This document shows, in pieces, positions 1 to 64,000 of a stretch of 64,000 bases of DNA (positions are counted from its first letter, which is position 1; the number at the start of each line of letters is the position of its first letter). Made by a program: the position numbers and the translations under genes. Source of the DNA: Candidatus Acidiferrales bacterium (lineage in GTDB: Bacteria; Acidobacteriota; Terriglobia; Acidiferrales; UBA7541); contig DATDIT010000021.1 of NCBI GenBank assembly GCA_036520875.1, forward strand, positions 3,149 through 67,148. Direction: 5' to 3'. The notes under the pieces are model-generated. The model saw only the letters and a list, made by a program, of their open reading frames with translations, was not told the DNA's origin and ran no database searches.

Positions 1-207
1 CGCGAGACCAAGGATCACTCCTTTTCCGTCGACGACGAATTTGCAATCCATGGTGTCGCTATGGCGCGTGGCGATGGCGTTCCAACAATGCGAAAAGCGG
101 CAGTGGTAAACGAAATCGGTAACTTTCGACGGCACGTCGAAGGCGCCGATAAATTCGCTCATCGCGCCCGCGTTGGGGATGGTCGGATACGCAGAAGCTT
201 TGGCCAT
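1..207 (-). CDS. hypothetical protein, N-terminal 69 codons (runs off the window edge)
   Basis: The reverse strand is open from ATG at 207-205 to position 1 (MAKASAYPTIPNAGAMSEFIGAFDVPSKVTDFVYHCRFSHCWNAIATRHSD...). The start lies 8 nt after the stop of the aminotransferase gene, so the two are probably co-transcribed. I recognise no family. Confidence 0.4.
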   Translation of the reverse strand, partial: MAKASAYPTIPNAGAMSEFIGAFDVPSKVTDFVYHCRFSHCWNAIATRHSDTMDCKFVVDGKGVILGLA

Positions 208-215
208 GAATCGGG

Positions 216-1439
216 CTACTTTCCGCCGGCCACAACGGCCGGCTGGGCTGACTGCTGATAATTGTGGATCGCCGCGGCCGTTGCTGCGCCAGCCGGCAGG
301 CGGAAACCCTGATCGGAAAGCGTCTTTTCCAGCGCCGCGAGGAAAAGGAGGACGTTGGTGCGCTGGCTGGAGTAACCCATCAGGCCAATTCGCCAGATTT
401 TTCCCTTCACGGGGCCGAGGCCACCGGCGATTTCGATATTAAATTCATCAAGCAATTGCCGGCGCACCTTGCCATCTTCAATCCCAGCGGGAATATTAAC
501 CGCCGTTACGGTGACAAGCCGGTCGGCTGGGTTGGAAACAAAAATTTCCAGCCCAATCGCTTCGAGTCCGGCAATGAGCGCCTCCTGGTTCAGACGATGG
601 CGTTCCCATCGAGCCTCAAGCCCTTCGTCGAGAACGGCGCGGAGCGCCTCGCGCAGGCCGTAAATCAAGCTGATGGGCGGGGTGTGGTGATAGAGCCGCT
701 CCTTGCCCCAATAACTCATGGCTGGCGTGAGGTCGAAGTACCAACTGCGCACCGGCTCCTTGCGTGCGTGCATAACCTCTTCCACGCGGGTACTCACGGT
801 GATAGGCGCCATTCCGGGCGGGGCGCTGAGGGCTTTCTGTGTTCCGCTGAAGCAGATGTCTATTCGTTGTCTCTCAACGTCCAAGGGAACACCTGCGAGG
901 GTGGCGACGGCATCGACCACGAGCAAGGCGCCGAGTTCGTCGGCGACTTTGCGGTAGTCCTCGATGCGCTGAACGATTCCGGAGGAGGTTTCGCCGTGCG
1001 TGAGACCGACAAATTTAATTTTCCTGCCCTTGCCGGCGCGAAGAACGTCCGCCGGATCCACGGTGCGACCGTAGGGCGCCTCCACGCGTGTTACCTTGGC
1101 GGGTATACGCTCGGCGATGATGGCCATTCGCTCGGAAAAAGCGCCGTTCACACATACGATGCATTCGTCGCCAGTTTCCAGCGGGTTCATAACGGCAGCT
1201 TCGATCCCGCCGGAACCCGAAGCGGAAATCGGAAAGGTGATGCGATTCTGGGTGCGAAAGACCTGGCGCAAAAGCGTCTGAACGTCGTCCATCATTCCGG
1301 TGAACCATGGGTCCATATGGCCAACGAGTGGCGCAGCCATCGCGCGATAGACGCGCGGATCCACACAGGAGGGGCCGGGCGTAAGCATCAGTCTGTGGGG
1401 CGGGAGAAGTTCGCCGATGATATCTTCTTTATTACTCAT
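216..1439 (-). CDS. class V pyridoxal-phosphate aminotransferase (alanine-glyoxylate / serine-pyruvate aminotransferase-like)
   Basis: This is a 407-aa ORF. The N-terminus LMLTPGPSCVDPRVYRAMA is typical of AGXT/SPT-type enzymes. It has a GETSSG segment, a DAVATLAG segment, and the Schiff-base lysine context FSGTQKAL. Confidence 0.85.
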   Translation of the reverse strand: MSNKEDIIGELLPPHRLMLTPGPSCVDPRVYRAMAAPLVGHMDPWFTGMMDDVQTLLRQVFRTQNRITFPISASGSGGIEAAVMNPLETGDECIVCVNGAFSERMAIIAERIPAKVTRVEAPYGRTVDPADVLRAGKGRKIKFVGLTHGETSSGIVQRIEDYRKVADELGALLVVDAVATLAGVPLDVERQRIDICFSGTQKALSAPPGMAPITVSTRVEEVMHARKEPVRSWYFDLTPAMSYWGKERLYHHTPPISLIYGLREALRAVLDEGLEARWERHRLNQEALIAGLEAIGLEIFVSNPADRLVTVTAVNIPAGIEDGKVRRQLLDEFNIEIAGGLGPVKGKIWRIGLMGYSSQRTNVLLFLAALEKTLSDQGFRLPAGAATAAAIHNYQQSAQPAVVAGGK

Positions 1440-1743
1440 GATATCTGACCTCTATTTGCAGTCGCTGCCTCGGCTCCTAGTCTACAGCAATGGGTGAAGC
1501 TTCGGCGGACGATAAGTCGTTGAAATCAAGCAGCTATGTCAGCACCAGTCTCGCTAAATCCAAGCTTTAAGGTCAACCTCCAAAATGGCTGGTTGCCGGG
1601 CGATGTCGCCGGCGCGCAGCCGAGGGCGCGGGTATTGGATGGCTAAAGAGTTGGGTGCGAGAGGGGTTGGCGATTTCGCAAACCGTATTTTCGGTTTGTT
1701 GAAAGGCCCATACCCCTATGCTAGATTTTCAAATTGACCCCTC

Positions 1744-3033
1744 TTGACGATGATTAGCGAAAAATCAGCCGTGACGGCGAAGCAACCTGTCTCTCGTGTA
1801 GAGGTGTATTGGCACACGGTGAAGTATCGCACCGTGGTTCTCTACGCGGTTGTACTCACTACGATCGGCCTGACGTTCGCTTACCTGGTGTTCCCGGATT
1901 TCTCAGCCAATATTCTGCACAAGGTTTCAGACGCGGTCGGACACACCGACAAAGGAGTGGCCGCGAGCATTTCGGCACGGCAAGCGCGCTTTGTGAATTT
2001 GGACGGAAGGGTGCAGGTGAAGAAGGTAAACTCCGTCCAGTGGATGAATGCCGACTATCAGACAACGCTGGACAAGGGCGACCTAATCCAGACGGGCTCC
2101 GAAGGTGTGGCCCGCATCGCATTTGCCGACGGCACGACGTACACGGTGAAGGGCGACACGCTGGTGACGGTGGAAGAAAATATCGTAGGTCAAGACCGCG
2201 CCTCGCAGGTTGCCGTGCACATCAGTTCCGGCCAAGTGGATTTGGCGACGGGCACGTGGCAAATGCCGGGATCAAAGGCCCAGGTGTCATTCGAAAACGC
2301 CGTGGCCTCCCTGCGATCCAACAGCCGGGCAGCAGTCCGTAGCGACCCGGCAACCAACCAGCAAGATATTACCGTGGATGCCGGAAGCGCCGAATTGAGC
2401 CGAGGCAACGAGCACGTGGACATCGGGCAGTACGAACGCGCCGTGGTGCCGACCGGCGCAGGCCCGATTACCATGAGCCAAGTATTGGCGCCGCCAGAAC
2501 TGATCGCGCCGCTCAACCTGCAGCCGGTGATTGTGGCCGATCCCAAACACGATGCCATCCATTTTTCGTGGAAGCCGGCGGCTACAGCGAAGCTCTATGA
2601 ATTCCAGGCCAGCACGGCGACGATGTTCAATCACATCGTGATCGACAAGAAGACCTCGGCGACAAGCATAGACATCGCCGGCATGGACCCCGGCGTTTAT
2701 TTCTGGAGAGTGCGCGCGATCGATGAAAAAAATAACGTAAGCGATGCGAGCGACTCGTACAAGTTCACGCTGGCAGTGCAGGGCAAGGAACAGGAGATGC
2801 GGCTGGACGTGGACGATACGGAGCTGCATGGCAGCGTGGTGGAGGTGATCGGGCGCACCGAACCTGGCGCGGCCCTGATCATCAATGGTGAACAAGTTGC
2901 GGATATGACGTCGGACGGCCATTTCCGCTATTTCACGGAACCGATGACGCACGGCAGCCATACCATCGTGATTACGGGACAAAATCGGCGCGGGGGGACG
3001 GCAATCAAGCGAGTTGATGTAGTAATTCCGTAA
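1744..3033 (+). CDS. membrane-anchored FecR-domain protein with C-terminal Ig/FN3-like region
   Basis: This is a 429-aa ORF with one N-terminal TM helix (VVLYAVVLTTIGLTFAYLVF). A FecR-like beta segment follows (GRVQVKKVNSVQWMNADYQTTLDKGDLIQTGSEGVARIAFADGTTYTVKGDTLVTVEE). The start codon is TTG in the ORF track, and an ATG lies 2 codons later. Confidence 0.6.
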   Translation: MTMISEKSAVTAKQPVSRVEVYWHTVKYRTVVLYAVVLTTIGLTFAYLVFPDFSANILHKVSDAVGHTDKGVAASISARQARFVNLDGRVQVKKVNSVQWMNADYQTTLDKGDLIQTGSEGVARIAFADGTTYTVKGDTLVTVEENIVGQDRASQVAVHISSGQVDLATGTWQMPGSKAQVSFENAVASLRSNSRAAVRSDPATNQQDITVDAGSAELSRGNEHVDIGQYERAVVPTGAGPITMSQVLAPPELIAPLNLQPVIVADPKHDAIHFSWKPAATAKLYEFQASTATMFNHIVIDKKTSATSIDIAGMDPGVYFWRVRAIDEKNNVSDASDSYKFTLAVQGKEQEMRLDVDDTELHGSVVEVIGRTEPGAALIINGEQVADMTSDGHFRYFTEPMTHGSHTIVITGQNRRGGTAIKRVDVVIP

Positions 3034-3109
3034 ATGAACTAAGGGCTGTATTGGAAAGCGAACGTTCGCTGCAGGGCACTCAGGCGAAATCCGGGGGGAG
3101 AAGCAATCG

Positions 3110-4150
3110 GTGAACAAAAACGGCTATAGCATGCGGTCGGTCTTCAGTCTCTTTTCCTCCGACCTGGCCATTGATCTGGGGACGGCAAACACTCTGGTGT
3201 TTGCACGAAGCAAAGGCGTGGTGGTGAACGAGCCTTCGATCGTGGCTATCAATAAGACCAACGGAGAAGTAGTGGCCGTTGGCCGCGAGGCCAAGGAAAT
3301 GCTGGGGCGGACACCGGGCAACGTGGTCGCCATCAAGCCAATGAAGGATGGGGTGATCGCGGACTTCAAGGTGACAGAAAAAATGCTCACCTATTTCATC
3401 CAGAAGGCCCACAACCGGCGCGTACTGGTCCATCCACGCATCGTAATCGGCGTGCCCAGCGAAATCACACCAGTGGAAAAGCGTGCGGTGCAGGACTCCG
3501 CCTATCGCGCTCGGGCGAGCGAGGTGTACCTGGTGGAGCAAGCGATGGCCGCCGCGATCGGCGCCGGATTGCCTATCGAGGAGCCCTCGGGAAATATGGT
3601 AGTGGATATCGGCGGCGGCACCACGGATATCGCTGTAATCTCGATGAGCGGCATCGTCTATTCGCGTTCGGTGCGGGTGGCCGGAAACGAAATGGACGAA
3701 TCGGTGATGCACTATTTGAAGCGCAAGTACAATTTGCTGGTTGGCGAGCGGACTGCCGAGCAGATCAAGATAGAGATCGGGTCCGCCTATCCTCTTGAGA
3801 AGCCGATGACTCTCGAGGTGAAAGGCCGCAATCTAATCGAGGGCGTACCGCGCACAGTGACCATCGACGACAGCGAAATCCGCGAGGCACTTTCCGAGAA
3901 CATTTCGACCATCGTGAACGCGATCCGGGTGGCCCTGGAGCGCACACCGCCGGAACTTTCCGCCGATATAAGCGACCGCGGCATCGTGCTGACCGGAGGC
4001 GGCGCGCTGATCAAGAATCTCGATAAACGTATCCGCGAGGAAACGGGGCTGCCGGTTTCGATCGCTGATGATCCGCTAGCTTCGGTGGTGCTGGGCACCG
4101 GAAAAATGCTCAGCGACTTCAGGCTGCTGCGGCTGGTTTCGATCGATTGA
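3110..4150 (+). CDS. mreB: rod shape-determining actin homologue MreB
   Basis: Actin-fold motifs are present: DLAIDLGTANTLVF, NEPSIVAI and VVDIGGGTTDIAVIS. The gene is followed by mreC and mreD. GTG at 3110 has a GGGGGGAGAAG Shine-Dalgarno 7 nt upstream, and ATG at 3131 is an alternative start. Confidence 0.95.
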   Translation: MNKNGYSMRSVFSLFSSDLAIDLGTANTLVFARSKGVVVNEPSIVAINKTNGEVVAVGREAKEMLGRTPGNVVAIKPMKDGVIADFKVTEKMLTYFIQKAHNRRVLVHPRIVIGVPSEITPVEKRAVQDSAYRARASEVYLVEQAMAAAIGAGLPIEEPSGNMVVDIGGGTTDIAVISMSGIVYSRSVRVAGNEMDESVMHYLKRKYNLLVGERTAEQIKIEIGSAYPLEKPMTLEVKGRNLIEGVPRTVTIDDSEIREALSENISTIVNAIRVALERTPPELSADISDRGIVLTGGGALIKNLDKRIREETGLPVSIADDPLASVVLGTGKMLSDFRLLRLVSID

Positions 4151-4263
4151 AGCTGTCGAAAGAGTTTTGGATTAAAGAACAAGAATTCAGTATCGAAAAG
4201 TTGGACCGTTGACCTCCATCCTTTCAATTACTTTAGACGCTCCGCGAACTTGGGACCTTTAGA

Positions 4264-5292
4264 ATGCTGGACGCATCCATTTCCCGTCATCGTCCACTGG
4301 CCTTGCTGGCTGGCCTAATCCTCTCGCAAGTATTGCTGCTGGCTTTCCAGATCAAGCGCGACCACGACGTGCGACTGATCCGGTATTGGACTGTGGAAGC
4401 CTTGATGCCGTTCGAGCGCGGAGGCACCTGGTCCTTTTCGAAGGTAGGAGACATTTGGGACGGATATATCGGTTTGCGGGGCACGCGCGCCGAAAACGCA
4501 AGTTTGCATGCGCGAGTCGATCAGTTGCAGATTCTCAACCGGCAACTGGGAAGCGAAGCCGCGGAAGCTCAACGCTTGAGCGCGCTTTTGGGTTTCCGGG
4601 AGACTCATGTGGAAGCTCCGATGCTTGCCGCACAGGTGATCGGGGCTAGTTCTGACGCGTCCTCAAATACGCTTTTCGTTAACCGAGGGCAACGGGATCG
4701 AGTGCGCCCCAATATGCCGGTGATCACTCCCGAGGGCATCGTCGGAAAAATTGTGGAGGTCTTTCCCGGTACCGCGCAGGTATTGCTCATTAACGACAGA
4801 GACAGCGGGGTGGGCGCTCTTCTCGAGGATTCCCGTACACACGGCGTGGTGAAAGGCAGCGGCGATCCCGAGCCGCGCCTCGACTATGTGGTGAACGACG
4901 AAAAAGTCCACGCAGGCGAATTGATTCTCACTTCCGGCGAAGACCGCATTTTCCCGAAGGGATTGCTGATCGGGTCGGTGAGCAGCGCGAACCCGGGAAA
5001 TCCATTTCAAGCGATTCGCGTCCGGACGGCTGCGCGGCTTGACCGTCTGGAAGACGTGCTGATCCTGCTCTCACAGCAGGAGCTTGTTCCGAAAAAGACG
5101 GCCGAATCGGGGGGCGCGAAGGAGAACCAGTCGAATTCGCAAGGTATCGTGCACCCCGTGACACCGCCGCCGGCTGCCGAGCGAACGTTGAAGAATCCTG
5201 TTCCTTCAAACGCCGTGAAACCGGCGGCGCCGAGCGGCGAGCAAACAGCGTCCCCAGCACCACCGCAAGCGGCGGCCGCCTCTCATAACTGA
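4264..5292 (+). CDS. mreC: rod shape-determining protein MreC
   Basis: It lies directly after mreB. It has an N-terminal TM helix, a coiled-coil (LHARVDQLQILNRQLGSEAAEAQRL) and MreC beta-barrel segments (MPVITPEGIVGKIVEV, SGVGALL, GELILTSG). The tail is Pro/Ala-rich. Confidence 0.85.
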   Translation: MLDASISRHRPLALLAGLILSQVLLLAFQIKRDHDVRLIRYWTVEALMPFERGGTWSFSKVGDIWDGYIGLRGTRAENASLHARVDQLQILNRQLGSEAAEAQRLSALLGFRETHVEAPMLAAQVIGASSDASSNTLFVNRGQRDRVRPNMPVITPEGIVGKIVEVFPGTAQVLLINDRDSGVGALLEDSRTHGVVKGSGDPEPRLDYVVNDEKVHAGELILTSGEDRIFPKGLLIGSVSSANPGNPFQAIRVRTAARLDRLEDVLILLSQQELVPKKTAESGGAKENQSNSQGIVHPVTPPPAAERTLKNPVPSNAVKPAAPSGEQTASPAPPQAAAASHN

Positions 5293-5293
5293 T

Positions 5294-5827
5294 ATGGAGT
5301 ACACGCTAAATTCCGGGGCGCAGGCACCATCGAGCATCGAGGTACACAAGTACTACGGCGGCACCGTGGTGCTTGCGGTTTTTCTGGCGCTGGTTTTTCA
5401 GGGCGTCTTTCACAAGTTCGGCCACTGGTCGGAGCTGGTGGATCTGCCGCTGTTGGTGACCATTTATTTCGGTGTGAGCCGGCGCAATCCCGTGAGCGGG
5501 ATGTTCCTGGGAGCGGCCGTCGGTATTCTTCAGGATGCCCTTAGCCACGACAATCCGATTGGCCTCTACGGGATCGCCAAGACTCTTGTGGGATACCTTG
5601 CTTCCTCGGTGGGAGCTCGCATTGACACCGAACATCCGGCCAGCCGCTTTGCTCTGATTTTCCTATTTTTTCATTTTCATCAAGTTGTTTTTGCAATATC
5701 GGAGCGCGTTCTGCTGAATCATCCTGCCCCCTTCTTTACTATGCCGCTGCTGCGCGATTCCTTGGTCACCGCTGCTGTAGGTGTGCTGATTTTCGCCGGT
5801 CTCGACCGTCTGCGACGTTCCTCCTAA
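5294..5827 (+). CDS. mreD: rod shape-determining protein MreD
   Basis: It starts 1 nt after the mreC stop. The 177-aa protein is polytopic and hydrophobic, and its position and size are typical of MreD. Confidence 0.75.
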   Translation: MEYTLNSGAQAPSSIEVHKYYGGTVVLAVFLALVFQGVFHKFGHWSELVDLPLLVTIYFGVSRRNPVSGMFLGAAVGILQDALSHDNPIGLYGIAKTLVGYLASSVGARIDTEHPASRFALIFLFFHFHQVVFAISERVLLNHPAPFFTMPLLRDSLVTAAVGVLIFAGLDRLRRSS

Positions 5828-5971
5828 GAGGAACAGCTTGCATATCGAGCGCACCTAGAGATTTTTTGCGAATACGAGGCCGTGGATGCATTAAAATCGA
5901 TGACCCCGGCCTATTTTACATTTCGAGCTTATTTCGTTGGTCCACAATTACGTAGTCGAGGAGCGCGTTAC

Positions 5972-8437
5972 ATGATTTTGCGGAAGCTCTCTGACCGCAG
6001 AATTCCTGGATGCCTGATGTGCTGCTTGCTTGGCGCAGGGTTGTTGTTGAGCGCCCGACCGGCTCAAGCGGATCCGGCGGCGGCCTTCGATTTGGTGGGG
6101 CCGAGCCTGGAAGTGAATGTAACACGGGCCGGCAAGACGCTTCCGATAGCGGATGTCGCAAGCCTCCAATCGGGTGACCGGCTTTGGATTCATCCGGATT
6201 TGCCGGAGAGCCAATCGGTTCACTACCTGCTGATCGTCGCTTTTCTGCGCGGCACGACGAACCCGCCTCCGGAAGATTGGTTTACGCGAGCAGAAACTTG
6301 GAATAAGAAAGTTCGCACTGAAGGAATCGTGGTGACGGTACCCCCTACTGCTCAGCAGGTTCTGATGTTTCTGGCTCCCGAGACAGGCGGCGATTTTTCT
6401 ACCTTGCGTTCCGCCGTTCGCGGGCGGCCGGGCACCTTCGTCAGAGCCTCGCAGGATTTGAATGAAGCGAGCCTGGAACGTTCACGGCTCGACAAGTACT
6501 TGAGCGAGGTTAAACAAACTTCCGAAAACGAACCCAAGGTGCTGCAGCAGAGGTCGGAAGCATTGGCGCGCACGCTGAACATCAAAGTCGATCAAGGATG
6601 CTTTTACAAGCCGGAGGAGGAGCAAGCTCCGTGTCTAACGCAAAATACCGATCAGCTTGTTCTGGATGATGGGCACACGCAGTCCATGGTAGCGGCCCTG
6701 ACGGCCGGTCCGTCGACAGATTTGATCGGAGCTGTGAGCGCGACGCCTCTTGCCGGAGGAGGATCCTTCAGCCCCTACGTGGGAGCAATTGTCGACATGG
6801 CCAGACTCATGGGGACTTTGCATACCGCCGAGTATCAGTATATTCCGGCGCTTGCTCTGCCCCAGCAAAGCCATTTGAATCTTCGACTAAATAGCCCGCC
6901 TTCGTTTCGGAATCCGAAATCCGTGCTGGTGATTGGGTTCCCGCCGGTGGAAGCGCCGCAGCTTCCTCCGCTGCGTGCCGTGAATCCGGATGAAGTTTTG
7001 TGTCTACAGAAAACGCAACTCGTTCTACCGGTCCAGGGCGCACCCTTAGTGTTTTCAACTGCGATTGCGCATGACTTTGTGTTGCGTGTACCGGTAGCGA
7101 CGGGGCAGACGATTGATCTCCCGGCGACAGCGGACGCCGCGCGCGGCGGCTTTGCAATCGACGCGCATGCCTTGCCGCCGGGAAAGCCAAATTCGCAGGT
7201 CAAAGGAACGCTTCGGGGCTTCTGGGGCTTCGATGCGTATGAGGGCCCGAGCTTCAATCTGCGCGCGGCCCGCGCCGGAGAGTGGACGATTTCTCCCGAG
7301 GACCGTAGCGCACTCATCGCGGACCGAGACGATACCCTTCACCTCAAATCGGAAGGCGCCGTGTGCGTGGATCAAGTGACTATTGAGAACGCGCAGGGGA
7401 AAAATCTGAGTGCCACATGGAAGATTGCAAAACCGGATGAGCTGGAGGTACGAGCGCCGCTAAAGGGCGAAGCGGCGGGCCCAGTCAAAGTGAAGGTGAA
7501 ACAATTTGGGATAGCCGATCCTGAGGAACTTGAGTTAGTTGCGTATTCCGAGGCCGCCCATCTCGATAACTTCACGATCAATACCGGCGACCGCCAGGGG
7601 GTGCTAACGGGAACCCGGCTGGACGAAGTGCAGAAGCTGAAGCTGGATGGAATGGAATTTGTGCCTGGGAAACTATCGCGCGCGGATCAGAAGGACGAAT
7701 TGCCGCTCTTGGCTTCGAATTCCAATATGCCGCTGGCGGCGCCACCCGACCAGAAGTTAGTCGCGTATGTTTCCCTCAAGGATGGCCGCGTCCTCAATTT
7801 GCAAACGACCATTGAGCCGGCCCGTCCTAAGGTGGATTTGATCGGGAAGAGCATTCAGACCGGCGCCAGCGGTTCGGCGATTCGCTTCGCGAGCCAAGAT
7901 CAACTTCCGCAAGACGGCCGGATGTCTTTTTTCGTGAAAACTGAAATCCCCGATAAGTTTCCGAGGACGGAAAAGATCGAGGTAGCCAACGAGGACGAGT
8001 CGTTCAGCACGTTGCTCAGCATCAGTGATGGCAACATCGTGTTGCAGGATTCACAAACGGTGCTTGGCATCGTAGATCCTCTTAAGAATTTTGGCCCTTC
8101 TGCATTTGGAGCGCTGCGCTTCCGCGCCGTCAGCGAGGATGGCACCAAGGGAGATTGGCAGCCGCTTGCGGATCTAGTGCGAGTCCCATCACTCAAGGAA
8201 ATTCGCTGCCCCGACAGCCCGGATAAACCTTGCAAGCTCAGCGGGACCAATCTCTTCCTGATTGACTCCGTTGCCTCGGATTCGCAATTCACGCACACAA
8301 CACCCGTACCGCTAGGTTTCGCCGACAGTTCGCTGACAGTTCCACGCCCAAACGGCACGCTCTTGTACATCAAGCTCCGCGACGATCCATCAACCGCGGA
8401 TGCCGTAGTCCTTCCGGTGCTACCGGATCAGCAGTAA
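5972..8437 (+). CDS. large secreted hypothetical protein (821 codons from the internal ATG)
   Basis: The long ORF is 5882-8437. ATG at 5972 has a GAGGAG Shine-Dalgarno 9 nt upstream and gives a signal-peptide-like N-terminus (MILRKLSDRRIPGCLMCCLLGAGLLLSARPAQA/DPAA). I recognise no domain. Confidence 0.6.
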   Translation: MILRKLSDRRIPGCLMCCLLGAGLLLSARPAQADPAAAFDLVGPSLEVNVTRAGKTLPIADVASLQSGDRLWIHPDLPESQSVHYLLIVAFLRGTTNPPPEDWFTRAETWNKKVRTEGIVVTVPPTAQQVLMFLAPETGGDFSTLRSAVRGRPGTFVRASQDLNEASLERSRLDKYLSEVKQTSENEPKVLQQRSEALARTLNIKVDQGCFYKPEEEQAPCLTQNTDQLVLDDGHTQSMVAALTAGPSTDLIGAVSATPLAGGGSFSPYVGAIVDMARLMGTLHTAEYQYIPALALPQQSHLNLRLNSPPSFRNPKSVLVIGFPPVEAPQLPPLRAVNPDEVLCLQKTQLVLPVQGAPLVFSTAIAHDFVLRVPVATGQTIDLPATADAARGGFAIDAHALPPGKPNSQVKGTLRGFWGFDAYEGPSFNLRAARAGEWTISPEDRSALIADRDDTLHLKSEGAVCVDQVTIENAQGKNLSATWKIAKPDELEVRAPLKGEAAGPVKVKVKQFGIADPEELELVAYSEAAHLDNFTINTGDRQGVLTGTRLDEVQKLKLDGMEFVPGKLSRADQKDELPLLASNSNMPLAAPPDQKLVAYVSLKDGRVLNLQTTIEPARPKVDLIGKSIQTGASGSAIRFASQDQLPQDGRMSFFVKTEIPDKFPRTEKIEVANEDESFSTLLSISDGNIVLQDSQTVLGIVDPLKNFGPSAFGALRFRAVSEDGTKGDWQPLADLVRVPSLKEIRCPDSPDKPCKLSGTNLFLIDSVASDSQFTHTTPVPLGFADSSLTVPRPNGTLLYIKLRDDPSTADAVVLPVLPDQQ

Positions 8438-8530
8438 CTTTTGGGCGCTGCATGTCGATGAGAGGGGAGCGCCTGCCCGCCCGAATGATATTATTTTCGT
8501 CGCGGGCAGGATTCGCTTCAGGGGACGGAT

Positions 8531-9268
8531 TTGACACAGTCTTCAACTCCAGCCGAGATCGCAATCGAGCACCGCCGCAGCACGCGCGCGGTGCTGGCTT
8601 TGCCAATAATCGTGAAGGGCGTCGATGCGCTGCATGAGCCATTCAGGGAAAATACGAATACCGTTATGGTGAGCTGCCATGGTTGCAAATATCAATCCAA
8701 GCATTACGTACCGCGAGGCTCGGTCGTCGAGCTCGAAATTCCCCGGAGCCGGCAAGGCGCGCCACGCCAAGTTTCAGGAAAGGTGATCTGGGTTCAGAGG
8801 CCGCGGAATACCCGGGAAGTTTTTCACATTGCAGTGGATTTCGAGGTCCCCGGGAATGTATGGGGCATTCAACCTCCTCCCGGAGATTGGTTTCCGGTTC
8901 CGGGCGATCCGGAGCCTGCAGCTCCCGACAAGCAGGATGCGACAGCTTCGTGGGACGAAAGTGAAATCGCATCCACATCCAGAACCACCCCAATAAAGGC
9001 TGAAGCCGCAATCACGGCCCGAGAAGCGAATACGATTGACGTGGAAATTGTTTCCGGCGATGCCAGGGTAAAGGCTGAGATTCACTCGGTAATCGAAAAC
9101 GCCGTGAAGGCGGCGGTGGCGCAGCTCGCCAAATCAATCGTGGATGAGGCGCGCGAAGAGCGAATTGCCCTAGCCGCACAGTTGGACGCCAAGGTGCAGC
9201 AGGCGGTGGAGGCTGCCATAGCGAAACTGCCTTCCCCACAGCGCAAAAAGTCCAAAAAGAAAAGCTAG
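8531..9268 (+). CDS. PilZ-like domain protein with acidic/coiled-coil C-terminus
   Basis: An N-terminal RxxxR element (EHRRSTRAVLALPIIVKG) is followed by a beta-barrel-like segment. The second PilZ signature (D/N-x-S-x-x-G) is degenerate (MVSCHG). The start codon is TTG. Confidence 0.5.
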   Translation: MTQSSTPAEIAIEHRRSTRAVLALPIIVKGVDALHEPFRENTNTVMVSCHGCKYQSKHYVPRGSVVELEIPRSRQGAPRQVSGKVIWVQRPRNTREVFHIAVDFEVPGNVWGIQPPPGDWFPVPGDPEPAAPDKQDATASWDESEIASTSRTTPIKAEAAITAREANTIDVEIVSGDARVKAEIHSVIENAVKAAVAQLAKSIVDEAREERIALAAQLDAKVQQAVEAAIAKLPSPQRKKSKKKS

Positions 9269-9286
9269 CCACGCAGCCCGATCTGT

Positions 9287-10846
9287 CTACCAGTTCGGAT
9301 TGCCGCACGTGAAGTTTGCAGCATCGCTGGTGCTGCCAGTCCCCTTATAGATGGCTACCTGAGGATGCGGACACAGCGGCCTCGTCTCATCGATCGCGCC
9401 CTTCGTCGAGTGTGATGCAACGATTTTTTCGGGTGCCGCGCCGTGCTCACGCCACTGTTCGAGGGCCGTAAGGGAATCAAACGTGTTCGGAGCGGCTCCG
9501 CCTTGGCAATGTTGCATGCCCGGCACAAAAAACAACCGCAGAAAATCCTGTGTCGCCTCCTGCCCGCCCATAGCGTGCTCGACGCTCTTGTAATAATTGA
9601 GACTGTTCTGGGGCATGATGGCTTGATCGGCCCAGCCGTGGTACATGATAATTTTTCCGCCATGCGATTTGAAAGCTTTCAAGTTCGGGTCAATGGCGTT
9701 CACGATTGAGCCGAGGCGAGAATCCGCCAGACGAGTGTCGCGATCTACATCAAACATGTGGAAATCCCAGTTAGGATTTGCGAAAACCATGTATTTGAAA
9801 AAACCTGTGCCGATGCTGATCGGCTCGGGACCGGCAGCCATCCCGCTCCATGCCAATTCGCTTCCCGGCTCGAAGCCCGGAAATATTTGCTTGCCATCGG
9901 AATACTTCGCCCCTGCGTAAATCATCTGTGCCGTCTTTACTTGCGGGGCTGTAAGACACGTGGGAGCATCCGCGCCCTCGCACTGAACGCTCTTGGGATC
10001 GAAAGGACAGCGAGTGGGATCTTCGATAATGCCGTCTGTTACGCCGTCTTTGGAATCGCAGGCAGCGATTGCGCCCGCGTGCAGCACAGCGTACTTGGAT
10101 GGCGGGATATAGGCTGGCGCATTCACTCCGTCTTTCAACGCGATCCAGCTGATGTACTCCGAACCCGCCTGAAGATGCGTGATATAGTTCGCTGGCGCGC
10201 CGGCGATGATGCCATCGTAATCATCCGGGTAACGTTGCGCCTCGGTGAGGCCTTGCTTGCCGCCAGTGGAGCAGCCGTTCCAATAGGAGAGTTTCGCGGC
10301 AGAGCCGTAAAATGCCTGGATGATCAGCTTGGAATCCACGGTCATTTCATGCACGGCGCGATACGACCAATCGACGAGTTTTTCGGGATGACCCATGGCC
10401 CAGCTTTCGTCGTTGCCAGACGCGTGGCCGGTATCAGTGCCGGCAGTGGCATAGCCCCTCTTCATGGCCGTTTCCAGCGCGGTGTAGCCGATTTGCCCGA
10501 TAAAGCCGCCATTGCCGACGGCTTCGAACTTTCCGTTCCAGTTCGCCGCCGTAGGAAGCCACACTTCAAAGCTGATATGCGAATCGCTCGTGGGCGTGGA
10601 AAATGCGATTACTCGGCAAAAAGGCTGGGAGATACTAACATCGCGTCCTGGCCCGGCCGGCCCTGCGGGAATTGGAATCACCAAGTCCGGCGGCGGATTG
10701 ATTGGCGTGGCGGAGATCACGGTCACATTGGGAATCTTAAGAGACGTCAGACTGTCGCAGGACTGCTGTGCGGCAACCCGTCCCGGAGCCATCCCCAAAA
10801 CCACCAGGCAAACCAAACAGAAAAAGAGCGTGCGCCAGCGCCTCAT
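9287..10846 (-). CDS. secreted tannase / feruloyl esterase family alpha/beta hydrolase (paralogue 1)
   Basis: The family hallmark GCSTGGKQGL is present, as are AGAPANYITHL and the many conserved Cys residues of this family. ATG at 10846 has a GGAGG Shine-Dalgarno 7 nt upstream and gives the signal peptide MRRWRTLFFCLVCLVVLGMAPGRVAAQQ. The ORF-track start at 10975 is probably too far upstream. Confidence 0.85.
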   Translation of the reverse strand: MRRWRTLFFCLVCLVVLGMAPGRVAAQQSCDSLTSLKIPNVTVISATPINPPPDLVIPIPAGPAGPGRDVSISQPFCRVIAFSTPTSDSHISFEVWLPTAANWNGKFEAVGNGGFIGQIGYTALETAMKRGYATAGTDTGHASGNDESWAMGHPEKLVDWSYRAVHEMTVDSKLIIQAFYGSAAKLSYWNGCSTGGKQGLTEAQRYPDDYDGIIAGAPANYITHLQAGSEYISWIALKDGVNAPAYIPPSKYAVLHAGAIAACDSKDGVTDGIIEDPTRCPFDPKSVQCEGADAPTCLTAPQVKTAQMIYAGAKYSDGKQIFPGFEPGSELAWSGMAAGPEPISIGTGFFKYMVFANPNWDFHMFDVDRDTRLADSRLGSIVNAIDPNLKAFKSHGGKIIMYHGWADQAIMPQNSLNYYKSVEHAMGGQEATQDFLRLFFVPGMQHCQGGAAPNTFDSLTALEQWREHGAAPEKIVASHSTKGAIDETRPLCPHPQVAIYKGTGSTSDAANFTCGNPNW

Positions 10847-10975
10847 GCCCATGCCTCCCCAGATGTCAGGTTTCGAAATCCTTGCGAGTGACGTATACAC
10901 CGCGGCGCGCTTGCGTGCAAGCGTCCTGGTTAAGTGTACTTGGAGGGGTGATGTCTTGATTGTGGCGTCGCCCAT

Positions 10976-12412
10976 CTATCCTTCAGCGGCTAGCGCGCGC
11001 ATGGCGGCGTGATAACCGCACATCCCATGCACTCCGCCTCCCGGCGGCGTGGACGAAGAGCAAAGATACAATCCGGCACGGGGTGTCGCATATGTGTGGC
11101 GTGTTGGACGAAGAAAAAGTTGCATCAAGTTATTCGCCCCGCCGGAAATATCACCACCTACCAGATTCGCATTGTGCTGTTGTAGCTCGGCTGGCGTCCT
11201 GACGCTGCGGGCAAGGATGGCTTCTCCGAAACCCGGGGCGAAGCTTTCAATTTGCGATTCGATTCGGCTCGTCATGTCGCAATCGCTATTGTTTGCCACA
11301 TGGCAATATGCCCAGGCGGTATGACGACCTTTCGGAGCCCGGGTCGAATCGAACAGGCTCGGTTGCGTCACAAGCACAAAAGGCTTGTTGTTTTGAGACC
11401 CGTTCCACGCGGCGCGCTCGGAGCGTTCTATTTCTTCGAAGGAAGACCCAACGTGAATGGTGCCGGCGCTCGAGCATTCTCTTGCCCTCCAGGGAATCGG
11501 TTCCGACAGCGCCCAATCAACTTTGAATACAGCCGGACCATATTTATACCTTCTCAGGGCCTTCTGATAATTAGCGGGAAGGACCGGCGCAGCGATAGTG
11601 AGAAGTCCTCGAGGGCTTAAATCGCAGAAAATCGTGCGCGCGGACGGTAGATCGCGAATCGACTCCACACGAACGCCGGATTGAATCTCTCCTCCCAGGG
11701 ACTGCAGATACGAAGCCAGCGCGTCTCCGATGCGCTGGGAGCCGCCCTTGGGAATGGGCCAACCATAAACGTGCCCCACCGCCGCCAACACAAGGCCGAT
11801 TGCCGCTGTTCCCCACTTCTCCAGGGGAACGATCGAGTGAGCGGCCAAACCGGCGAATAACGCCCGCGCCGCGTCGGCCTGAAACTTATTGCGCGCAAGA
11901 CGGGCCGCGGGCTGGATAGCATGCATGCCAAACCGGGACATGGCGATCGGATTTCGTGGGATACCGAGGGGTCCTAGAATAGCGCTCTCGATGACGCTCC
12001 AATTTTGCACAACTGGGCCCACGAGATTGCGATAGCTCGGTCCGTCAGCCTCAAGTGACCTGCATGTGGAGTCGAGAGAACGTTCGAGCACCGCTGCGGT
12101 TCCGTCATCACGTGGATGCGCAAGGGGAAGTGGGGGCTGAATCCACTCCAGACCGTGTTTCTGCAGAGGAAGCGATCGAAAGAATGGCGATGCCAATGCC
12201 ATCGGATGCACGGCAGAACAGACATCGTGAACGTAGCCGGGAAGGGTCAGCTCGGCTGAACGCGTTCCGCCGCCAATGGAATCCTCAGCCTCCAAAACAA
12301 GGACCGACCGGCCGGCTCTCGCCATTACGATGGCGGCAGCAAGACCGTTTGGCCCCGAGCCAATAACCACCGAATCGTAAGCTGTTCGTCGAGGCACTGA
12401 GGATGGCCTCAC
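10976..12412 (-). CDS. FAD/NAD(P)-dependent oxidoreductase (phytoene desaturase/CrtI-like superfamily)
   Basis: A Rossmann dinucleotide motif YDSVVIGSGPNGLAAAIVMARAGRSVLVLEAEDSIGGG sits at the N-terminus. I place the start at GTG 12412, 7 nt after the upstream gene's stop. The ORF-track start at 12589 would overlap that gene by 170 nt. Confidence 0.8.
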   Translation of the reverse strand: MRPSSVPRRTAYDSVVIGSGPNGLAAAIVMARAGRSVLVLEAEDSIGGGTRSAELTLPGYVHDVCSAVHPMALASPFFRSLPLQKHGLEWIQPPLPLAHPRDDGTAAVLERSLDSTCRSLEADGPSYRNLVGPVVQNWSVIESAILGPLGIPRNPIAMSRFGMHAIQPAARLARNKFQADAARALFAGLAAHSIVPLEKWGTAAIGLVLAAVGHVYGWPIPKGGSQRIGDALASYLQSLGGEIQSGVRVESIRDLPSARTIFCDLSPRGLLTIAAPVLPANYQKALRRYKYGPAVFKVDWALSEPIPWRARECSSAGTIHVGSSFEEIERSERAAWNGSQNNKPFVLVTQPSLFDSTRAPKGRHTAWAYCHVANNSDCDMTSRIESQIESFAPGFGEAILARSVRTPAELQQHNANLVGGDISGGANNLMQLFLRPTRHTYATPRAGLYLCSSSTPPGGGVHGMCGYHAAMRALAAEG

Positions 12413-12419
12413 GGCCTGT

Positions 12420-13517
12420 CTAAGGAGAAGAGGTATGGACGGACGCCGCCGGGGATGAGGCGTATTGCGAACTAGAATCCTGTCGGGCGAAGTAATTCCG
12501 CTCGTAGAGCCCCCGGTAGATCCTGCCGGCAATTTCCGAAGCGTGGGGGCCGCTGATAATGCGGGCGCCTCCATGAAGCAAAACCACAATCACGATTTTC
12601 GGGTGAGCCTGGTCGGCGTAGGAAACAAACCAGCCGAGGCGTCCGCCTACCCCTTCGTCGTTACAGGTACCCGTCTTCCCAAGGTCCTGTTCGCCATCGG
12701 GGTCATAGCTGCGCTTAGCCGTCCCGTAAAGAACAGCAGCCAACATTCCCTCTCGCAGGTCCGGAAGTAAGGGAGCGATATCGAACCGCTCGCGAATCCG
12801 AGGCTCGAAGTTCTGGCGGGCTGCTTCCGTCCGCGGGTATTGCAGATAATATTGCGTGCCGCCATTGGCCAGCATTCCCACCAGCGATGCAAGCTGAAAG
12901 GGCGTGATGCGGATGCCTTCGCCGAAGCTGGACATGCGCGCCACCCCTCCGAAAAGGGGCGCCGATGGAGGCAGCGATCCGGGCTGCTCTTCAGGAATGT
13001 TGTAACCCGCGCGCTGCCCCAGGCCAAGCAGAGCATCGTATTTCAGCACACGGTCGAAACCCAACCGCGTTCCTACTTCCTCGAAGAACTTGTTATTGGA
13101 ATGCGCCATCGCCTCCGTCAAATTGATATAGCGCCGCGGAGCAACTCGTATCATGGTGTCGCGCGTGATGACCCCTTCCTTCAGGGCGGCCAGCGCCACG
13201 AATGGCTTGATCGTCGAGCACGGTTCGAAGCCGGCGGAGAAGGCCATCTTCTGGTTCACGATGGAAAGGATGCGGCCGTTGGTCGGATCGACGGCAAGCA
13301 CGGAGCCCTTTTCGTGCCCCAAGGCATCCACGGCAATGTTGCGAACCACGGGATCGTCGTTAGCGACGACGTCATCCTTCGCAGGATCGACGTATTGGAC
13401 GACTCGGTGCTTGTAATGATGACGCGCGGGAGCTTTCCCAAATGCCGTTGGGGGAATGCTAATGAGGGCAAGGCACAAAATCGAGACGGCTTGCGTAAGA
13501 GCTGGGATCGTTTTCAT
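12420..13517 (-). CDS. penicillin-binding transpeptidase-domain protein (small, no pedestal/dimerisation domain)
   Basis: It has a signal/anchor MKTIPALTQAVSILCLALISIPPTAFG. All three active-site boxes are present: STIK (CSTIKPF), SNN (AHSNNKF) and KTGT (GKTGTCN). It is only 365 aa. Confidence 0.8.
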   Translation of the reverse strand: MKTIPALTQAVSILCLALISIPPTAFGKAPARHHYKHRVVQYVDPAKDDVVANDDPVVRNIAVDALGHEKGSVLAVDPTNGRILSIVNQKMAFSAGFEPCSTIKPFVALAALKEGVITRDTMIRVAPRRYINLTEAMAHSNNKFFEEVGTRLGFDRVLKYDALLGLGQRAGYNIPEEQPGSLPPSAPLFGGVARMSSFGEGIRITPFQLASLVGMLANGGTQYYLQYPRTEAARQNFEPRIRERFDIAPLLPDLREGMLAAVLYGTAKRSYDPDGEQDLGKTGTCNDEGVGGRLGWFVSYADQAHPKIVIVVLLHGGARIISGPHASEIAGRIYRGLYERNYFARQDSSSQYASSPAASVHTSSP

Positions 13518-13777
13518 ATGACAAAAATTAGATGCGGCAACGGCCAGGCGCGTGGGCCGAGGCTCAGTCTAAGTAACTGCGTCGCGCCTGCGCAACTAAA
13601 TTACCCATGTATTTTCCACCTGTGTACGGCAAGGCGCAACTGGTCAGGCGTACAGCTCTGGCGGTCCGCTGCTCTTGCAGTTGCCTCTTTAGACGCCGCC
13701 GCGGACGCAACTTCCCGCGCGCCCGCCGCTGCGATACCATATAAGAGCGAAACGCTCGTGTCGGAGGCAAGGACAGG

Positions 13778-14359
13778 ATGTTAATCGCGAAATGGGCACC
13801 CTTGATTCTGCTGCTTTCATTGCCGGGACTTACCGCTGCACAACAATCGCAGCCTCAAACTCCGTCTGCCTCGGACCAGCAGGATTCACTCGCCGCTGCC
13901 GCGCGCCGCGCGCGCGAAACTAAGAAGGATCAGGCGAAACCTGCAAAGGTTTGGGATAACGAGAGTCTCGCCGCTGCACCCGACGCTGTAAGCGTCGTCG
14001 GCCAGCCAGCCAGTTCAGATAACAACTCGGCCCCGACGGAGGCGGCCAACTCCCCAGCGGGGGCGCCGCCCACGGCTAAAAATGTTACCTCAATCGAAGC
14101 GGGCCTGAACGAGGCCAAGGCCAATCTCCAGAGCCTCAAGGTCGATCTTGATTTACTTCAGCGCAAATACTCTCTCGACCAGCAGACATACTACGGCAAG
14201 CCCGAATATTCCTCCGATAAAGCCGGCGCCGCTGCCTTGGCCGACGAGAAAAATCAAATCGCCTCTAAGCAACAGGAAATCGCCGACGCCGAAAAGAAAG
14301 TTGCCGATTTGCAGGCTCAATTGGACGCTGCGAGCAAATCTTCGAACAACGCCCATTAG
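13778..14359 (+). CDS. secreted hypothetical protein with C-terminal coiled coil
   Basis: It has a signal peptide MLIAKWAPLILLLSLPGLTAAQQ, a low-complexity Ala/Pro/Ser linker, and then a heptad-like region (LNEAKANLQSLKVDLDLLQRKY ... EIADAEKKVADLQAQLDAA). Confidence 0.55.
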   Translation: MLIAKWAPLILLLSLPGLTAAQQSQPQTPSASDQQDSLAAAARRARETKKDQAKPAKVWDNESLAAAPDAVSVVGQPASSDNNSAPTEAANSPAGAPPTAKNVTSIEAGLNEAKANLQSLKVDLDLLQRKYSLDQQTYYGKPEYSSDKAGAAALADEKNQIASKQQEIADAEKKVADLQAQLDAASKSSNNAH

Positions 14360-14377
14360 ATTTCTCGAGAAATCTCG

Positions 14378-15994
14378 CTACGGTGCCGGTGTCTCAGCTT
14401 CCGGAAAATCCAATATCACGATCTTGCCGTCGGGCTCGCGTTCGAGCGTTGGCGCGTATTCGCCCAGCATTTCCCGCCGCCACCAAAGTCCCCGCTCCCG
14501 CCTGATTTGTTCGCTCGTGAACCAATACTGATAGACGACGCTGCGCACTTCTTTCGGCGGCGCGCCTGGGAACGGATTGCTCCTGAACAATTGCAACACG
14601 TCCTTGTCGTTCACTAGAAGTCTCTCCTCAGTCCACAATACGAAGCGATACTGGCGCCAGTTTCCCAGCGACGCGAACCACAAGTTCCATTCGAAACGCG
14701 GCTGATACGGCGCGTAGATTCCCGGTGGTTTGCTCGGATCCTGTGGCTTGTACCGGAATGGATATGGGGTCCAGGTCTTTCCATCCAGCGACCCTTGGAA
14801 CTCAATTTCGTACCGCTGGTGAGTCATGTTGGCAAACAGCGCATACCGATTCGCAATGCGAAACGGTTCTAGCATGGTCACCGGCTTCTGTGGCAGCGGA
14901 ACGCTCGGCGCCAGCGTCCAGATGAAAATGGCGGTCGTCGCGTAAAACACAAGACCCAGGAAGATACCCGCCACCGTCATTCGTACGGGCTTGAGCCGCT
15001 TACGCCAATCCGCGCTCCAATTATCCGGCGGCGTTCCCACCGCCGAGGCTGCGTCTCGCTTGCGTTCAAGCGCACCTCGAATCCGCTGTGGGACCGTCCA
15101 TTCCACAAAACGATCGTCGAGCAAGAGGAAGCCGAGCGAAAAAACCAAATAATTCAAGAACGCATAATTACCGGTAAGAATGATGCTGATTTCAAACGGT
15201 GCAACAATCCAGAAGCATGCGATCCGAAATCGGCGCGGCAAAAACACCATCCACACCAGCACCAGTTCGGTCGCCAGCGTGTAAAAAACCGCCGAAGCGT
15301 GGAACCAATGCGGAAAATGTCCCACGAACCATCCAATCCACGTGGGCAGCGGCCCATTCTGGTAGTAATCGTCCATGGCCGTGAAGTGTCGCCACGAAGT
15401 ATCGCCGCTGGCCATTTTGGCGAAGCCTGATTCGAAATAAATCCGGAACCACTCCCATCGGAGCAGAAACAAACTTGCGCGCGATGGCGGATTCCCCCGG
15501 CCCAGGCCTGGCAAAAATCCCGGCGGCGCAAAAAACAGGCTGACGAAGCCCGCTCCCAGAAGCATGCCGTCCGATTGATAGCTTGCAAAATCTTGCGCCG
15601 CGCCAATGAAGGAAAGAAAGCAGACGAAACAAATCGCCAGCGCCGCCCGCGGCCAGATGTTCAGCGTCAGCAGTACGGACGCCGCCAGCCCAACCCAGCA
15701 CACCAGCATCAGCGCTCGGTCGCTCGAGCTAATCCAAAATAGCGTGGGCGCAAACCAGAACCGCGCCGAGTGAAGCGCCGCGGTAACCGCCTGCAGGTAA
15801 TCTCCCGCTGGAAGAATCCCGCTGGGACCCAGCAGGCCCTTGATCTGAAAAATCAGCGAATAAAATGCCGAAAGGTAGATGAGGCCGAGCGCCCGCAGGA
15901 AAATCCATCGCGGCCACAGGTGCCCCGGATGTTTTTCGTCGGAAATTTCCGGGCCAAGCAGCCATTCCACCCACGCCCTTAAGCGCTCTTCCAT
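14378..15994 (-). CDS. lipase maturation factor (LMF1/2)-family polytopic membrane protein
   Basis: This is a 538-aa multi-TM ORF. The N-terminus (WPRWIFLRALGLIYLSAFYSLIFQIKGLLGPSGILPAGDYL) and the Trp-rich C-terminal domain (RFEWNLWFASLGNW ... YQYWFT) match my memory of bacterial LMF-family proteins. Confidence 0.7.
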   Translation of the reverse strand: MEERLRAWVEWLLGPEISDEKHPGHLWPRWIFLRALGLIYLSAFYSLIFQIKGLLGPSGILPAGDYLQAVTAALHSARFWFAPTLFWISSSDRALMLVCWVGLAASVLLTLNIWPRAALAICFVCFLSFIGAAQDFASYQSDGMLLGAGFVSLFFAPPGFLPGLGRGNPPSRASLFLLRWEWFRIYFESGFAKMASGDTSWRHFTAMDDYYQNGPLPTWIGWFVGHFPHWFHASAVFYTLATELVLVWMVFLPRRFRIACFWIVAPFEISIILTGNYAFLNYLVFSLGFLLLDDRFVEWTVPQRIRGALERKRDAASAVGTPPDNWSADWRKRLKPVRMTVAGIFLGLVFYATTAIFIWTLAPSVPLPQKPVTMLEPFRIANRYALFANMTHQRYEIEFQGSLDGKTWTPYPFRYKPQDPSKPPGIYAPYQPRFEWNLWFASLGNWRQYRFVLWTEERLLVNDKDVLQLFRSNPFPGAPPKEVRSVVYQYWFTSEQIRRERGLWWRREMLGEYAPTLEREPDGKIVILDFPEAETPAP

Positions 15995-16040
15995 CGTCCG
16001 CGATTATACTGGCGTTCCGCTGCGGTGGGACGGTCTTGCC

Positions 16041-16547
16041 TTATCGCTGCGGATACCCGCCCGGCAGCGAGCGCAGGTAAGCAATGATGGCTTGCGCGTC
16101 CGCGTGATTCATGTGGTAGATGTGCATCGGTGGTTGGATCGGCAGCCCGTTCGGACCAATTCCCTGCTCGAGAATCTGCTCGCCCTGTTCTTCGGTGAAC
16201 TGTTCAAATCCCGCCAGGCTCGGCGCATTCATGGCCCAATTCGTGTTGTGGTGAACGGGCGTAATCCAGATCGGCGCGCCTTGCAGCCGCCGCGACTCAT
16301 CCAGATTGCCGCCGCCATCCCGCGGCGTGTGGCACTCCTCGCACATCGCCACGTTCTCGACCAAGTACCGCCCTCGTTCGACGTTGCCACCCTGCTCGCC
16401 GGGGGAAGGAGTCTTCTGCGCAGTCTTTTGCGCAGCAGCCTTCGGTGAAGATGTTTTGGGACTCTCTCTCGACGACAAGCGCGATGCCCCCAGCCCCACC
16501 ACTAACAACACGAACAGCCATAGACCCAATCGGCGATTTGATTTCAT
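16041..16547 (-). CDS. c-type cytochrome (monohaem), secreted
   Basis: It has a signal/anchor MKSNRRLGLWLFVLLVVGLGA and one CxxCH haem motif (MCEECH). A conserved Met-containing C-terminal half follows (PPMHIYHM). Confidence 0.8.
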   Translation of the reverse strand: MKSNRRLGLWLFVLLVVGLGASRLSSRESPKTSSPKAAAQKTAQKTPSPGEQGGNVERGRYLVENVAMCEECHTPRDGGGNLDESRRLQGAPIWITPVHHNTNWAMNAPSLAGFEQFTEEQGEQILEQGIGPNGLPIQPPMHIYHMNHADAQAIIAYLRSLPGGYPQR

Positions 16548-16758
16548 GAGATTTTTAGTCCTGAATTAAGAGATGCGGCAGGTTTCGCTCGATCGTTCAT
16601 CGCCGCGTGCACGCGAAAGTATCCCAAAAACAGCGTTTCCCTGTCCATTAGGTTTTTCAGTTCCGTTTTTCGTGGGAACCGGCGCGCTGGCTACATCCGG
16701 CGCCCCGCTGCAAGAATCGTCAAGACGCCGCCCGCCCGTTTCAGTAGACTAAGCCACC

Positions 16759-17199
16759 ATGATTCGAGGCGCCCTCGCAATATTGGCAGGCATCGTCACG
16801 CTGACGATCACCTCGTTCGCGATTGAGGCCGCCGTCGATCCCTTGATGACGCGCCTCTTTCCTCACGCGCTGCCCAACCGAGCCGCCATCAGTTACAACT
16901 TATCCGCCACGTTGTTCCTGTTTTCTTACACGTTTTTGTGCGTCGCGGCCGGCGGCTACGTTACAGCATGGCTCGCGCGACGCCGTCCCGTGCTCCATTC
17001 TCTGCTCTTGGGCGTGCTCCAGGTCGCGCTCACCGTCTTGGCGATGACGTCATCGTCGCTTCGGCACGAGGCGCCCTTGCGCAATTGGATTGGCGCGCTT
17101 CTGTTCACCATACCGGCGGCTTGGTGCGGAGGCCTGCTTCGGGCAAAGCAAGCGACAAAAAGTGACCCTCAGGAAGCTCCGCGACGAGCGACAGCATGA
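16759..17199 (+). CDS. small integral membrane protein, hypothetical
   Basis: This is a 146-aa ORF with about four hydrophobic helices. I recognise no family. Its 3' end overlaps the convergent queG by 31 nt. Confidence 0.5.
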   Translation: MIRGALAILAGIVTLTITSFAIEAAVDPLMTRLFPHALPNRAAISYNLSATLFLFSYTFLCVAAGGYVTAWLARRRPVLHSLLLGVLQVALTVLAMTSSSLRHEAPLRNWIGALLFTIPAAWCGGLLRAKQATKSDPQEAPRRATA

Positions 17200-18425
17200 T
17201 CCTGTAACTCAGTTGATAGCCGCATCAGCGCCCACTTCGCATGTTCGGCAATCAGCGAATCTTCCGAAGAAGCCAAACGGTCGAGCAAGCAAACCACGCT
17301 GGGGTAAGCCGCCGCGCTCTTCTCCAGTCCCGAATTTCCCAAAGCCACGCAGGCATTTCGAACCAAGCCTCGCCACTTGGCGCGCTTGATGGCGCTCTGG
17401 CGGAAAATCGCGCTGAAATCCTGCTGCGAGAGTCCTGCCAACCATTCGAGCTCAGGCCAAAGCAGCGAGAATCTAGTTTCAGCATTTTCGCTCGGTCGAT
17501 CTTTCAGCACAGATGCATCTATGCCAGTCCCTGAAACCTCTCGCGGCTGAAAAGCGAAAAGGCTCGTCACGGGCGCCTTGCGGTTCCAAGGACACACGTC
17601 CTGGCAAATGTCGCACCCGATCACCGCCGCCCCCATCTGCGGACGAAACTCTTCCGGAATCGCGCCACGCAATTCAATCGTCAGGTACGAAATGCAGCGG
17701 CGCGCATCCAGCACGTACGGTTCCGGAAACGCCTGCGTCGGGCACGCATCCAGGCAACGCGTGCAGCTCCCGCACAAATCGGCCGGTGGCGCTTGGCCGG
17801 CTGCAAGCGACGCTTCAAGTTCCATCGTAGTAACGATCACACCGAGAAAAAGCCACGATCCCAGCCGCGAATTGATCAGGCACGTGTTTTTCGCAAGCCA
17901 GCCAAGACCCGCGTATTTCGCCGCCACTCTTTCGATGATCGGTCCCGTGTCCACATAAGAGCGAGCCTCGAAGGGTCCCGGAAACTGGATGCGCATTTCC
18001 GCAATTAGCCCTTTCAGCTTTTCCTGAATCACTTCGTGGTAGTCGTCGCCCCACCCGTAGCGCGAAATCCATCCGCGCGGCGATTCATCAGCCGCGCCTC
18101 CTCGTTCCTCGCGAGATAAAACTGAAGATCGAGTTATCGACAGCGGTCGCGGTGCGTTGTAATTCAGCGCAACCACAATCACGCTCCGCGCCCCTTCCAT
18201 CACCAGCCGCGGATCGCCTCGCCGCGAGTCATGCAGGTACTTCATCTCTCCCGCATACCCTCGCGCTAGCCATTCAGGCAAGTACCGGAGTTCCTCGAAC
18301 GGTTCCGGCTCAGCCGAGCTTTCCGAAGCGATCAGTTCCCCGTTCACCGGCGCGACGCCGCACAAATCAAATCCCGCAGCGTGCGCGCGATCACTGATCC
18401 ACTGCGTTCTTTCAGTCGGCGTCAT
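17169..18425 (-). CDS. queG: tRNA epoxyqueuosine(34) reductase QueG
   Basis: Two 4Fe-4S ferredoxin motifs are present (CGSCTRCLDACPT and CDICQDVCPWN). The N-terminal cobalamin-domain region is conserved (YAGLGWLAKNTCLIN), and the C-terminus is HEAT-like. Confidence 0.9.
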   Translation of the reverse strand: MTPTERTQWISDRAHAAGFDLCGVAPVNGELIASESSAEPEPFEELRYLPEWLARGYAGEMKYLHDSRRGDPRLVMEGARSVIVVALNYNAPRPLSITRSSVLSREERGGAADESPRGWISRYGWGDDYHEVIQEKLKGLIAEMRIQFPGPFEARSYVDTGPIIERVAAKYAGLGWLAKNTCLINSRLGSWLFLGVIVTTMELEASLAAGQAPPADLCGSCTRCLDACPTQAFPEPYVLDARRCISYLTIELRGAIPEEFRPQMGAAVIGCDICQDVCPWNRKAPVTSLFAFQPREVSGTGIDASVLKDRPSENAETRFSLLWPELEWLAGLSQQDFSAIFRQSAIKRAKWRGLVRNACVALGNSGLEKSAAAYPSVVCLLDRLASSEDSLIAEHAKWALMRLSTELQDHAVARRGAS

Positions 18426-18682
18426 CTACCGATCATGCACCAAGCAAGCGCCGCCGAAAAGCCAGCTTTCCTCAAGCAAACTTACTCGGCTACCTGCTGC
18501 CCCATCCGCTGAGCGGCTCTTGTAGCGCCGGCTCCTTGCCGGAGTTTTGCCTCGCCCGAGACTTCCCTTCCGAAGCGCTGCGAGCAAATGTCCTTACGTG
18601 GCCACCCGCGCTATTTTCCAGCTTCGCGATTGCCGTTCACCTCCATTCGCGGTATTTATATGAACCGGGGGAACTAGAACCT

Positions 18683-19861
18683 ATGGACAGACGATCTTTC
18701 TTCAAGGGCGCAGCCGCGTCTTACGCCGCTCTTGCCACTCAGCTCACAGCCAGCGCCGCACAGGTCGGCGCCGCACAAACCAGTCCTGCCAAAGTCACGA
18801 TGCCCGTGCGCAATGAGGATGCCGCAAAGCCTCGCAAAGTGCCCTACAAGCGGATTGCCACCGAAGAAGCCTGGGGCCCGACGGAAATGTTCGCAATGTA
18901 CCGCAAATTACTCGACGAAAATCCCTACGCCCACCCGGGTCTAGCCAGCATGTGGGGAGACAGCGGCGGCAGCCGCAACGAGGCAGGCGGCAGCGGCGGC
19001 AATCCGATCGTTACCAGGCTGGTCGATATGGGCGAGCGCCGCATAAATGACATGGACGCCAGCGGCATCGACGTCGCGCTCCTGCTCCTCACCGCGCCCG
19101 GCGTGCAGGTCTTCGATGCCGCAACCGGTACCTCGCTCGCGGCCTCGACCAACGATCAGCTCGCCGAGTCAATTCGCAAGTATCCCACTCGCTTCGCAGG
19201 TCTGGCAGCCATCGCTCCGCAGGACCCAAAAGCCGCCGCCAAGGAAATCGAGCGCGCCACGAAACGCCTCGGCCTGAAAGGAGCCGTCGTCAACTCACAC
19301 ACCGAAGGCGAATATCTGGACGACCCTAAATTCTGGGAAATCTTCGAGGCCGCCGAAGCCCTGAATGTGCCGATTTACATTCATCCTCGCGAACCTTCCC
19401 CGCAAATGCTTCAGCCGTTCCTGCAACGTGGAATGGAGCGGGCGCTCTACGGCTTTGGTGTCGAGGTCGGCCTGCATACGCTCGCGCTCATTACCAGCGG
19501 CGCGTTCGATCGTTTCCCGAACCTCAAGATCGTCATTGGCCATGCCGGCGAGGCACTTCCGTATCTGCTGTATCGCATCGACTACTTCCAGGTCCACAAA
19601 AAGCCGTTCATGCCAAAACTGAAGATGCTCCCCAGCGAATACATGCAGCGCAATATCTACGTAACCACCAGCGGCGTTCCGTGGGCGCCCGCGATCCTGT
19701 TGGCGCAATCCGTGCTGGGAATGGATCGCGTGCTCTATGCGATGGATTACCCCTACCAGTTTCAAATCGAGGAAGTCACGATGACGGACAACCTGCCGTT
19801 GAGCGATGCCGACAAAAAGAAACTCTTCCAGACCAACGCGGAAAGCGTCTTTTCATTGTGA
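18683..19861 (+). CDS. amidohydrolase-2 (ACMSD-like) family metal hydrolase/decarboxylase with twin-arginine signal
   Basis: ATG at 18683 gives MDRRSFFKGAAASYAALATQLTASA, which is Tat-like (RRSFFKG). The body has amidohydrolase_2-like segments (VPIYIHPR, IVIGHAGE, YAMDYPY). The ORF-track start at 18536 adds 49 codons that look non-coding. Confidence 0.8.
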   Translation: MDRRSFFKGAAASYAALATQLTASAAQVGAAQTSPAKVTMPVRNEDAAKPRKVPYKRIATEEAWGPTEMFAMYRKLLDENPYAHPGLASMWGDSGGSRNEAGGSGGNPIVTRLVDMGERRINDMDASGIDVALLLLTAPGVQVFDAATGTSLAASTNDQLAESIRKYPTRFAGLAAIAPQDPKAAAKEIERATKRLGLKGAVVNSHTEGEYLDDPKFWEIFEAAEALNVPIYIHPREPSPQMLQPFLQRGMERALYGFGVEVGLHTLALITSGAFDRFPNLKIVIGHAGEALPYLLYRIDYFQVHKKPFMPKLKMLPSEYMQRNIYVTTSGVPWAPAILLAQSVLGMDRVLYAMDYPYQFQIEEVTMTDNLPLSDADKKKLFQTNAESVFSL

Positions 19862-21196
19862 CCGCACTCGCAGCCGCGCCTGCGCGGCCCGAGTCAGCAA
19901 CAAATAGATGACGGCGCTGCCACCGGTAACCACCAGCAGCCCCACGATTTCTGCGCGCGACGCCAAGGCAATCAGAAGCAGCATGCTGCCAATGCCAATC
20001 GCAGCCGCGGCTCCGAGCCAACGGAAGTTCAACGGCGCGCCGGCTACGGCCACGCCACGGCGCGCGAGCCGCCAAGCTGCCGCGCATCCGCCAATGTAGA
20101 AGACCGCCGTGGCCAGTGTTGAGAGGACGGCCAATTCTGCAAAGGTTCCACTCAATGCGAGTCCGGCCGTCAGCCCCGCGTAGCACAAAATCGCGATATG
20201 CGGCGCATGGGTGTGCGGGTGGACGCGCCCGAGCGCGCGCGGCAGCAATCCGTCGCGTGCGAAAGCAAACAGCATTCGCGGCGTGCCGAGGATGTCACTG
20301 CCAATCCAGCCGAACATCGATAATCCAGCACCTGCCAGCATCAGCAGGCGCAGCGTGGGATTAATCCGCGCCATCGCGTCGGCCAGCGGCACTGTCGAAT
20401 GCGCCAGCGCAGGACCAAGAATCCCCTGCGCGATCACTTGAATGGTGATGTACAGCCCCATAACCGACATCATCCCCATCGCCAGTCCCCGCGGAATGGT
20501 GCGCGACGGTTCGGCTATCTCGCCGCTCGCCGCCAAGGGCGTCTCCATGCCAGAGCACACGAAGAGGGCGAGAATCACAGCGCGACCCAGTCCCGAAGTG
20601 CTCACATGTATTCTCGGCACAAAATTCGCGCGATGCATTGCGCCAACGCCGGCGATCACAAAAATCGCGAACGGAACCAATTTGAGCGCGGTTGCCGCAT
20701 CCACCAGCCGCGCCCCGCGCGCCACGCCGCGGGTATTGACCAGCGCGATGCCGCCGATCACCCCAATGATCACCGCCGTATGCGTCGGCGCCACCAATCG
20801 CGCCGGCAGCACACTAACAGCCACGTCAGCAAGGGCCGCAGCCACTCCGCCGCAAGCGAGAGCATCGCCCAGCCACAGCATTGTGCCGGCGATGTACCCC
20901 GCAAGGGGCCCAAAAGCTGCTTCGATATAGCCGTAGGCTCCGCCGCTCGTCGGCATCCGGCTGCCGCCCTCGGCAAAGCAAATGGCCACCGCTCCGATCG
21001 CCACCCCGCAGACCAGAAACGCCCCAGCTGCATACATGCCCATGGAAGCGGCGAGCTCGCTGGGCACCGCAAAGATTCCGGCGCCGATAACGATGTTGAT
21101 GATACTCGCTGCCAGCGCCCAGGTTCCGACGGCTCGCACCAGCCCGGCATCGCGTTGGTTCTCGTTCACGCGCAGTACCCTAGCATGCGCGAGCAT
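19853..21196 (-). CDS. APC-superfamily amino acid permease
   Basis: It has about 12 TM helices and an N-terminal consensus-like segment LVRAVGTWALAASIINIVIGAGIFAVP. The start is taken at ATG 21196, and 21253 is an alternative. Confidence 0.8.
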   Translation of the reverse strand: MLAHARVLRVNENQRDAGLVRAVGTWALAASIINIVIGAGIFAVPSELAASMGMYAAGAFLVCGVAIGAVAICFAEGGSRMPTSGGAYGYIEAAFGPLAGYIAGTMLWLGDALACGGVAAALADVAVSVLPARLVAPTHTAVIIGVIGGIALVNTRGVARGARLVDAATALKLVPFAIFVIAGVGAMHRANFVPRIHVSTSGLGRAVILALFVCSGMETPLAASGEIAEPSRTIPRGLAMGMMSVMGLYITIQVIAQGILGPALAHSTVPLADAMARINPTLRLLMLAGAGLSMFGWIGSDILGTPRMLFAFARDGLLPRALGRVHPHTHAPHIAILCYAGLTAGLALSGTFAELAVLSTLATAVFYIGGCAAAWRLARRGVAVAGAPLNFRWLGAAAAIGIGSMLLLIALASRAEIVGLLVVTGGSAVIYLLLTRAAQARLRVRSQ

Positions 21197-21300
21197 GCCC
21201 GCACAGCCCCTTGCATCGCCGCAAGAAACGCGTTTTGCTTGTAACCGCGCCACCCTATTGCATACAATCGCGGACGCTTATAACTCCTCGGGGGAACTGA

Positions 21301-22299
21301 ATGAGCAAGCGGATTGCCGCGAAAATTACCGCTGTAGCCGGTTACGTTCCACCGCGCGTCGTCACCAATGCCGATCTCGAAAAAATTGTCGACACCAATG
21401 ACGAATGGATTCGCACCCGCACCGGCATTCGCGAACGCCATTATGCCGAGCCTGGCGTAGCCTCCTCCCATTTGGGTACAGAGGCCGCCAAGAAACTCCT
21501 GGCAGCGAAGGGCCTGGCTCCGGAAGAGATCGACATGATCGTGGTTGCAACCGTTACGCCCGACATGCTTTTCCCCGCCACCGCGTGTCTGATCCAATAC
21601 CGCCTGGGAGCCACCAAAGCCTGGGGTTTCGATCTCTCTGCTGCATGTTCCGGGTTCGCTTACGCGCTCACCGTGGGCGCGCAGTTCGTTGGCGCAGGAT
21701 CGCATAAGAAAGTTCTCGTCATCGGCGCCGATGTGATGACCTCCATCCTCGATTTCAAGGACCGCGCCACCTGCGTTCTTTTCGGTGATGGCGCGGGAGC
21801 CGTTCTCTTGGAACCGGCCGCAAACGATACCGAGGGAATTATCGATTTCTCGCATGATATTGACGGTTCCGGCGGCGAAAATCTCTACATGCCCGCCGGC
21901 GGCTCTCTGCACCCGCCATCGTGCGAAACCGTCGAAAAACGCATGCACTACGTTCACCAGGAAGGGCAGCAGGTCTTCAAATATGCGGTTAAGCGTCAGG
22001 CCGAACTCGCCTGCCAGATGCTCGAACGCAATGGAATCTCCAGCCGCGACCTCGCCCTCGTCGTCCCCCACCAGGCCAATCTCCGCATCATTCGCGCCAT
22101 GCAAGAGCGCCTCGGCGTGGACGACTCGAAAGTCCTCGTCAATATCGACCGCTACGGCAACACCACCGCCGCCACAATTCCGCTAGGCCTGGTCGACGCC
22201 GTCGAACAGAAGCGCCTCCGCAAAGGCGACCTCGTCCTCGTCGTCGCCGTAGGAGCCGGTTATACCGCCGGCTCCGTCCTAATGCGCTGGGCCTACTAG
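21301..22299 (+). CDS. fabH: 3-oxoacyl-ACP synthase III (FabH)
   Basis: It shows clear full-length resemblance to FabH. Supporting segments are the active-site Cys in [14 protein letters not shown], the HQAN segment and the GNTTAATIP segment. Confidence 0.95.
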
Positions 22300-22427
22300 C
22301 CCAAGTTTCGCCTCGGCCATCGCTTGCCTTGGCTCTCGCTTCGTTCGCCTGCCCAGACAATCCGCCCCGCTCCTCTTGTAGCACCGGTGTCTCCCCGGCT
22401 CTTTTCTTCGACTTCGCATTCGAAGGA

Positions 22428-22443
22428 GCACGGCATGCTGTGC
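22428..22443. repeat. short palindromic REP-like element, family A
   Basis: GCACGGCATGCTGTGC is present here. Related copies are GGGCACGGCACGCTGTGCCC at 61096-61115 and GCACGACATGTCGTACCC inside both 40-bp repeats at 54180 and 54289. Confidence 0.6.
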
Positions 22444-22504
22444 CCGGCACCCATGCTTGGCTACTTGCTCACCATCCGGCTCGCATGAACGGCCCGCTTA
22501 CGTT

Positions 22505-22590
22505 GTCATTCCGACCGGAGTGCGCCGACCTGCCTTTCCGTTCGCGCCTTCCGCGAACGTCGGCGCAAGGAGTTGAGAAATCCCTCTTGG
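22505..22590 (+). repeat. MITE/REP-like element, family B (GTCATTCYGA ... hairpin ... GA-rich end), copy 1
   Basis: The sequence is GTCATTCCGACCGGAGTGCGCCGAC...GTCGGCGCAAGGAGTTGAGAAATCCCTCTT. Nested inverted repeats are TGCGCCGAC/GTCGGCGCA and GTTCGCG/CGCGAAC. The location is intergenic. Confidence 0.6.
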
Positions 22591-22639
22591 AAATTTACCC
22601 TACCGCGCCTTGAAGGATCATTCTTGTCTTTGCTTTTTG

Positions 22640-22667
22640 TTCGCCCATTGCTATACTGCCCTGCGAT
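22640..22667 (+). promoter_or_regulatory. candidate sigma-70-type promoter of recA
   Basis: TTGCTT (22640-22645), a 16-nt spacer and TATACT (22662-22667) lie about 90 nt upstream of the recA ATG. This is pattern match only. Confidence 0.35.
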
Positions 22668-22756
22668 AAATGAGCCGTGCGGTCCCGCGCCACTCTGTTA
22701 GAATCGGGCCGCCCGCTGCGGCGGGACCTAAACGAAACACCCCTTCGAGGTAAATC

Positions 22757-23848
22757 ATGAACGACGAAAAGTCTAAAAACTTGGAATTGGCAATTGCGCA
22801 AATTGAAAAGGACCACGGTAAGGGTTCGATCATGCGGCTCGGGAATCGCGATGTTCTCGTCCCGGTCAGCGTGATTTCAACCGGCTCGATTTCGATCGAC
22901 GCGGCTCTCGGCGTCGGCGGCTTCCCGCGTGGCCGTGTAATTGAAGTGTATGGACCGGAGTCCGGCGGCAAGACCACGCTCACCCTGCATGTGATCGCCG
23001 AGGCCCAAAAGCTCGGCGGCATCGCTGCCTTCATTGACGCTGAGCACGCGCTCGATCCTGCTTATGCGCGCAAACTTGGAGTGGACATTGATAATTTGCT
23101 GGTTTCGCAGCCCGATAATGGCGAACAGGCGCTGGAAATTGCACAGGCTCTGATTCGCTCAAACGCCGTAGACATCGTCGTGGTGGACTCGGTGGCCGCG
23201 CTCGTGCCCAAGGTCGAACTTGAAGGGGATATGGGTGATCCGCAGATGGGTATGCAGGCGCGCCTGATGTCGCAGGCGCTGCGCAAACTCACCGCGATCG
23301 TTTCGAAATCCCGCACCTGCCTGATTTTCATCAACCAGATTCGCGAAAAAATCGGCGTGATGTTCGGCAATCCCGAAACCACCACCGGCGGCCGCGCGCT
23401 GAAATTCTATTCCTCGATTCGCGTCGATATCCGGCGCATTCAATCCATCAAGGAAGGCGACCGCGTGGTCGGGTCGCGCACCCGCGCCAAAGTGGTGAAG
23501 AACAAAGTTGCCGCGCCCTTCCGCGAAGCTGAATTTGACATCATCTACGGCGAAGGCATTTCCAGGGAAGGCGATTTGCTCGATCTAGGCGTAATGAAGA
23601 ATGTGCTGGAAAAATCTGGCACGTGGATTTCTTACAAGGGCGAGCGCCTAGGTCAGGGCCGCGAAAACGCGCGTCTCTTTTTGCGCGAGCATACCGACTT
23701 CCGCGACAAAATCGAGCATGACCTTCGCAAGGCGCTCGGTCTTGGGTCGCCCGCGAACGCCCCGGACGACAAAAAGCCGGCAGTCGAGCCCGAAAAACCA
23801 GCGGCGAAAGTTGCCGTCGCGGCAGGCCAGGGTCGCAACAACCGCTAG
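22757..23848 (+). CDS. recA: recombinase RecA
   Basis: The match is unmistakable. It has Walker [11 protein letters not shown], the FIDAEHALD segment, the L2 region and the [23 protein letters not shown] segment. Confidence 0.98.
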
Positions 23849-23866
23849 CGCAACGCGATAATCGCC

Positions 23867-24421
23867 TTAGGCGGACGCGCTCGTTTGTGCCGCGCGCGGA
23901 TATCCCGCGCTGGCCATTACTTCTTCGCTCTGCGCCCGGTGCCGGTCGCAATGTGCCGCAACCAGCAGCAGCCACTGATACAGATCCAGTTCCCCGAATA
24001 CGCGATGCGCGAAGAAGTGCTGCCTCAAATCCACAGTGGTGGTTGCTGCAAACTCGTGCGTCCGCTGCCGCACTCGCTCAAATTCCTTCAATAGTTCCTC
24101 GTGCCCCCATCGGCCGGTCGGTGCGAGCATTTCCGGAGCTTGGAAACGGGTCACGCGGCCCGCCACGTCGGCGACCAGCGCGTCGTCGTTCATCGCAGCG
24201 CTCTTCGAGGGATCGGGGCCACTCTCAAGTGTCTTTTGAATGAGGCTGAGTACCCGCTCTTCCACGGCCGCGATGTGCTCCACGCATTCGGCGACCGACC
24301 AGCGGCCCGGCTCAGGGCGATAATGCCACTGTTCGCGCGAGAGGCCATCTCCCATCCGGTGCAGTTGTTCGCGGGATTCGGTCAAATTCTTCAAAACGGC
24401 TTCGCGTTCTCCTGGCGTCAT
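23867..24421 (-). CDS. DinB-family (DinB_2-like) metal-dependent protein
   Basis: It has a four-helix-bundle His triad context (WSVAECVEHIAAVE ... LLVAAHCDRH). ATG at 24421 is preceded by a GGAGGAG Shine-Dalgarno. Confidence 0.75.
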   Translation of the reverse strand: MTPGEREAVLKNLTESREQLHRMGDGLSREQWHYRPEPGRWSVAECVEHIAAVEERVLSLIQKTLESGPDPSKSAAMNDDALVADVAGRVTRFQAPEMLAPTGRWGHEELLKEFERVRQRTHEFAATTTVDLRQHFFAHRVFGELDLYQWLLLVAAHCDRHRAQSEEVMASAGYPRAAQTSASA

Positions 24422-24569
24422 AGCACTCCTCCGACGAGGCAGTTTATCGTGATCCAAGTGGCGCCATCATAGCCGAATTTGCCGTTTCTGGCCCACTAAA
24501 AGCTCCGAGTTAGAAGGAGCGCATGCGGCAAACTCAAAGGGTTTTTGGGGCGATTTGGATCAGAAATAA

Positions 24570-24899
24570 CTACGCTTCGGGATCGGGTTTGGGAGCGTAG
24601 GGATACTTCAAAGTTTTGCTCGTGTGGGCCACGCGGTATTCGTCCAATTCCTGATTGCTCAGCAAAAAATGGCTTTCGAGCGGATGATTTTCCGCGCCGG
24701 CTAGCTCGCGGCGCAGCTTATGGGAACAAACATCCGGCGCATCCTGATAGCGGACGCGGCGTGAGTCGAACGCTTCGTTGGTAATTGTGATTATGTATTC
24801 GCGCGGCTCTTCCTCGCGTTCTTTTACGGTAAAGGTGTACTCGCGGGACTGCGGCTTGGATTGGAAGCCAACGAATTGGACGATGAGGTTATCGATCAC
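24570..24899 (-). CDS. hypothetical protein (109 aa)
   Basis: The start is GTG, with GGGAGAAG upstream. The ORF lies just downstream of the csp terminator on the same strand. The composition is charged and looks coding. I recognise no family. Confidence 0.45.
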   Translation of the reverse strand: MIDNLIVQFVGFQSKPQSREYTFTVKEREEEPREYIITITNEAFDSRRVRYQDAPDVCSHKLRRELAGAENHPLESHFLLSNQELDEYRVAHTSKTLKYPYAPKPDPEA

Positions 24900-24970
24900 G
24901 TGGACTCTGCAACTTCTCCCTCACTACAACTTCTTTCTCACTGCGACGGCGACTGCTTGCGACTGCTGAC

Positions 24971-25007
24971 AAAAAAAAGAGCGGGCTGGCGATGAGCCGG
25001 CCCGCCC
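24971..25007 (-). terminator. intrinsic terminator downstream of the cold-shock gene
   Basis: On the minus strand, a GC-rich stem of about 11 bp (GGGCGGGCCGG ... CCAGCCCGCTC) is followed by TTTTTTTT. It lies 10 nt after the csp stop. Confidence 0.7.
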
Positions 25008-25015
25008 TTCTTCGA

Positions 25016-25231
25016 CTAGAGGCTAGTGACGTTCGCAGCCTGCAGACCCTTCGGTCCACGGGTAACTTCGAATTCAACCGCCTGGCCTTCGTTCAGCGAT
25101 TTGTAGCCCTCCGCCTGAATCGCGGAGAAATGAACGAAAACATCCTCGCCGGACTGGCGCTGAATGAACCCGAATCCCTTGCTGGCATTGAACCACTTCA
25201 CTGTTCCTTGTTCTCTCACTGATGTACTCAC
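25016..25231 (-). CDS. cold-shock protein (CspA family)
   Basis: The RNP1/RNP2 motifs [16 protein letters not shown] and DVFVHFSAI are present. The exact start is uncertain because several in-frame GTGs are available. Confidence 0.95.
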
Positions 25232-25551
25232 TTTTCTTTTAAGCTATTTGTGCTTCTCGACCGCCTCCAGCCGTAAAGCGAAAGAGGCCGCAAGTTGGAA
25301 CTTGCAGCCCCTTCAAACGAATCTAAAGGTGTTACAAGAGCAACAAACGCAGGCCAAACATAGCACGCTTTCCCCCTCCCCACTAGTGAATTCTCCGCAG
25401 TGCGCTCCGGTTGCCGACGAGACCGCGTTCGGCTTGAAGGAATTCCGTCGCAAGGAAATCGCGCGTGTGAAGAAGCGCGAGCGGAAGAGAAACGATCTCT
25501 CGATCGTCCCAGCGGCGGGCCGGGACAGGAAAAGAAAGACGCACTCTTTGC

Positions 25552-25575
25552 AAAAAAAACCGCAAAGGGATGCGG
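25552..25575 (-). terminator. intrinsic terminator downstream of the NIPSNAP gene
   Basis: The minus strand reads CCGCA-tcccttt-TGCGG followed by TTTTTTTT. Confidence 0.55.
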
Positions 25576-25694
25576 CACCCTAATAGTTTATTCGCGCCTT
25601 GAGGATAAATCGGGTGTGATTGTACACGCGAGGAATTTTTGTGAAGGGATGCGCCACCCGGCAAGGCCGCTCCACACCACGGCAAATAATTCGG

Positions 25695-26150
25695 TTAGCC
25701 CAAGGGCGGGGAAAAATCCGTCAACTTCAGAAACGTCGAATCGACTTTCTCGACTAATTTCCCATTCGCTTCCGATTTCGCTTTCACGCTCTGCCATTCC
25801 GGATCGTCCTGGAAGGCCTTCCAGTTGGCTGCCGCCGCTTCCCGGCTTGGATGCTCCAGCATGTAAAAGAAGGTAGTGCTTTTCACTGGTTCATCGAGCG
25901 CCGTCCAATACGCCACGCTCTTGATTCCATGTTTCGCAAAAAGGCTCATTGTGTGGTCGCGGAAACGCGCCACCAGGTCGTCAAGCTTTCCGGGAGACAC
26001 GTGATAAATGCGCAATTCGTAGACCGCAGTTGATCCAGGCACCGCGCCACCTCGCTCTTCCGCCGAAGCGAACGCCAACTTCATCGCCTCCGCTGCCCCG
26101 CCGGGCAACAGCGCGAGCGGGACTACGCCCAGCAATGTTCGCCTCTTCAT
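25695..26150 (-). CDS. NIPSNAP-family protein with signal peptide
   Basis: It has a signal-like N-terminus MKRRTLLGVVPLALLPGGAAEA. The NIPSNAP core is YELRIYHVSPGKLDDLVARFRDHTMSLFAKHGIKSVAYWT. Confidence 0.7.
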   Translation of the reverse strand: MKRRTLLGVVPLALLPGGAAEAMKLAFASAEERGGAVPGSTAVYELRIYHVSPGKLDDLVARFRDHTMSLFAKHGIKSVAYWTALDEPVKSTTFFYMLEHPSREAAAANWKAFQDDPEWQSVKAKSEANGKLVEKVDSTFLKLTDFSPPLG

Positions 26151-26272
26151 CCCGCGGATTCTACCAGAGATGATTCAGGAGTTGTGAAAGATCGGCGATC
26201 GCTTGCTCGTCTTGTGGCCTTTGGGTATAGTCTATCGCTCTCATTAGATACGCGCCCGGAGGATGCAGGCTT

Positions 26273-26899
26273 ATGCCGGGGTTCTTACAGAAGATTTTGC
26301 CGCGCGAGCAGTCCTTCTTTCGGATGTTTACGAACCAGGCGGAAAACGTCCAAGCTGGGGCGCAGGCCATGGTCGACATGTTGCAAAACTACAGCGACCC
26401 GGCGGCGGGAGCCAAGCGGGTGGAGACGTACGAGCATGCGGGGGACACGATCACGCATGACATCATGAAAAAGCTAAACCAGACGTTCATCACGCCCTTC
26501 GACCGGGAAGACATCCACGAACTGGCGAGCCGGATCGACGATGTAATCGACCTGGTGGATGCGGCGGCATCGCGCCTGATCATCTATCGAGTGAAAACGA
26601 TCCGTCCGGGGGTGCTGGAGCTCGCAACGACCGTCCGCGACGCCACGGCGCAGATCGTGGCAGCAGTGCGCGTGCTCGAAGAAGAGGACCACATCCTCGA
26701 TCATTGCATTGAAATCAACCGCCTGGAAAATGTGGCGGACCGCCAATGCCAGGATCTGATCGCCCAGCTCTTCGAGCAAGAAAAAGACCCCGTGCAGATC
26801 ATCAAGTGGAAAGAGATCATCGAGACTCTCGAGTTCGCCACGGACAAATGCGAAGACGTGGCGAACGTGATCGAGACCGTCATACTGAAGAACGCCTGA
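26273..26899 (+). CDS. DUF47-family (PhoU-like) phosphate transport accessory protein
   Basis: This is a 208-aa helical protein with TPFDREDIHELASRIDDVID and KWKEIIETLEFATDKCEDVANVIE. It is immediately followed by a PiT transporter, which is the classic gene pair. Confidence 0.85.
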   Translation: MPGFLQKILPREQSFFRMFTNQAENVQAGAQAMVDMLQNYSDPAAGAKRVETYEHAGDTITHDIMKKLNQTFITPFDREDIHELASRIDDVIDLVDAAASRLIIYRVKTIRPGVLELATTVRDATAQIVAAVRVLEEEDHILDHCIEINRLENVADRQCQDLIAQLFEQEKDPVQIIKWKEIIETLEFATDKCEDVANVIETVILKNA

Positions 26900-26914
26900 G
26901 CGGAAACCGCCTCC

Positions 26915-27910
26915 GTGAATCCATTCCGCCTTCTTGTCGTGATTGTCGTCATCAGCCTGGCATTCGACTTCACCAATGGGTGGCACGACGCGGCGAGTTC
27001 GATCGCCACGGTTGTCTCTACGCGCGTCCTCCGACCATTCTGGGCCGTCCTCTGGGCGGCCTTCTGGAACTTTGTCGCGCCCCTGACTTTCGGCACGGCC
27101 GTGGCGGCGACGGTCGGCAAGGGCCTGGTCCACCTCGAAATGGTGAATCAGTACGTGTTGCTGGCGGGACTGCTGGGAGCGATCGTCTGGAACTACGCGA
27201 CGATACGCCTCGGCATTCCGTGCAGTTCGTCGCATGCCTTGATGGGAGGCTACGGAGGCGCGGCGATTGCCGCCGCCGGATTTCGAGCCATCATCGTGGG
27301 CGGGTGGGTGAAACCTGTAATTTTCATCTTGATTGCTCCCGTGCTGGGTCTGGTTATGGGTGTTCTGGTGACCGTGGCGACGAGTTGGATCGTACGGAAG
27401 CAGGCGCCGTATCGAGTGGACTCATGGTTTCGCCGGCTCCAACTCATTTCGGCCGCCGGTTTTAGCTTCAGCCATGGCACGAACGACGCGCAAAAGAGCA
27501 TGGGAATCATTACGGCTGCACTGGTGACGAGCGGGTTGATTCCAAGCTACAAAGTGCCGAATTGGGTGATCATTTGTTGCGCGTTGGCAATGGCCGGGGG
27601 GACGATGGCGGGCGGCTGGCGCGTGGTCAAAACGATGGGTCAGCGAATCACAAAGCTTACGCCATTTGGCGGTTTTGCGGCGGAGACGTCGGCGGCGGTC
27701 ACGCTGATCTCGACGGCCGCAGCGGGAATCCCGGTGAGCTCGACGCACGTGATCACGGGCGCGATTTCAGGCGTCGGGGCATCACGACGACTTACGGCCG
27801 TGCGCTGGGGCGTTACGCGGCAGATCCTATGGGCCTGGCTTCTGACGATCCCCGGAGCCGGGCTGATGGGGGCCCTCTTTCACTTTCTGTTCTTAACCTG
27901 GGTGCGATGA
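26915..27910 (+). CDS. inorganic phosphate transporter, PiT family
   Basis: The duplicated PiT signature is present (FTNGWHDAASSIATVVSTR and FSHGTNDAQKSMGII). The protein is polytopic. Confidence 0.9.
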   Translation: MNPFRLLVVIVVISLAFDFTNGWHDAASSIATVVSTRVLRPFWAVLWAAFWNFVAPLTFGTAVAATVGKGLVHLEMVNQYVLLAGLLGAIVWNYATIRLGIPCSSSHALMGGYGGAAIAAAGFRAIIVGGWVKPVIFILIAPVLGLVMGVLVTVATSWIVRKQAPYRVDSWFRRLQLISAAGFSFSHGTNDAQKSMGIITAALVTSGLIPSYKVPNWVIICCALAMAGGTMAGGWRVVKTMGQRITKLTPFGGFAAETSAAVTLISTAAAGIPVSSTHVITGAISGVGASRRLTAVRWGVTRQILWAWLLTIPGAGLMGALFHFLFLTWVR

Positions 27911-28026
27911 CAAGAAACTAGGGCATCGCAATTTAGTTACCGGAGCGCCTTCTATTAAAGACGAGCCAAGACCCGCCATGAACCGTCTCTAAGCTTATGA
28001 CGTTCCTCCCACCGCCAATTTTTGAG

Positions 28027-29103
28027 CTATTTGTGCGGCCTTGCGACTACGAATGGGTCGAGGGTGAGCGGGAGTTCGAATGGGAGCGTTTCCGGCGCCT
28101 CGCAGACGGTGTCGCTGCATTGCTGGTAACGAACCTGACCCGATAGCACGGTTTTACCCTCTTCGAGCGGAAATTTCAGCAGCAGTGAACCTGAGCCTCG
28201 GAATGAGCCGGTGTAGGCGGGAATCGTTTCCTCGAGCGCAGCTAGCCGCATGGGCGCAGCCGATGGAAGTTCAAAGGATTGGCGGATGATTTTCGGATCT
28301 TCGAATGCTACCGACGCAGCTGCGTAAGCTTGGGGCAAAGGGGAGCCGTAGACGTGCCATCCGGGTTGGAGCGTAAATTTCGCAAAGAAGCCGATTTGCT
28401 GGCCGGCGAAAGCTTTTGCGGCAGAGAGTCCAATCTCTATTGTGAGCGCGCCGCTTCGCAGAGTCACGGTAGGGGCACCATCGGCTGCAACTCCAAATTC
28501 TCGAAGAATGACGGCGGACGCCGCGACTCGATGCTGGTAGTTGGGCACGAAATACTTGCGGACGACGACGCCGTCTGGAGCGATCAAATACTCGACGGGA
28601 TGCGGAACGCCGTGCGCGCGGAGGCCGGGAGCGATGTTGGTGTTCAAGATGCCGAAGCTGCGGATGACAGCGCTATCCCGATCGGACAGTAGAGGAATTT
28701 TAATGTGATACTTCTCCGCGAAACGCTGGAGAGTCTCCTGGGAATCGTAGCTGACGGCGGCGATGCGGACGCCTTCCCTTTCGACGATCGAACGCGATTG
28801 CTCCAACTCGACGAGTTGGGAACGGCAGTACTGTCACCAATCGGCGCTTCGATAAAAAACGAGAAGCAGGCCATTGGGACCGGCGAGATTTGCGAGTGAT
28901 CTCGAAACGCCTTCCTGGTCTAGGAGAGAGAAATCGGGGACGCGCTCTCCAGGCTCGGGGCCCGTGGTGTAGCGATCGTTGGTGGCATTGATGTGCCTGA
29001 CGTGCAATTCGGGGGGAACGTGCTCTCCGGCGGCGCGAAGGCGTCCGAACTCCCGCATGATCGCAGCTTTTTCGGCGAGATCTTCCGGTATATGGATTGG
29101 CAT
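28027..29103 (-). CDS. candidate selenoprotein: AhpC/TSA-type redoxin domain with U-x-x-C motif fused to a DsbD-N-terminal-like domain (in-frame TGA at 28836-28834)
   Basis: ORFs 28834-29103 and 28027-28806 are in one frame, separated by a single TGA. The joined sequence reads PDFSLLDQEGVSRSLANLAGPNGLLLVFYRSADW-TGA-QYCRSQLVELEQ...AAVSYDSQ...PLLSDRDS. The TGA sits where this family has the first Cys of WCPxC. The C-terminal half has GWHVY ... VRYQQCSDTVCEAP, which resembles the DsbD alpha/DsbC-corrector domain. A broken pseudogene is the alternative. Confidence 0.6.
28803..28819 (-). promoter_or_regulatory. candidate bacterial SECIS hairpin
   Basis: The mRNA forms CCAACUC-GUC-GAGUUGG, a perfect 7-bp stem. 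The stem starts 14 nt after the UGA, and the apical loop begins with GU at nt 22 after the UGA. This geometry resembles fdhF-type SECIS elements. Confidence 0.45.
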
Positions 29104-29184
29104 TGGCTATCCTTGATAACTAATTTCTAGCAGCCACTATACTACTGCCCGCGCGGCTAAGGTTGGATTGACAAAGTAGATTCT

Positions 29185-30741
29185 CTACGGGGATTTGCAG
29201 ACGAAATTCGCGGCGTCGTCAATGCTGCCTGAACCTTTGTATGCGGCGACTTGTGGGTAGGCGCAGATCGGACGCGTGCGATCCACGACGCCATTGGCAC
29301 GATGAGAGGCGAGGAGTTGATTGGGTGCCTCGCCCTTCTCAAACCACTGCGCGAGAGTGCCGATGGCGTCGAATGTGTTGGGACCTTCCCCGCCGCCGCA
29401 GTGCCCCATCCCCGGAAACATGAACAGGCGGATCGAATCGGTTGCGGCGCTTCCCATGGTCTTCAGCACGCTTTCGTAATAATGGATGGTGTTGAGCGGG
29501 GAGATATTCGGGTCACTCCACCCGTGATACATGAGCAACTTTCCGCCACGGCCGAAAAATTCTTTGAGATTCGGATCCATGGCGCTGGTCCCGCCGTTGT
29601 CCACTTTGTCTGCAATGGCGACGTCGCGATCGAGATTGAGAGTTCTAAAGTCCCAGTTCGGATCGCTGAAGGTTACGTACTTGAAGCCGTCGGTGGCGAA
29701 TGAGAGCGGCTGCGGACCGGCGTGAATCCCCCAACCAAGTTCACTTCCGGGCTCGAGTCCTGGGTAGATTTCCGTGCCCGTGCGCGGATTCTTTGCGGGT
29801 GAGTAAAGCATGCGGGCCGTTTGCACCTGCGGCGCCGTGAGGCAAGACGGCTCGTCACCGCCCTCGCACGTGAGAACTTTTGGATCGAAATGGCAGCGCA
29901 AGGGATCGCCGATGAGCCCGTCTTTGAGGCCGTCGAGCGCGTCACAGGCGTCCAGGGCGGCTTTGTGGATTAGTGGGTATTTGCTCGGCGGGATATAGCT
30001 GGATTCGTCTTTGTGAATCGCCTGCGCAATCGAGAGGGACCATGAATAAAGGTGCGTTCTATTGTTCGCAGGCGCGCCGGCGATGATGGCGTTGTAATCG
30101 GCTGGATAGCGCTGAGCTTCGGTGAGTGCCTGCCGGCCGCCGGTTGAGCATCCGTTCCAATAAGAGATGGAGGGCGCCTGGCCATAAAAGGCTGCAACAA
30201 TTGACTTGGCGGCGACGGTCATTACATGCACCGAGCGATAGGCGAAATCAGTCATCTTCTCGGGGTGACCGAGAGCAAAACTTCCACCGCTTGTCGCATG
30301 ACCTGTATCGGTGCTGGCGGCGGCGTAACCTTCCTCGACACCATGCGCCAAGGCGGTGTAACTGATGACGCCGGCCCAGCCACCGTTGCCAACCGATTGG
30401 AGCTTGCTATTCCACCCTGATGCTGGCAGCCATACTTCGATTTTGATATCGGAATCGCTGGAGGGCGTCAAAGTAGCCGTTACCCGGCAGAACTCGGGCA
30501 GGTGGGCGAAGGGAGATCTGGTGGGTGCTGCGGCTGCTTCGGGCCTCGCTGGTCCAGGCGGCGAAAAGGCTCCGGCGGCTACGTCCGCGGCCGATGTAAC
30601 TCTGGTGTTCGGCAGCGAAAGATGGGCCAGGCTTTCGCACGGGGCAGCGGTTGCTGGCGAATTGCCGATCGCGAGCGTGGCAGCCAAGACTAAGAAAAAT
30701 GCGAGAAGAATGGAACGATGCGCAGCGGCCCTTGCAAACAT
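29185..30741 (-). CDS. secreted tannase / feruloyl esterase family alpha/beta hydrolase (paralogue 2)
   Basis: GCSTGGRQAL and AGAPANNRTHL are present, and the protein is collinear with the 9287-10846 protein throughout. ATG at 30741 has a GGAGGAGG Shine-Dalgarno and gives the signal peptide MFARAAAHRSILLAFFLVLAATLAIGNSPATAA. Confidence 0.85.
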   Translation of the reverse strand: MFARAAAHRSILLAFFLVLAATLAIGNSPATAAPCESLAHLSLPNTRVTSAADVAAGAFSPPGPARPEAAAAPTRSPFAHLPEFCRVTATLTPSSDSDIKIEVWLPASGWNSKLQSVGNGGWAGVISYTALAHGVEEGYAAASTDTGHATSGGSFALGHPEKMTDFAYRSVHVMTVAAKSIVAAFYGQAPSISYWNGCSTGGRQALTEAQRYPADYNAIIAGAPANNRTHLYSWSLSIAQAIHKDESSYIPPSKYPLIHKAALDACDALDGLKDGLIGDPLRCHFDPKVLTCEGGDEPSCLTAPQVQTARMLYSPAKNPRTGTEIYPGLEPGSELGWGIHAGPQPLSFATDGFKYVTFSDPNWDFRTLNLDRDVAIADKVDNGGTSAMDPNLKEFFGRGGKLLMYHGWSDPNISPLNTIHYYESVLKTMGSAATDSIRLFMFPGMGHCGGGEGPNTFDAIGTLAQWFEKGEAPNQLLASHRANGVVDRTRPICAYPQVAAYKGSGSIDDAANFVCKSP

Positions 30742-30922
30742 GGCGACCTCCTCCTGGAAATTCTTCCAACGAGCAACGGGAGATCTGATGCTGCTTTTGA
30801 CCACCTGCCACCCTGAAAGGACGGCGCTACATTAAACTTCGGAGGAAGGCGCAAAAGTATACGTGACGCCAGAAAGTCTTGCAGCGCGGCGTAGCACTGC
30901 GAGCCGCACTGACCTATTTGAC

Positions 30923-31177
30923 CTATTGCTCGCTAACCTGTTTCGCGTCGTTCGTGGTTTCAGTTGCCACTGCACCATCGAGGACTTGGGCCTTAATTGT
31001 GAGGCCATTCTTCGCGGCATCGAAGCGAACTTTGCGATCCATCGTTTTCCACACGTCGCGAAGCCCCTTTCCAATGCCGACGGGCAGACTACCTGCTTCC
31101 ACACGCACTTTACCGGCGACCGTCGGCCCACTGTTGCGATCTTGATATTCGATCTCGACTTGAATCGTTTTGCTCAT
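30923..31177 (-). CDS. small hypothetical protein (84 aa)
   Basis: ATG at 31177 is preceded by an AAGGGAGA Shine-Dalgarno. The sequence is MSKTIQVEIEYQDRNSGPTVAGKVRVEAGSLPVGIGKGL.... I recognise no family. Confidence 0.45.
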   Translation of the reverse strand: MSKTIQVEIEYQDRNSGPTVAGKVRVEAGSLPVGIGKGLRDVWKTMDRKVRFDAAKNGLTIKAQVLDGAVATETTNDAKQVSEQ

Positions 31178-31487
31178 CAGTCTCCCTTTTTGGTTGTGAT
31201 GTGTGCCGAGCACATTCATCGGCTTATGCGAATGGCGGCTGGAATCGGCTTCGGCGCGCTAAATTCTATTGGCACCTTGCGGGTTCATACGACGAGAGCG
31301 CGGGCTCCTTTTTCGCAATGCGGGAACAAATGAAAAGAGAGGCGTCTGGCTAAGCTCACAAGCGCCCCTCTAGTTTACGTCTAATTATCCGTGTACCTCA
31401 GGGATCACCTCCTTCTCGGCAGGAACGCCGATACAACCGATTATTATTGTAAACGATGAGCGGTCGAATTTTGAAGAGAAGTTCAGG

Positions 31488-32735
31488 CTAATTTTGGACC
31501 GCCAGCTTAATTTCCGCCGTGTCGTCTTTTAGTTCGAGGGCTGTGCCGAAAGGCTTTGAGGCGTCCGCGAGGCGCTGAAGGATATAGCCTGCTCTGGCGC
31601 CGGTGGCGGGCGACGGCAAGCCGCGCGTATCGAGGAACTGGTTGTTGGCGTACTCGTTATGAACATCGGGCTGACCCTGGCCCAGGTTGTTCAAGACAAT
31701 GGGGCGGAACGAAATCGATTGCAACTTCTTTCCCTGAAATTGGACGTAGGCGACGGCGCTCTCCCAATTCATCGGTTCATCGATGTAGGTGAGCGTGGGG
31801 GGGACATTGTAGATGAAATTGCCCAGATCGTAGAAAATTGGGCGGCCGTGATAAATCTCAACGCCGTGAAGCAGAGGCGCGCCATGCATCACCACGATGT
31901 CCGCGCCCGCGTCAACTTCCGCATGCGTCCACTTCCTTAGCCAATCATTGGGAGCGAGCCGCTCCGGCATTCCTTCGGTGAAAATCGTGGAGAAGGAGTG
32001 ATTGCCGAAGACGTGGTTATGCTGGTAGACGATCACGAGGTCCGCGTGCTGGCTGGCGTAGTGAATGCTTTGAAGGATGCGCTGCGAATCCTCCTGATTG
32101 GGCGTGTTCGGAGGCGCGCCAGGCAGATCGGCAGTGGCTTCATTTTCCTTGTCGCCGGCCTCGATGCGAAGCTCATTCACTCCCGGGCGGTTCGCCGTGG
32201 CGCTTGCATCTGGCGAAATCAAGCCTGACGCGCTCGCTATCAGGGCAATCGTGCCCTTTGGCGTGCGCAGGTAACCCGGCGCAACAGCTTCGGCCACGTT
32301 GTTTCCAGTTCCGGCGTAAACGATTTTCCGGCGGTCGGCTTCACGGATGGTGTTCTGAATGCCCACGACCTTCAGATCGAATGCGTGGTTGCCGGCGAGG
32401 GATAACAAGTTAAAACCGAATGCCTTCAGGGCATCGAGCGCTTCAGGCGGAGTGAGAAAGCCCCTTCCCTCATGAACTGTCTGGCCCTTTTCGGCGACCG
32501 CGGCTTCGAGGTTGGTGAAGATGACGTCACCCTTTAGCAGACCTTTTATTACTGGCACAGCGGCCGGTGCGGTGGAGCGAATGTCTGACCGGATCATCGA
32601 CTGCCCCGCCAAGGTGATGGTTATCGCGGGCGACTGCGGCCGCGCGGCAGCACCGATCGCGCACGCAATGGCGAACGGAAGCGCGAGACGCGCTGCTCTA
32701 GGCAATAGCCGGTCAGGCTTCGAGGTTGTTGCCAT
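31488..32735 (-). CDS. CapA-family (PGA_cap) metallophosphatase-like protein, secreted
   Basis: Supporting segments are TLAGQSMIRSD, GDVIFTNLEAAV, LSLAGNHAFD and VVMHGAP. The N-terminus is a signal/anchor. The start is taken at ATG 32735, and 32762 is an alternative. Confidence 0.8.
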   Translation of the reverse strand: MATTSKPDRLLPRAARLALPFAIACAIGAAARPQSPAITITLAGQSMIRSDIRSTAPAAVPVIKGLLKGDVIFTNLEAAVAEKGQTVHEGRGFLTPPEALDALKAFGFNLLSLAGNHAFDLKVVGIQNTIREADRRKIVYAGTGNNVAEAVAPGYLRTPKGTIALIASASGLISPDASATANRPGVNELRIEAGDKENEATADLPGAPPNTPNQEDSQRILQSIHYASQHADLVIVYQHNHVFGNHSFSTIFTEGMPERLAPNDWLRKWTHAEVDAGADIVVMHGAPLLHGVEIYHGRPIFYDLGNFIYNVPPTLTYIDEPMNWESAVAYVQFQGKKLQSISFRPIVLNNLGQGQPDVHNEYANNQFLDTRGLPSPATGARAGYILQRLADASKPFGTALELKDDTAEIKLAVQN

Positions 32736-32826
32736 ATGCGCGATGCTGCCGCGTTGAATCATGCCCGTATGTCAGTTTCCGAGAATACGGTTTATCGGGA
32801 ACCGTGCGTTCTGGCAAGTGTTTGTT

Positions 32827-33714
32827 TTATGCGGGAGACCAGTGCTTGAGGATGGATTTGAAACCCTGCGCTTTGAGCTCGTCCTTGATTCTGTGAGCGG
32901 AATCGGGATCGCTATAAGCGCCGACGGCCACGCGGTAGAAAGGAGTGGCGCCGCGCTTGAAGACAAAAGCCGGAAAATTCCTTTGCTGCAACGTCTTCGC
33001 AAGCGCGTCCGCGTTGTCTTCATGCTTCATCGCTGCCACTTGAAGGACGAAACCGGGAAGGCTTAAAGGGTGCGTGACAGGAAGAGAGGGCGTTGGCGCG
33101 GGTGGCGGCTCAACCGATGCGGTTGAGCTCGGGGCGGGAATTTCAGGAACTTTATCGGCAGCCATGATCTCTTTGGCCTGCCAGCGATTCGCTACACCGG
33201 GATAATGACGGATGAAGGTGATGCCAGAGACTATGGAGAGCGCACCCAGGATGAGCCACGTCAAATAGCGCGACGCGCCATAGTGGCTTACTTCGTTGGG
33301 CATTGGCTGCGGCGCAAGGAAGCCAACTGAACCTATTTCGTGGGTGAAAAAGACTGGTGGTTGGGCGGGCTCCTCCTCAACGAGAGCTAGCTCAGCGGTG
33401 TCGAAGACGCTGGCAGATATCCATTGCCTGAGCTGCTGCCGGGAAGTATCGGCCAAATCCACAAAACGCAACCCGGTGCGCTTTTCCGAGTCGTTGGTCC
33501 AGGCAATTTCTCCATTGGCTTGGATATGACCGTGTCCGTCCGGCAGATCAAACACAAGAGGAATAACTTGGGCGGAGCTCTCGGAACCCAGATCGTCGAT
33601 GGCCAGACCTTCTTCGGAGAGATCGAAGAGCAGCCGGGACTGGGATTCGCCGCAGCGAACCAACAGCGGCTGATCGGGAATCACCCGCTGATATTGACGG
33701 CGGTCTGGAAGCAT
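32827..33714 (-). CDS. PilZ domain - TM helix - SPOR domain protein
   Basis: The canonical PilZ motifs RRQYQR (RxxxR) and DLSEEG (DxSxxG) are present. A central TM helix follows (YLTWLILGALSIVSGITFI). The C-terminal SPOR fold is FVLQVAAMKHEDNADALAKTLQQRNFPAFVFKRGATPFYRVAVGAYSDPDSAHRIKDELKAQGF. Confidence 0.75.
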   Translation of the reverse strand: MLPDRRQYQRVIPDQPLLVRCGESQSRLLFDLSEEGLAIDDLGSESSAQVIPLVFDLPDGHGHIQANGEIAWTNDSEKRTGLRFVDLADTSRQQLRQWISASVFDTAELALVEEEPAQPPVFFTHEIGSVGFLAPQPMPNEVSHYGASRYLTWLILGALSIVSGITFIRHYPGVANRWQAKEIMAADKVPEIPAPSSTASVEPPPAPTPSLPVTHPLSLPGFVLQVAAMKHEDNADALAKTLQQRNFPAFVFKRGATPFYRVAVGAYSDPDSAHRIKDELKAQGFKSILKHWSPA

Positions 33715-34014
33715 GTGCGCCTTCAGTGAGAGGCTAAGAACTCGGAGGCGATAATAAAACGAAGCTTTGCAGAAGGCTTCTATTCGACATGGGGAACTTG
33801 TTCAAACGGGCAATACACCGAAAGCTGATGTGTCGGACGCTGACTTCGGTAGGTCGGGCCGCCGGAAATTGTTCAGTATTGTTCCCAGGGGTACTTTCGA
33901 GTCATTTACGTTGCTTTCAAATTAGGATACGTCCGCCGGTGATTTCGATACAATTGGGAATCATCACATCGCGTAAGCGCATTGTAAGGGTAGTCCGGAA
34001 TACACGGGGCTTCG

Positions 34015-35199
34015 GTGGAGAGCGAGCACAAACTAGAGAAGGAACGCGGTCGGCTGCTGCAATCGGCGCGGCGGGTCGTAATTAAGATCGGAACGGCGAC
34101 CGTGACAGGGCAGGAGGGAAACCTGTGCGCCGAGCGGGTCGAGCCCGTCGTTCGTTCGATCGCCGCTCTAATAAAAGAGGGGCGGCAGGTGGTGCTGGTT
34201 TCTTCGGGCGCGGTGGGACTTGGGCGCGGCTGGCTGGGGCTGCATCGGTCACGCTTGGAGGATATGGTAACGAAACAGGCCTGCGCCGCCGTCGGCCAAA
34301 GTCTTCTGATGGATGCGTACAAGGACCTGTTTTCGAGATGGGACATTAAAATTGCACAGGTGCTGCTGACGGAGGAGGACTTCACGAACTGGCGCCGCTA
34401 CTCGAATCTTCAGCACACAATCGAGAAGCTGCTGGGGTTCGGAGTGCTGCCAATCGTGAACGAAAACGATACGGTCTCCACGGCGGAATTGGAACCGGTG
34501 ACGCCCGAATCGCGCACGCCCGCGTTCAGCGACAACGACCGATTGGCAGCGCTGGTAATGAGCGGATTGGAGGCAGATGCGCTGGTGCTGCTCACCAACG
34601 TGGATGGATTGCTGGAGCAATCCCGAAACGGCGCCCAAAGCGGCGAAGGCGAGGTGATTCCGCTGGTCGCGGAAATCACGCCGGAAATACAATCACTGGC
34701 GGCTGGTCCATCGGAGAGCGGTCGTGGCGGGATGCGGACGAAGCTCGAGGCCTCGGAGATTGCCATGAAATGCGGCGGGATCGCGGTGATCGCGAATGGC
34801 AGCCGCTCGGATACCCTGGATCGAGTTTTTGCGGGCGAAAAGACCGGGACTGCGTTTTTGCCCGCCAAGCGCATGCCGGGAAAACGGCGCTGGATTGCCT
34901 ACGCAGCGAATGTTCGCGGACGCGTGGTGGTGGACGCTGGCGCACATCGGGCAATCACTCAGGGGAAAGCGAGCCTGCTGGCATCGGGAATCGTGCGCGT
35001 GGAAAACCGGTTTGCATCGATGGACGTGGTAAGCATCGTGGATTCCGAGGGACGTGAATTCGCGCGTGGTATCGCAAAGTGCACCAGCGAGGAAGCGGAA
35101 AAATTTTCCGCGAAGAGGAGCAACGCTTCGGGAGGCAGAGCTAACCCTTCGCCGGTTTTGGTGACGCGCGATAATATCGTGTTGCTGCAGAAAACATGA
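34015..35199 (+). CDS. proB: glutamate 5-kinase (with PUA domain)
   Basis: Supporting segments are VVIKIGTATVT, LVSSGAVGLG and NENDTVS, plus a C-terminal PUA-like region. The stop overlaps the proA start (ATGA). Confidence 0.93.
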   Translation: MESEHKLEKERGRLLQSARRVVIKIGTATVTGQEGNLCAERVEPVVRSIAALIKEGRQVVLVSSGAVGLGRGWLGLHRSRLEDMVTKQACAAVGQSLLMDAYKDLFSRWDIKIAQVLLTEEDFTNWRRYSNLQHTIEKLLGFGVLPIVNENDTVSTAELEPVTPESRTPAFSDNDRLAALVMSGLEADALVLLTNVDGLLEQSRNGAQSGEGEVIPLVAEITPEIQSLAAGPSESGRGGMRTKLEASEIAMKCGGIAVIANGSRSDTLDRVFAGEKTGTAFLPAKRMPGKRRWIAYAANVRGRVVVDAGAHRAITQGKASLLASGIVRVENRFASMDVVSIVDSEGREFARGIAKCTSEEAEKFSAKRSNASGGRANPSPVLVTRDNIVLLQKT

Positions 35200-36542
35200 G
35201 CCAGTCAACGACAGCATCAGCAGTGCAAGCGAGCCATACTTCCGTCGCGGCGGCGGCGCAGCGAGCGAGAAAGGCTTCGCGGGCGCTGGCCAAACTGTCG
35301 GCGGACGCTCGCGTGGAAGTTCTGATGGCGGCAGCACAAGCCATCGAAGACGCGCAGCAGCGAATTCTCGATGCGAATGAGCGCGACTGCCGCGCCGCGG
35401 AGCCGGCGGTGGCGTCCGGAAAAATGACTGCGTCGATCTTGGCGCGATTGCGCGTTACGGAGGCTGGCATCGCGCAAATGGCCGCGCAGATTCGAGAAGT
35501 CGCGCGTCTTGAGGATCCTCTCGGGCGGACGCTATCCGCCACGGAGTTGGATGAGGGATTGGTGCTGCACAAGGAATCGTGTCCCTTTGGAGTGGTGGGC
35601 TTGATTTTCGAATCGCGGCCGGACGTGATTCCGCAGGTCGCTTCGCTGTGCCTGAAATCGGGCAACGCGGTGATCCTGAAGGGCGGCTCGGAAGCAGCGG
35701 AGACGAATCAAGAGCTCGTATCGATCTGGCGAGAGTGCTTGATTCGGTTTCAGGGGGTTCCGGTGGATTCGATCATCCTGCTGGAATCGCGCGCGGAGGT
35801 GATGGAACTTTTGACCCAGGATCGCGACGTGGATTTGATCGTTCCTCGCGGCTCGTACGAGCTGGTGAAGTACATCATGCAGCACAGCCGGATTCCGGTT
35901 CTGGGACATGGCGAGGGGATTTGCCACGTTTACGTGGATCGCGCCGCGGACATCGAGAAAGCCGTGAACATTATTTACGACGCCAAGGTAGAGTATCCGG
36001 CGGTGTGTAATGCCGCCGAAACTTTGCTTGTGCATGAAGCGATCGCAACAGAATTTCTGCCGCAGGCGGTTCGGAAATTGGCAGGCGCCGGAGTGGAGAT
36101 TCGCGGCGATTCGAAAACCGCCGCGGTATTGCCCGGCGTATCCATTTTGCCCGCCACAGAAAAGGATTGGTCAACTGAATATTCGGATCTCATTTTGGCC
36201 GTCAAGGTTGTCGCCAGTCTCGATGAGGCTATCGAGCACATCAATACCTACGGCTCGCGTCATACGGATGCGATCGTGACGGAGGATTCGGAAGCCGCGG
36301 CGCGATTTATGAGTGAGGTAGACTCGGCGGGCGTTTTTCAGAATGCCTCTACGCGTTTTGCGGACGGTTTCCGCTATGGATTCGGCGCTGAGCTGGGCAT
36401 CAGCACTAGCAAATTGCACGCGCGCGGGCCGATGGGGCTCGAAGGTCTGACCACCTACAAGTACAAATTGTACGGCCACGGACAGACGGTGGCTGAATAC
36501 ACCAAGGGCGAGAAGAAATTCATCCACCGCCGGTTACAGTAA
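35196..36542 (+). CDS. proA: glutamate-5-semialdehyde dehydrogenase
   Basis: It resembles ProA along its full length. The catalytic Cys sits in VCNAAETLLVH. Other supporting segments are IFESRPDV and AVILKGGSEA. Confidence 0.95.
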   Translation: MSQSTTASAVQASHTSVAAAAQRARKASRALAKLSADARVEVLMAAAQAIEDAQQRILDANERDCRAAEPAVASGKMTASILARLRVTEAGIAQMAAQIREVARLEDPLGRTLSATELDEGLVLHKESCPFGVVGLIFESRPDVIPQVASLCLKSGNAVILKGGSEAAETNQELVSIWRECLIRFQGVPVDSIILLESRAEVMELLTQDRDVDLIVPRGSYELVKYIMQHSRIPVLGHGEGICHVYVDRAADIEKAVNIIYDAKVEYPAVCNAAETLLVHEAIATEFLPQAVRKLAGAGVEIRGDSKTAAVLPGVSILPATEKDWSTEYSDLILAVKVVASLDEAIEHINTYGSRHTDAIVTEDSEAAARFMSEVDSAGVFQNASTRFADGFRYGFGAELGISTSKLHARGPMGLEGLTTYKYKLYGHGQTVAEYTKGEKKFIHRRLQ

Positions 36543-38295
36543 TTGTTGCTTCTCGCCTTCGACGAAAGATCCAGGAAAATCCGAGCAGTGCCGCGGCCGC
36601 CAAGCCCGAGATTGCGTCTCCCGCGGTGCGGTCCCACGTTCGCCGAAAGCGAACCTCAACGCGATGTTCCCCGGCGGCTAGAGGCACAAGTATTTGCGTG
36701 GTCGCTGGACGCGCGGTGACACGGATGCGGCTGGAATCTACCTGGGATTCCCACGAGGGATAATCCGCAATTCGCAACGCGAGGGTGACAGGCGAGGTGC
36801 TTTCCGCCGTGAACAGCTTGCGTTCGGCCGTCCAGCGCTCAACGTGGAGCCTGATTCCCTCGGCCGGTTCAAGAGCATTGGAGGCATGGTCAAATTTCTC
36901 AAACCGAGGCGCCGGATTTGGCGAGACGCCGGCGGGACGTTCGGTATCATCCGGATTCCCAGGGAGGTTAAGACGAGTGAGGCCGATCGGCGCGTATTCG
37001 TCCGTTCCGTCAAAGCCCCGGCGCGAAGCTATTGCGGCTGCAATCGACGGGACGTCCTGGTCGTCCCAATACGCGTCTCGGACGATGGTTACGGCAGTGG
37101 CAGCGATGGCGATAAAACTGACGACGGTTAGGATCCACGATAACCGCCCGCTGCGCACGCTGAAGATTGCCGGAACCAGGAAGAATGCGAAAGCAACAGC
37201 AAGCATCTCAAGCCAGCGCCATGGGAACTGGATGAATCGCAATTCGGGAAGCGTGTTCCATAGCCACAAACTGGTAGGCAACATCAGGAACACCGACGCT
37301 ACGGCCTCGGAAACTAAAATCCACCACAACGCTGGAAACTGTCGCCGCCTACGTGCCGCGAAAATGGCGGCGATACCGGTGATGGCTATTACGCCAGCGG
37401 CGATCCAAGAAACCTTGCTATTGAAAAGCACGAAGTCCGGATCATTTATTCGAGTAAAGAGAAAATTTCTGCTGGGGTGAACTTCGCGGGAAACGGCTTG
37501 CGCAATTTGAACCCAGCGCCGCTCCCAAGCGGCCGGTAAAATGTAAAAGGCTGCGAGGGCGAAACCGCCAGCCATGGCACTGGCACCAAGGAGCAGAGGA
37601 CGAAGACTTTTTCGTGCGATGCACCCGACCAATATCATGAGGACCATCGAGTACGTGGCGATCACAGCCGCCGGAGCATTGGTGAGCCAAATGGCCGCAA
37701 ATATTGCGGCGAGCGAAGGGACGCGACGCCACGCACCGGCAACGACTGGCAAGACTCCCCAAATGAGCAGCGGAAATAAAGCGCCGGCCAACAGCTCCGC
37801 AAAATCGCTGCGGTAATAAACGATCACGAGATTATAGGGATTCACAGCGTATAGGAGCGCGGCGACGACGGCTTGCGGCGGCGGTAACCACTCACGCGCA
37901 AGAATCCACATCGACATTCCCGCTAGGATCAGCGCGAGCCAGATGAACGCACCAGGAACCATTCTCCACGGCACCACTGAGCCGAGAGCGGCTCCGACAA
38001 TCCACGAAGCGGGAGGGTAGAAGATGAAGCGGGGCTCGCCGAGTCCCCAGTTTGCCCACTCTGCCCAGCGGGGATAAACGATCCCTTCGCGCCATTGGCC
38101 CGCCACGTCCATCCAGGAGGCGACGTGGAAATCGAAATCGTGGCCGGAGGCATTGCCGAGGAAGAGCATGGGCATAACTACGAAAGTTGCGGCGATAGAC
38201 AGACAGCCAAAAGGAAGAAGCCACGATGAACCTCCGTGTCGAGACGGAGAGTGCTGCGTGGATGCGGGCTCCAGTAGGATCAGGATAGTCTCCAT
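36520..38295 (-). CDS. polytopic membrane protein, PTPS-related / GT-C-like putative glycosyltransferase
   Basis: It has more than 10 TM helices. An N-terminal loop (GHDFDFHVASWMDVAGQWREGIVYPRWAEWANWGLGEPRFIFYPPASW) matches my memory of the so-called 6-pyruvoyl-tetrahydropterin-synthase-related membrane family. The start is taken at ATG 38295. Confidence 0.55.
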   Translation of the reverse strand: METILILLEPASTQHSPSRHGGSSWLLPFGCLSIAATFVVMPMLFLGNASGHDFDFHVASWMDVAGQWREGIVYPRWAEWANWGLGEPRFIFYPPASWIVGAALGSVVPWRMVPGAFIWLALILAGMSMWILAREWLPPPQAVVAALLYAVNPYNLVIVYYRSDFAELLAGALFPLLIWGVLPVVAGAWRRVPSLAAIFAAIWLTNAPAAVIATYSMVLMILVGCIARKSLRPLLLGASAMAGGFALAAFYILPAAWERRWVQIAQAVSREVHPSRNFLFTRINDPDFVLFNSKVSWIAAGVIAITGIAAIFAARRRRQFPALWWILVSEAVASVFLMLPTSLWLWNTLPELRFIQFPWRWLEMLAVAFAFFLVPAIFSVRSGRLSWILTVVSFIAIAATAVTIVRDAYWDDQDVPSIAAAIASRRGFDGTDEYAPIGLTRLNLPGNPDDTERPAGVSPNPAPRFEKFDHASNALEPAEGIRLHVERWTAERKLFTAESTSPVTLALRIADYPSWESQVDSSRIRVTARPATTQILVPLAAGEHRVEVRFRRTWDRTAGDAISGLAAAALLGFSWIFRRRREATITVTGGG

Positions 38296-38488
38296 CGCCA
38301 GTGTTCTGTGCGTCGAGAATACAAAATTTGGGGGAGGCGCCGCCACTGCCGTGGTTCTTTTCAGGCAGAAAAGCGATTGGCGAACCTTGCCACGTGCCGG
38401 TCGAAAAGCTAGAGTGATTTGCCGCGTCTCCGAGTGAAGAGGCGAGAAGCGCAGGACCGTCCCGGCCCCCATACAAAGGAACCAAAGA

Positions 38489-41146
38489 ATGACTAACGAA
38501 GAAGAGCGGCTGCGCGCGAATGCTGAGCGAAGCGTTAACTGGAGGCGCTGGGGCCCATATCTTGCCGAGAGACAATGGGGAACAGTTCGCGAGGATTACA
38601 GTGCGAACGGTGACGCGTGGAACTATTTTCCGCACGACCACGCCCGATCTCGGGCCTACCGCTGGGGGGAAGACGGCATCGGCGGAATTTGCGACCGCCA
38701 CCAGCACATCTGTTTTGCTCTCGCGCTTTGGAACCAGAAAGATCCGATCCTGAAGGAGCGCCTATTCGGCCTCACGAACCCGCAGGGAAACCACGGTGAA
38801 GATGTAAAGGAATGCTATTTTTACCTCGACGCCACCCCGACGAGCTCTTATTTGAAGTTCCTGTACAAATACCCTCACGCGACGTTTCCATATGAGCAGC
38901 TTCTCCGCGAAAATGCGAAGCGAACGCGGCTGGAACCGGAATATGAGCTGATCGACACGGGAGTTTTTCGCGAGAACCGCTATTTCGACGTGTTCGTGGA
39001 ATATGCCAAAGCAAGCGCCGAGGATGTCCTCATCCGCATCACGGCTTGGAACCGCGGGCCAGAGCCGGCGCGGTTGCAAATTTTGCCGACGCTCTGGTTT
39101 CGAAATCGGTGGTCCTGGGGCGAGAATTACGATCCGCCGCAGGCGTACCAGATCGACGCGCCGCCGGGAACATCGCTGATCGAGATGTCCGAATATCATT
39201 ACGGCAAGCGCTGGCTGCTACTAGAAGGGGCGCCCGAACTTCTTTTTACCGAGAATGAAACGAATGCGGAGCGGCTTTTTCAAGCCAAAAACCGCTCACC
39301 GTATGTGAAGGACGCCTTCCATCGGTACGTGATCAACGGCGAAAAGTCTGCAGTGAATACCGCGCGGAAGGGCACCAAAGCCGCAGGCCTATATAGTGCA
39401 GAGATCGCGCCTGCAAAAAGCTGGACCATTTGCGCCCGTCTGATTGACAAGAATCCCGCACAGAACCAGACGGCCGCAAGGAAACTCTTTGGCGCAAGCT
39501 TCGATGGCATGTTCTCGGAGCGAATAAAGGAAGCCGACGAGTTTTACGCTCAGCGCGCTCACGTCGGGATGGGCGACGATGCCAGGCTGGTGCAACGCCA
39601 AGCATTTGCGGGACTACTGTGGGGCAAGCAGAGTTATCACTACGATGTAAGCCGGTGGCTTCGTGGTGATCCGACACAGCCGACCCCTCCTACTGAGCGC
39701 TACGAAGGCCGAAATCATCGGTGGGTCCATTTGCACAATTCCGACGTGATCTCGATGCCGGACAAATGGGAGTATCCGTGGTACGCGGCGTGGGATTTGG
39801 CGTTCCATTGCGTCGCAATGGCGCTGATCGATCCAGAGTTTGCAAAGGATCAGCTGATCCTGTTCCTGCGCGAGTGGTACATGGATCCGAACGGGCAATT
39901 GCCCGCGTATGAATGGAATTTTTCAGACGTAAATCCGCCTGTGCACGCGTGGGCGGCTTGGCGCGTCTACAAAATTGCGGCCCGGATTCAGGGCCGAGAG
40001 GACCGGAAGTTCCTGGTGCGGATTTTTCACAAGATGCTTTTGAACTTTACGTGGTGGGTGAACCGGAAAGATCCCGACGGAAAAAACGTGTTCGAAGGCG
40101 GCTTTCTCGGACTGGATAACATTGGCATGTTTGACCGTTCGCGGCCCCTGGCTCCCGGCACCACCATCGAGCAATCCGATGGCACAAGCTGGATGGCCAT
40201 GTTCTGCCTAAACATGCTTGCCATGGCGATGGAGTTAGCCCGCGAGGACTCGGCTTACGAGGATGTGGCCAGCAAATTCTTCGAGCACTTCGTCTTCATC
40301 TCGCAAGCAATGAACGACATGGGCGGCGAGGGCATCGGGTTGTGGGATGAAGGCGACGGTTTCTATTATGATGTTCTGCATCGGGCAGACGGCGGCCACG
40401 TCCCGATGAAGGTGCGTTCGATGGTGGGCTTGGTCCCTCTTTTTGCCGTCGAAACGTTCGATCCCGAGGACCTTGCGCGTTTGCCTGCTTTCACTCGCCG
40501 AATGCAATGGTTTCTGAATCACCACGCCGAAGTATCGGAGCACGTTGACATGAGCCAGCGCAACGCGAATGGTGCGCGATTGTTGCTCACCATTGCCAAT
40601 CGAAAGAAACTCGAGCGCATCTATCGCTACGTGTTCGACGAAAAGGAGTTTTTGTCTCCGCATGGAATTCGGTCACTATCGAAATTCCATGAAGAGCATC
40701 CGTTCATGCTGAATGTGGATGGACAGTCGCATTCCGTGGACTACGAGCCTGGCGAATCGACCACCGATCTCTTCGGCGGAAATTCCAATTGGCGCGGGCC
40801 GGTTTGGTTTCCGCTAAACTACCTTCTACTCGAATCAATGCAGCGCGTTCACTTCTATTACGGCGACGAATTCCGAGTGGACTTTCCGACAGGCTCGGGC
40901 CAGAAAAAGACGCTTTGGAATGCTGCGAGCGAGCTCTCGCGCCGACTCTCGCACATTTTTCTCCGGGGAAATGAAGGCCGGCCCGTATATGCCGATACGG
41001 CGCTGTTTCAGCGGGATCCTTTTTGGCGCGATCTAATCTTATTCTACGAATATTTTCACGGCGAAACGGGCGCAGGACTGGGCGCAAGCCACCAAACTGG
41101 CTGGACCGCTTTAGTTGCGAAGCTTATCGAGCAGAGTGGCGAATAG
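38489..41146 (+). CDS. GH63-like glucosidase (MGH1-like glycoside hydrolase)
   Basis: This is an 885-aa ORF. The N-terminus [47 protein letters not shown] and the (alpha/alpha)6 region ([20 protein letters not shown]) are typical of this family. Confidence 0.8.
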
Positions 41147-41161
41147 TCCAGCGACCATTGC

Positions 41162-41779
41162 TTATGTTCCAGGCGCTGGTTCCACCAATTCCATCAAAAC
41201 GCGCTTGCCTTCTGCTGCCGGTACGAGAAAGAAATTTACGCGCGTGCCGTCGGCACCCGCGTGCGTTTCTGGATACACGGGTGTAAGGGCGAACCGGGTG
41301 CGCAGGATTTCCGTGGCCCGGTTTACGCTGGTTACATTCAGTTCAATCTGCTGAATTCCCTCACCAAACTTCTGGAGGTAGCGCGCAATGGCACCCGAGC
41401 CGCCGGGAGCACGTGTGGTCAGAATATCAAATTCCTCGCGCTCACCCGAGCGGAACTCGAATTCCATCGCATCTTGGTCCGGCGGAACGTCGGCCAACCG
41501 CGGCGAGCCGTTCGCGGCGCGGATTCTCTCGAAACTCTCGGGCTGCACCGCGATGCCTACGCTGAATGGGATATCTTCTGAACCTGGCTCTCTTGTCGCA
41601 TCCGCGAAAAAGGGGCTTACCAATTCGCGAAATTCAGGGTCCTTGAGCCACTCGCGCGCTGCGGAGAGAAAGAGCGTGGCCCCTGCCGAGTGCAATTGGG
41701 CTGCGGCCGCAAGCCTTTTCCCTGGGTCGGAATCGGCTAGGCTGCGTATCCACGTGGCTAGATCGCGGCCTTCAGCCAT
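41162..41779 (-). CDS. hypothetical protein with C-terminal VOC (glyoxalase/methylmalonyl-CoA-epimerase-like) module
   Basis: The C-terminus GIQQIELNVTSVNRATEILRTRF ... RVNFFLVPAAEGKRVLMELVEP resembles a VOC beta-alpha-beta-beta-beta unit. The start is taken at ATG 41779, 8 nt after the upstream stop. Confidence 0.45.
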   Translation of the reverse strand: MAEGRDLATWIRSLADSDPGKRLAAAAQLHSAGATLFLSAAREWLKDPEFRELVSPFFADATREPGSEDIPFSVGIAVQPESFERIRAANGSPRLADVPPDQDAMEFEFRSGEREEFDILTTRAPGGSGAIARYLQKFGEGIQQIELNVTSVNRATEILRTRFALTPVYPETHAGADGTRVNFFLVPAAEGKRVLMELVEPAPGT

Positions 41780-41786
41780 GTTTGGT

Positions 41787-42650
41787 TCACTGGTTATGGG
41801 AAGTATGCGGTGGTCGCACGGAATTAACGTTCGAGAGCGAGACATACTCGGTTTGTCCCGACTGCACAGTTACGGGTACATCCCATCGCGGCCGCGCGTC
41901 GCCGACGTCCGCGGCGACATCGAGAGTGCTGATCCAATACTTTCCTGCCGGCACATCGCGCAAAAATCCTTGCCCTTGAAGGTTCGATTCCGCGCGCGCG
42001 ACCAAATATTTAGACTGCGCCAGATCGAGCGCCCGCCGATGAATTTCCGGAGTTCGTCTTCCGAGCAAAGCGTTCCATTTGGGTCCGGGGTCTATCTCGG
42101 CAAGATTGAGATCGATCCCGTCGACGCTTTGCGGATGCTGCTCGATATAGTGGCGAATCGTGTCCATGTACTCGGCCGTGGCTTTCGCGTATTTTTCCGG
42201 ATTCTTCACTTTATCGGAGGCTTTGACTTTGGATTTCGGGAAATCAGCGGATTCATCGCCGGCATTCCTATCCATGTAGGCCGAGAAAAATTCGGGAATG
42301 TCCATGACGTCCGCCGGATGCAGTTTGCGAATGAAGTCTTCACCCGCCAGCGTCACGAATTGGTTCTTCTTCATCCAGGCTTTCAGTTGGGTTGAATAGG
42401 AACCGGAATCCAGTTTGTCGATAAACGTGCTCATGTCCGGTTTCGGATCGTCCGCATCCGCTTCCTTCCCAATTTCCTCGAAACTCTTGCTCAAGAGATA
42501 AAAAGGGAAGCCGCGTACCGGCTCTTCCAATCCTCCCGAGGGAGTGGCGCGCGCCACGAACTCAATGGAACCCTCTTGCGCGATGGCTCGCGGCACGACC
42601 GCAATCATCGCTGTTATCAGGATCGTGAAGAAGCTGATTTTGCTTTTCAT
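41787..42650 (-). CDS. secreted hypothetical protein
   Basis: ATG at 42650 gives the signal peptide MKSKISFFTILITAMIAVVPRAIAQEG. I recognise no family. It lies between the TonB-family gene and the VOC-like gene on the same strand. Confidence 0.55.
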   Translation of the reverse strand: MKSKISFFTILITAMIAVVPRAIAQEGSIEFVARATPSGGLEEPVRGFPFYLLSKSFEEIGKEADADDPKPDMSTFIDKLDSGSYSTQLKAWMKKNQFVTLAGEDFIRKLHPADVMDIPEFFSAYMDRNAGDESADFPKSKVKASDKVKNPEKYAKATAEYMDTIRHYIEQHPQSVDGIDLNLAEIDPGPKWNALLGRRTPEIHRRALDLAQSKYLVARAESNLQGQGFLRDVPAGKYWISTLDVAADVGDARPRWDVPVTVQSGQTEYVSLSNVNSVRPPHTSHNQ

Positions 42651-42773
42651 GCCGGTCATCGTAGCAGAGCAATGCAACGGGAGGCGTTGCGGCACGGGGC
42701 AATGGGACCAGTTGGTTAACGTCCGGCCGCCTGATGCGCGGCGGAAATTAGGGGAACCCGCCCTGCCGCGCCT

Positions 42774-43970
42774 TCAGAACAATTGAAAAGCGACTTCGAT
42801 AATCTGTCGAACGGCAGCGGGCCTCCCATCGGGCCCGCGCGCAGGCGTGAGCCGCCAGGTCCGCACTGCCTGGATGGCTTTTTCATCGAGACCAAGACCG
42901 AGTCCCTTCGCTACGTGAATGTCAGTCACGCGACCATCTGCGGTAACGACCGCAATCAGTTCGACCACGCCTTGCACCTTCACCTTCATGGCTTCATCGC
43001 TATAATCGGCTCGTGGACAATAGAGGCATGCCGGAACACCATAGCCGCCAGTCCCCGCATTCGGCGCGCCGCCGCCAGTATTCCAGCCCTCGCCAGGCCC
43101 GACGCCTGCACCATTTCCATTTCCTACGCCCGAGCCGTGACCTTGACCCATCGAATCGGTGAGGGACTTGCCAAGCGGGTCGCCCCAATTCGGGAGATTC
43201 TGGTTCGGCAATTTAATATCCGGATTGCCGACAACCGTTGGCGTCATTGCGATCTGCGGGTGCTCCACGGGATGAGCCATTGGCGCCGAGAATTGCGTCC
43301 ATGAGAATTTCGGCAATTTTCCCTTGGCAGCCGGCGCGAGGTCGTGCGCGCCACCACCACCGCCGGCCGCCTTCGCAGACGGCTTCAACTTCGCGAGATA
43401 GGGCGAAACGCTCACATCCACCGGCGCCTCAGGGTTGAAGGCCTTTGTGGTCGTCGTGAGGATTCCCGGGAACAGCAAAGGAATGACCACCACGGCGGCA
43501 ATGGCTACCACGTGCACCAGGATTGAAACAATCTGCACGCGATTGAATTGCGTGTTCTTCGACCAAATCTCCGGAACCGGAATGGGTTGACTCGTGGTCT
43601 GGAGCGGGGGCAGTTTTCGGGGCGCGACCCAATCCCGCAGGTTTTGCCAAAGAGTCGGCTCCTCTTTCCAATTCACCAGTAGTGCGGAGTTCACCTTTCC
43701 ACGAGGCGCAGCGCGGAGAAATTCCCGTAGGTTGGCGCTTATGCCGGTGCCAAACTTCGGCATGTCAAATGCGGTGGGCGTGCCTGGCCGGACCTTGGCG
43801 GGACGTTCGGTGAGAAAATCTCGCAAATTCGAATAAAGGCTTTTGAGGCTGGATTCATGAACGGGCGCGGGCAGGTGTCCCAAGCGCAGGCCGGGTTCGG
43901 CTGATCCGCCCGCGGGGCGGTCGGCTTTGTCGAGTCTGGTGCTAAGATCGAACGTTCGCATTACTTGCAT
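42774..43970 (-). CDS. TonB-family protein with long N-terminal cytoplasmic extension
   Basis: The C-terminal TonB domain is YPRADYSDEAMKVKVQGVVELIAVVTADGRVTDIHVAKGLGLGLDEKAIQAVRTWRLTPA. It has a Gly/Pro-rich linker and a single TM helix near residue 155. Confidence 0.8.
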   Translation of the reverse strand: MQVMRTFDLSTRLDKADRPAGGSAEPGLRLGHLPAPVHESSLKSLYSNLRDFLTERPAKVRPGTPTAFDMPKFGTGISANLREFLRAAPRGKVNSALLVNWKEEPTLWQNLRDWVAPRKLPPLQTTSQPIPVPEIWSKNTQFNRVQIVSILVHVVAIAAVVVIPLLFPGILTTTTKAFNPEAPVDVSVSPYLAKLKPSAKAAGGGGGAHDLAPAAKGKLPKFSWTQFSAPMAHPVEHPQIAMTPTVVGNPDIKLPNQNLPNWGDPLGKSLTDSMGQGHGSGVGNGNGAGVGPGEGWNTGGGAPNAGTGGYGVPACLYCPRADYSDEAMKVKVQGVVELIAVVTADGRVTDIHVAKGLGLGLDEKAIQAVRTWRLTPARGPDGRPAAVRQIIEVAFQLF

Positions 43971-44179
43971 CCCATCCGCAGGGGTACCTCATCTTAGACG
44001 CAAGGCTACGCAAAAGGATGTCTGGCCCTGGCGGCTGACACACCTCGAGATTCATTGTAACATTACGTGGCGCGATGCCAAATTCCGGTTTCCACCGCGC
44101 GAATTCGTAGCACAAGCTAACATATCCCAGCCACAAAATGCCGGGGTCTTTCCAGAAAGGGGTTAGCGACTCCCACAAG

Positions 44180-47014
44180 ATGGCGAAAACTGTGGACCTG
44201 AAAAGCACCCTGAACCTCCCTAAAACCGAATTTCCTATGAAAGCGCGGCTGCCGGAGCGCGAGCCTGAACAGCTTGCCGCCTGGGAAGAAATGGGCCTCT
44301 ACGCGCGCATCCTTGAACAGCGTGCCGGTGCACCCCTGTTTGTCCTCCATGATGGTCCTCCTTATCCGACGGGTGAGATTCATCTCGGTACCGGACTCAA
44401 CAAAATCGTAAAAGACATGATTGTGAAATCGAAAACCATGGCCGGCTTCCGGTCACCCTACGTTCCTGGCTGGGATTGCCACGGTTTGCCCATTGAAACT
44501 CAAGTGGAAAAGGAATTGGGTGGAAAGATTACAAAAGTTAGCGCCGTCGAATTTCGCCGCATGTGCCGTGAGTTCGCCGCACGCTATGTAGAAGCGCATA
44601 AGCGCGATTTCAAGCGACTGGGCGTTTTTGGCCAGTGGGATAAACCCTATCTCACCATGGATCCCAGTATGGAAGCTTGCATTGCCGCCGCTTTCATTGA
44701 CTTCTTCGAGAAAGGGTACGTGTATCGAGGGCTAAAACCAGTTTATTGGTGCATCTGCGATCGCACCGCGCTCGCGGAAGCGGAAGTGGAGTACGAAGAC
44801 CATACCAGCCCTTCGATTTGGGTGAAATTCCCGGTCGTACCCGAACCGAAATCATCCGCACTCGGCAGCGACGTCAGTGCTCTCATCTGGACGACTACAC
44901 CCTGGACGCTCCCCGCGAATCGCGCTCTGGCCTTTCATCCGGATTTTGAATACACCGTCGCCGAAACTCCCGCCGGCAAACTCCTGCTCGCCAAAGAGCG
45001 CATTCCAGCACTCGCGGATGAACTGAAACTGCAAATTGGCAACGTCCACGGTTCTTGGAAAGGTTTCGATCTGGAAAGCATTCAGTTCCAGCATCCGTTT
45101 CTCGATATGCGTGTGCCGGCGGTGCTTGCCGACTATGTCACGCTCGATCAAGGGAGCGGCATCGTCCATACGGCGCCGGGTCATGGCGCAGAGGACTTCC
45201 GCACCGGTCAAAAATACGGTCTCGAGGCGTATGCTCCGCAGGACGATGATGGCCGCTTCGTCGAGGGTCTTCCGGAATACAAAGGTAAAACCGTGTGGGA
45301 GGCCAATCCCATCATCGTTGACCTGTTGATGAAGAACGGCATGCTCGTTGGCGGGCGCCAGTTCACGCACAGTTATCCGCATTGCTGGCGCTGCCATAAT
45401 CCCGTGATTTTCCGCGCTACCGAACAGTGGTTCGTGGGACTCGACCACGACGGACTGCGGCAGAATGCCCTCACCGAAATCGCAAAAGTGAAGTGGAAGC
45501 CCGCCTGGGGTGAGGCTCGGATTCGTGAGATGGTAGCCGAACGACCCGACTGGTGCATTTCTCGCCAGCGCTTCTGGGGAGTGCCGCTTATCGTGTTCAC
45601 GTGCGAATCGTGCGGAGCGCAGCTCAAGGATTTTCAGGCGCTGCGGCACGTGCTGCCCTTTTTCGAACGGGAAGGCGCCGACGCGTGGTACGCCCACACC
45701 GCCGAAGAGCTGCTTCCACCCGCGACAAAATGCTCCTGCGGCGCCGCAAAGTGGCGCAAGGAAAATGACATCCTCGACGTCTGGTTCGACTCAGGCTCCA
45801 CGCATCTCGCCGTGCTCAGCGAAAAGGACGGCACCTGGCCCGCCGACGTTTATATGGAGGGTCCCGATCAGTATCGCGGCTGGTTTCAAAGCTCTTTACT
45901 CATCGGGGTCGGCACTCGCGGGCGCGCGCCATACAAACAAGTTGTAACGCACGGCTGGACGCTGGATGAAAAAGGCGCGCCGATGTCGAAATCCCTCGGC
46001 AATGCCATGTATCCGAAGGAAATTTCGGATAAGTGGGGCGCTGATCTTCTGCGCGTGTGGGTCGCCTCCCAAGACTTTACGCAGGATGTGCGCCTGTCCG
46101 ACGCAATGATGACCCAGCTTGCCGAGGCCTATCGCAAAATCCGCAATACCTTTCGTTTTGCGCTTTCGAATCTCTTCGATTTCGAGCCTTCACGCGACAT
46201 CGTGCATGACGCGGACATGTGGGAAATGGACGCCTGGATGCTTCGGCGCACCGGAGCGCTTATCCGCCAATGCAATGAGTGGTACAAGGAATTCGAATTC
46301 CATCGCGTCTATCATGCGATTCAAGATTTTTGCACCGTCGATCTAAGCGCCTTTTATTTCGACGTGCTCAAGGACCGCCTCTACACATTCGCACCGAATA
46401 ATCGCGGACGCCGCTCCGCACAAACAGCTGTCTATCACGTCGCTCGGGCACTGGTCCGCCTGATCGCGCCGATCCTGGTTTTCACTTCGGAGGAAGTTTG
46501 GAAATATCTGCCGCGCGGAGCTTCTGCGCAGCCGAGCGTGCACATGGCCTCACTTCCCTCTCCCGAACCATTCGAGAAGGCCTTCGATGATGCCCGCATG
46601 AAGGAATGGAATCGCCTTCTCTCCGTCCGCGAAGAAGTCCTAAAAGCGCTCGAACCTCTGCGCGCCGCAAAAACGATCTCTGCGGGTCTTGAAGCGCGCG
46701 TTACCCTTGCGGCTCAAGGCGGACTGGCGTGGATACTGCGCAAACATGTCCTCAGCCTCCCGGCCTTTTTCATCGTTTCGCAAGTTGAAATCGCCGCAGA
46801 CAATGCAGACATCGTCAAGCCGGCGGGCAGTGCTGATGACGGACTGCGGATCCACGTCGATCGCGCCCACGGGAAGAAGTGCCCACGCTGCTGGAATTAT
46901 TCGACCCGCGTAGGCGAAAGCAAAGACTATCCTGACGTCTGCGAACGCTGCGTCGCCGCAATGGATGAGATCGAGCGCGACGGAGGCAGCGTGGCGGGGA
47001 GTGCCGCCTCGTAA
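44180..47014 (+). CDS. ileS: isoleucine--tRNA ligase
   Basis: The N-terminus is TLNLPKTEFPMKA. It has a HIGH-type motif (PTGEIHLGT), a KMSKS-type motif (APMSKSLGN) and a C-terminal zinc knuckle (CPRCW ... CERC). ATG at 44180 is preferred over 44138. Confidence 0.97.
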   Translation: MAKTVDLKSTLNLPKTEFPMKARLPEREPEQLAAWEEMGLYARILEQRAGAPLFVLHDGPPYPTGEIHLGTGLNKIVKDMIVKSKTMAGFRSPYVPGWDCHGLPIETQVEKELGGKITKVSAVEFRRMCREFAARYVEAHKRDFKRLGVFGQWDKPYLTMDPSMEACIAAAFIDFFEKGYVYRGLKPVYWCICDRTALAEAEVEYEDHTSPSIWVKFPVVPEPKSSALGSDVSALIWTTTPWTLPANRALAFHPDFEYTVAETPAGKLLLAKERIPALADELKLQIGNVHGSWKGFDLESIQFQHPFLDMRVPAVLADYVTLDQGSGIVHTAPGHGAEDFRTGQKYGLEAYAPQDDDGRFVEGLPEYKGKTVWEANPIIVDLLMKNGMLVGGRQFTHSYPHCWRCHNPVIFRATEQWFVGLDHDGLRQNALTEIAKVKWKPAWGEARIREMVAERPDWCISRQRFWGVPLIVFTCESCGAQLKDFQALRHVLPFFEREGADAWYAHTAEELLPPATKCSCGAAKWRKENDILDVWFDSGSTHLAVLSEKDGTWPADVYMEGPDQYRGWFQSSLLIGVGTRGRAPYKQVVTHGWTLDEKGAPMSKSLGNAMYPKEISDKWGADLLRVWVASQDFTQDVRLSDAMMTQLAEAYRKIRNTFRFALSNLFDFEPSRDIVHDADMWEMDAWMLRRTGALIRQCNEWYKEFEFHRVYHAIQDFCTVDLSAFYFDVLKDRLYTFAPNNRGRRSAQTAVYHVARALVRLIAPILVFTSEEVWKYLPRGASAQPSVHMASLPSPEPFEKAFDDARMKEWNRLLSVREEVLKALEPLRAAKTISAGLEARVTLAAQGGLAWILRKHVLSLPAFFIVSQVEIAADNADIVKPAGSADDGLRIHVDRAHGKKCPRCWNYSTRVGESKDYPDVCERCVAAMDEIERDGGSVAGSAAS

Positions 47015-47520
47015 TGCGTCCCACCTCACGCCCCGCATGGCTCCTGACCGTTCTCGCCACGGTCGTTCTCATTCTGGATCAAGCGAGCAAGTACGCCGTC
47101 CAGAATTTCACTCAAACGGGATCGAGCCGCGTCTTGATTCCCGGCGTCCTGAATCTCGTTCATTCCAGTAATCCGGGCGTGGCTTTTGGACTGTTGGCTG
47201 ACTCCCAAATGCCCTGGCGCGCGCCTTTGCTGATCCTGTTTTCGGTGGCGGTGATCGGATTGATCGCGTGGTTGCTGGTCACGGATCGCGCCGGGGGCCG
47301 GCTCGGCCAATGGGGTATGGCGTTGATCCTCGGCGGGGCTGCAGGGAATGTTTTGGACCGCATCGTCCGCCATAGCGTTACCGATTTCATCGACTTCTAC
47401 GTTGGTAGCTACCATTGGTACACTTTCAACGTCGCTGATTCTGCGATTGTGGTCGGCGCTGCCTTGGTTCTGCTCGAACTCCTTCGCGATTGGCGCCATC
47501 CCAGCCAGGAACGGGCCTGA
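47014..47520 (+). CDS. lspA: lipoprotein signal peptidase (signal peptidase II)
   Basis: Supporting segments are NPGVAFGLL and FNVADSAIVVGA. The start overlaps the ileS stop (TAATG). Confidence 0.9.
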   Translation: MRPTSRPAWLLTVLATVVLILDQASKYAVQNFTQTGSSRVLIPGVLNLVHSSNPGVAFGLLADSQMPWRAPLLILFSVAVIGLIAWLLVTDRAGGRLGQWGMALILGGAAGNVLDRIVRHSVTDFIDFYVGSYHWYTFNVADSAIVVGAALVLLELLRDWRHPSQERA

Positions 47521-47522
47521 CA

Positions 47523-48347
47523 ATGCATCCTGTCCTTTTGCAGATTGGCTCCATCACCATCTACACGTACGGGGTACTTGCAGCGGCTGGATTCTTGGTT
47601 GGACTGTGGCTCGCTTACCGGCAAGCTCCGCGCGCCGGCCTGAATCCACATAGCGTGTGGAATCTTGGAGTCTACGGAATCCTCTTGGCTCTGCTGATGT
47701 CGAAGGTCTGGCTGATCTTCAGTAGTTGGGATTACTATCTCGCGCACCCCGCCGACATTTTCAGCATGGCGACTTTTCAGTCGGCGGGAACTTTCTACGG
47801 CGGCATTCTCGGCGGAATTCTGTGGGTAGTTCTGTATACCCATTTCCAAAAAATGCCCCTTCTCGCGGTGCTCGACGTCGTCGCCGCTCCCGTTGCGCTG
47901 GGGCATGCGATTGGCCGCATCGGATGCTTCGTGGCCGGTTGCTGCTATGGCAAACCAACGTCACTTCCCTGGGGCGTCACTTTCACTAGCCCCATCGCGG
48001 AAAAAATCGCGGGAACGCCGCTGCACGTTTCGCTACATCCCACGCAGCTATATGAAGCTGGCGCTGAATTCTTGAATGTGCTTATTCTGATTTGGTTAGG
48101 CGCCAGGCAACGATTCGCGGGTCAGTTGATCGGCGCCTATTTTGTCCTATACGGAATCGAGCGGGGCACCATCGAAGTTTTCCGCGGTGATCCAGGCCGC
48201 ACGATGATGTTCCACGGTACCGTGTCGCTGATGCAAATTGTCAGTGCCGTGCTGATCGTCGCTGGCGCCTCACTCTGGTGGCGCGGCCTGCGCGCTCGTT
48301 CGACGGCGCCTGTAGCGATGGAGCGCGCGATAGTTAGCCGTTCCTAG
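47523..48347 (+). CDS. lgt: prolipoprotein diacylglyceryl transferase
   Basis: Supporting segments are GHAIGRIGCFVAGCCYGKPT and HPTQLYEA. The start is taken at ATG 47523 (MHPVLLQIGSITIYTYGVL). Confidence 0.92.
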   Translation: MHPVLLQIGSITIYTYGVLAAAGFLVGLWLAYRQAPRAGLNPHSVWNLGVYGILLALLMSKVWLIFSSWDYYLAHPADIFSMATFQSAGTFYGGILGGILWVVLYTHFQKMPLLAVLDVVAAPVALGHAIGRIGCFVAGCCYGKPTSLPWGVTFTSPIAEKIAGTPLHVSLHPTQLYEAGAEFLNVLILIWLGARQRFAGQLIGAYFVLYGIERGTIEVFRGDPGRTMMFHGTVSLMQIVSAVLIVAGASLWWRGLRARSTAPVAMERAIVSRS

Positions 48348-48378
48348 CAATGATCGTTTGATCTGATGAAGCCAAAAC

Positions 48379-49386
48379 ATGCCCGCGAGCCGCTCAGGCC
48401 GACACCTCGAATTTATCGTACCGCCTGACTGCTCCGGCCAGCGCCTTGACCGTTTCCTCGTCTCGCAACTCCCCGAGCTCAGCCGCTCGCGGATCCAATC
48501 GTTGATGGACGAAGGCCACGTGCTCGTGGACGGCGTCGCGCGCAAAGCCTCGCATCACGTAGCATCGAACGAGACACTCACCGTGGAAATCCCGCCTGCG
48601 CGGCCTGCGGGAGTCGAAGCCGAACCTATTCCACTCGAAATTCTCTACGAAGACGAAGACCTCGCCGTCATCGACAAGCCTGCCGGAATGATCGTGCATC
48701 CCGGGGCAGGCGCGGATGCCGGTACACTAGTAGCGGCGCTTCTCAACCGCTTCGGCGACGCCGGACTCTCGACCATCGGCGGACCGCTGCGCCCCGGCAT
48801 AGTGCACCGCCTCGACAAAGATACTTCCGGCGCGATTCTGATTGCCCGCACTGACGACGCTCACCGAAAACTCGTCGACGATTTTCGCGAGCGCAAAGTC
48901 AACAAGACCTATGTCGCGCTCCTTCACGGAAACATCAAGGGCGACTCAGGCTCCGTGGAATTGGCCATTGCCCGCGACCTCCGCCGCCGTTCTCGGATGA
49001 CCGCCCGGCGCCGCGTGGGCCGCGAGGCGCGAACCGATTGGCGCGTCCTACTCCGGCTGAAAGGCTACACCTTTATCGAAGCCGGCCTGCACACCGGCAG
49101 AACCCATCAGATTCGCGTTCACTTTTCCGCGCTGCGGTGTCCAGTTGTCGGCGATGCCATCTACGGAGCTCCGCGCCAGGAACATGCCGCATCTACGCTG
49201 CTCCCGCCACTAAACCGCAATTTTCTCCACGCGGCCCGCATCGCCTTCGTCCATCCGCGAACAACTCAGCGAATCGAAGTTCGTGCGCCGCTGCCGACGC
49301 AACTCCTGGACTATCTCGCCGGCCTCGCTCATGCCCTCCAAGCTGATCCAGCTTCGGTTGACGCTGCCCTCCGCGAGTTCCTATAA
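48379..49386 (+). CDS. rluD: RluA/RluD-family 23S rRNA pseudouridine synthase
   Basis: An N-terminal S4-like domain (QRLDRFL) is followed by the catalytic HRLDKDTSG and GRTHQIRVH segments. Confidence 0.88.
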   Translation: MPASRSGRHLEFIVPPDCSGQRLDRFLVSQLPELSRSRIQSLMDEGHVLVDGVARKASHHVASNETLTVEIPPARPAGVEAEPIPLEILYEDEDLAVIDKPAGMIVHPGAGADAGTLVAALLNRFGDAGLSTIGGPLRPGIVHRLDKDTSGAILIARTDDAHRKLVDDFRERKVNKTYVALLHGNIKGDSGSVELAIARDLRRRSRMTARRRVGREARTDWRVLLRLKGYTFIEAGLHTGRTHQIRVHFSALRCPVVGDAIYGAPRQEHAASTLLPPLNRNFLHAARIAFVHPRTTQRIEVRAPLPTQLLDYLAGLAHALQADPASVDAALREFL

Positions 49387-49394
49387 TCCTTCTC

Positions 49395-50483
49395 GTGAAG
49401 TGCCGCTTGACGAATCCTCTTAGCCCAATTCGCGCCGTAGTGTTTGTGCTGCTCATCGGACTCGCGGTCTCCGCGATTTTCGCTCGTGCGCAACAGACTC
49501 CGCCCGAACCTGCGGGCCCGGCCGCCTTCCCCCCTCAGCAAGCCCCATCTGCGCCAACTCCGCAAGCGGAGCCACCCGCTCAGCAGCCACCAATCGTCAG
49601 CACCACCGGCCTTGTCCACCTTGTGGTCACCGTTGTCGACAGGCATCACGACTTCATCACCGATCTCGATAAAACCGACTTCAAGGTTCTCGATAACGGC
49701 TCCCCGCAAGCCATTCGTTTCTTCGGCCGCGAAACCGATCTGCCTCTGCGCATCGCGCTGCTTTTGGACACGTCTAATAGCATCCGTCCACGCCTGAAAT
49801 TCGAAAAAGATGCCGCAATCGATTTCCTCGACAAAGTAATTCGCCGCGAGAAAGATCTCGCCTTCCTGATGACCTTCGATAACGAGCCGCAGGTCATTCA
49901 GGACTACACGTCCAGCGTCGACCTGCTCAGTTCCGCCATTGAGCAGCAGCGCGCCGGAGGCGGCACGGCTTTGAATGATGCCATCTACATGGCTGCGCAA
50001 AAGCTGGCGCACCCGCCCGTTCCCGTGGGCCCGGAAACGGAAGTACGCCGCGTAATTGTTGTCATCAGCGATGGTGACGACAATCTCAGCGACCGCGCCC
50101 TCAGCGACGCAATCGACGCATCCATTCGCTCTGAAGTCGCCGTCTTCACCGTCAGCACCAGCACCGATTGGCTGGCCATCGACGACGCCACCCGCCCCAG
50201 CAAATATCACATCGAGGGAGGCGACAAAGTTCTGCAGGAATTCGCGGATCAAACTGGCGGCCATGCCTTCTTTCCCTACCGCGTGGACGATCTCGCCCAG
50301 TCCTTCCTCGACATCGGAACCGAGCTGCGCAGCCAGTATTTCATCGCTTACGCTCCCGGCAATCCGCCTCCCGTCGGTGTATACCGCAAGATTCAGGTCG
50401 AGACCGATCGCAAGGGACTCACCGTCCGCACCCGCAAAGGCTATTACGCCGCCGCCTCTTCTAACGCGCCTGCGTCCCAGTAG
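49395..50483 (+). CDS. VWFA-related acidobacterial-domain protein (VWA paralogue 1)
   Basis: It has a signal/anchor. An N-terminal beta segment (LVHLVVTVVDRHHDFITDLDKTDFKVLDNGSPQAIRFF) is followed by a MIDAS motif DTSNS in LLLDTSNSI. The C-terminal signature is YRKIQVETDRKGLTVRTRKGYYA. Confidence 0.8.
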   Translation: MKCRLTNPLSPIRAVVFVLLIGLAVSAIFARAQQTPPEPAGPAAFPPQQAPSAPTPQAEPPAQQPPIVSTTGLVHLVVTVVDRHHDFITDLDKTDFKVLDNGSPQAIRFFGRETDLPLRIALLLDTSNSIRPRLKFEKDAAIDFLDKVIRREKDLAFLMTFDNEPQVIQDYTSSVDLLSSAIEQQRAGGGTALNDAIYMAAQKLAHPPVPVGPETEVRRVIVVISDGDDNLSDRALSDAIDASIRSEVAVFTVSTSTDWLAIDDATRPSKYHIEGGDKVLQEFADQTGGHAFFPYRVDDLAQSFLDIGTELRSQYFIAYAPGNPPPVGVYRKIQVETDRKGLTVRTRKGYYAAASSNAPASQ

Positions 50484-50512
50484 CCGAACCGCCGAGCGAG
50501 GAGAGATTAGTC

Positions 50513-51598
50513 ATGGAAAACTGGCTACGGGCTGCGCTGATCCTCACAATTTGTCTATTCGCGGGAAGCGAAGGGTTAGCTGCGCAGCAGGCCACGCCGG
50601 TAGAAGGTGACTACGTCGCGAATAATTTCGTGTTCCGCTCGGGTGAGACGTTGCCCGAACTGCGCCTCCATTACACCACGCTTGGAAAGCCGGCGCGCGA
50701 CGAGCAGGGGCGCGTGACCAACGCCGTACTGATCTTGCACGGAACCGGCGGTACGGGGCAGCAATTTTTGCAGCCGATTTATGCGGGCGAACTGTTCGGA
50801 CCGGGACAGCTTCTGGATACCGACAAGTATTACATCGTTCTTCCCGACGGCATCGGGCATGGAAAATCCTCCAAGCCGAGTGACGGGCTCCACGCCCATT
50901 TCCCGCATTACGACTACGACGATATGGTGGCCGCGCAGTACCTGCTTCTCACAAAGGGGCTGGGCGTGAACCATTTGAGACTCGTGACCGGAACTTCCAT
51001 GGGCTGCATGCATTCCTTTGTATGGGGCGAGACGTACCCGAACTTCATGGACGCTCTGATGCCGTTGGCCTGCCTGCCCGTCCAGATTTCCGGCAGGAAT
51101 CGCTTGTGGCGCAAGATGGCCATGGATGCAATCGAAAAGGATCCCGAATGGAATGGCGGCGACTACACCACTGAGCCGCAACAAGCCCTGCGAAGCTGGA
51201 TCAATCTTCTGTTGATCGCCGGAAGCGCGCCCCTGCAGATGCAGAAAACGCTGCCCACGCGAGATGCCGCTGACGAATACCTGGAGAATGCCTACCAGAC
51301 GCGAGTGAAAGACCTCGATGCAAACGATATTTTGTACCAATTAGATGCCTCGCGGAATTACGACCCCTCAGGCGGCCTCGAGAAAATCGTGGCTCCAGTG
51401 ATGTGGATTAACTCCGCGGACGACTTCATCAATCCGCCGGAACTGGGCATTGCGCAAAAAGAAGTGGAGCGAATCAAGAAGGGGAAGTTTGTGCTGCTGC
51501 CGGTCAGCGACCAGACTTACGGTCACGGGACGCACACGCACGCGGCGGCATGGAAGCAATATCTGGCGGAACTGCTGAAAGAGTCGGCGCCTGATTAA
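50513..51598 (+). CDS. secreted alpha/beta hydrolase (homoserine-acetyltransferase-like fold)
   Basis: It has a signal peptide MENWLRAALILTICLFAGSEGLAAQQ, the nucleophile elbow GTSMG, and the LILHGTGG and GHGKSSKP segments. Confidence 0.75.
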   Translation: MENWLRAALILTICLFAGSEGLAAQQATPVEGDYVANNFVFRSGETLPELRLHYTTLGKPARDEQGRVTNAVLILHGTGGTGQQFLQPIYAGELFGPGQLLDTDKYYIVLPDGIGHGKSSKPSDGLHAHFPHYDYDDMVAAQYLLLTKGLGVNHLRLVTGTSMGCMHSFVWGETYPNFMDALMPLACLPVQISGRNRLWRKMAMDAIEKDPEWNGGDYTTEPQQALRSWINLLLIAGSAPLQMQKTLPTRDAADEYLENAYQTRVKDLDANDILYQLDASRNYDPSGGLEKIVAPVMWINSADDFINPPELGIAQKEVERIKKGKFVLLPVSDQTYGHGTHTHAAAWKQYLAELLKESAPD

Positions 51599-51637
51599 GG
51601 TTTGCGGTCTTCAGCAGCGCAGGTTCGGTACCGTGCG

Positions 51638-52708
51638 CTATCTGGATGGCGCGTAGTATCCCTTGCGAGCCAGGATCTTCAGATCGGCGCGGTCCACATC
51701 CACGCGTATCTTTCGAAACGTGCCGTCGCGCTTCGTGTTCGCGGGATAATAGCCGATCACGTACTGCGACCGCAGTTCTTCGGCGATTGTATCGAAGGCT
51801 TTCCGAAGTCCCTCATCGTTGCGCACGCTGATCACCCGCCCGCCGGTTTCGTGCGCCATCTTTGACGCCACGCCCGGTCCGTAACCTTCCGTGGCGTTGG
51901 GATCCGTGATCAAAATGAAATGGAGCACCGCGTCGGCGCGCTGCGCGGACTCGATCGCGTCGTTCTCGCTCAACTTGCTTCCGGTATCCTCCGCGTCCGT
52001 CAGCAGGATGATGGCTTTGCGTCCCGCTTCCGAAGTCAGTTCGTCGTGCGCCGCCAGATAAACCGCATCATAAAGATTCGTGCCGCCCCCGCGTGACGGC
52101 ACGGTACCCCCGGTCCCACCGATCCCGGCAGCATCCACATTGATTTCGGCCCGCCGGATAGCGTGCTGAAGCACCGCTGGATCCTCGCTGAAGTCCGCCA
52201 GCAAATTCACGTCGGTATCGAAGCTCATCACAATCGCTTCGTCCTTCTTATGCATCACCTCTTCGACGAAGTTCGATGCCGCTTCCTTTTCCGCGCCTAG
52301 AATCTCCTGCATGCTGATGCTCGTATCCATCAAAAGTGCAAGCGAAAGCGGCAGATCCACTTCCTTCGTGAAATAGGAGATTTTCTGCTCCACTCCATCT
52401 TCAAACACTTTGAAATCGTTCTTCCCCAGGTCCGAAACAATTCCGTTGTGCCGGTCGCGAACCGTTGTGAACACGTCCACCACCGTCGTTTGCACTTGAA
52501 GCGGCGCGGACGATTGCGGCGGTTCCTGCTGCTGTGGAGTCTGCGATTCTTGGCTGGGGGGGGAACGGTCGATCAGCGGTCCTCGCGGGCTCGACTCTTG
52601 AAACGCGCTGCGCCCCACCGCGGATGTGCGTGACGCGACCGGTCTCGCCAGCGGATACGCGCTGGCTGTTAAAACAAGAATACCCGCCGCGATGCTGGTC
52701 AGCCGCAT
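51638..52708 (-). CDS. VWFA-related acidobacterial-domain protein (VWA paralogue 2)
   Basis: ATG at 52708 has a GGAGGA Shine-Dalgarno 8 nt upstream. Supporting segments are VVDVFTTVRDRHNGIVSDLGKNDFKVFEDGVEQKISYF, the MIDAS motif DTSIS, and the C-terminal FRKIRVDVDRADLKILARKGYYA. Confidence 0.8.
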   Translation of the reverse strand: MRLTSIAAGILVLTASAYPLARPVASRTSAVGRSAFQESSPRGPLIDRSPPSQESQTPQQQEPPQSSAPLQVQTTVVDVFTTVRDRHNGIVSDLGKNDFKVFEDGVEQKISYFTKEVDLPLSLALLMDTSISMQEILGAEKEAASNFVEEVMHKKDEAIVMSFDTDVNLLADFSEDPAVLQHAIRRAEINVDAAGIGGTGGTVPSRGGGTNLYDAVYLAAHDELTSEAGRKAIILLTDAEDTGSKLSENDAIESAQRADAVLHFILITDPNATEGYGPGVASKMAHETGGRVISVRNDEGLRKAFDTIAEELRSQYVIGYYPANTKRDGTFRKIRVDVDRADLKILARKGYYAPSR

Positions 52709-52844
52709 TGTATAATTCCTCCGAGGACGGGAACAGACTGATACGATGCGCGGTACGCGCTTACGGATGTTCCGGCCCAAGCCCCCGCCCCCAGGCCTTC
52801 GGCGAACTCTCGCGGTCTAGACCGCGGAGAAACGAGAGTCACAG

Positions 52845-53927
52845 ATGACGCGAAGACTTTCACTTCTAGGTACGCTCCTGTTGTTCGGCGTTACGGGCCA
52901 GGCGTGGGCCCAGGCGCAGCGTCCCGTTGCCCCAGGCGCTCCAACTCCAACCGCCCCTGCGCAGCAGCAGAATCCGCCGCGCATCATTGTTCCAACATAC
53001 ACCGTCATCGTTCCCGTTACTGTAAAAGATAATCGCGGCCAGTTGGTCGGGGATCTTCAAAAGAAGGACTTTCGGGTTTTCTCCGATGGCGTCGAACAAA
53101 AGATTCGCCAGTTTTCCTCCGAGCCGGTGCCCCTTTCGGCCGTCATTCTTATCGACAACGATCTCGATCAGCGGCCAGTCTCGCAGGTTCAAAAGAGCCT
53201 CACGGCCATCTCTGCCGGCTTCGGACCTTCCGATGAAGTTGCCGTGGTAACTTACGACGAGTTTCCACAAACTGTCGCCGATTTTTCTTTCAACAACGAT
53301 CACTTGTTCACGCAACTTAAACGTCTCGATCTCGAATCCCACAACAGCCAGGTGATTGCCGACCCCACCACAGCCGGCCCCATGATGAACGGCCATCAAC
53401 CCTTGGACACGGCGCGCGGCGTCCCGCAACACGGATCGAAAAGATACAAGAACGACAATGCTCTGGATGATGCCGTGTTCGCGGCGTCGAACATGCTCAA
53501 GGATCGCGGCCGTGACCGCCGCAAAATCATCTTTCTGATCTCCGACGGCACCAACGGGAAGAACGAGCACACTTTCGACCAGGCGCTTCATTCCCTCCTT
53601 GCCAACGATGTTGCAGTGTATTCCATTTCCGTCTCACATTCGCTGCCGATCGGCAAGTCCCTTATTCAGCGGGGAGCTTCGGAACTCGAAAAATACGCGT
53701 TGAATAGCGGCGGCGATACCTTCTACGCATCCAAGCAGCCCGAGCTCGAGCGCCTTTATTCCGATGTCACCGAACAGGCGCGCAATCAATACACGCTCAC
53801 ATTTTCGCCGGAGAATATTCCCAAGGGTCAGGACTTCCACGAAGTCGAAGTGCGCGTCGAGCGGCCCGGCTTGAACGTTGAGACTCGCCGCGGATTTTAT
53901 TTGAGCGCCATCAGTGCCGGCCACTAG
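52845..53927 (+). CDS. VWFA-related acidobacterial-domain protein (VWA paralogue 3, degenerate MIDAS)
   Basis: It has a signal peptide MTRRLSLLGTLLLFGVTGQAWAQA. Supporting segments are VIVPVTVKDNRGQLVGDLQKKDFRVFSDGVEQKIRQF and the C-terminal FHEVEVRVERPGLNVETRRGFYL. The MIDAS position reads DNDLD instead of DxSxS. Confidence 0.75.
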   Translation: MTRRLSLLGTLLLFGVTGQAWAQAQRPVAPGAPTPTAPAQQQNPPRIIVPTYTVIVPVTVKDNRGQLVGDLQKKDFRVFSDGVEQKIRQFSSEPVPLSAVILIDNDLDQRPVSQVQKSLTAISAGFGPSDEVAVVTYDEFPQTVADFSFNNDHLFTQLKRLDLESHNSQVIADPTTAGPMMNGHQPLDTARGVPQHGSKRYKNDNALDDAVFAASNMLKDRGRDRRKIIFLISDGTNGKNEHTFDQALHSLLANDVAVYSISVSHSLPIGKSLIQRGASELEKYALNSGGDTFYASKQPELERLYSDVTEQARNQYTLTFSPENIPKGQDFHEVEVRVERPGLNVETRRGFYLSAISAGH

Positions 53928-54006
53928 CCACGAATATTTTCAAAACGGCAATCGCCCAAAAGTTTTTCTCCTTGACTTCATCCGTTCCTGCTTCTATAGA
54001 TGAACG

Positions 54007-54159
54007 AAGCGGGATCGGCTCCCGGATTTAAATTCGGTGCCGTCTCGCGGAGAAAGTTCCGGTAGTAAATGCGCGGAACCCACTCCAGGCTTTGAATCGA
54101 AAAGCCTGGCAGGAAATAAAGCGGGGCAATCGATAAAACGATTGCCCCGCTTTTATTTT
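54007..54159 (+). ncRNA. candidate orphan structured small RNA (about 150 nt)
   Basis: TTGACT (53972-53977), a 17-nt spacer and TATAGA (53995-54000) lie upstream. The transcript would fold into at least four local hairpins at 54022-54037, 54056-54079, 54085-54109 and 54121-54150. It ends in a strong intrinsic terminator. No ORF with a Shine-Dalgarno lies inside, and no gene lies downstream on this strand. Confidence 0.35.
54121..54159 (+). terminator. strong intrinsic terminator (bidirectional-looking)
   Basis: The sequence is GCGGGGCAATCG-ataaaa-CGATTGCCCCGC, a perfect 12-bp stem, followed by TTTTATTTT and preceded by AAATAAA. Confidence 0.75.
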
Positions 54160-54179
54160 GTGGCCTTGCCGTTGTAAGG

Positions 54180-54328
54180 GCACGACATGTCGTACCCGGC
54201 GCGCATACTCGGCGCGATGTCAGCCATACGCCCCGCACAAACGGGCGCACTGCGGTTCCAGCTGCTAAGCTCGATCCTGTAGCCACCAGCACGACATGTC
54301 GTACCCGGCGCGCATACTCGGCGCGATG
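54180..54328. repeat. two perfect 40-bp direct repeats (54180-54219 and 54289-54328)
   Basis: GCACGACATGTCGTACCCGGCGCGCATACTCGGCGCGATG occurs twice with a 109-bp period. Each copy contains the palindrome ACGACATGTCGT. Confidence 0.9.
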
Positions 54329-54546
54329 CTGTTCATTCACGGCGATCGCCGGGCGTCGAGCCTCATGTGGAGTGCGGCGGCTTGCCGCCGCTGTCTGCCG
54401 TCCGGGCTTGCCCGGATGTGCTGCAACCACGCCCCATAAATCGCGCATTTGGTTTAGCACACGGCCCCTCCGCACTGGGCATCCGCCGCGGCGCACCGTA
54501 CCCAAAACCGCGTATTCACCGTGGACGACCTTTAGGGGTTATGTAG

Positions 54547-54617
54547 CTCACCCCGCCTTCAAGGGGTGAGGCCTCTCGGCCCGCCTTCGCTTACCGCCTT
54601 CGCTTACCGCCTTCGCT
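54547..54617. repeat. perfect 8-bp hairpin followed by a 13-bp tandem repeat (about 2.8 copies)
   Basis: The hairpin CTCACCCC-gccttcaa-GGGGTGAG lies at 54547-54570. CCGCCTTCGCTTA is then repeated in tandem at 54581-54617. Confidence 0.85.
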
Positions 54618-54665
54618 TCGCTCTCGCCGTTGCTTTGGTCCTTGCTTTCGCCTTCGCCTTACGCC

Positions 54666-54753
54666 GTCATTCTGAGCGGCAGTGTCCCGCGCTTTTGGTT
54701 TTGCGCGAAGCGCCGGGACACGCAGTCGAAGAACCTCTCTTCGATGTACTCAG
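54666..54753 (+). repeat. MITE/REP-like element, family B, copy 2
   Basis: The sequence is GTCATTCTGAGCGGCAGTGTCCCGCGCTT...AAGCGCCGGGACACGCAGTCGAAGAACCTCTCTT. It has the same 5' box, an internal long hairpin and a similar 3' end. The location is intergenic. Confidence 0.6.
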
Positions 54754-54770
54754 GAAACTCGGGTCGTGTA

Positions 54771-57700
54771 CTAGCGCGGCGTGCGCACCGTGGGCTGAAT
54801 CGTAATCAGCTGTTCGTGCTCGGGGCAAAGCGGCTTGAAGTCGCAATATCCACATCCAAAACCCGGCTTCGCTCGAAAATTCCCGGCGCGAATCTGGTCG
54901 GCTACATCCGCGATTTTTTCCTTCGCCGCCACGAGAGCTTTTGCGTCGCGCGTGGTAGCCACCCCCTCATTCTCCGTCAGGTTGTAAAGCACCAGGCGCG
55001 CCGGCTCCAAGCCCAACACCTCGCGCGCCGCCAGCGCGTAGATGCTCAGTTGCAGATTCTCTGCGGCCTTCTTCACGTCGTGCCGCCTTCCGGTTTTGTA
55101 ATCCACAATCTCCACTTCGTCGGCGCTCAGCCGGTTCACCTGGTCCATCCGGCCCGTCACAACTACGTCGTGATCGAGTGGCAGCTCAAACCTCTTCTCC
55201 TGATAGATAACGTCAGGCCGCGCATCCTGGCAAGCGCGATGAAAGGCTGCCAATTGCTCCCGGCCCGCCTTGCGATATTCATCTTGCTGGTATTCGTCCG
55301 GAAAACCGGCTGACGACCATTGCCGCTCATAAATTGCCGCCACTTCCTCAAAGGGAACGGCCGCGCCCTTGCGCATCTCGCCCACAAATTCACGAATCGT
55401 CGAATGCATCACGTTTCCAAATGTTTTCTGCGCATTCGGCCCGCCGCGAATATTCCATACGTACTGAAACATGTACTTCATCGGACATCGATCGTACGCA
55501 TCAATCCGCGACGCGCTCAATTGCAGCGGTTCGGGCTGCGGCGGATGGTAGGCCTTGGCCCACAGCGCGACGCGCGAATATGCCTTGGCAGATTCTCGCG
55601 CCACTCTAAAGAGCGGAGGCTCGTCCGACGAATCCCACAAAGGCCCGGCGGTTTCTTCCACGGGTGGCACTTCTACTTTCGGCTGGCACTGGTCGGTGTC
55701 AAACTTCTGAATCTTAGGATTCGCTAAACAATCCACCAGAAATGGCGACTCTCGTTTCCAGCGATTGACGACCGTGGAAAGCGTCAGCCGCTTTTGGGCG
55801 CGCGTCAGCGCCACATAGAAGAGCCGCCGCTCCTCTTGCTTCTGAAAATCAAATTTCGGCTGTTCCTCCTTCATGAGTTCCGGCGGAAATTCAAACGTGG
55901 CCGGGCGCGGCTTCGACGGGAAATCATTGTTGCTAAGGCGCAAGATGAAAACGTGCGGGAACTCAAGGCCCTTGGCGGAGTGAACCGTCATGAGCTGTAC
56001 CGCGTCGTCGGAAAGTTCCTCTTCCAGTTGGATGTCTCCGTCGAGTTCATCGAAAAAACCGAGATACTCGGCAAAGTCGCGAAGCTGTTTCTTTTCGCTT
56101 TTCCCCTCCCACTCTTTTACGAACGCGACCAGCTTTTCCACGTGCTGGCGGTCGATTCCCGGCATCAGCACTCCAATGCCCAGGTTCGCGATCAATTCAT
56201 CGAGTACCTCAATCGCTTTTTTCTTCGCGGCGGTTTGTCTTAATTGATGGAAGAGCTGCACCAACTCCGGGAGTCGAACGCCTTCCCGATCCAACGGAGC
56301 CTCTCTTTGCGACGCTTCCACTTGATCCCAAAGCGGACGCCGATTTTTTTCGGCGCGTTCAGCCAGACGCACCAGGTCGCGCGCTTCCAGCCCCCAATAC
56401 GGAGCGGCGAGCGCCCGCGTGCACGCCACGTTATCCGCCGGCGCCGCAATCAGCCGCATCCACGCAAGCAGGTCGCGCACAAGAGTGCTCGATAAAATCG
56501 AGGCCTTGTGTATTACAAATGGAATTCCCCGTCGGCGTAGCGCCTGCAGAAGTTGTGCCCGATGGCGATGCTTGCGGTAAAGTACCGCAAAACTTCGCCA
56601 CAGGGCCCCCGCCCCATGCAGCCGCTCGATTTCTCCGGCTATCCACTCGCCTTCTTCGTCGAACCCGCCGAATTCGGCCACTCGAATTTTTTCGCCGTGG
56701 GCGTTTTCGGTCACGAGCTTTTTGGGCGGCAACAATGGTGACGGCTCGTTCACGCGGATCACTTCGCCCGCCACACGAAGGATTCGCTGCGTCGACCGGT
56801 AATTCTGCGACAGCGACACGAGGAAATCTTTCGCTGCGGTGCCGCGCTGCTTTCCCTCCACGCCGCAGAATCTCTCGAGGAAAATCGTAAAGCTGCCAAA
56901 CGAAGCGCCCCTGAAGCGGTAGATCGCTTGATCGTCGTCGCCCACGGCGAGGATGTTGCGGCGCTCACCGGCCAACAGCCACAGCAACTCGAGCTGCGCG
57001 ATATTCGTGTCTTGAAATTCGTCCACTAAAATGTAGCGGTACTGGTTGCGCAGGCTTTCCAGCAATTGGGCATCGGCCCTCAAACTTTCCACCGACTTCA
57101 ACAGTTGCGCCCCGAAGGTATAGAGGTTGCGCTCCAACAGCAGCCGCTCGCTCACGCGGTAGATTCGCGCCAGTTCTTCCTGCTTCGCTAATTCTTCTCC
57201 GGCCACCTGCAACGCATCCGGTTCCATGCCCCTTTTTCGCACTTCGTAGTCTCGCCGTAGCCCGCTCACGTGTCGCTGGTAATCGTCCGGAGTCACCAGC
57301 TCGTCTTGGCAGCGCGAAAAAAAAGTCACGAAGTCTTTCAGGAACTGCGCCGGTTCCGCAAGCCGTCGGAAGATCACCAATCCGAGTTCCGCGAGATTCC
57401 GCCGCAGCAAAATCCGATGATCGATTTCCTCGATGGCTTGAATTTCCGGTTTCGACGCGCGCAAAATTCTTTCCAGGCAGAACGAGTGGAAGGTGCTGAG
57501 CCAGATGCCTTCGGCCCTTTCCCCCGCGGACTTCACCACCCGGCTCTTCATTTCTCCGGCAGCTTTGTCCGTGAAAGTGAGGCCCAAAATATTTTCGCCG
57601 CTAAGCGATGCGTCGCTCTCGAGCAACCGGCGAATGCGCTCGGTGATAACGCGAGTCTTTCCGGTTCCCGCGCCGGCGATTACCAGCAGTGGCCCTTCGC

Positions 57701-57788
57701 CATGTTCGACAGCGGCGCGCTGCTCCGCGTTGAGCGGAAAGCCCAGCGCCGCCACTTCCTTCGAGTTTGCGATTGGATTCATAAACAC
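54771..57788 (-). CDS. UvrD/PcrA-type SF1 helicase fused to a Cas4/AddB-type PD-(D/E)XK nuclease with Fe-S cysteines
   Basis: It has Walker A AGAGTGKT, motif II LVDEFQDT and later SF1 motifs (VHSAKGLEF). The C-terminal nuclease has RCPMKY, IVDYKTG, QLSIYALA and the terminal CGYCDFKPLC cluster. Confidence 0.85.
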   Translation of the reverse strand: MFMNPIANSKEVAALGFPLNAEQRAAVEHGEGPLLVIAGAGTGKTRVITERIRRLLESDASLSGENILGLTFTDKAAGEMKSRVVKSAGERAEGIWLSTFHSFCLERILRASKPEIQAIEEIDHRILLRRNLAELGLVIFRRLAEPAQFLKDFVTFFSRCQDELVTPDDYQRHVSGLRRDYEVRKRGMEPDALQVAGEELAKQEELARIYRVSERLLLERNLYTFGAQLLKSVESLRADAQLLESLRNQYRYILVDEFQDTNIAQLELLWLLAGERRNILAVGDDDQAIYRFRGASFGSFTIFLERFCGVEGKQRGTAAKDFLVSLSQNYRSTQRILRVAGEVIRVNEPSPLLPPKKLVTENAHGEKIRVAEFGGFDEEGEWIAGEIERLHGAGALWRSFAVLYRKHRHRAQLLQALRRRGIPFVIHKASILSSTLVRDLLAWMRLIAAPADNVACTRALAAPYWGLEARDLVRLAERAEKNRRPLWDQVEASQREAPLDREGVRLPELVQLFHQLRQTAAKKKAIEVLDELIANLGIGVLMPGIDRQHVEKLVAFVKEWEGKSEKKQLRDFAEYLGFFDELDGDIQLEEELSDDAVQLMTVHSAKGLEFPHVFILRLSNNDFPSKPRPATFEFPPELMKEEQPKFDFQKQEERRLFYVALTRAQKRLTLSTVVNRWKRESPFLVDCLANPKIQKFDTDQCQPKVEVPPVEETAGPLWDSSDEPPLFRVARESAKAYSRVALWAKAYHPPQPEPLQLSASRIDAYDRCPMKYMFQYVWNIRGGPNAQKTFGNVMHSTIREFVGEMRKGAAVPFEEVAAIYERQWSSAGFPDEYQQDEYRKAGREQLAAFHRACQDARPDVIYQEKRFELPLDHDVVVTGRMDQVNRLSADEVEIVDYKTGRRHDVKKAAENLQLSIYALAAREVLGLEPARLVLYNLTENEGVATTRDAKALVAAKEKIADVADQIRAGNFRAKPGFGCGYCDFKPLCPEHEQLITIQPTVRTPR

Positions 57789-57840
57789 AGCTCTGCCGAT
57801 TGTAGCAGGTTTCGGCTTAGGCGAATATAAAGCGAATACC

Positions 57841-58869
57841 CTACGCTCTTGGTTCGCCGCGCAGCCGTTCCACTTCCGCCCGCAATTCGCGCAATTCCTT
57901 CTGTAATTCCGGCAAACGGTTGAAGACCGCCACCGATTTGCGCCAATCCAGATTGTTCATCGCGGGATAGCCCGAAAAAACCGCGCCCGCCGGAACATCG
58001 GTGGGGACGCCGCTTTGCGCCGTCAGGGTCGCGCCGTCGCCAATCGTCAAGTGGCCAGCCGCGCCAACTTGCCCGGCGAGAATCGCTCGGTTGCCAACGT
58101 GAGTCGTGCCCGCCAGGCCAACCTGGCCGCAGAGCAGCGTGTCCTCTCCTACTTTGCAGGCATGGCCGACCTGTACGAGGTTGTCGATCTTCGTGCCGCG
58201 GCCGATCTGTGTTTCGCCGACTGTGGCGCGGTCGATGGCACTGTGAGCCTGGATTTCCACGTCGTCGCCGATCACCGTAATTCCCGCTTGACGCATCTTG
58301 TACCACCGGCCGGTGGCTTCGCGCGCGAAACCGAAGCCGTCGCTGCCCACGACCACGCCGTTTTGTAAAATCACGCGATTGCCGATCCGGCAGTCTTCAC
58401 GAACGCAGGCGTGCGCGTGAGCGAAGAAATCGTCGCCAATCCGCGCACCGCGATAAACGCAAACGAAACTGTGTAGCACCGCGTTCGCTCCGATCTCGAC
58501 ATCCTCAGCTACATAGCAATAAGGCCCGATGTGGGCGCCCGCGCCAATTTTTGCGGACTCTCCGATCACTGCCGTGCGATGGACGCTTGGGCCGTAGCGA
58601 CGCGTGGGATGAAATATCTCGATGGCTCGCGCAAAATCGAGATACGGATTCGCGGAGCGGAGCGCCGCCATGCGGGGACGGGTTTCGTCGCGACCTATCA
58701 GGATGGCCGAAGCGCGCGTCGTGTCGAGGGCCGGACGATATTTGCGATTGACAAGGAAGGTCAATTCGCCCGGCTGCGCTTCTTCAATTCCGGCGACGCC
58801 GGTGATTTCGACGTTCGCGTCACCCTCGACCTCGCAGCCCAGCTTCTCGGCAAGCGCCAGCAGTTTCAT
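57841..58869 (-). CDS. lpxD: UDP-3-O-(3-hydroxyacyl)glucosamine N-acyltransferase
   Basis: The N-terminal LpxD domain ([15 protein letters not shown] ... [13 protein letters not shown]) is followed by a long left-handed beta-helix of hexapeptide repeats. ATG at 58869 has an AGGAGA Shine-Dalgarno. Confidence 0.92.
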
Positions 58870-59341
58870 GATGATCTCCTGAGCGTTAGGCAACATTCCG
58901 AACCGTTTGACTGGCTGTTCCTTTTTTCGTGCCGTTGGAAAGTGTGACGGGTAGAAGGTACATCGATCCTTTGTTTTGAATGAGTTACGTAAGGTTCTAC
59001 TCGGCTGCTGTGACGATCAGAAACACGGTATCTGCATGTAGCAGAAGAACTGCAGGGCCGTGAGTCGGACGCTCGTTGGCCCTTTCTGACGCGCCGAATT
59101 TTCTCGCAATTATTCATCGTGTCCATGTTAGGCGCTGGGCTGGCGAATTCAAGCGGTTGTTGGTGTAAAGAATTTTTCCTCGGTCGAGAGTCTTGGGGTA
59201 ACGGACCTAAACTTCTTGGCAGGTGCAGAAGTCAACAGTCGCGAGAATTGAAAAATTCAAAGGGAGGAAATGAAGCCGCGGTTGGCGGGAAACTGGGTCG
59301 GCGCCAGCTCTCTCGGAGAGAGCCGGCGTCAACTCGAGGGT

Positions 59342-60541
59342 TTAGTGCTGGTGTTCAGCGTCAGGCTTCTTCTGCTGGGGCTCAGCTTTGCGCTCCGGTT
59401 GGGGTCTGGACTGGGGAGCGGCCCTCTGTTCGCGTTGCGGCTGACTTCGGGGTGCTTCCGGCTGAACGTTCCGATTTGGCTGCACGTTGTTGTGCGGCTG
59501 ATTACGTGGCTGGTTTTCCCTATTGGGACGGTTCACTTCGTTCGGACGCGTCTCGTTTGGATTGTTCGGAGGAGTTGCATTCCTGTTTCCCGGCTGGTTA
59601 CGGTTCATGTTGTTGGGGGGAGGAGTCACGTTCCTATTTTCCGGACGGTTACGATTCGTGTTGTTGGGTGGATTTACGTTCCTATTTTGCGGAGGGGTCA
59701 TATTTCTGTTTGCCGGACGGTTCGGGTTCACGTTATTTGGACGGCTCTCGTTCCGGTTGTTAGGCTGGGCGGGGCGCGTAGCGTTGGCTCCGCCAGTTGC
59801 GGATGGACGGATTGATTCCCTGGCCGGCGCTACGTTATTCGTTCTGAAATCACCAGGCTTTGCTGTGGCAGTGATGGGCGGGCGGCCGTGATTCTCGGAG
59901 GCACGCAGCGCGGTATTACGGCTGGCGGCCTGCTCCTGCTGCGTTTGTACGCTGGTTCGTTGAACGTGGCGCTCGCGTTCGGCGGCCAATTGGGCGGAAT
60001 TGGGACGTGCCGAGATGCCGCCGCGTCCACCATTGTAACTGACACGATTCTGGGTTCTGTTGTTGACGATCACTGTCCGATCAACGTAGGTGTTGCGGAT
60101 TACAGTGGTGTTAACCCGCGTGACAGCAGTGTTGTAGACAAATCTATCGTGGTCCCAGCGTCCCCCGACGTAGCCATTACCGAAATAACCGAACCCGTAG
60201 TTGATGCCACCGTAGAAGCCGACTTGGGGCCCCCAATAGCCGGCGTGCCATACGTAGGCGTCGTCGCTCCAACCCCAATATCCGGGGGTCCATAGAAGGC
60301 CAGGCTGTGGAGGAAGAACCCACGTGCCGGGAACCCAGTAGTAGCCGTCGTCAGCATACGCCCAATAGCCCGGGACCCAGATATAGCCAGGATCAGGGCA
60401 AACGGGCTGTTCGTACACCGGCAAAGCCGGGGGGCCAACCCGCACCGATATTCCCACCGAGATCTGGGCCAGAGAGCTAGATGGAAAGACCAACAACAGG
60501 AGGGCCAGCAACCCGACAGAGACAAGGACCATCTTGCGCAT
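59342..60541 (-). CDS. secreted YXWGXW-repeat protein with Asn/Pro/Arg-rich low-complexity tail
   Basis: ATG at 60541 has a GGAG Shine-Dalgarno and gives the signal peptide MRKMVLVSVGLLALLLLVFPSSSLAQ. The repeats are GYIWVPGYWAY, GYYWVPGTWV, LWTPGYWGW and YVWHAGYWGP. The last 150 or so residues are degenerate NRN..PP.N repeats. Confidence 0.75.
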   Translation of the reverse strand: MRKMVLVSVGLLALLLLVFPSSSLAQISVGISVRVGPPALPVYEQPVCPDPGYIWVPGYWAYADDGYYWVPGTWVLPPQPGLLWTPGYWGWSDDAYVWHAGYWGPQVGFYGGINYGFGYFGNGYVGGRWDHDRFVYNTAVTRVNTTVIRNTYVDRTVIVNNRTQNRVSYNGGRGGISARPNSAQLAAERERHVQRTSVQTQQEQAASRNTALRASENHGRPPITATAKPGDFRTNNVAPARESIRPSATGGANATRPAQPNNRNESRPNNVNPNRPANRNMTPPQNRNVNPPNNTNRNRPENRNVTPPPNNMNRNQPGNRNATPPNNPNETRPNEVNRPNRENQPRNQPHNNVQPNRNVQPEAPRSQPQREQRAAPQSRPQPERKAEPQQKKPDAEHQH

Positions 60542-60779
60542 GTTTATCTCCTCTAGGCACTTAGATTCCCGAAAGGCTCGTGGGGTCACGCAATGGCAGA
60601 GCGAGAGGGTCGGCTCGGCGGATAACTCGCGTCTTGCCGCCCCCCGGACTGCGCCTCTACAAAAAGCAAAGGCCAAGCTAGGCAACTGGAAACTGTTGAG
60701 ATTTTTGGCGTTCCAGTGTTGGCTGCGGAGCACGCCCCGGCAAGCGCCCCGAAGCGCAGGCCGTTTATCGCCAGAGGCA

Positions 60780-60875
60780 GGCTATCGTGGAACCCATTTT
60801 CGGGCAGATCACACAGTGGTGAATGCGGAGTGGCAGATCATCTGCGCCACGCACGATTTGCTGAAGCTCTACCGC
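60780..60875 (+). pseudogene. remnant of a DDE transposase C-terminus (IS1182/IS5-like), about 32 codons
   Basis: The frame translates to GYRGTHFRADHTVVNAEWQIICATHDLLKLYR. This resembles the conserved extreme C-terminus (G-F-R-x-F-x-x-R-G-x-x-K-V-x-x-E-W-x-L-x-C-x-x-H-N-L-x-K-L) of these transposases. No upstream transposase body is present. Confidence 0.4.
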
Positions 60876-61095
60876 TGGCGGGCGGCGAGCAGCTAAAGGC
60901 GAGTCGGGATGAAACGGAAAAAAACGGCCAAACCACCGTGCGATGTTTTCGACAGCATCGCTCGTCCGACCGGTATCACAACCACCCGTTTCCGCCAATT
61001 ATCTCCGACAGACTCCAAGCTCCCGCACCCCATATGGCAGCGAATGGCGGGTTAACTTTAGACGGATGAGTCACATCACGCCAGGCATCTGAGCC

Positions 61096-61115
61096 GGGCA
61101 CGGCACGCTGTGCCC
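61096..61115. repeat. short palindromic REP-like element, family A
   Basis: GGGCACGGCACGCTGTGCCC is a near-perfect palindrome in an intergenic location. Confidence 0.6.
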
Positions 61116-61176
61116 CCAGCAAGGCTCGAACGCCGCGCCTACTCTCTTGTCGGAGCTCAAGCTTCCTTAAATTAGC

Positions 61177-62343
61177 CTACTTGCCGAGGAGTTGGCGGGC
61201 GATTACCATGCGCTGGATTTCGCTGGTGCCTTCACCGATGGTGCAGAGCTTTACGTCGCGGTAATACTTTTCGGCGGGATAATCCTTGATAAAGCCGTAG
61301 CCGCCGTGAATCTGGACGGCTTCGTTGGCTACGCGGACGGCGACTTCTCCTGCATAGAGTTTGGCCATGCTGGACTCACGAGTGATGCGCGATTGGTCGC
61401 TGGCACCCTCGGCGATGGCGCGATCGGCGAGCCAAGCGGCGCGGTAGGTCAACAAACGCGCGGCTTCAATCTGCGTGGCCATATCGGCGAGCTTGAATTG
61501 AATGGCTTGAAAATCGGCGATAGGCTTGCCGAATTGTTTGCGTTCTTTGGCGTATCGCACCGAGCACTCGTAGGCACCCTGCGCCATGCCCAGTCCGAGT
61601 GACGCGATTGAGATGCGGCCGCCATCGAGGATTTGCAAGCTATTGACGAAGCCTTCGCCTTCCGCGCCCAAGAGATTCTCCGCGGGCACGCGGCAATCGG
61701 TGAAGACCACTTCGCTGGTGTCGCTCGCGCGCAAGCCGAGCTTGTTTTCTTTCTTGCCGGGACGAAAGCCCGGAGTACCCTTCTCGATGATGAATGCGGA
61801 GATACCGTGGTGCTTCTTGGCGGCGTCCGTGACGGCCATCGCCACGCACACGTCGGCATAGTGTCCATTGGTGGTGAAGGTTTTTGCGCCATTGATTACC
61901 CAACTACCGTTTTTCTTGGCAGCCACGGTGCGCGTGCCGCCCGCATCCGATCCCGCTTCCGGCTCGGTAAGCGACCAGCAGCCCAGCTTTTTTCCTTGCG
62001 CCAGCGGGACTACGTATTTTTGTTTCTGCTCTTCGGTGCCGAACTTGTAGATATGATTGGTGCACAGCGAATTGTGCGCGGCGACGATGATGCCGACAGA
62101 ACCATCCACGCGAGAAAGCTCCTCGATGATGATGGCGTATTCGAGATAGCCCATGCCCGCGCCGCCATATTTTTCCGGGAAAATGACGCCGAGAAGGCCC
62201 ATCTCAGCGAGCTTGGGCATAATTCCCGAGGGGAATTGAGAGGCTTCGTCCCACTCCATGACATGCGGAGCGATTTCAGCCTCGGCAAATTCGCGGACGG
62301 TGCGACGGAGGTGCTGCTGTTCGTCGGTGAGCGAGAACTCCAC
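61177..62343 (-). CDS. acyl-CoA dehydrogenase (short/medium-chain type)
   Basis: It resembles an acyl-CoA dehydrogenase along its full length. Supporting segments are [21 protein letters not shown] and the C-terminal [18 protein letters not shown]. Confidence 0.93.
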
Positions 62344-62410
62344 GATATGTTTATATCATGGCACCGGAGGCGCAATGGGAATGGGGCGCGAGAGCGGCAA
62401 CAAGGTAAGA

Positions 62411-62457
62411 GAAAGCAGATCCCTCGTCGGCCGAAAGGCCGCCTCTGTCGGAATGAC
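62411..62457 (-). repeat. MITE/REP-like element, family B, short copy 3
   Basis: The minus strand reads GTCATTCCGACAGAGGCGGCCTTTCGGCCGACGAGGGATCTGCTTTC. It lies between the acyl-CoA dehydrogenase start and the hemH stop. Confidence 0.55.
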
Positions 62458-62467
62458 AAATGGATGA

Positions 62468-63460
62468 CTACAGGGCCAAGGAGGCGACGCCGGCGCGGCG
62501 GCCTACCGCGCGGAGGACGAGGTCGGCAAGAGCGCGGATGAGGAGCGGCGAATCGTTGAGCGCGGGCATCATGTGAAAGTCACTGACGCCGAGCGATTCG
62601 GCCTGTTCGCGAGCTTCAATATTGATTTCGTAGAGGGTTTCGATGTGCTCAGTGAGGAAGGAAATGGGAACCACCAGCATCCGCTTGATACCTTCGGATG
62701 CCATTTTCGCGACCGTGGCAGTGAGCGAGGGCTGCAGCCATTTCTGAGGGCCGACCTTGCTCTGAAAGCAAAGCATGTATGGATTGGCCCAGGCTCCGAG
62801 TTCGCGAACTAGCCGAACTGTGGCCTCAATCTGGCGCGGATAAGGGTCGCCTTTTTCCACTAACGCCATGGGAAGTCCGTGCGCGCTGAATACCAAGGGC
62901 ACCTCCTCGGGATACGGCAACTGCTGGAGTATGCCATTGATGCGCTCGACGACTCCCCCGATGTAATCGGGATGATCGAAAAAATGGTCGACAACATGCA
63001 CGGGAACTCGCGAGGTGTAGAGGCGATTCCATTCCTTGAGGCTGCTGCCGGTGGTGGCCAGCGAGTAATGAGGATAGAGGGGTAGCAGCACGAGTTCGTC
63101 GAAAGCGGCGCGCTGCAAAGCCGCGATCGCTTCCTCGGTATTCGGATGCCAGTAGCGCATGGCCACAAAGGTGCGCGCGGAAATATGCGGGCGCAGGGCC
63201 ACATCGAGCGCTCGCGCCTGTTGCTCCGTGAGGCGACGAATGGGCGAGCCGCCGCCGATTTCGGCATAGTGCTGCCGAACGGTCTTCGAGCGCGTGGTCG
63301 AGATCAACTTCGCCAGCGGTTTGCGGGCGAGAAACGATCCAGGAAAATTGATGATGTCGGGATCGCAAAACAGATTGTAGAGGAAGGGCTCGACGGCGCC
63401 CTGGCGGTCGGGTCCTCCCAGCTGGAAGCAAACAACCGCGATCTTTTTCTCTGCCGGCAT
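62468..63460 (-). CDS. hemH: ferrochelatase
   Basis: Supporting segments are VVCFQLGGPD, PFLYNLFCDPDII, YAEIGGGSPI, FSAHGLP and FLTEHIETLYEI. Confidence 0.93.
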   Translation of the reverse strand: MPAEKKIAVVCFQLGGPDRQGAVEPFLYNLFCDPDIINFPGSFLARKPLAKLISTTRSKTVRQHYAEIGGGSPIRRLTEQQARALDVALRPHISARTFVAMRYWHPNTEEAIAALQRAAFDELVLLPLYPHYSLATTGSSLKEWNRLYTSRVPVHVVDHFFDHPDYIGGVVERINGILQQLPYPEEVPLVFSAHGLPMALVEKGDPYPRQIEATVRLVRELGAWANPYMLCFQSKVGPQKWLQPSLTATVAKMASEGIKRMLVVPISFLTEHIETLYEINIEAREQAESLGVSDFHMMPALNDSPLLIRALADLVLRAVGRRAGVASLAL

Positions 63461-63595
63461 CGCGCCCTTCGGCTATTAAGATGCCACAAGAGGCCGCTCA
63501 GCGCAAAACGGGTTCGTAGGGGAGCGACGTCCGGTTCCGGACGCACTCGCGCATCGCGAGTTGACGCATACCGGGAATCTGTCTACATTCGTACC

Positions 63596-63817
63596 GTGCC
63601 CACCGGAAAGGTACAAGTTGGTCAGGTCTGGAAGAAGGACGGGACTGAAGATTCCTTTCTGGTCACCAAGATTTACAGCGAGGCGCTGGCCACGTTTGCC
63701 GTCTTGCGCAAGACAGGAGCGGAGGGCGAGCCGCCGATCCGCATCAGAGTGGCGAAAAGCGGAGCGGCGGCAAGCTTGCCGGGATATACCTTTACTCAAC
63801 AGTCCGACGATTTCTGA
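63596..63817 (+). CDS. small hypothetical protein (73 codons, GTG start), tentative
   Basis: This is the only part of ORF 63146-63817 that does not overlap hemH antisense. TTGACG, a 17-nt spacer and TACATT (63561-63589) place a putative transcription start at or near the GTG. I recognise no family. Confidence 0.3.
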   Translation: MPTGKVQVGQVWKKDGTEDSFLVTKIYSEALATFAVLRKTGAEGEPPIRIRVAKSGAAASLPGYTFTQQSDDF

Positions 63818-63845
63818 GATGGCGCCCTAGAAATCTTAGAAACGC

Positions 63846-64000
63846 TCAAAAGCGAAAAATCAGGCCCAGATTCGCCTGAAACTGTTGGGCGTAATTATTG
63901 ACGTTGGCTTCGTAGGGACCGAAAAACGGATCGAAAAACGTCTCGACCTGTGAAGTGGTGCGAGAAGGCACCCAGCGCACGTCGAAGCGCACTCCGGCAT
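63846..64000 (-). CDS. C-terminal 51 codons of a probable outer-membrane beta-barrel protein (runs off the window)
   Basis: The minus-strand frame is open to the window edge. It ends ...YEANVNNYAQQFQANLGLIFRF-stop, with alternating hydrophobic residues and a terminal Phe typical of OMP C-termini. Confidence 0.35.
   Translation of the reverse strand, partial: AGVRFDVRWVPSRTTSQVETFFDPFFGPYEANVNNYAQQFQANLGLIFRF

Follow-up and report, generated by a model that had tools for sequence, protein, structure and literature searches.

A candidate selenoprotein gene encoding a redoxin fused to an nDsbD-like domain in Acidobacteriota and Binataceae

The locus and its reading frame

The minus strand of the window, by which is meant the whole 64-kb stretch of DNA analysed here, carries from 29103 to 28027 a single reading frame of 358 codons that ends in a TAG (28029-28027) and contains only one internal stop, a TGA at 28836-28834, as had originally been predicted. 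In translation, the context of this codon, number 90, is VFYRSADW-UGA-QYCRSQLVELEQSR. The ORF listing splits the gene into the same two parts that were noted in the original prediction, an 89-aa ORF (28834-29103) and a 259-aa ORF with a TTG start (28027-28806). An in-frame TAG at 29109-29107, directly 5' of the ATG, sets the start and excludes a longer N-terminus. The features of the locus are listed below in the direction of transcription.

29110..29114, minus strand: Shine-Dalgarno-like AAGGA, 6 nt 5' of the ATG, read from the sequence
28027..29103, minus strand: complete putative selenoprotein gene including Sec-90 (single frame; Cys homologues align end to end; dN/dS)
28954..29103, minus strand: N-terminal extension of about 50 residues with two predicted helices and no signal peptide (conservation; AF2)
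28534..28953, minus strand: thioredoxin-fold redoxin domain (AhpC-TSA/Redoxin), residues ~51-190 (Pfam, PDB profiles, Foldseek)
28834..28836, minus strand: UGA codon 90, first residue of W-U-Q-Y-C (aligned to Cys in homologues; conserved TGA)
28825..28827, minus strand: Cys93, putative resolving Cys of U-x-x-C, at the position of the peroxidatic Cys of BCP-type peroxiredoxins (invariant; 2cx3 and ResA profile alignment)
28803..28819, minus strand: hairpin CCAACUC-GUC-GAGUUGG, 7 bp with loop GUC (pairing and covariation in TGA forms)
28030..28491, minus strand: Ig-like domain of nDsbD/ScsB type, residues 205-358 (Pfam, AF2, Foldseek)
28102..28119, minus strand: Cys329-x4-Cys334 (QQCSDTVCEAP), second putative redox centre (invariant pair)

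On the comparative evidence given below, it is very probable that 29103..28027 is one gene in which the UGA is decoded as selenocysteine, and it is to these two points only that this degree of confidence extends. The TGA triplet ends 18 of the 53 ORFs in the window, which indicates that UGA has not been reassigned; these ORFs were picked greedily by length and some may be spurious.

The gene 81 nt upstream (29185-30804, minus strand) encodes a Tannase-family protein (E 2.9e-116). This neighbour had been pointed out in the original prediction and both its distance and its family are correct, but it is not a conserved partner, as only some 7 of the 79 loci have a tannase gene there. No conserved gene neighbourhood was found across the loci, the context being different in L002, L082, and L083, nor was a conserved membrane partner found near the gene. 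Across the window, in-frame TGAs flanked on each side by 60 or more open codons occur at about 75 positions, of which codon 90 alone looks by eye like a redox motif.

Domain structure of the joined protein

The N-terminal extension has invariant residues K12, A13, M16, F19, R23, G26, and A40-D43, with helices at 9-24 and 31-41 in the AF2 model of a Cys homologue (P0002) that is 68% identical. The full-length model has a pTM of 0.85. There is no hydrophobic stretch in the N-terminal sequence and no signal peptide is apparent there, in agreement with the original prediction, and the protein is therefore probably cytoplasmic. This is unlike a distant subfamily (L074-L080, L078), in which the N-termini are signal-peptide-like.

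The redoxin domain is matched by Pfam AhpC-TSA PF00578 over residues 51-181 (E 1.5e-27) and by PF08534 (E 4.6e-15). In searches of PDB profiles the matches are BCP and ResA, and with Foldseek they are BcpB and ResA (TMt 0.72-0.76), with PrxQ also among the top structural matches. The C-terminal domain had been likened to the N-terminal domain of DsbD, and this is upheld by both Pfam and the predicted fold. The DsbD_N model PF11412 covers residues 228-340 (28084-28422; 27.7 bits against a cutoff of 25; profile 7-113 of 119), and a DsbD_N domain is precomputed for most homologues. The AF2 model of this domain has a pLDDT of 89.9 and 11 of its top 15 Foldseek matches are nDsbD or ScsB (E 6e-5 to 4e-4), those at the top being nDsbD (1vrs, 6dps, 3pfu, and 1z5y) and ScsB (6c29; TMq 0.64, rmsd 3.1). 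When the C-terminal domain was searched by sequence profile against the PDB, nDsbD was not found and the only matches were spurious ones to spike proteins. Across 28 sequences, the distant secreted subfamily included, there is no variation in either cysteine of the C-x4-C or in Q327 and P337. An nDsbD-like domain in the cytoplasm is atypical.

The names attached to the redoxin domain would suggest a peroxiredoxin: the best from Pfam and NCBIfam are AhpC/TSA and BCP/PrxQ, BcpB and PrxQ are among the top structural matches, and Cys93 is aligned to the peroxidatic Cys of BCP. It would then be a genuine selenoprotein with peroxidase activity, in which the nDsbD-like domain is a built-in reductant or an unrelated module. 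This reading is unlikely on the details of the active site, where the peroxiredoxin signature P-x3-T/S-x2-C is absent. In the 2cx3 profile alignment the Pro of this signature is replaced by Arg or His and its Thr/Ser by Sec, while the catalytic Arg is also absent, its position being taken by the invariant Pro169 of a conserved His-Pro motif, as in the cis-Pro loops of thioredoxin-type proteins. The family motif is W-U-[QRP]-[YF]-C and the W-C/U-x-x-C, here WUQYC, aligns with the WCEPC of ResA. The NCBIfam peroxiredoxin models are all far below their cutoffs (for example, BCP at 60 bits against 140); indeed, no NCBIfam model reaches its cutoff or captures the protein. The original prediction had placed the stop on the nucleophilic Cys of an AhpC/TSA-type block, and of this the thioredoxin-like U-x-x-C stands, but the Sec would not be peroxidatic, falling at the Thr/Ser position of peroxiredoxins three residues before the peroxidatic Cys.

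Codon 90 in homologues

In all 10 of the full-length Cys homologues (357-377 aa), which align end to end with the joined protein, the first Cys of WCQYC is aligned with the TGA of codon 90, and the TGA also aligns with the U of the published Prx-like selenoprotein of Desulfotalea (25% identity, E 2e-14). The prediction that the stop lies on the first Cys of the CxxC is therefore well founded. Of 77 independent species-level genomes, 72 have TGA at codon 90, across 31-92% protein identity, which is not to be expected by chance, and the other five have TGC or TGT. The TGA forms are from the Acidobacteriota (Bryobacterales, Acidiferrales, Terriglobia, Vicinamibacteria) and from the Binataceae.

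The hairpin 3' of the UGA

The hairpin begins 14 nt after the UGA and the G of its loop is the 22nd nucleotide after it, with 21 nt between UGA and loop. For bacterial SECIS elements, the reported constraints are a loop of 3-9 nt with G in position 1-2, a stem of 4-16 bp, a spacing of 16-37 nt from the UGA, and an MFE of -7.5 kcal/mol or below (PMC13188914). The hairpin is within all of these, with a loop of the 3 or 5 nt type, a stem of 6-7 bp, the 21 nt spacing, and an MFE of -7.6 kcal/mol (z -4.5) for the bare hairpin. In its 42-nt context the MFE is -10.8 kcal/mol with a z of only -1.2, and over 76 nt the MFE structure is one other than the hairpin, again with a z of -1.2, which means that thermodynamics alone cannot validate it. 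Rfam returned nothing relevant, either for the whole window at the gathering threshold or for 28700-28900 at a permissive E-value.

The comparison of TGA forms (71 loci and the window, 72 in all) is more informative. The hairpin is intact in every one of them, with 6-7 bp and with pairs 2-6 always paired. Its loop starts with G in 72/72 and with G-U in 71/72, and is either GUC or, in 37 of the 72, GGUCG, where the closing pair is G-G. The fourth pair is A-U in 49, G-C in 21, and G-U in 2, and is broken in none; the change from A-U to G-C has been made through synonymous Gln and Leu sites in at least four separate clades, with the two G-U forms as intermediates. The covariation score of the hairpin is 0.140, against 0.074 in shuffles, and none of 500 shuffles reaches 0.140. 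In the Cys forms, 7, 6, 6, 4, and 3 of the 7 pairs are retained, such that the hairpin is weakened in four of the five and perfect in the other (L052). Likewise, the Glu codon within the hairpin is GAG in all 72 TGA forms and GAA in two of the five Cys forms. SQLVELE is conserved as amino acids, so conservation of the hairpin is in part a coding constraint and only the synonymous-site pattern is independent evidence. The support for the hairpin is comparative, then, and includes compensatory synonymous changes; the earlier description of it holds in its geometry and its agreement with the bacterial SECIS constraints, but single-sequence folding does not single it out.

Selenocysteine machinery

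No selA, selB, selC, or selD is present within the 64-kb window, where ARAGORN finds no tRNA of any kind, and it finds none, tRNA-Sec included, in the 7-kb loci L028 and L031. In these two loci, from two Bryobacterales genomes and with sel genes located by tblastn of the fetched sequences, the TGA orthologue lies 38 nt past the end of selD (513 bits against a cutoff of 299), and selA (582 bits) and selB adjoin it, divergently, on the same contig. Use of selenocysteine has been described in another acidobacterium, Solibacter usitatus, which has SelA, SelB, and a Sec-containing FdhA (PMC1794560).

UGA-90 would be decoded as selenocysteine in the way usual for bacteria, with the hairpin 14 nt downstream, through its loop opening in G-U, recruiting SelB-GTP-Sec-tRNA(Sec) to the ribosome. 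Read-through that involves no selenium, by a near-cognate Trp or Cys tRNA or as a programmed event, would fit a window that holds no sel genes and a hairpin that is short and thermodynamically unremarkable in its context. Even so, it is very unlikely, given that the aligned residue in homologues is a redox-active Cys, a classic Sec/Cys pair, and that a Trp in place of the nucleophile would leave the CxxC inactive. It would also leave aside the hairpin, with its SECIS geometry, near-constant G-U loop, and covariation in TGA forms that is accompanied by weakening in most Cys forms, as well as the orthologue that lies directly downstream of selD and beside selA and selB in two genomes.

Selection on both halves of the gene

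The preferred reading, of a single gene with UGA decoded as selenocysteine, extends to the coding sequence on either side of codon 90. In most loci the frame is open for about 89 codons before the TGA and for about 268 after it. The dN/dS ratios, 0.11 over codons 1-89 and 0.16 over codons 91-358, indicate that purifying selection acts on both halves. Frames are unbroken in most of the 72 TGA loci, with frameshifts or shortened ORFs in a few relatives (L006, L035, L044/L046, L067, L070, L071, and L073). The frameshifted copies are mostly from MFD-series MAGs, which we take to be long-read assemblies prone to indels. Decay in close relatives had been named at the outset as a sign of a pseudogene, and no such pattern is seen. 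That the gene is decaying, or is two independent small genes, with the TGA a true stop and the 89-aa and 259-aa ORFs, or nothing, expressed, is highly improbable and effectively refuted by the comparative data: databases do split the gene likewise (about 100 of the best 120 homologues are 253-259 aa) and broken copies do exist, but the TGA is at the same codon in genomes down to 31% identity, both halves are under constraint in one frame, protein-level conservation holds through the nine codons that separate the TGA from the TTG "start" (Y92, C93, R94, and L97 are invariant), and splitting the gene would break the thioredoxin fold at its active-site helix.

Comparison with known systems

We class the protein as a fusion form of the "Prx-like thiol:disulfide oxidoreductase" selenoproteins, a known class whose members belong to PF00578, have UxxC or UxxU motifs, and were described from Desulfotalea and Geobacter (Zhang et al. 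2006, PMC1794560; table in PMC13188914). Shared with these are the AhpC-TSA-type thioredoxin fold, an N-terminal helical extension without a signal, the existence of Cys homologues, and the W-U-x-Y-C motif, which is WUQYC here and WUPYC in Desulfotalea with the Sec positions coinciding. Identity to them is, however, about 25%, and the SelL_rel_redox model gives 49 bits against a cutoff of 120. They are single-domain proteins of about 210-230 aa from the Deltaproteobacteria, whereas the 358-aa protein here has an extra nDsbD-like domain of 150 residues with a second Cys pair and is found in soil Acidobacteriota and the Binataceae. The UGC-containing TlpA-family and other redoxin selenoproteins (cd02966) are also thioredoxin-fold redoxins with Sec in a CxxC-type motif, but the matches to NCBIfam WAxxUGC_long (25.7 bits against 300) and redoxin_TUGYCR (20 bits against 100) are weak, and the motif here, W-U-[QRP]-[YF]-C, is a different one.

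With ResA, TlpA, and CcmG (DsbE), the redoxin domain has in common the fold (Foldseek TMt 0.73-0.76, rmsd ~2.2 A), the W-C-x-x-C site, and the cis-Pro-type loop. In E. coli, nDsbD is the reductant of CcmG (PDB 1z5y). These are single-domain Cys proteins, either anchored in the membrane or secreted, while in the window clade there is Sec, no signal peptide, and an nDsbD-like partner in cis. The C-terminal domain resembles nDsbD and the N-terminal domain of ScsB in scoring above the DsbD_N gathering cutoff, in its Ig-like beta-sandwich, and in a conserved Cys pair with a Pro after it, close to the C-terminal strands. It differs in its sequence (13-16% identity), in having no DsbD/ScsB membrane domain attached, in being apparently cytoplasmic in the window clade, and in the spacing of the pair, which is C-x4-C here and Cys103/Cys109 in E. 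coli nDsbD.

Proposed chemistry

The protein would be a thiol(selenol)-disulfide oxidoreductase and not a peroxidase. Sec90 would be the attacking nucleophile, forming a selenenylsulfide with Cys93, and this centre may exchange reducing equivalents with the Cys329/Cys334 pair, much as in the nDsbD-CcmG and nDsbD-cDsbD partner pairs but with the two partners covalently joined. This two-centre relay is a tentative proposal, somewhat less than evenly likely to be right. We infer the incorporation of selenium and the localisation, as we do the direction of the relay and its substrate. The fusion places a Sec-containing ResA/CcmG-like redoxin, without an export signal, beside a domain that is, in the DsbD system, the reductant of such redoxins, and could serve as a compact model for intramolecular selenosulfide-disulfide exchange.

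A more speculative and improbable extension is that the protein forms a self-contained cytoplasmic selenosulfide/disulfide relay of two centres, with an nDsbD-like domain outside the periplasm, that is co-transcribed with selD in some lineages and is perhaps part of selenium metabolism rather than of general redox defence. Were this the case, it could reduce selenium species or deliver them to selenophosphate synthetase.

Distribution and annotation

The 72 genomes with TGA and five with Cys constitute a natural Sec/Cys pair, which bears on what Sec adds in CxxC oxidoreductases. The subfamily occurs in no fewer than 72 genomes at species level, from abundant Acidobacteriota of soil and from the Binataceae, and its correct annotation would improve counts of the soil selenoproteome. 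A cluster look-up of the truncated homologues yielded no names for them. In public protein sets it is systematically split into an 89-aa orphan and a fragment of 253-259 aa named "hypothetical" or "AhpC-TSA", and within the best 120 database homologues all of those more than 68% identical to the joined protein are such split fragments.

Gene structure and reading frame

The gene at 29103..28027 on the minus strand is a real selenoprotein gene overlooked by standard callers, and the UGA at its codon 90 is in all probability decoded as selenocysteine (Sec). The original prediction of a selenoprotein is supported by the conservation of the TGA, by dN/dS, by hairpin covariation and by sel genes beside an orthologue.

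Translation gives a single frame of 358 codons with a terminal TAG, in which the sole internal stop is the TGA at 28836-28834 (VFYRSADW-UGA-QYCRSQLVELEQSR). The two ORFs proposed to share one minus-strand frame split by one TGA, 28834-29103 (89 aa) and 28027-28806 (259 aa, TTG start), are exactly those into which the mechanical ORF list breaks the gene, and the translation bears the claim out: the gene is one unit. Its N-terminus is fixed by an in-frame TAG three codons 5' of the ATG, and AAGGA is present 6 nt 5' of this ATG. The window is 58% GC, and TGA ends 18 of its 53 ORFs, as called by a greedy length-based method in which some ORFs may be spurious, so that UGA is an ordinary stop in the source organism.

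Conservation of the TGA

The joined protein (the translation across the TGA, with C at position 90) had 780 homologues in a database search. Among the top 120, about 100 correspond to the downstream ORF alone, at 253–259 aa and 70–99% identity. The full-length homologues (357–377 aa) are all at most 68% identical to the joined protein, none among the top 120 exceeding this. The TGA had been placed on the redox Cys, and this held on alignment: the TGA column is Cys in ten full-length homologues, inside an invariant W-C-[QR]-Y-C-R.

Scanning genomes, one for each GTDB species, gave 79 loci with orthologues (numbered with the prefix L), 92% down to 31% identical to the window protein, from Acidobacteriota (Bryobacterales, Acidiferrales, Terriglobia, Korobacteraceae, Vicinamibacteria) and Binataceae. 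The codon aligned to codon 90 is TGA in 72 of the 77 loci covering the position and TGC or TGT in five (L052, L055, L056, L058, L080; the Cys forms).

Decay in relatives would have pointed to a pseudogene, but most TGA loci are open on both sides, with at least 89 open codons 5' of the TGA and about 268 on its 3' side. A minority of loci carry a frameshift or a shortened reading frame on one side (L006, L035, L044/L046, L067, L070, L071, L073), which could be assembly indel errors or real decay; most are from MFD-series MAG assemblies, which we take to be long-read and indel-prone. By the Nei-Gojobori method (35 ungapped orthologues, 292 pairs), dN/dS is 0.11 for codons 1–89 and 0.16 for codons 91–358, which means that a single frame is translated through both halves. 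These values exclude, for practical purposes, a pseudogene or a pair of independent ORFs. The UGA is held by selection exactly at the redox Cys position.

A SECIS-type hairpin 3' of the UGA

28819..28803, minus strand, hairpin CCAACUC-GUC-GAGUUGG, starting 14 nt after the UGA

This hairpin, originally described as SECIS-like, fits the bacterial SECIS (bSECIS) constraints quoted in PMC13188914, and it co-varies across the 72 TGA sequences compared (71 loci and the window).

Hairpin geometry and the bSECIS constraints
Apical loop: bSECIS 3–9 nt; here 3 nt (5 nt in variants)
Upper stem: bSECIS 4–16 bp; here 6–7 bp
G in the first two loop positions: bSECIS, required; here G at position 1
UGA-to-loop spacing: bSECIS 16–37 nt; here 21 nt
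MFE: bSECIS ≤ -7.5 kcal/mol; here -7.6 bare, -10.8 in 42-nt context

Stem pairs 2–6 are paired in all 72 TGA sequences, and the loop opens with G in all of them and with GU in 71. Pair 4 is A-U in 49, G-C in 21 and G-U in 2, with L005 and L062 as the G-U intermediates, and is broken in none. Both sides of this pair are synonymous sites (CAA/CAG, Gln, third position; UUG/CUG, Leu, first position), which means that its co-variation cannot be a protein constraint. On a neighbour-joining tree the A-U/G-C switch is spread over no fewer than four distinct clades (the L039-L067 group, L071, Binataceae, and one inside the distant secreted subfamily). The five Cys forms keep 7, 6, 6, 4, and 3 of the 7 pairs, with pair 4 broken in three of them, and the Glu codon in the hairpin, GAG in 72/72 TGA forms, is GAA in 2/5 Cys forms.

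The covariation score is 0.140 against 0.074 for shuffles, and was reached by 0 of 500 shuffles; in slid registers 9–49% of cells are paired, against 91%, with covariation of at most 0.086. Folded as a single sequence with 76 nt of context, the region has an MFE structure that differs from the hairpin and is not significant (z -1.2), and an Rfam search of the hairpin region returned no family at threshold; what supports the hairpin is thus sequence comparison and not thermodynamics. A hairpin of the SECIS type is kept alongside the UGA, with fewer than 7 pairs in four of the five Cys forms.

Selenocysteine machinery

Across the 64-kb window there are no tRNA, no Rfam matches, and no SelA or SelB homologue was found. 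Solibacter usitatus is a Sec user with SelA, SelB, and a Sec-containing FdhA (Zhang et al. 2006, PMC1794560), and local tblastn of the fetched loci with its SelA and SelB (supplement, PMC1794560) matched L031 and L028, from two Bryobacterales species.

L031 1-2963 (CAVPZQ010000013.1) and L028 1-2963 (CAVVZG010000074.1), Bryobacterales MAG contigs, compact sel cluster

In these, selB and selA are on one strand, with selD divergent and followed by the TGA redoxin-nDsbD gene. selD (NF002098, 513 bits, cutoff 299) ends 38 nt 5' of the TGA orthologue on the same strand, and the two are probably in the same transcription unit. Divergent beside the orthologue are selA (TIGR00474, 582 bits, cutoff 268) and the 5' part of selB, truncated where the locus ends (TIGR00475, 199 bits over 115 residues). 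The SelD is a Cys form (GGGCGCK) and the SelA is only ~42% identical to that of S. usitatus. The machinery is thus encoded in no fewer than two TGA-form genomes, where it shares a contig with the orthologue. In a database search, SelA homologues with annotations from MAGs of Bryobacteraceae and Acidobacteriia were abundant.

Domains and active site

The protein is a ResA/Prx-like U-x-x-C domain joined to an nDsbD-like C-x4-C domain. Pfam identifies AhpC-TSA (51–181), Redoxin, and DsbD_N (228–340, above gathering score) in the joined protein; no NCBIfam model reaches its cutoff (BCP 60 bits against 140, SelL-related 49 against 120, WAxxUGC_long 26 against 300). The AF2 model of P0002, a full-length Cys homologue 68% identical to the window protein (pLDDT 88.5, pTM 0.85), has two N-terminal helices, a thioredoxin fold, and a beta-sandwich, with Foldseek matches to BcpB and ResA.

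In a profile search of the PDB the redoxin domain aligns to BCP and ResA. WUQYC is aligned to ResA WCEPC, so that Sec takes the place of the nucleophilic, N-terminal Cys in a thioredoxin-type CxxC. In the BCP alignment, Cys93 falls on the peroxidatic Cys and Sec90 on a conserved Thr/Ser. The peroxiredoxin Pro position is Arg/His in this family, and the place of the catalytic Arg is taken by Pro169, an invariant residue in an H-P motif. Thioredoxin-like oxidoreductases have a cis-Pro at that position, to which Pro169 would correspond. Given the ResA-like WUQYC and the changes at the Pro and Arg positions, the site resembles that of a disulfide oxidoreductase rather than that of a peroxidase.

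The C-terminal 154 residues of the window protein, modelled alone (pLDDT 89.9), best match nDsbD (1vrs, 6dps, 3pfu, 1z5y) and the ScsB N-terminal domain (6c29, TMq 0.64), in keeping with the DsbD-N-like half originally proposed; a sequence-profile search of the PDB with this domain did not find nDsbD. Cys329 and Cys334 (Q-x-C-x4-C-x2-P) are invariant in 28/28 aligned C-terminal domains, the most distant included.

The N-terminus is charged and helical, without a hydrophobic stretch, which agrees with the claimed lack of a signal peptide and makes a cytoplasmic location probable for the window clade. A distant subfamily (L074-L080 including L078; match regions ~3001-3990, and 1565-2500 in L078) is 31–39% identical, has the same architecture with W-U-P-[FY]-C (Cys in L080), and has signal-peptide-like N-termini, so that secreted and non-secreted versions of the fusion both exist.

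Insertion of Sec at UGA-90 would be SelB-dependent, and Sec90 would attack substrate disulfides or another electrophile and be resolved by Cys93, forming a selenenylsulfide. The Cys pair of the C-terminal domain may exchange with the Sec90/Cys93 centre, in cis or between subunits, an exchange that would mirror the nDsbD-CcmG (1z5y) and nDsbD-cDsbD (1vrs) complexes.

Sec-for-Cys in CxxC redoxins is already well known. Among described families the closest is that of the Prx-like thiol:disulfide oxidoreductase selenoproteins, which is listed as "predicted with high confidence" (PF00578, UxxC/UxxU; PMC13188914). Its Desulfotalea member aligns with its U on the TGA (E 2e-14), but the fusion differs in its low identity (25%), in failing all curated models, in carrying an extra nDsbD-like domain and, within it, another invariant Cys pair, and in its phyletic range of soil Acidobacteriota and Binataceae. 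A limited literature search found no redoxin-nDsbD fusion described as a selenoprotein, which is not proof of novelty. The value of the finding is in annotation and in an unusual, probably cytoplasmic redoxin-nDsbD fusion, rather than in a new principle.

Genomic context

25695-26150, NIPSNAP gene, downstream, beyond the PhoU_div/PHO4 pair
26273-27910, plus strand, PhoU_div (DUF47) and PHO4 phosphate-transporter pair, downstream
29185-30804, minus strand, Tannase-family gene, upstream, as claimed
31488-32762, minus strand, PGA_cap gene, upstream

No neighbour of the orthologue is conserved across the 79 loci. A tannase gene is upstream in ~7 of the 79; elsewhere the surroundings are, among others, cytochrome c genes, insertion-sequence and integrase genes, or housekeeping genes. 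Only the linkage to selD, selA, and selB, seen in L028 and L031, is suggestive of a function. In L082, integrase fragments, an IS91-type Zn_Tnp gene, and an rve transposase gene (5462-9466, contig_37651) are directly 5' of the orthologue, which, with the lack of conserved neighbours, hints that the selenoprotein gene moves as a stand-alone unit.

Two MAGs each have two diverged paralogues on separate contigs, with TGA in both copies: L024 and L042 in MFD04434.bin.1.11, and L014 and L053 in MFD04463.bin.1.321. Redox or stress genes are near some copies, none conserved across loci, such as a catalase and a cytochrome b gene 3' of the orthologue in L001 (4414-6068); the window itself has a DinB_2/mycothiol-S-transferase-like gene (23867-24457, minus strand).

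In the syntenic relative L001/L003 the NIPSNAP gene directly follows the selenoprotein gene, which would suggest that the PhoU_div/PHO4 pair in the window is an insertion. Between the PGA_cap and tannase genes there is a 98-aa ORF without a Pfam match (30923-31219, minus strand), which may be a real small gene, since an 84-aa gene is called at the matching relative position in L001.
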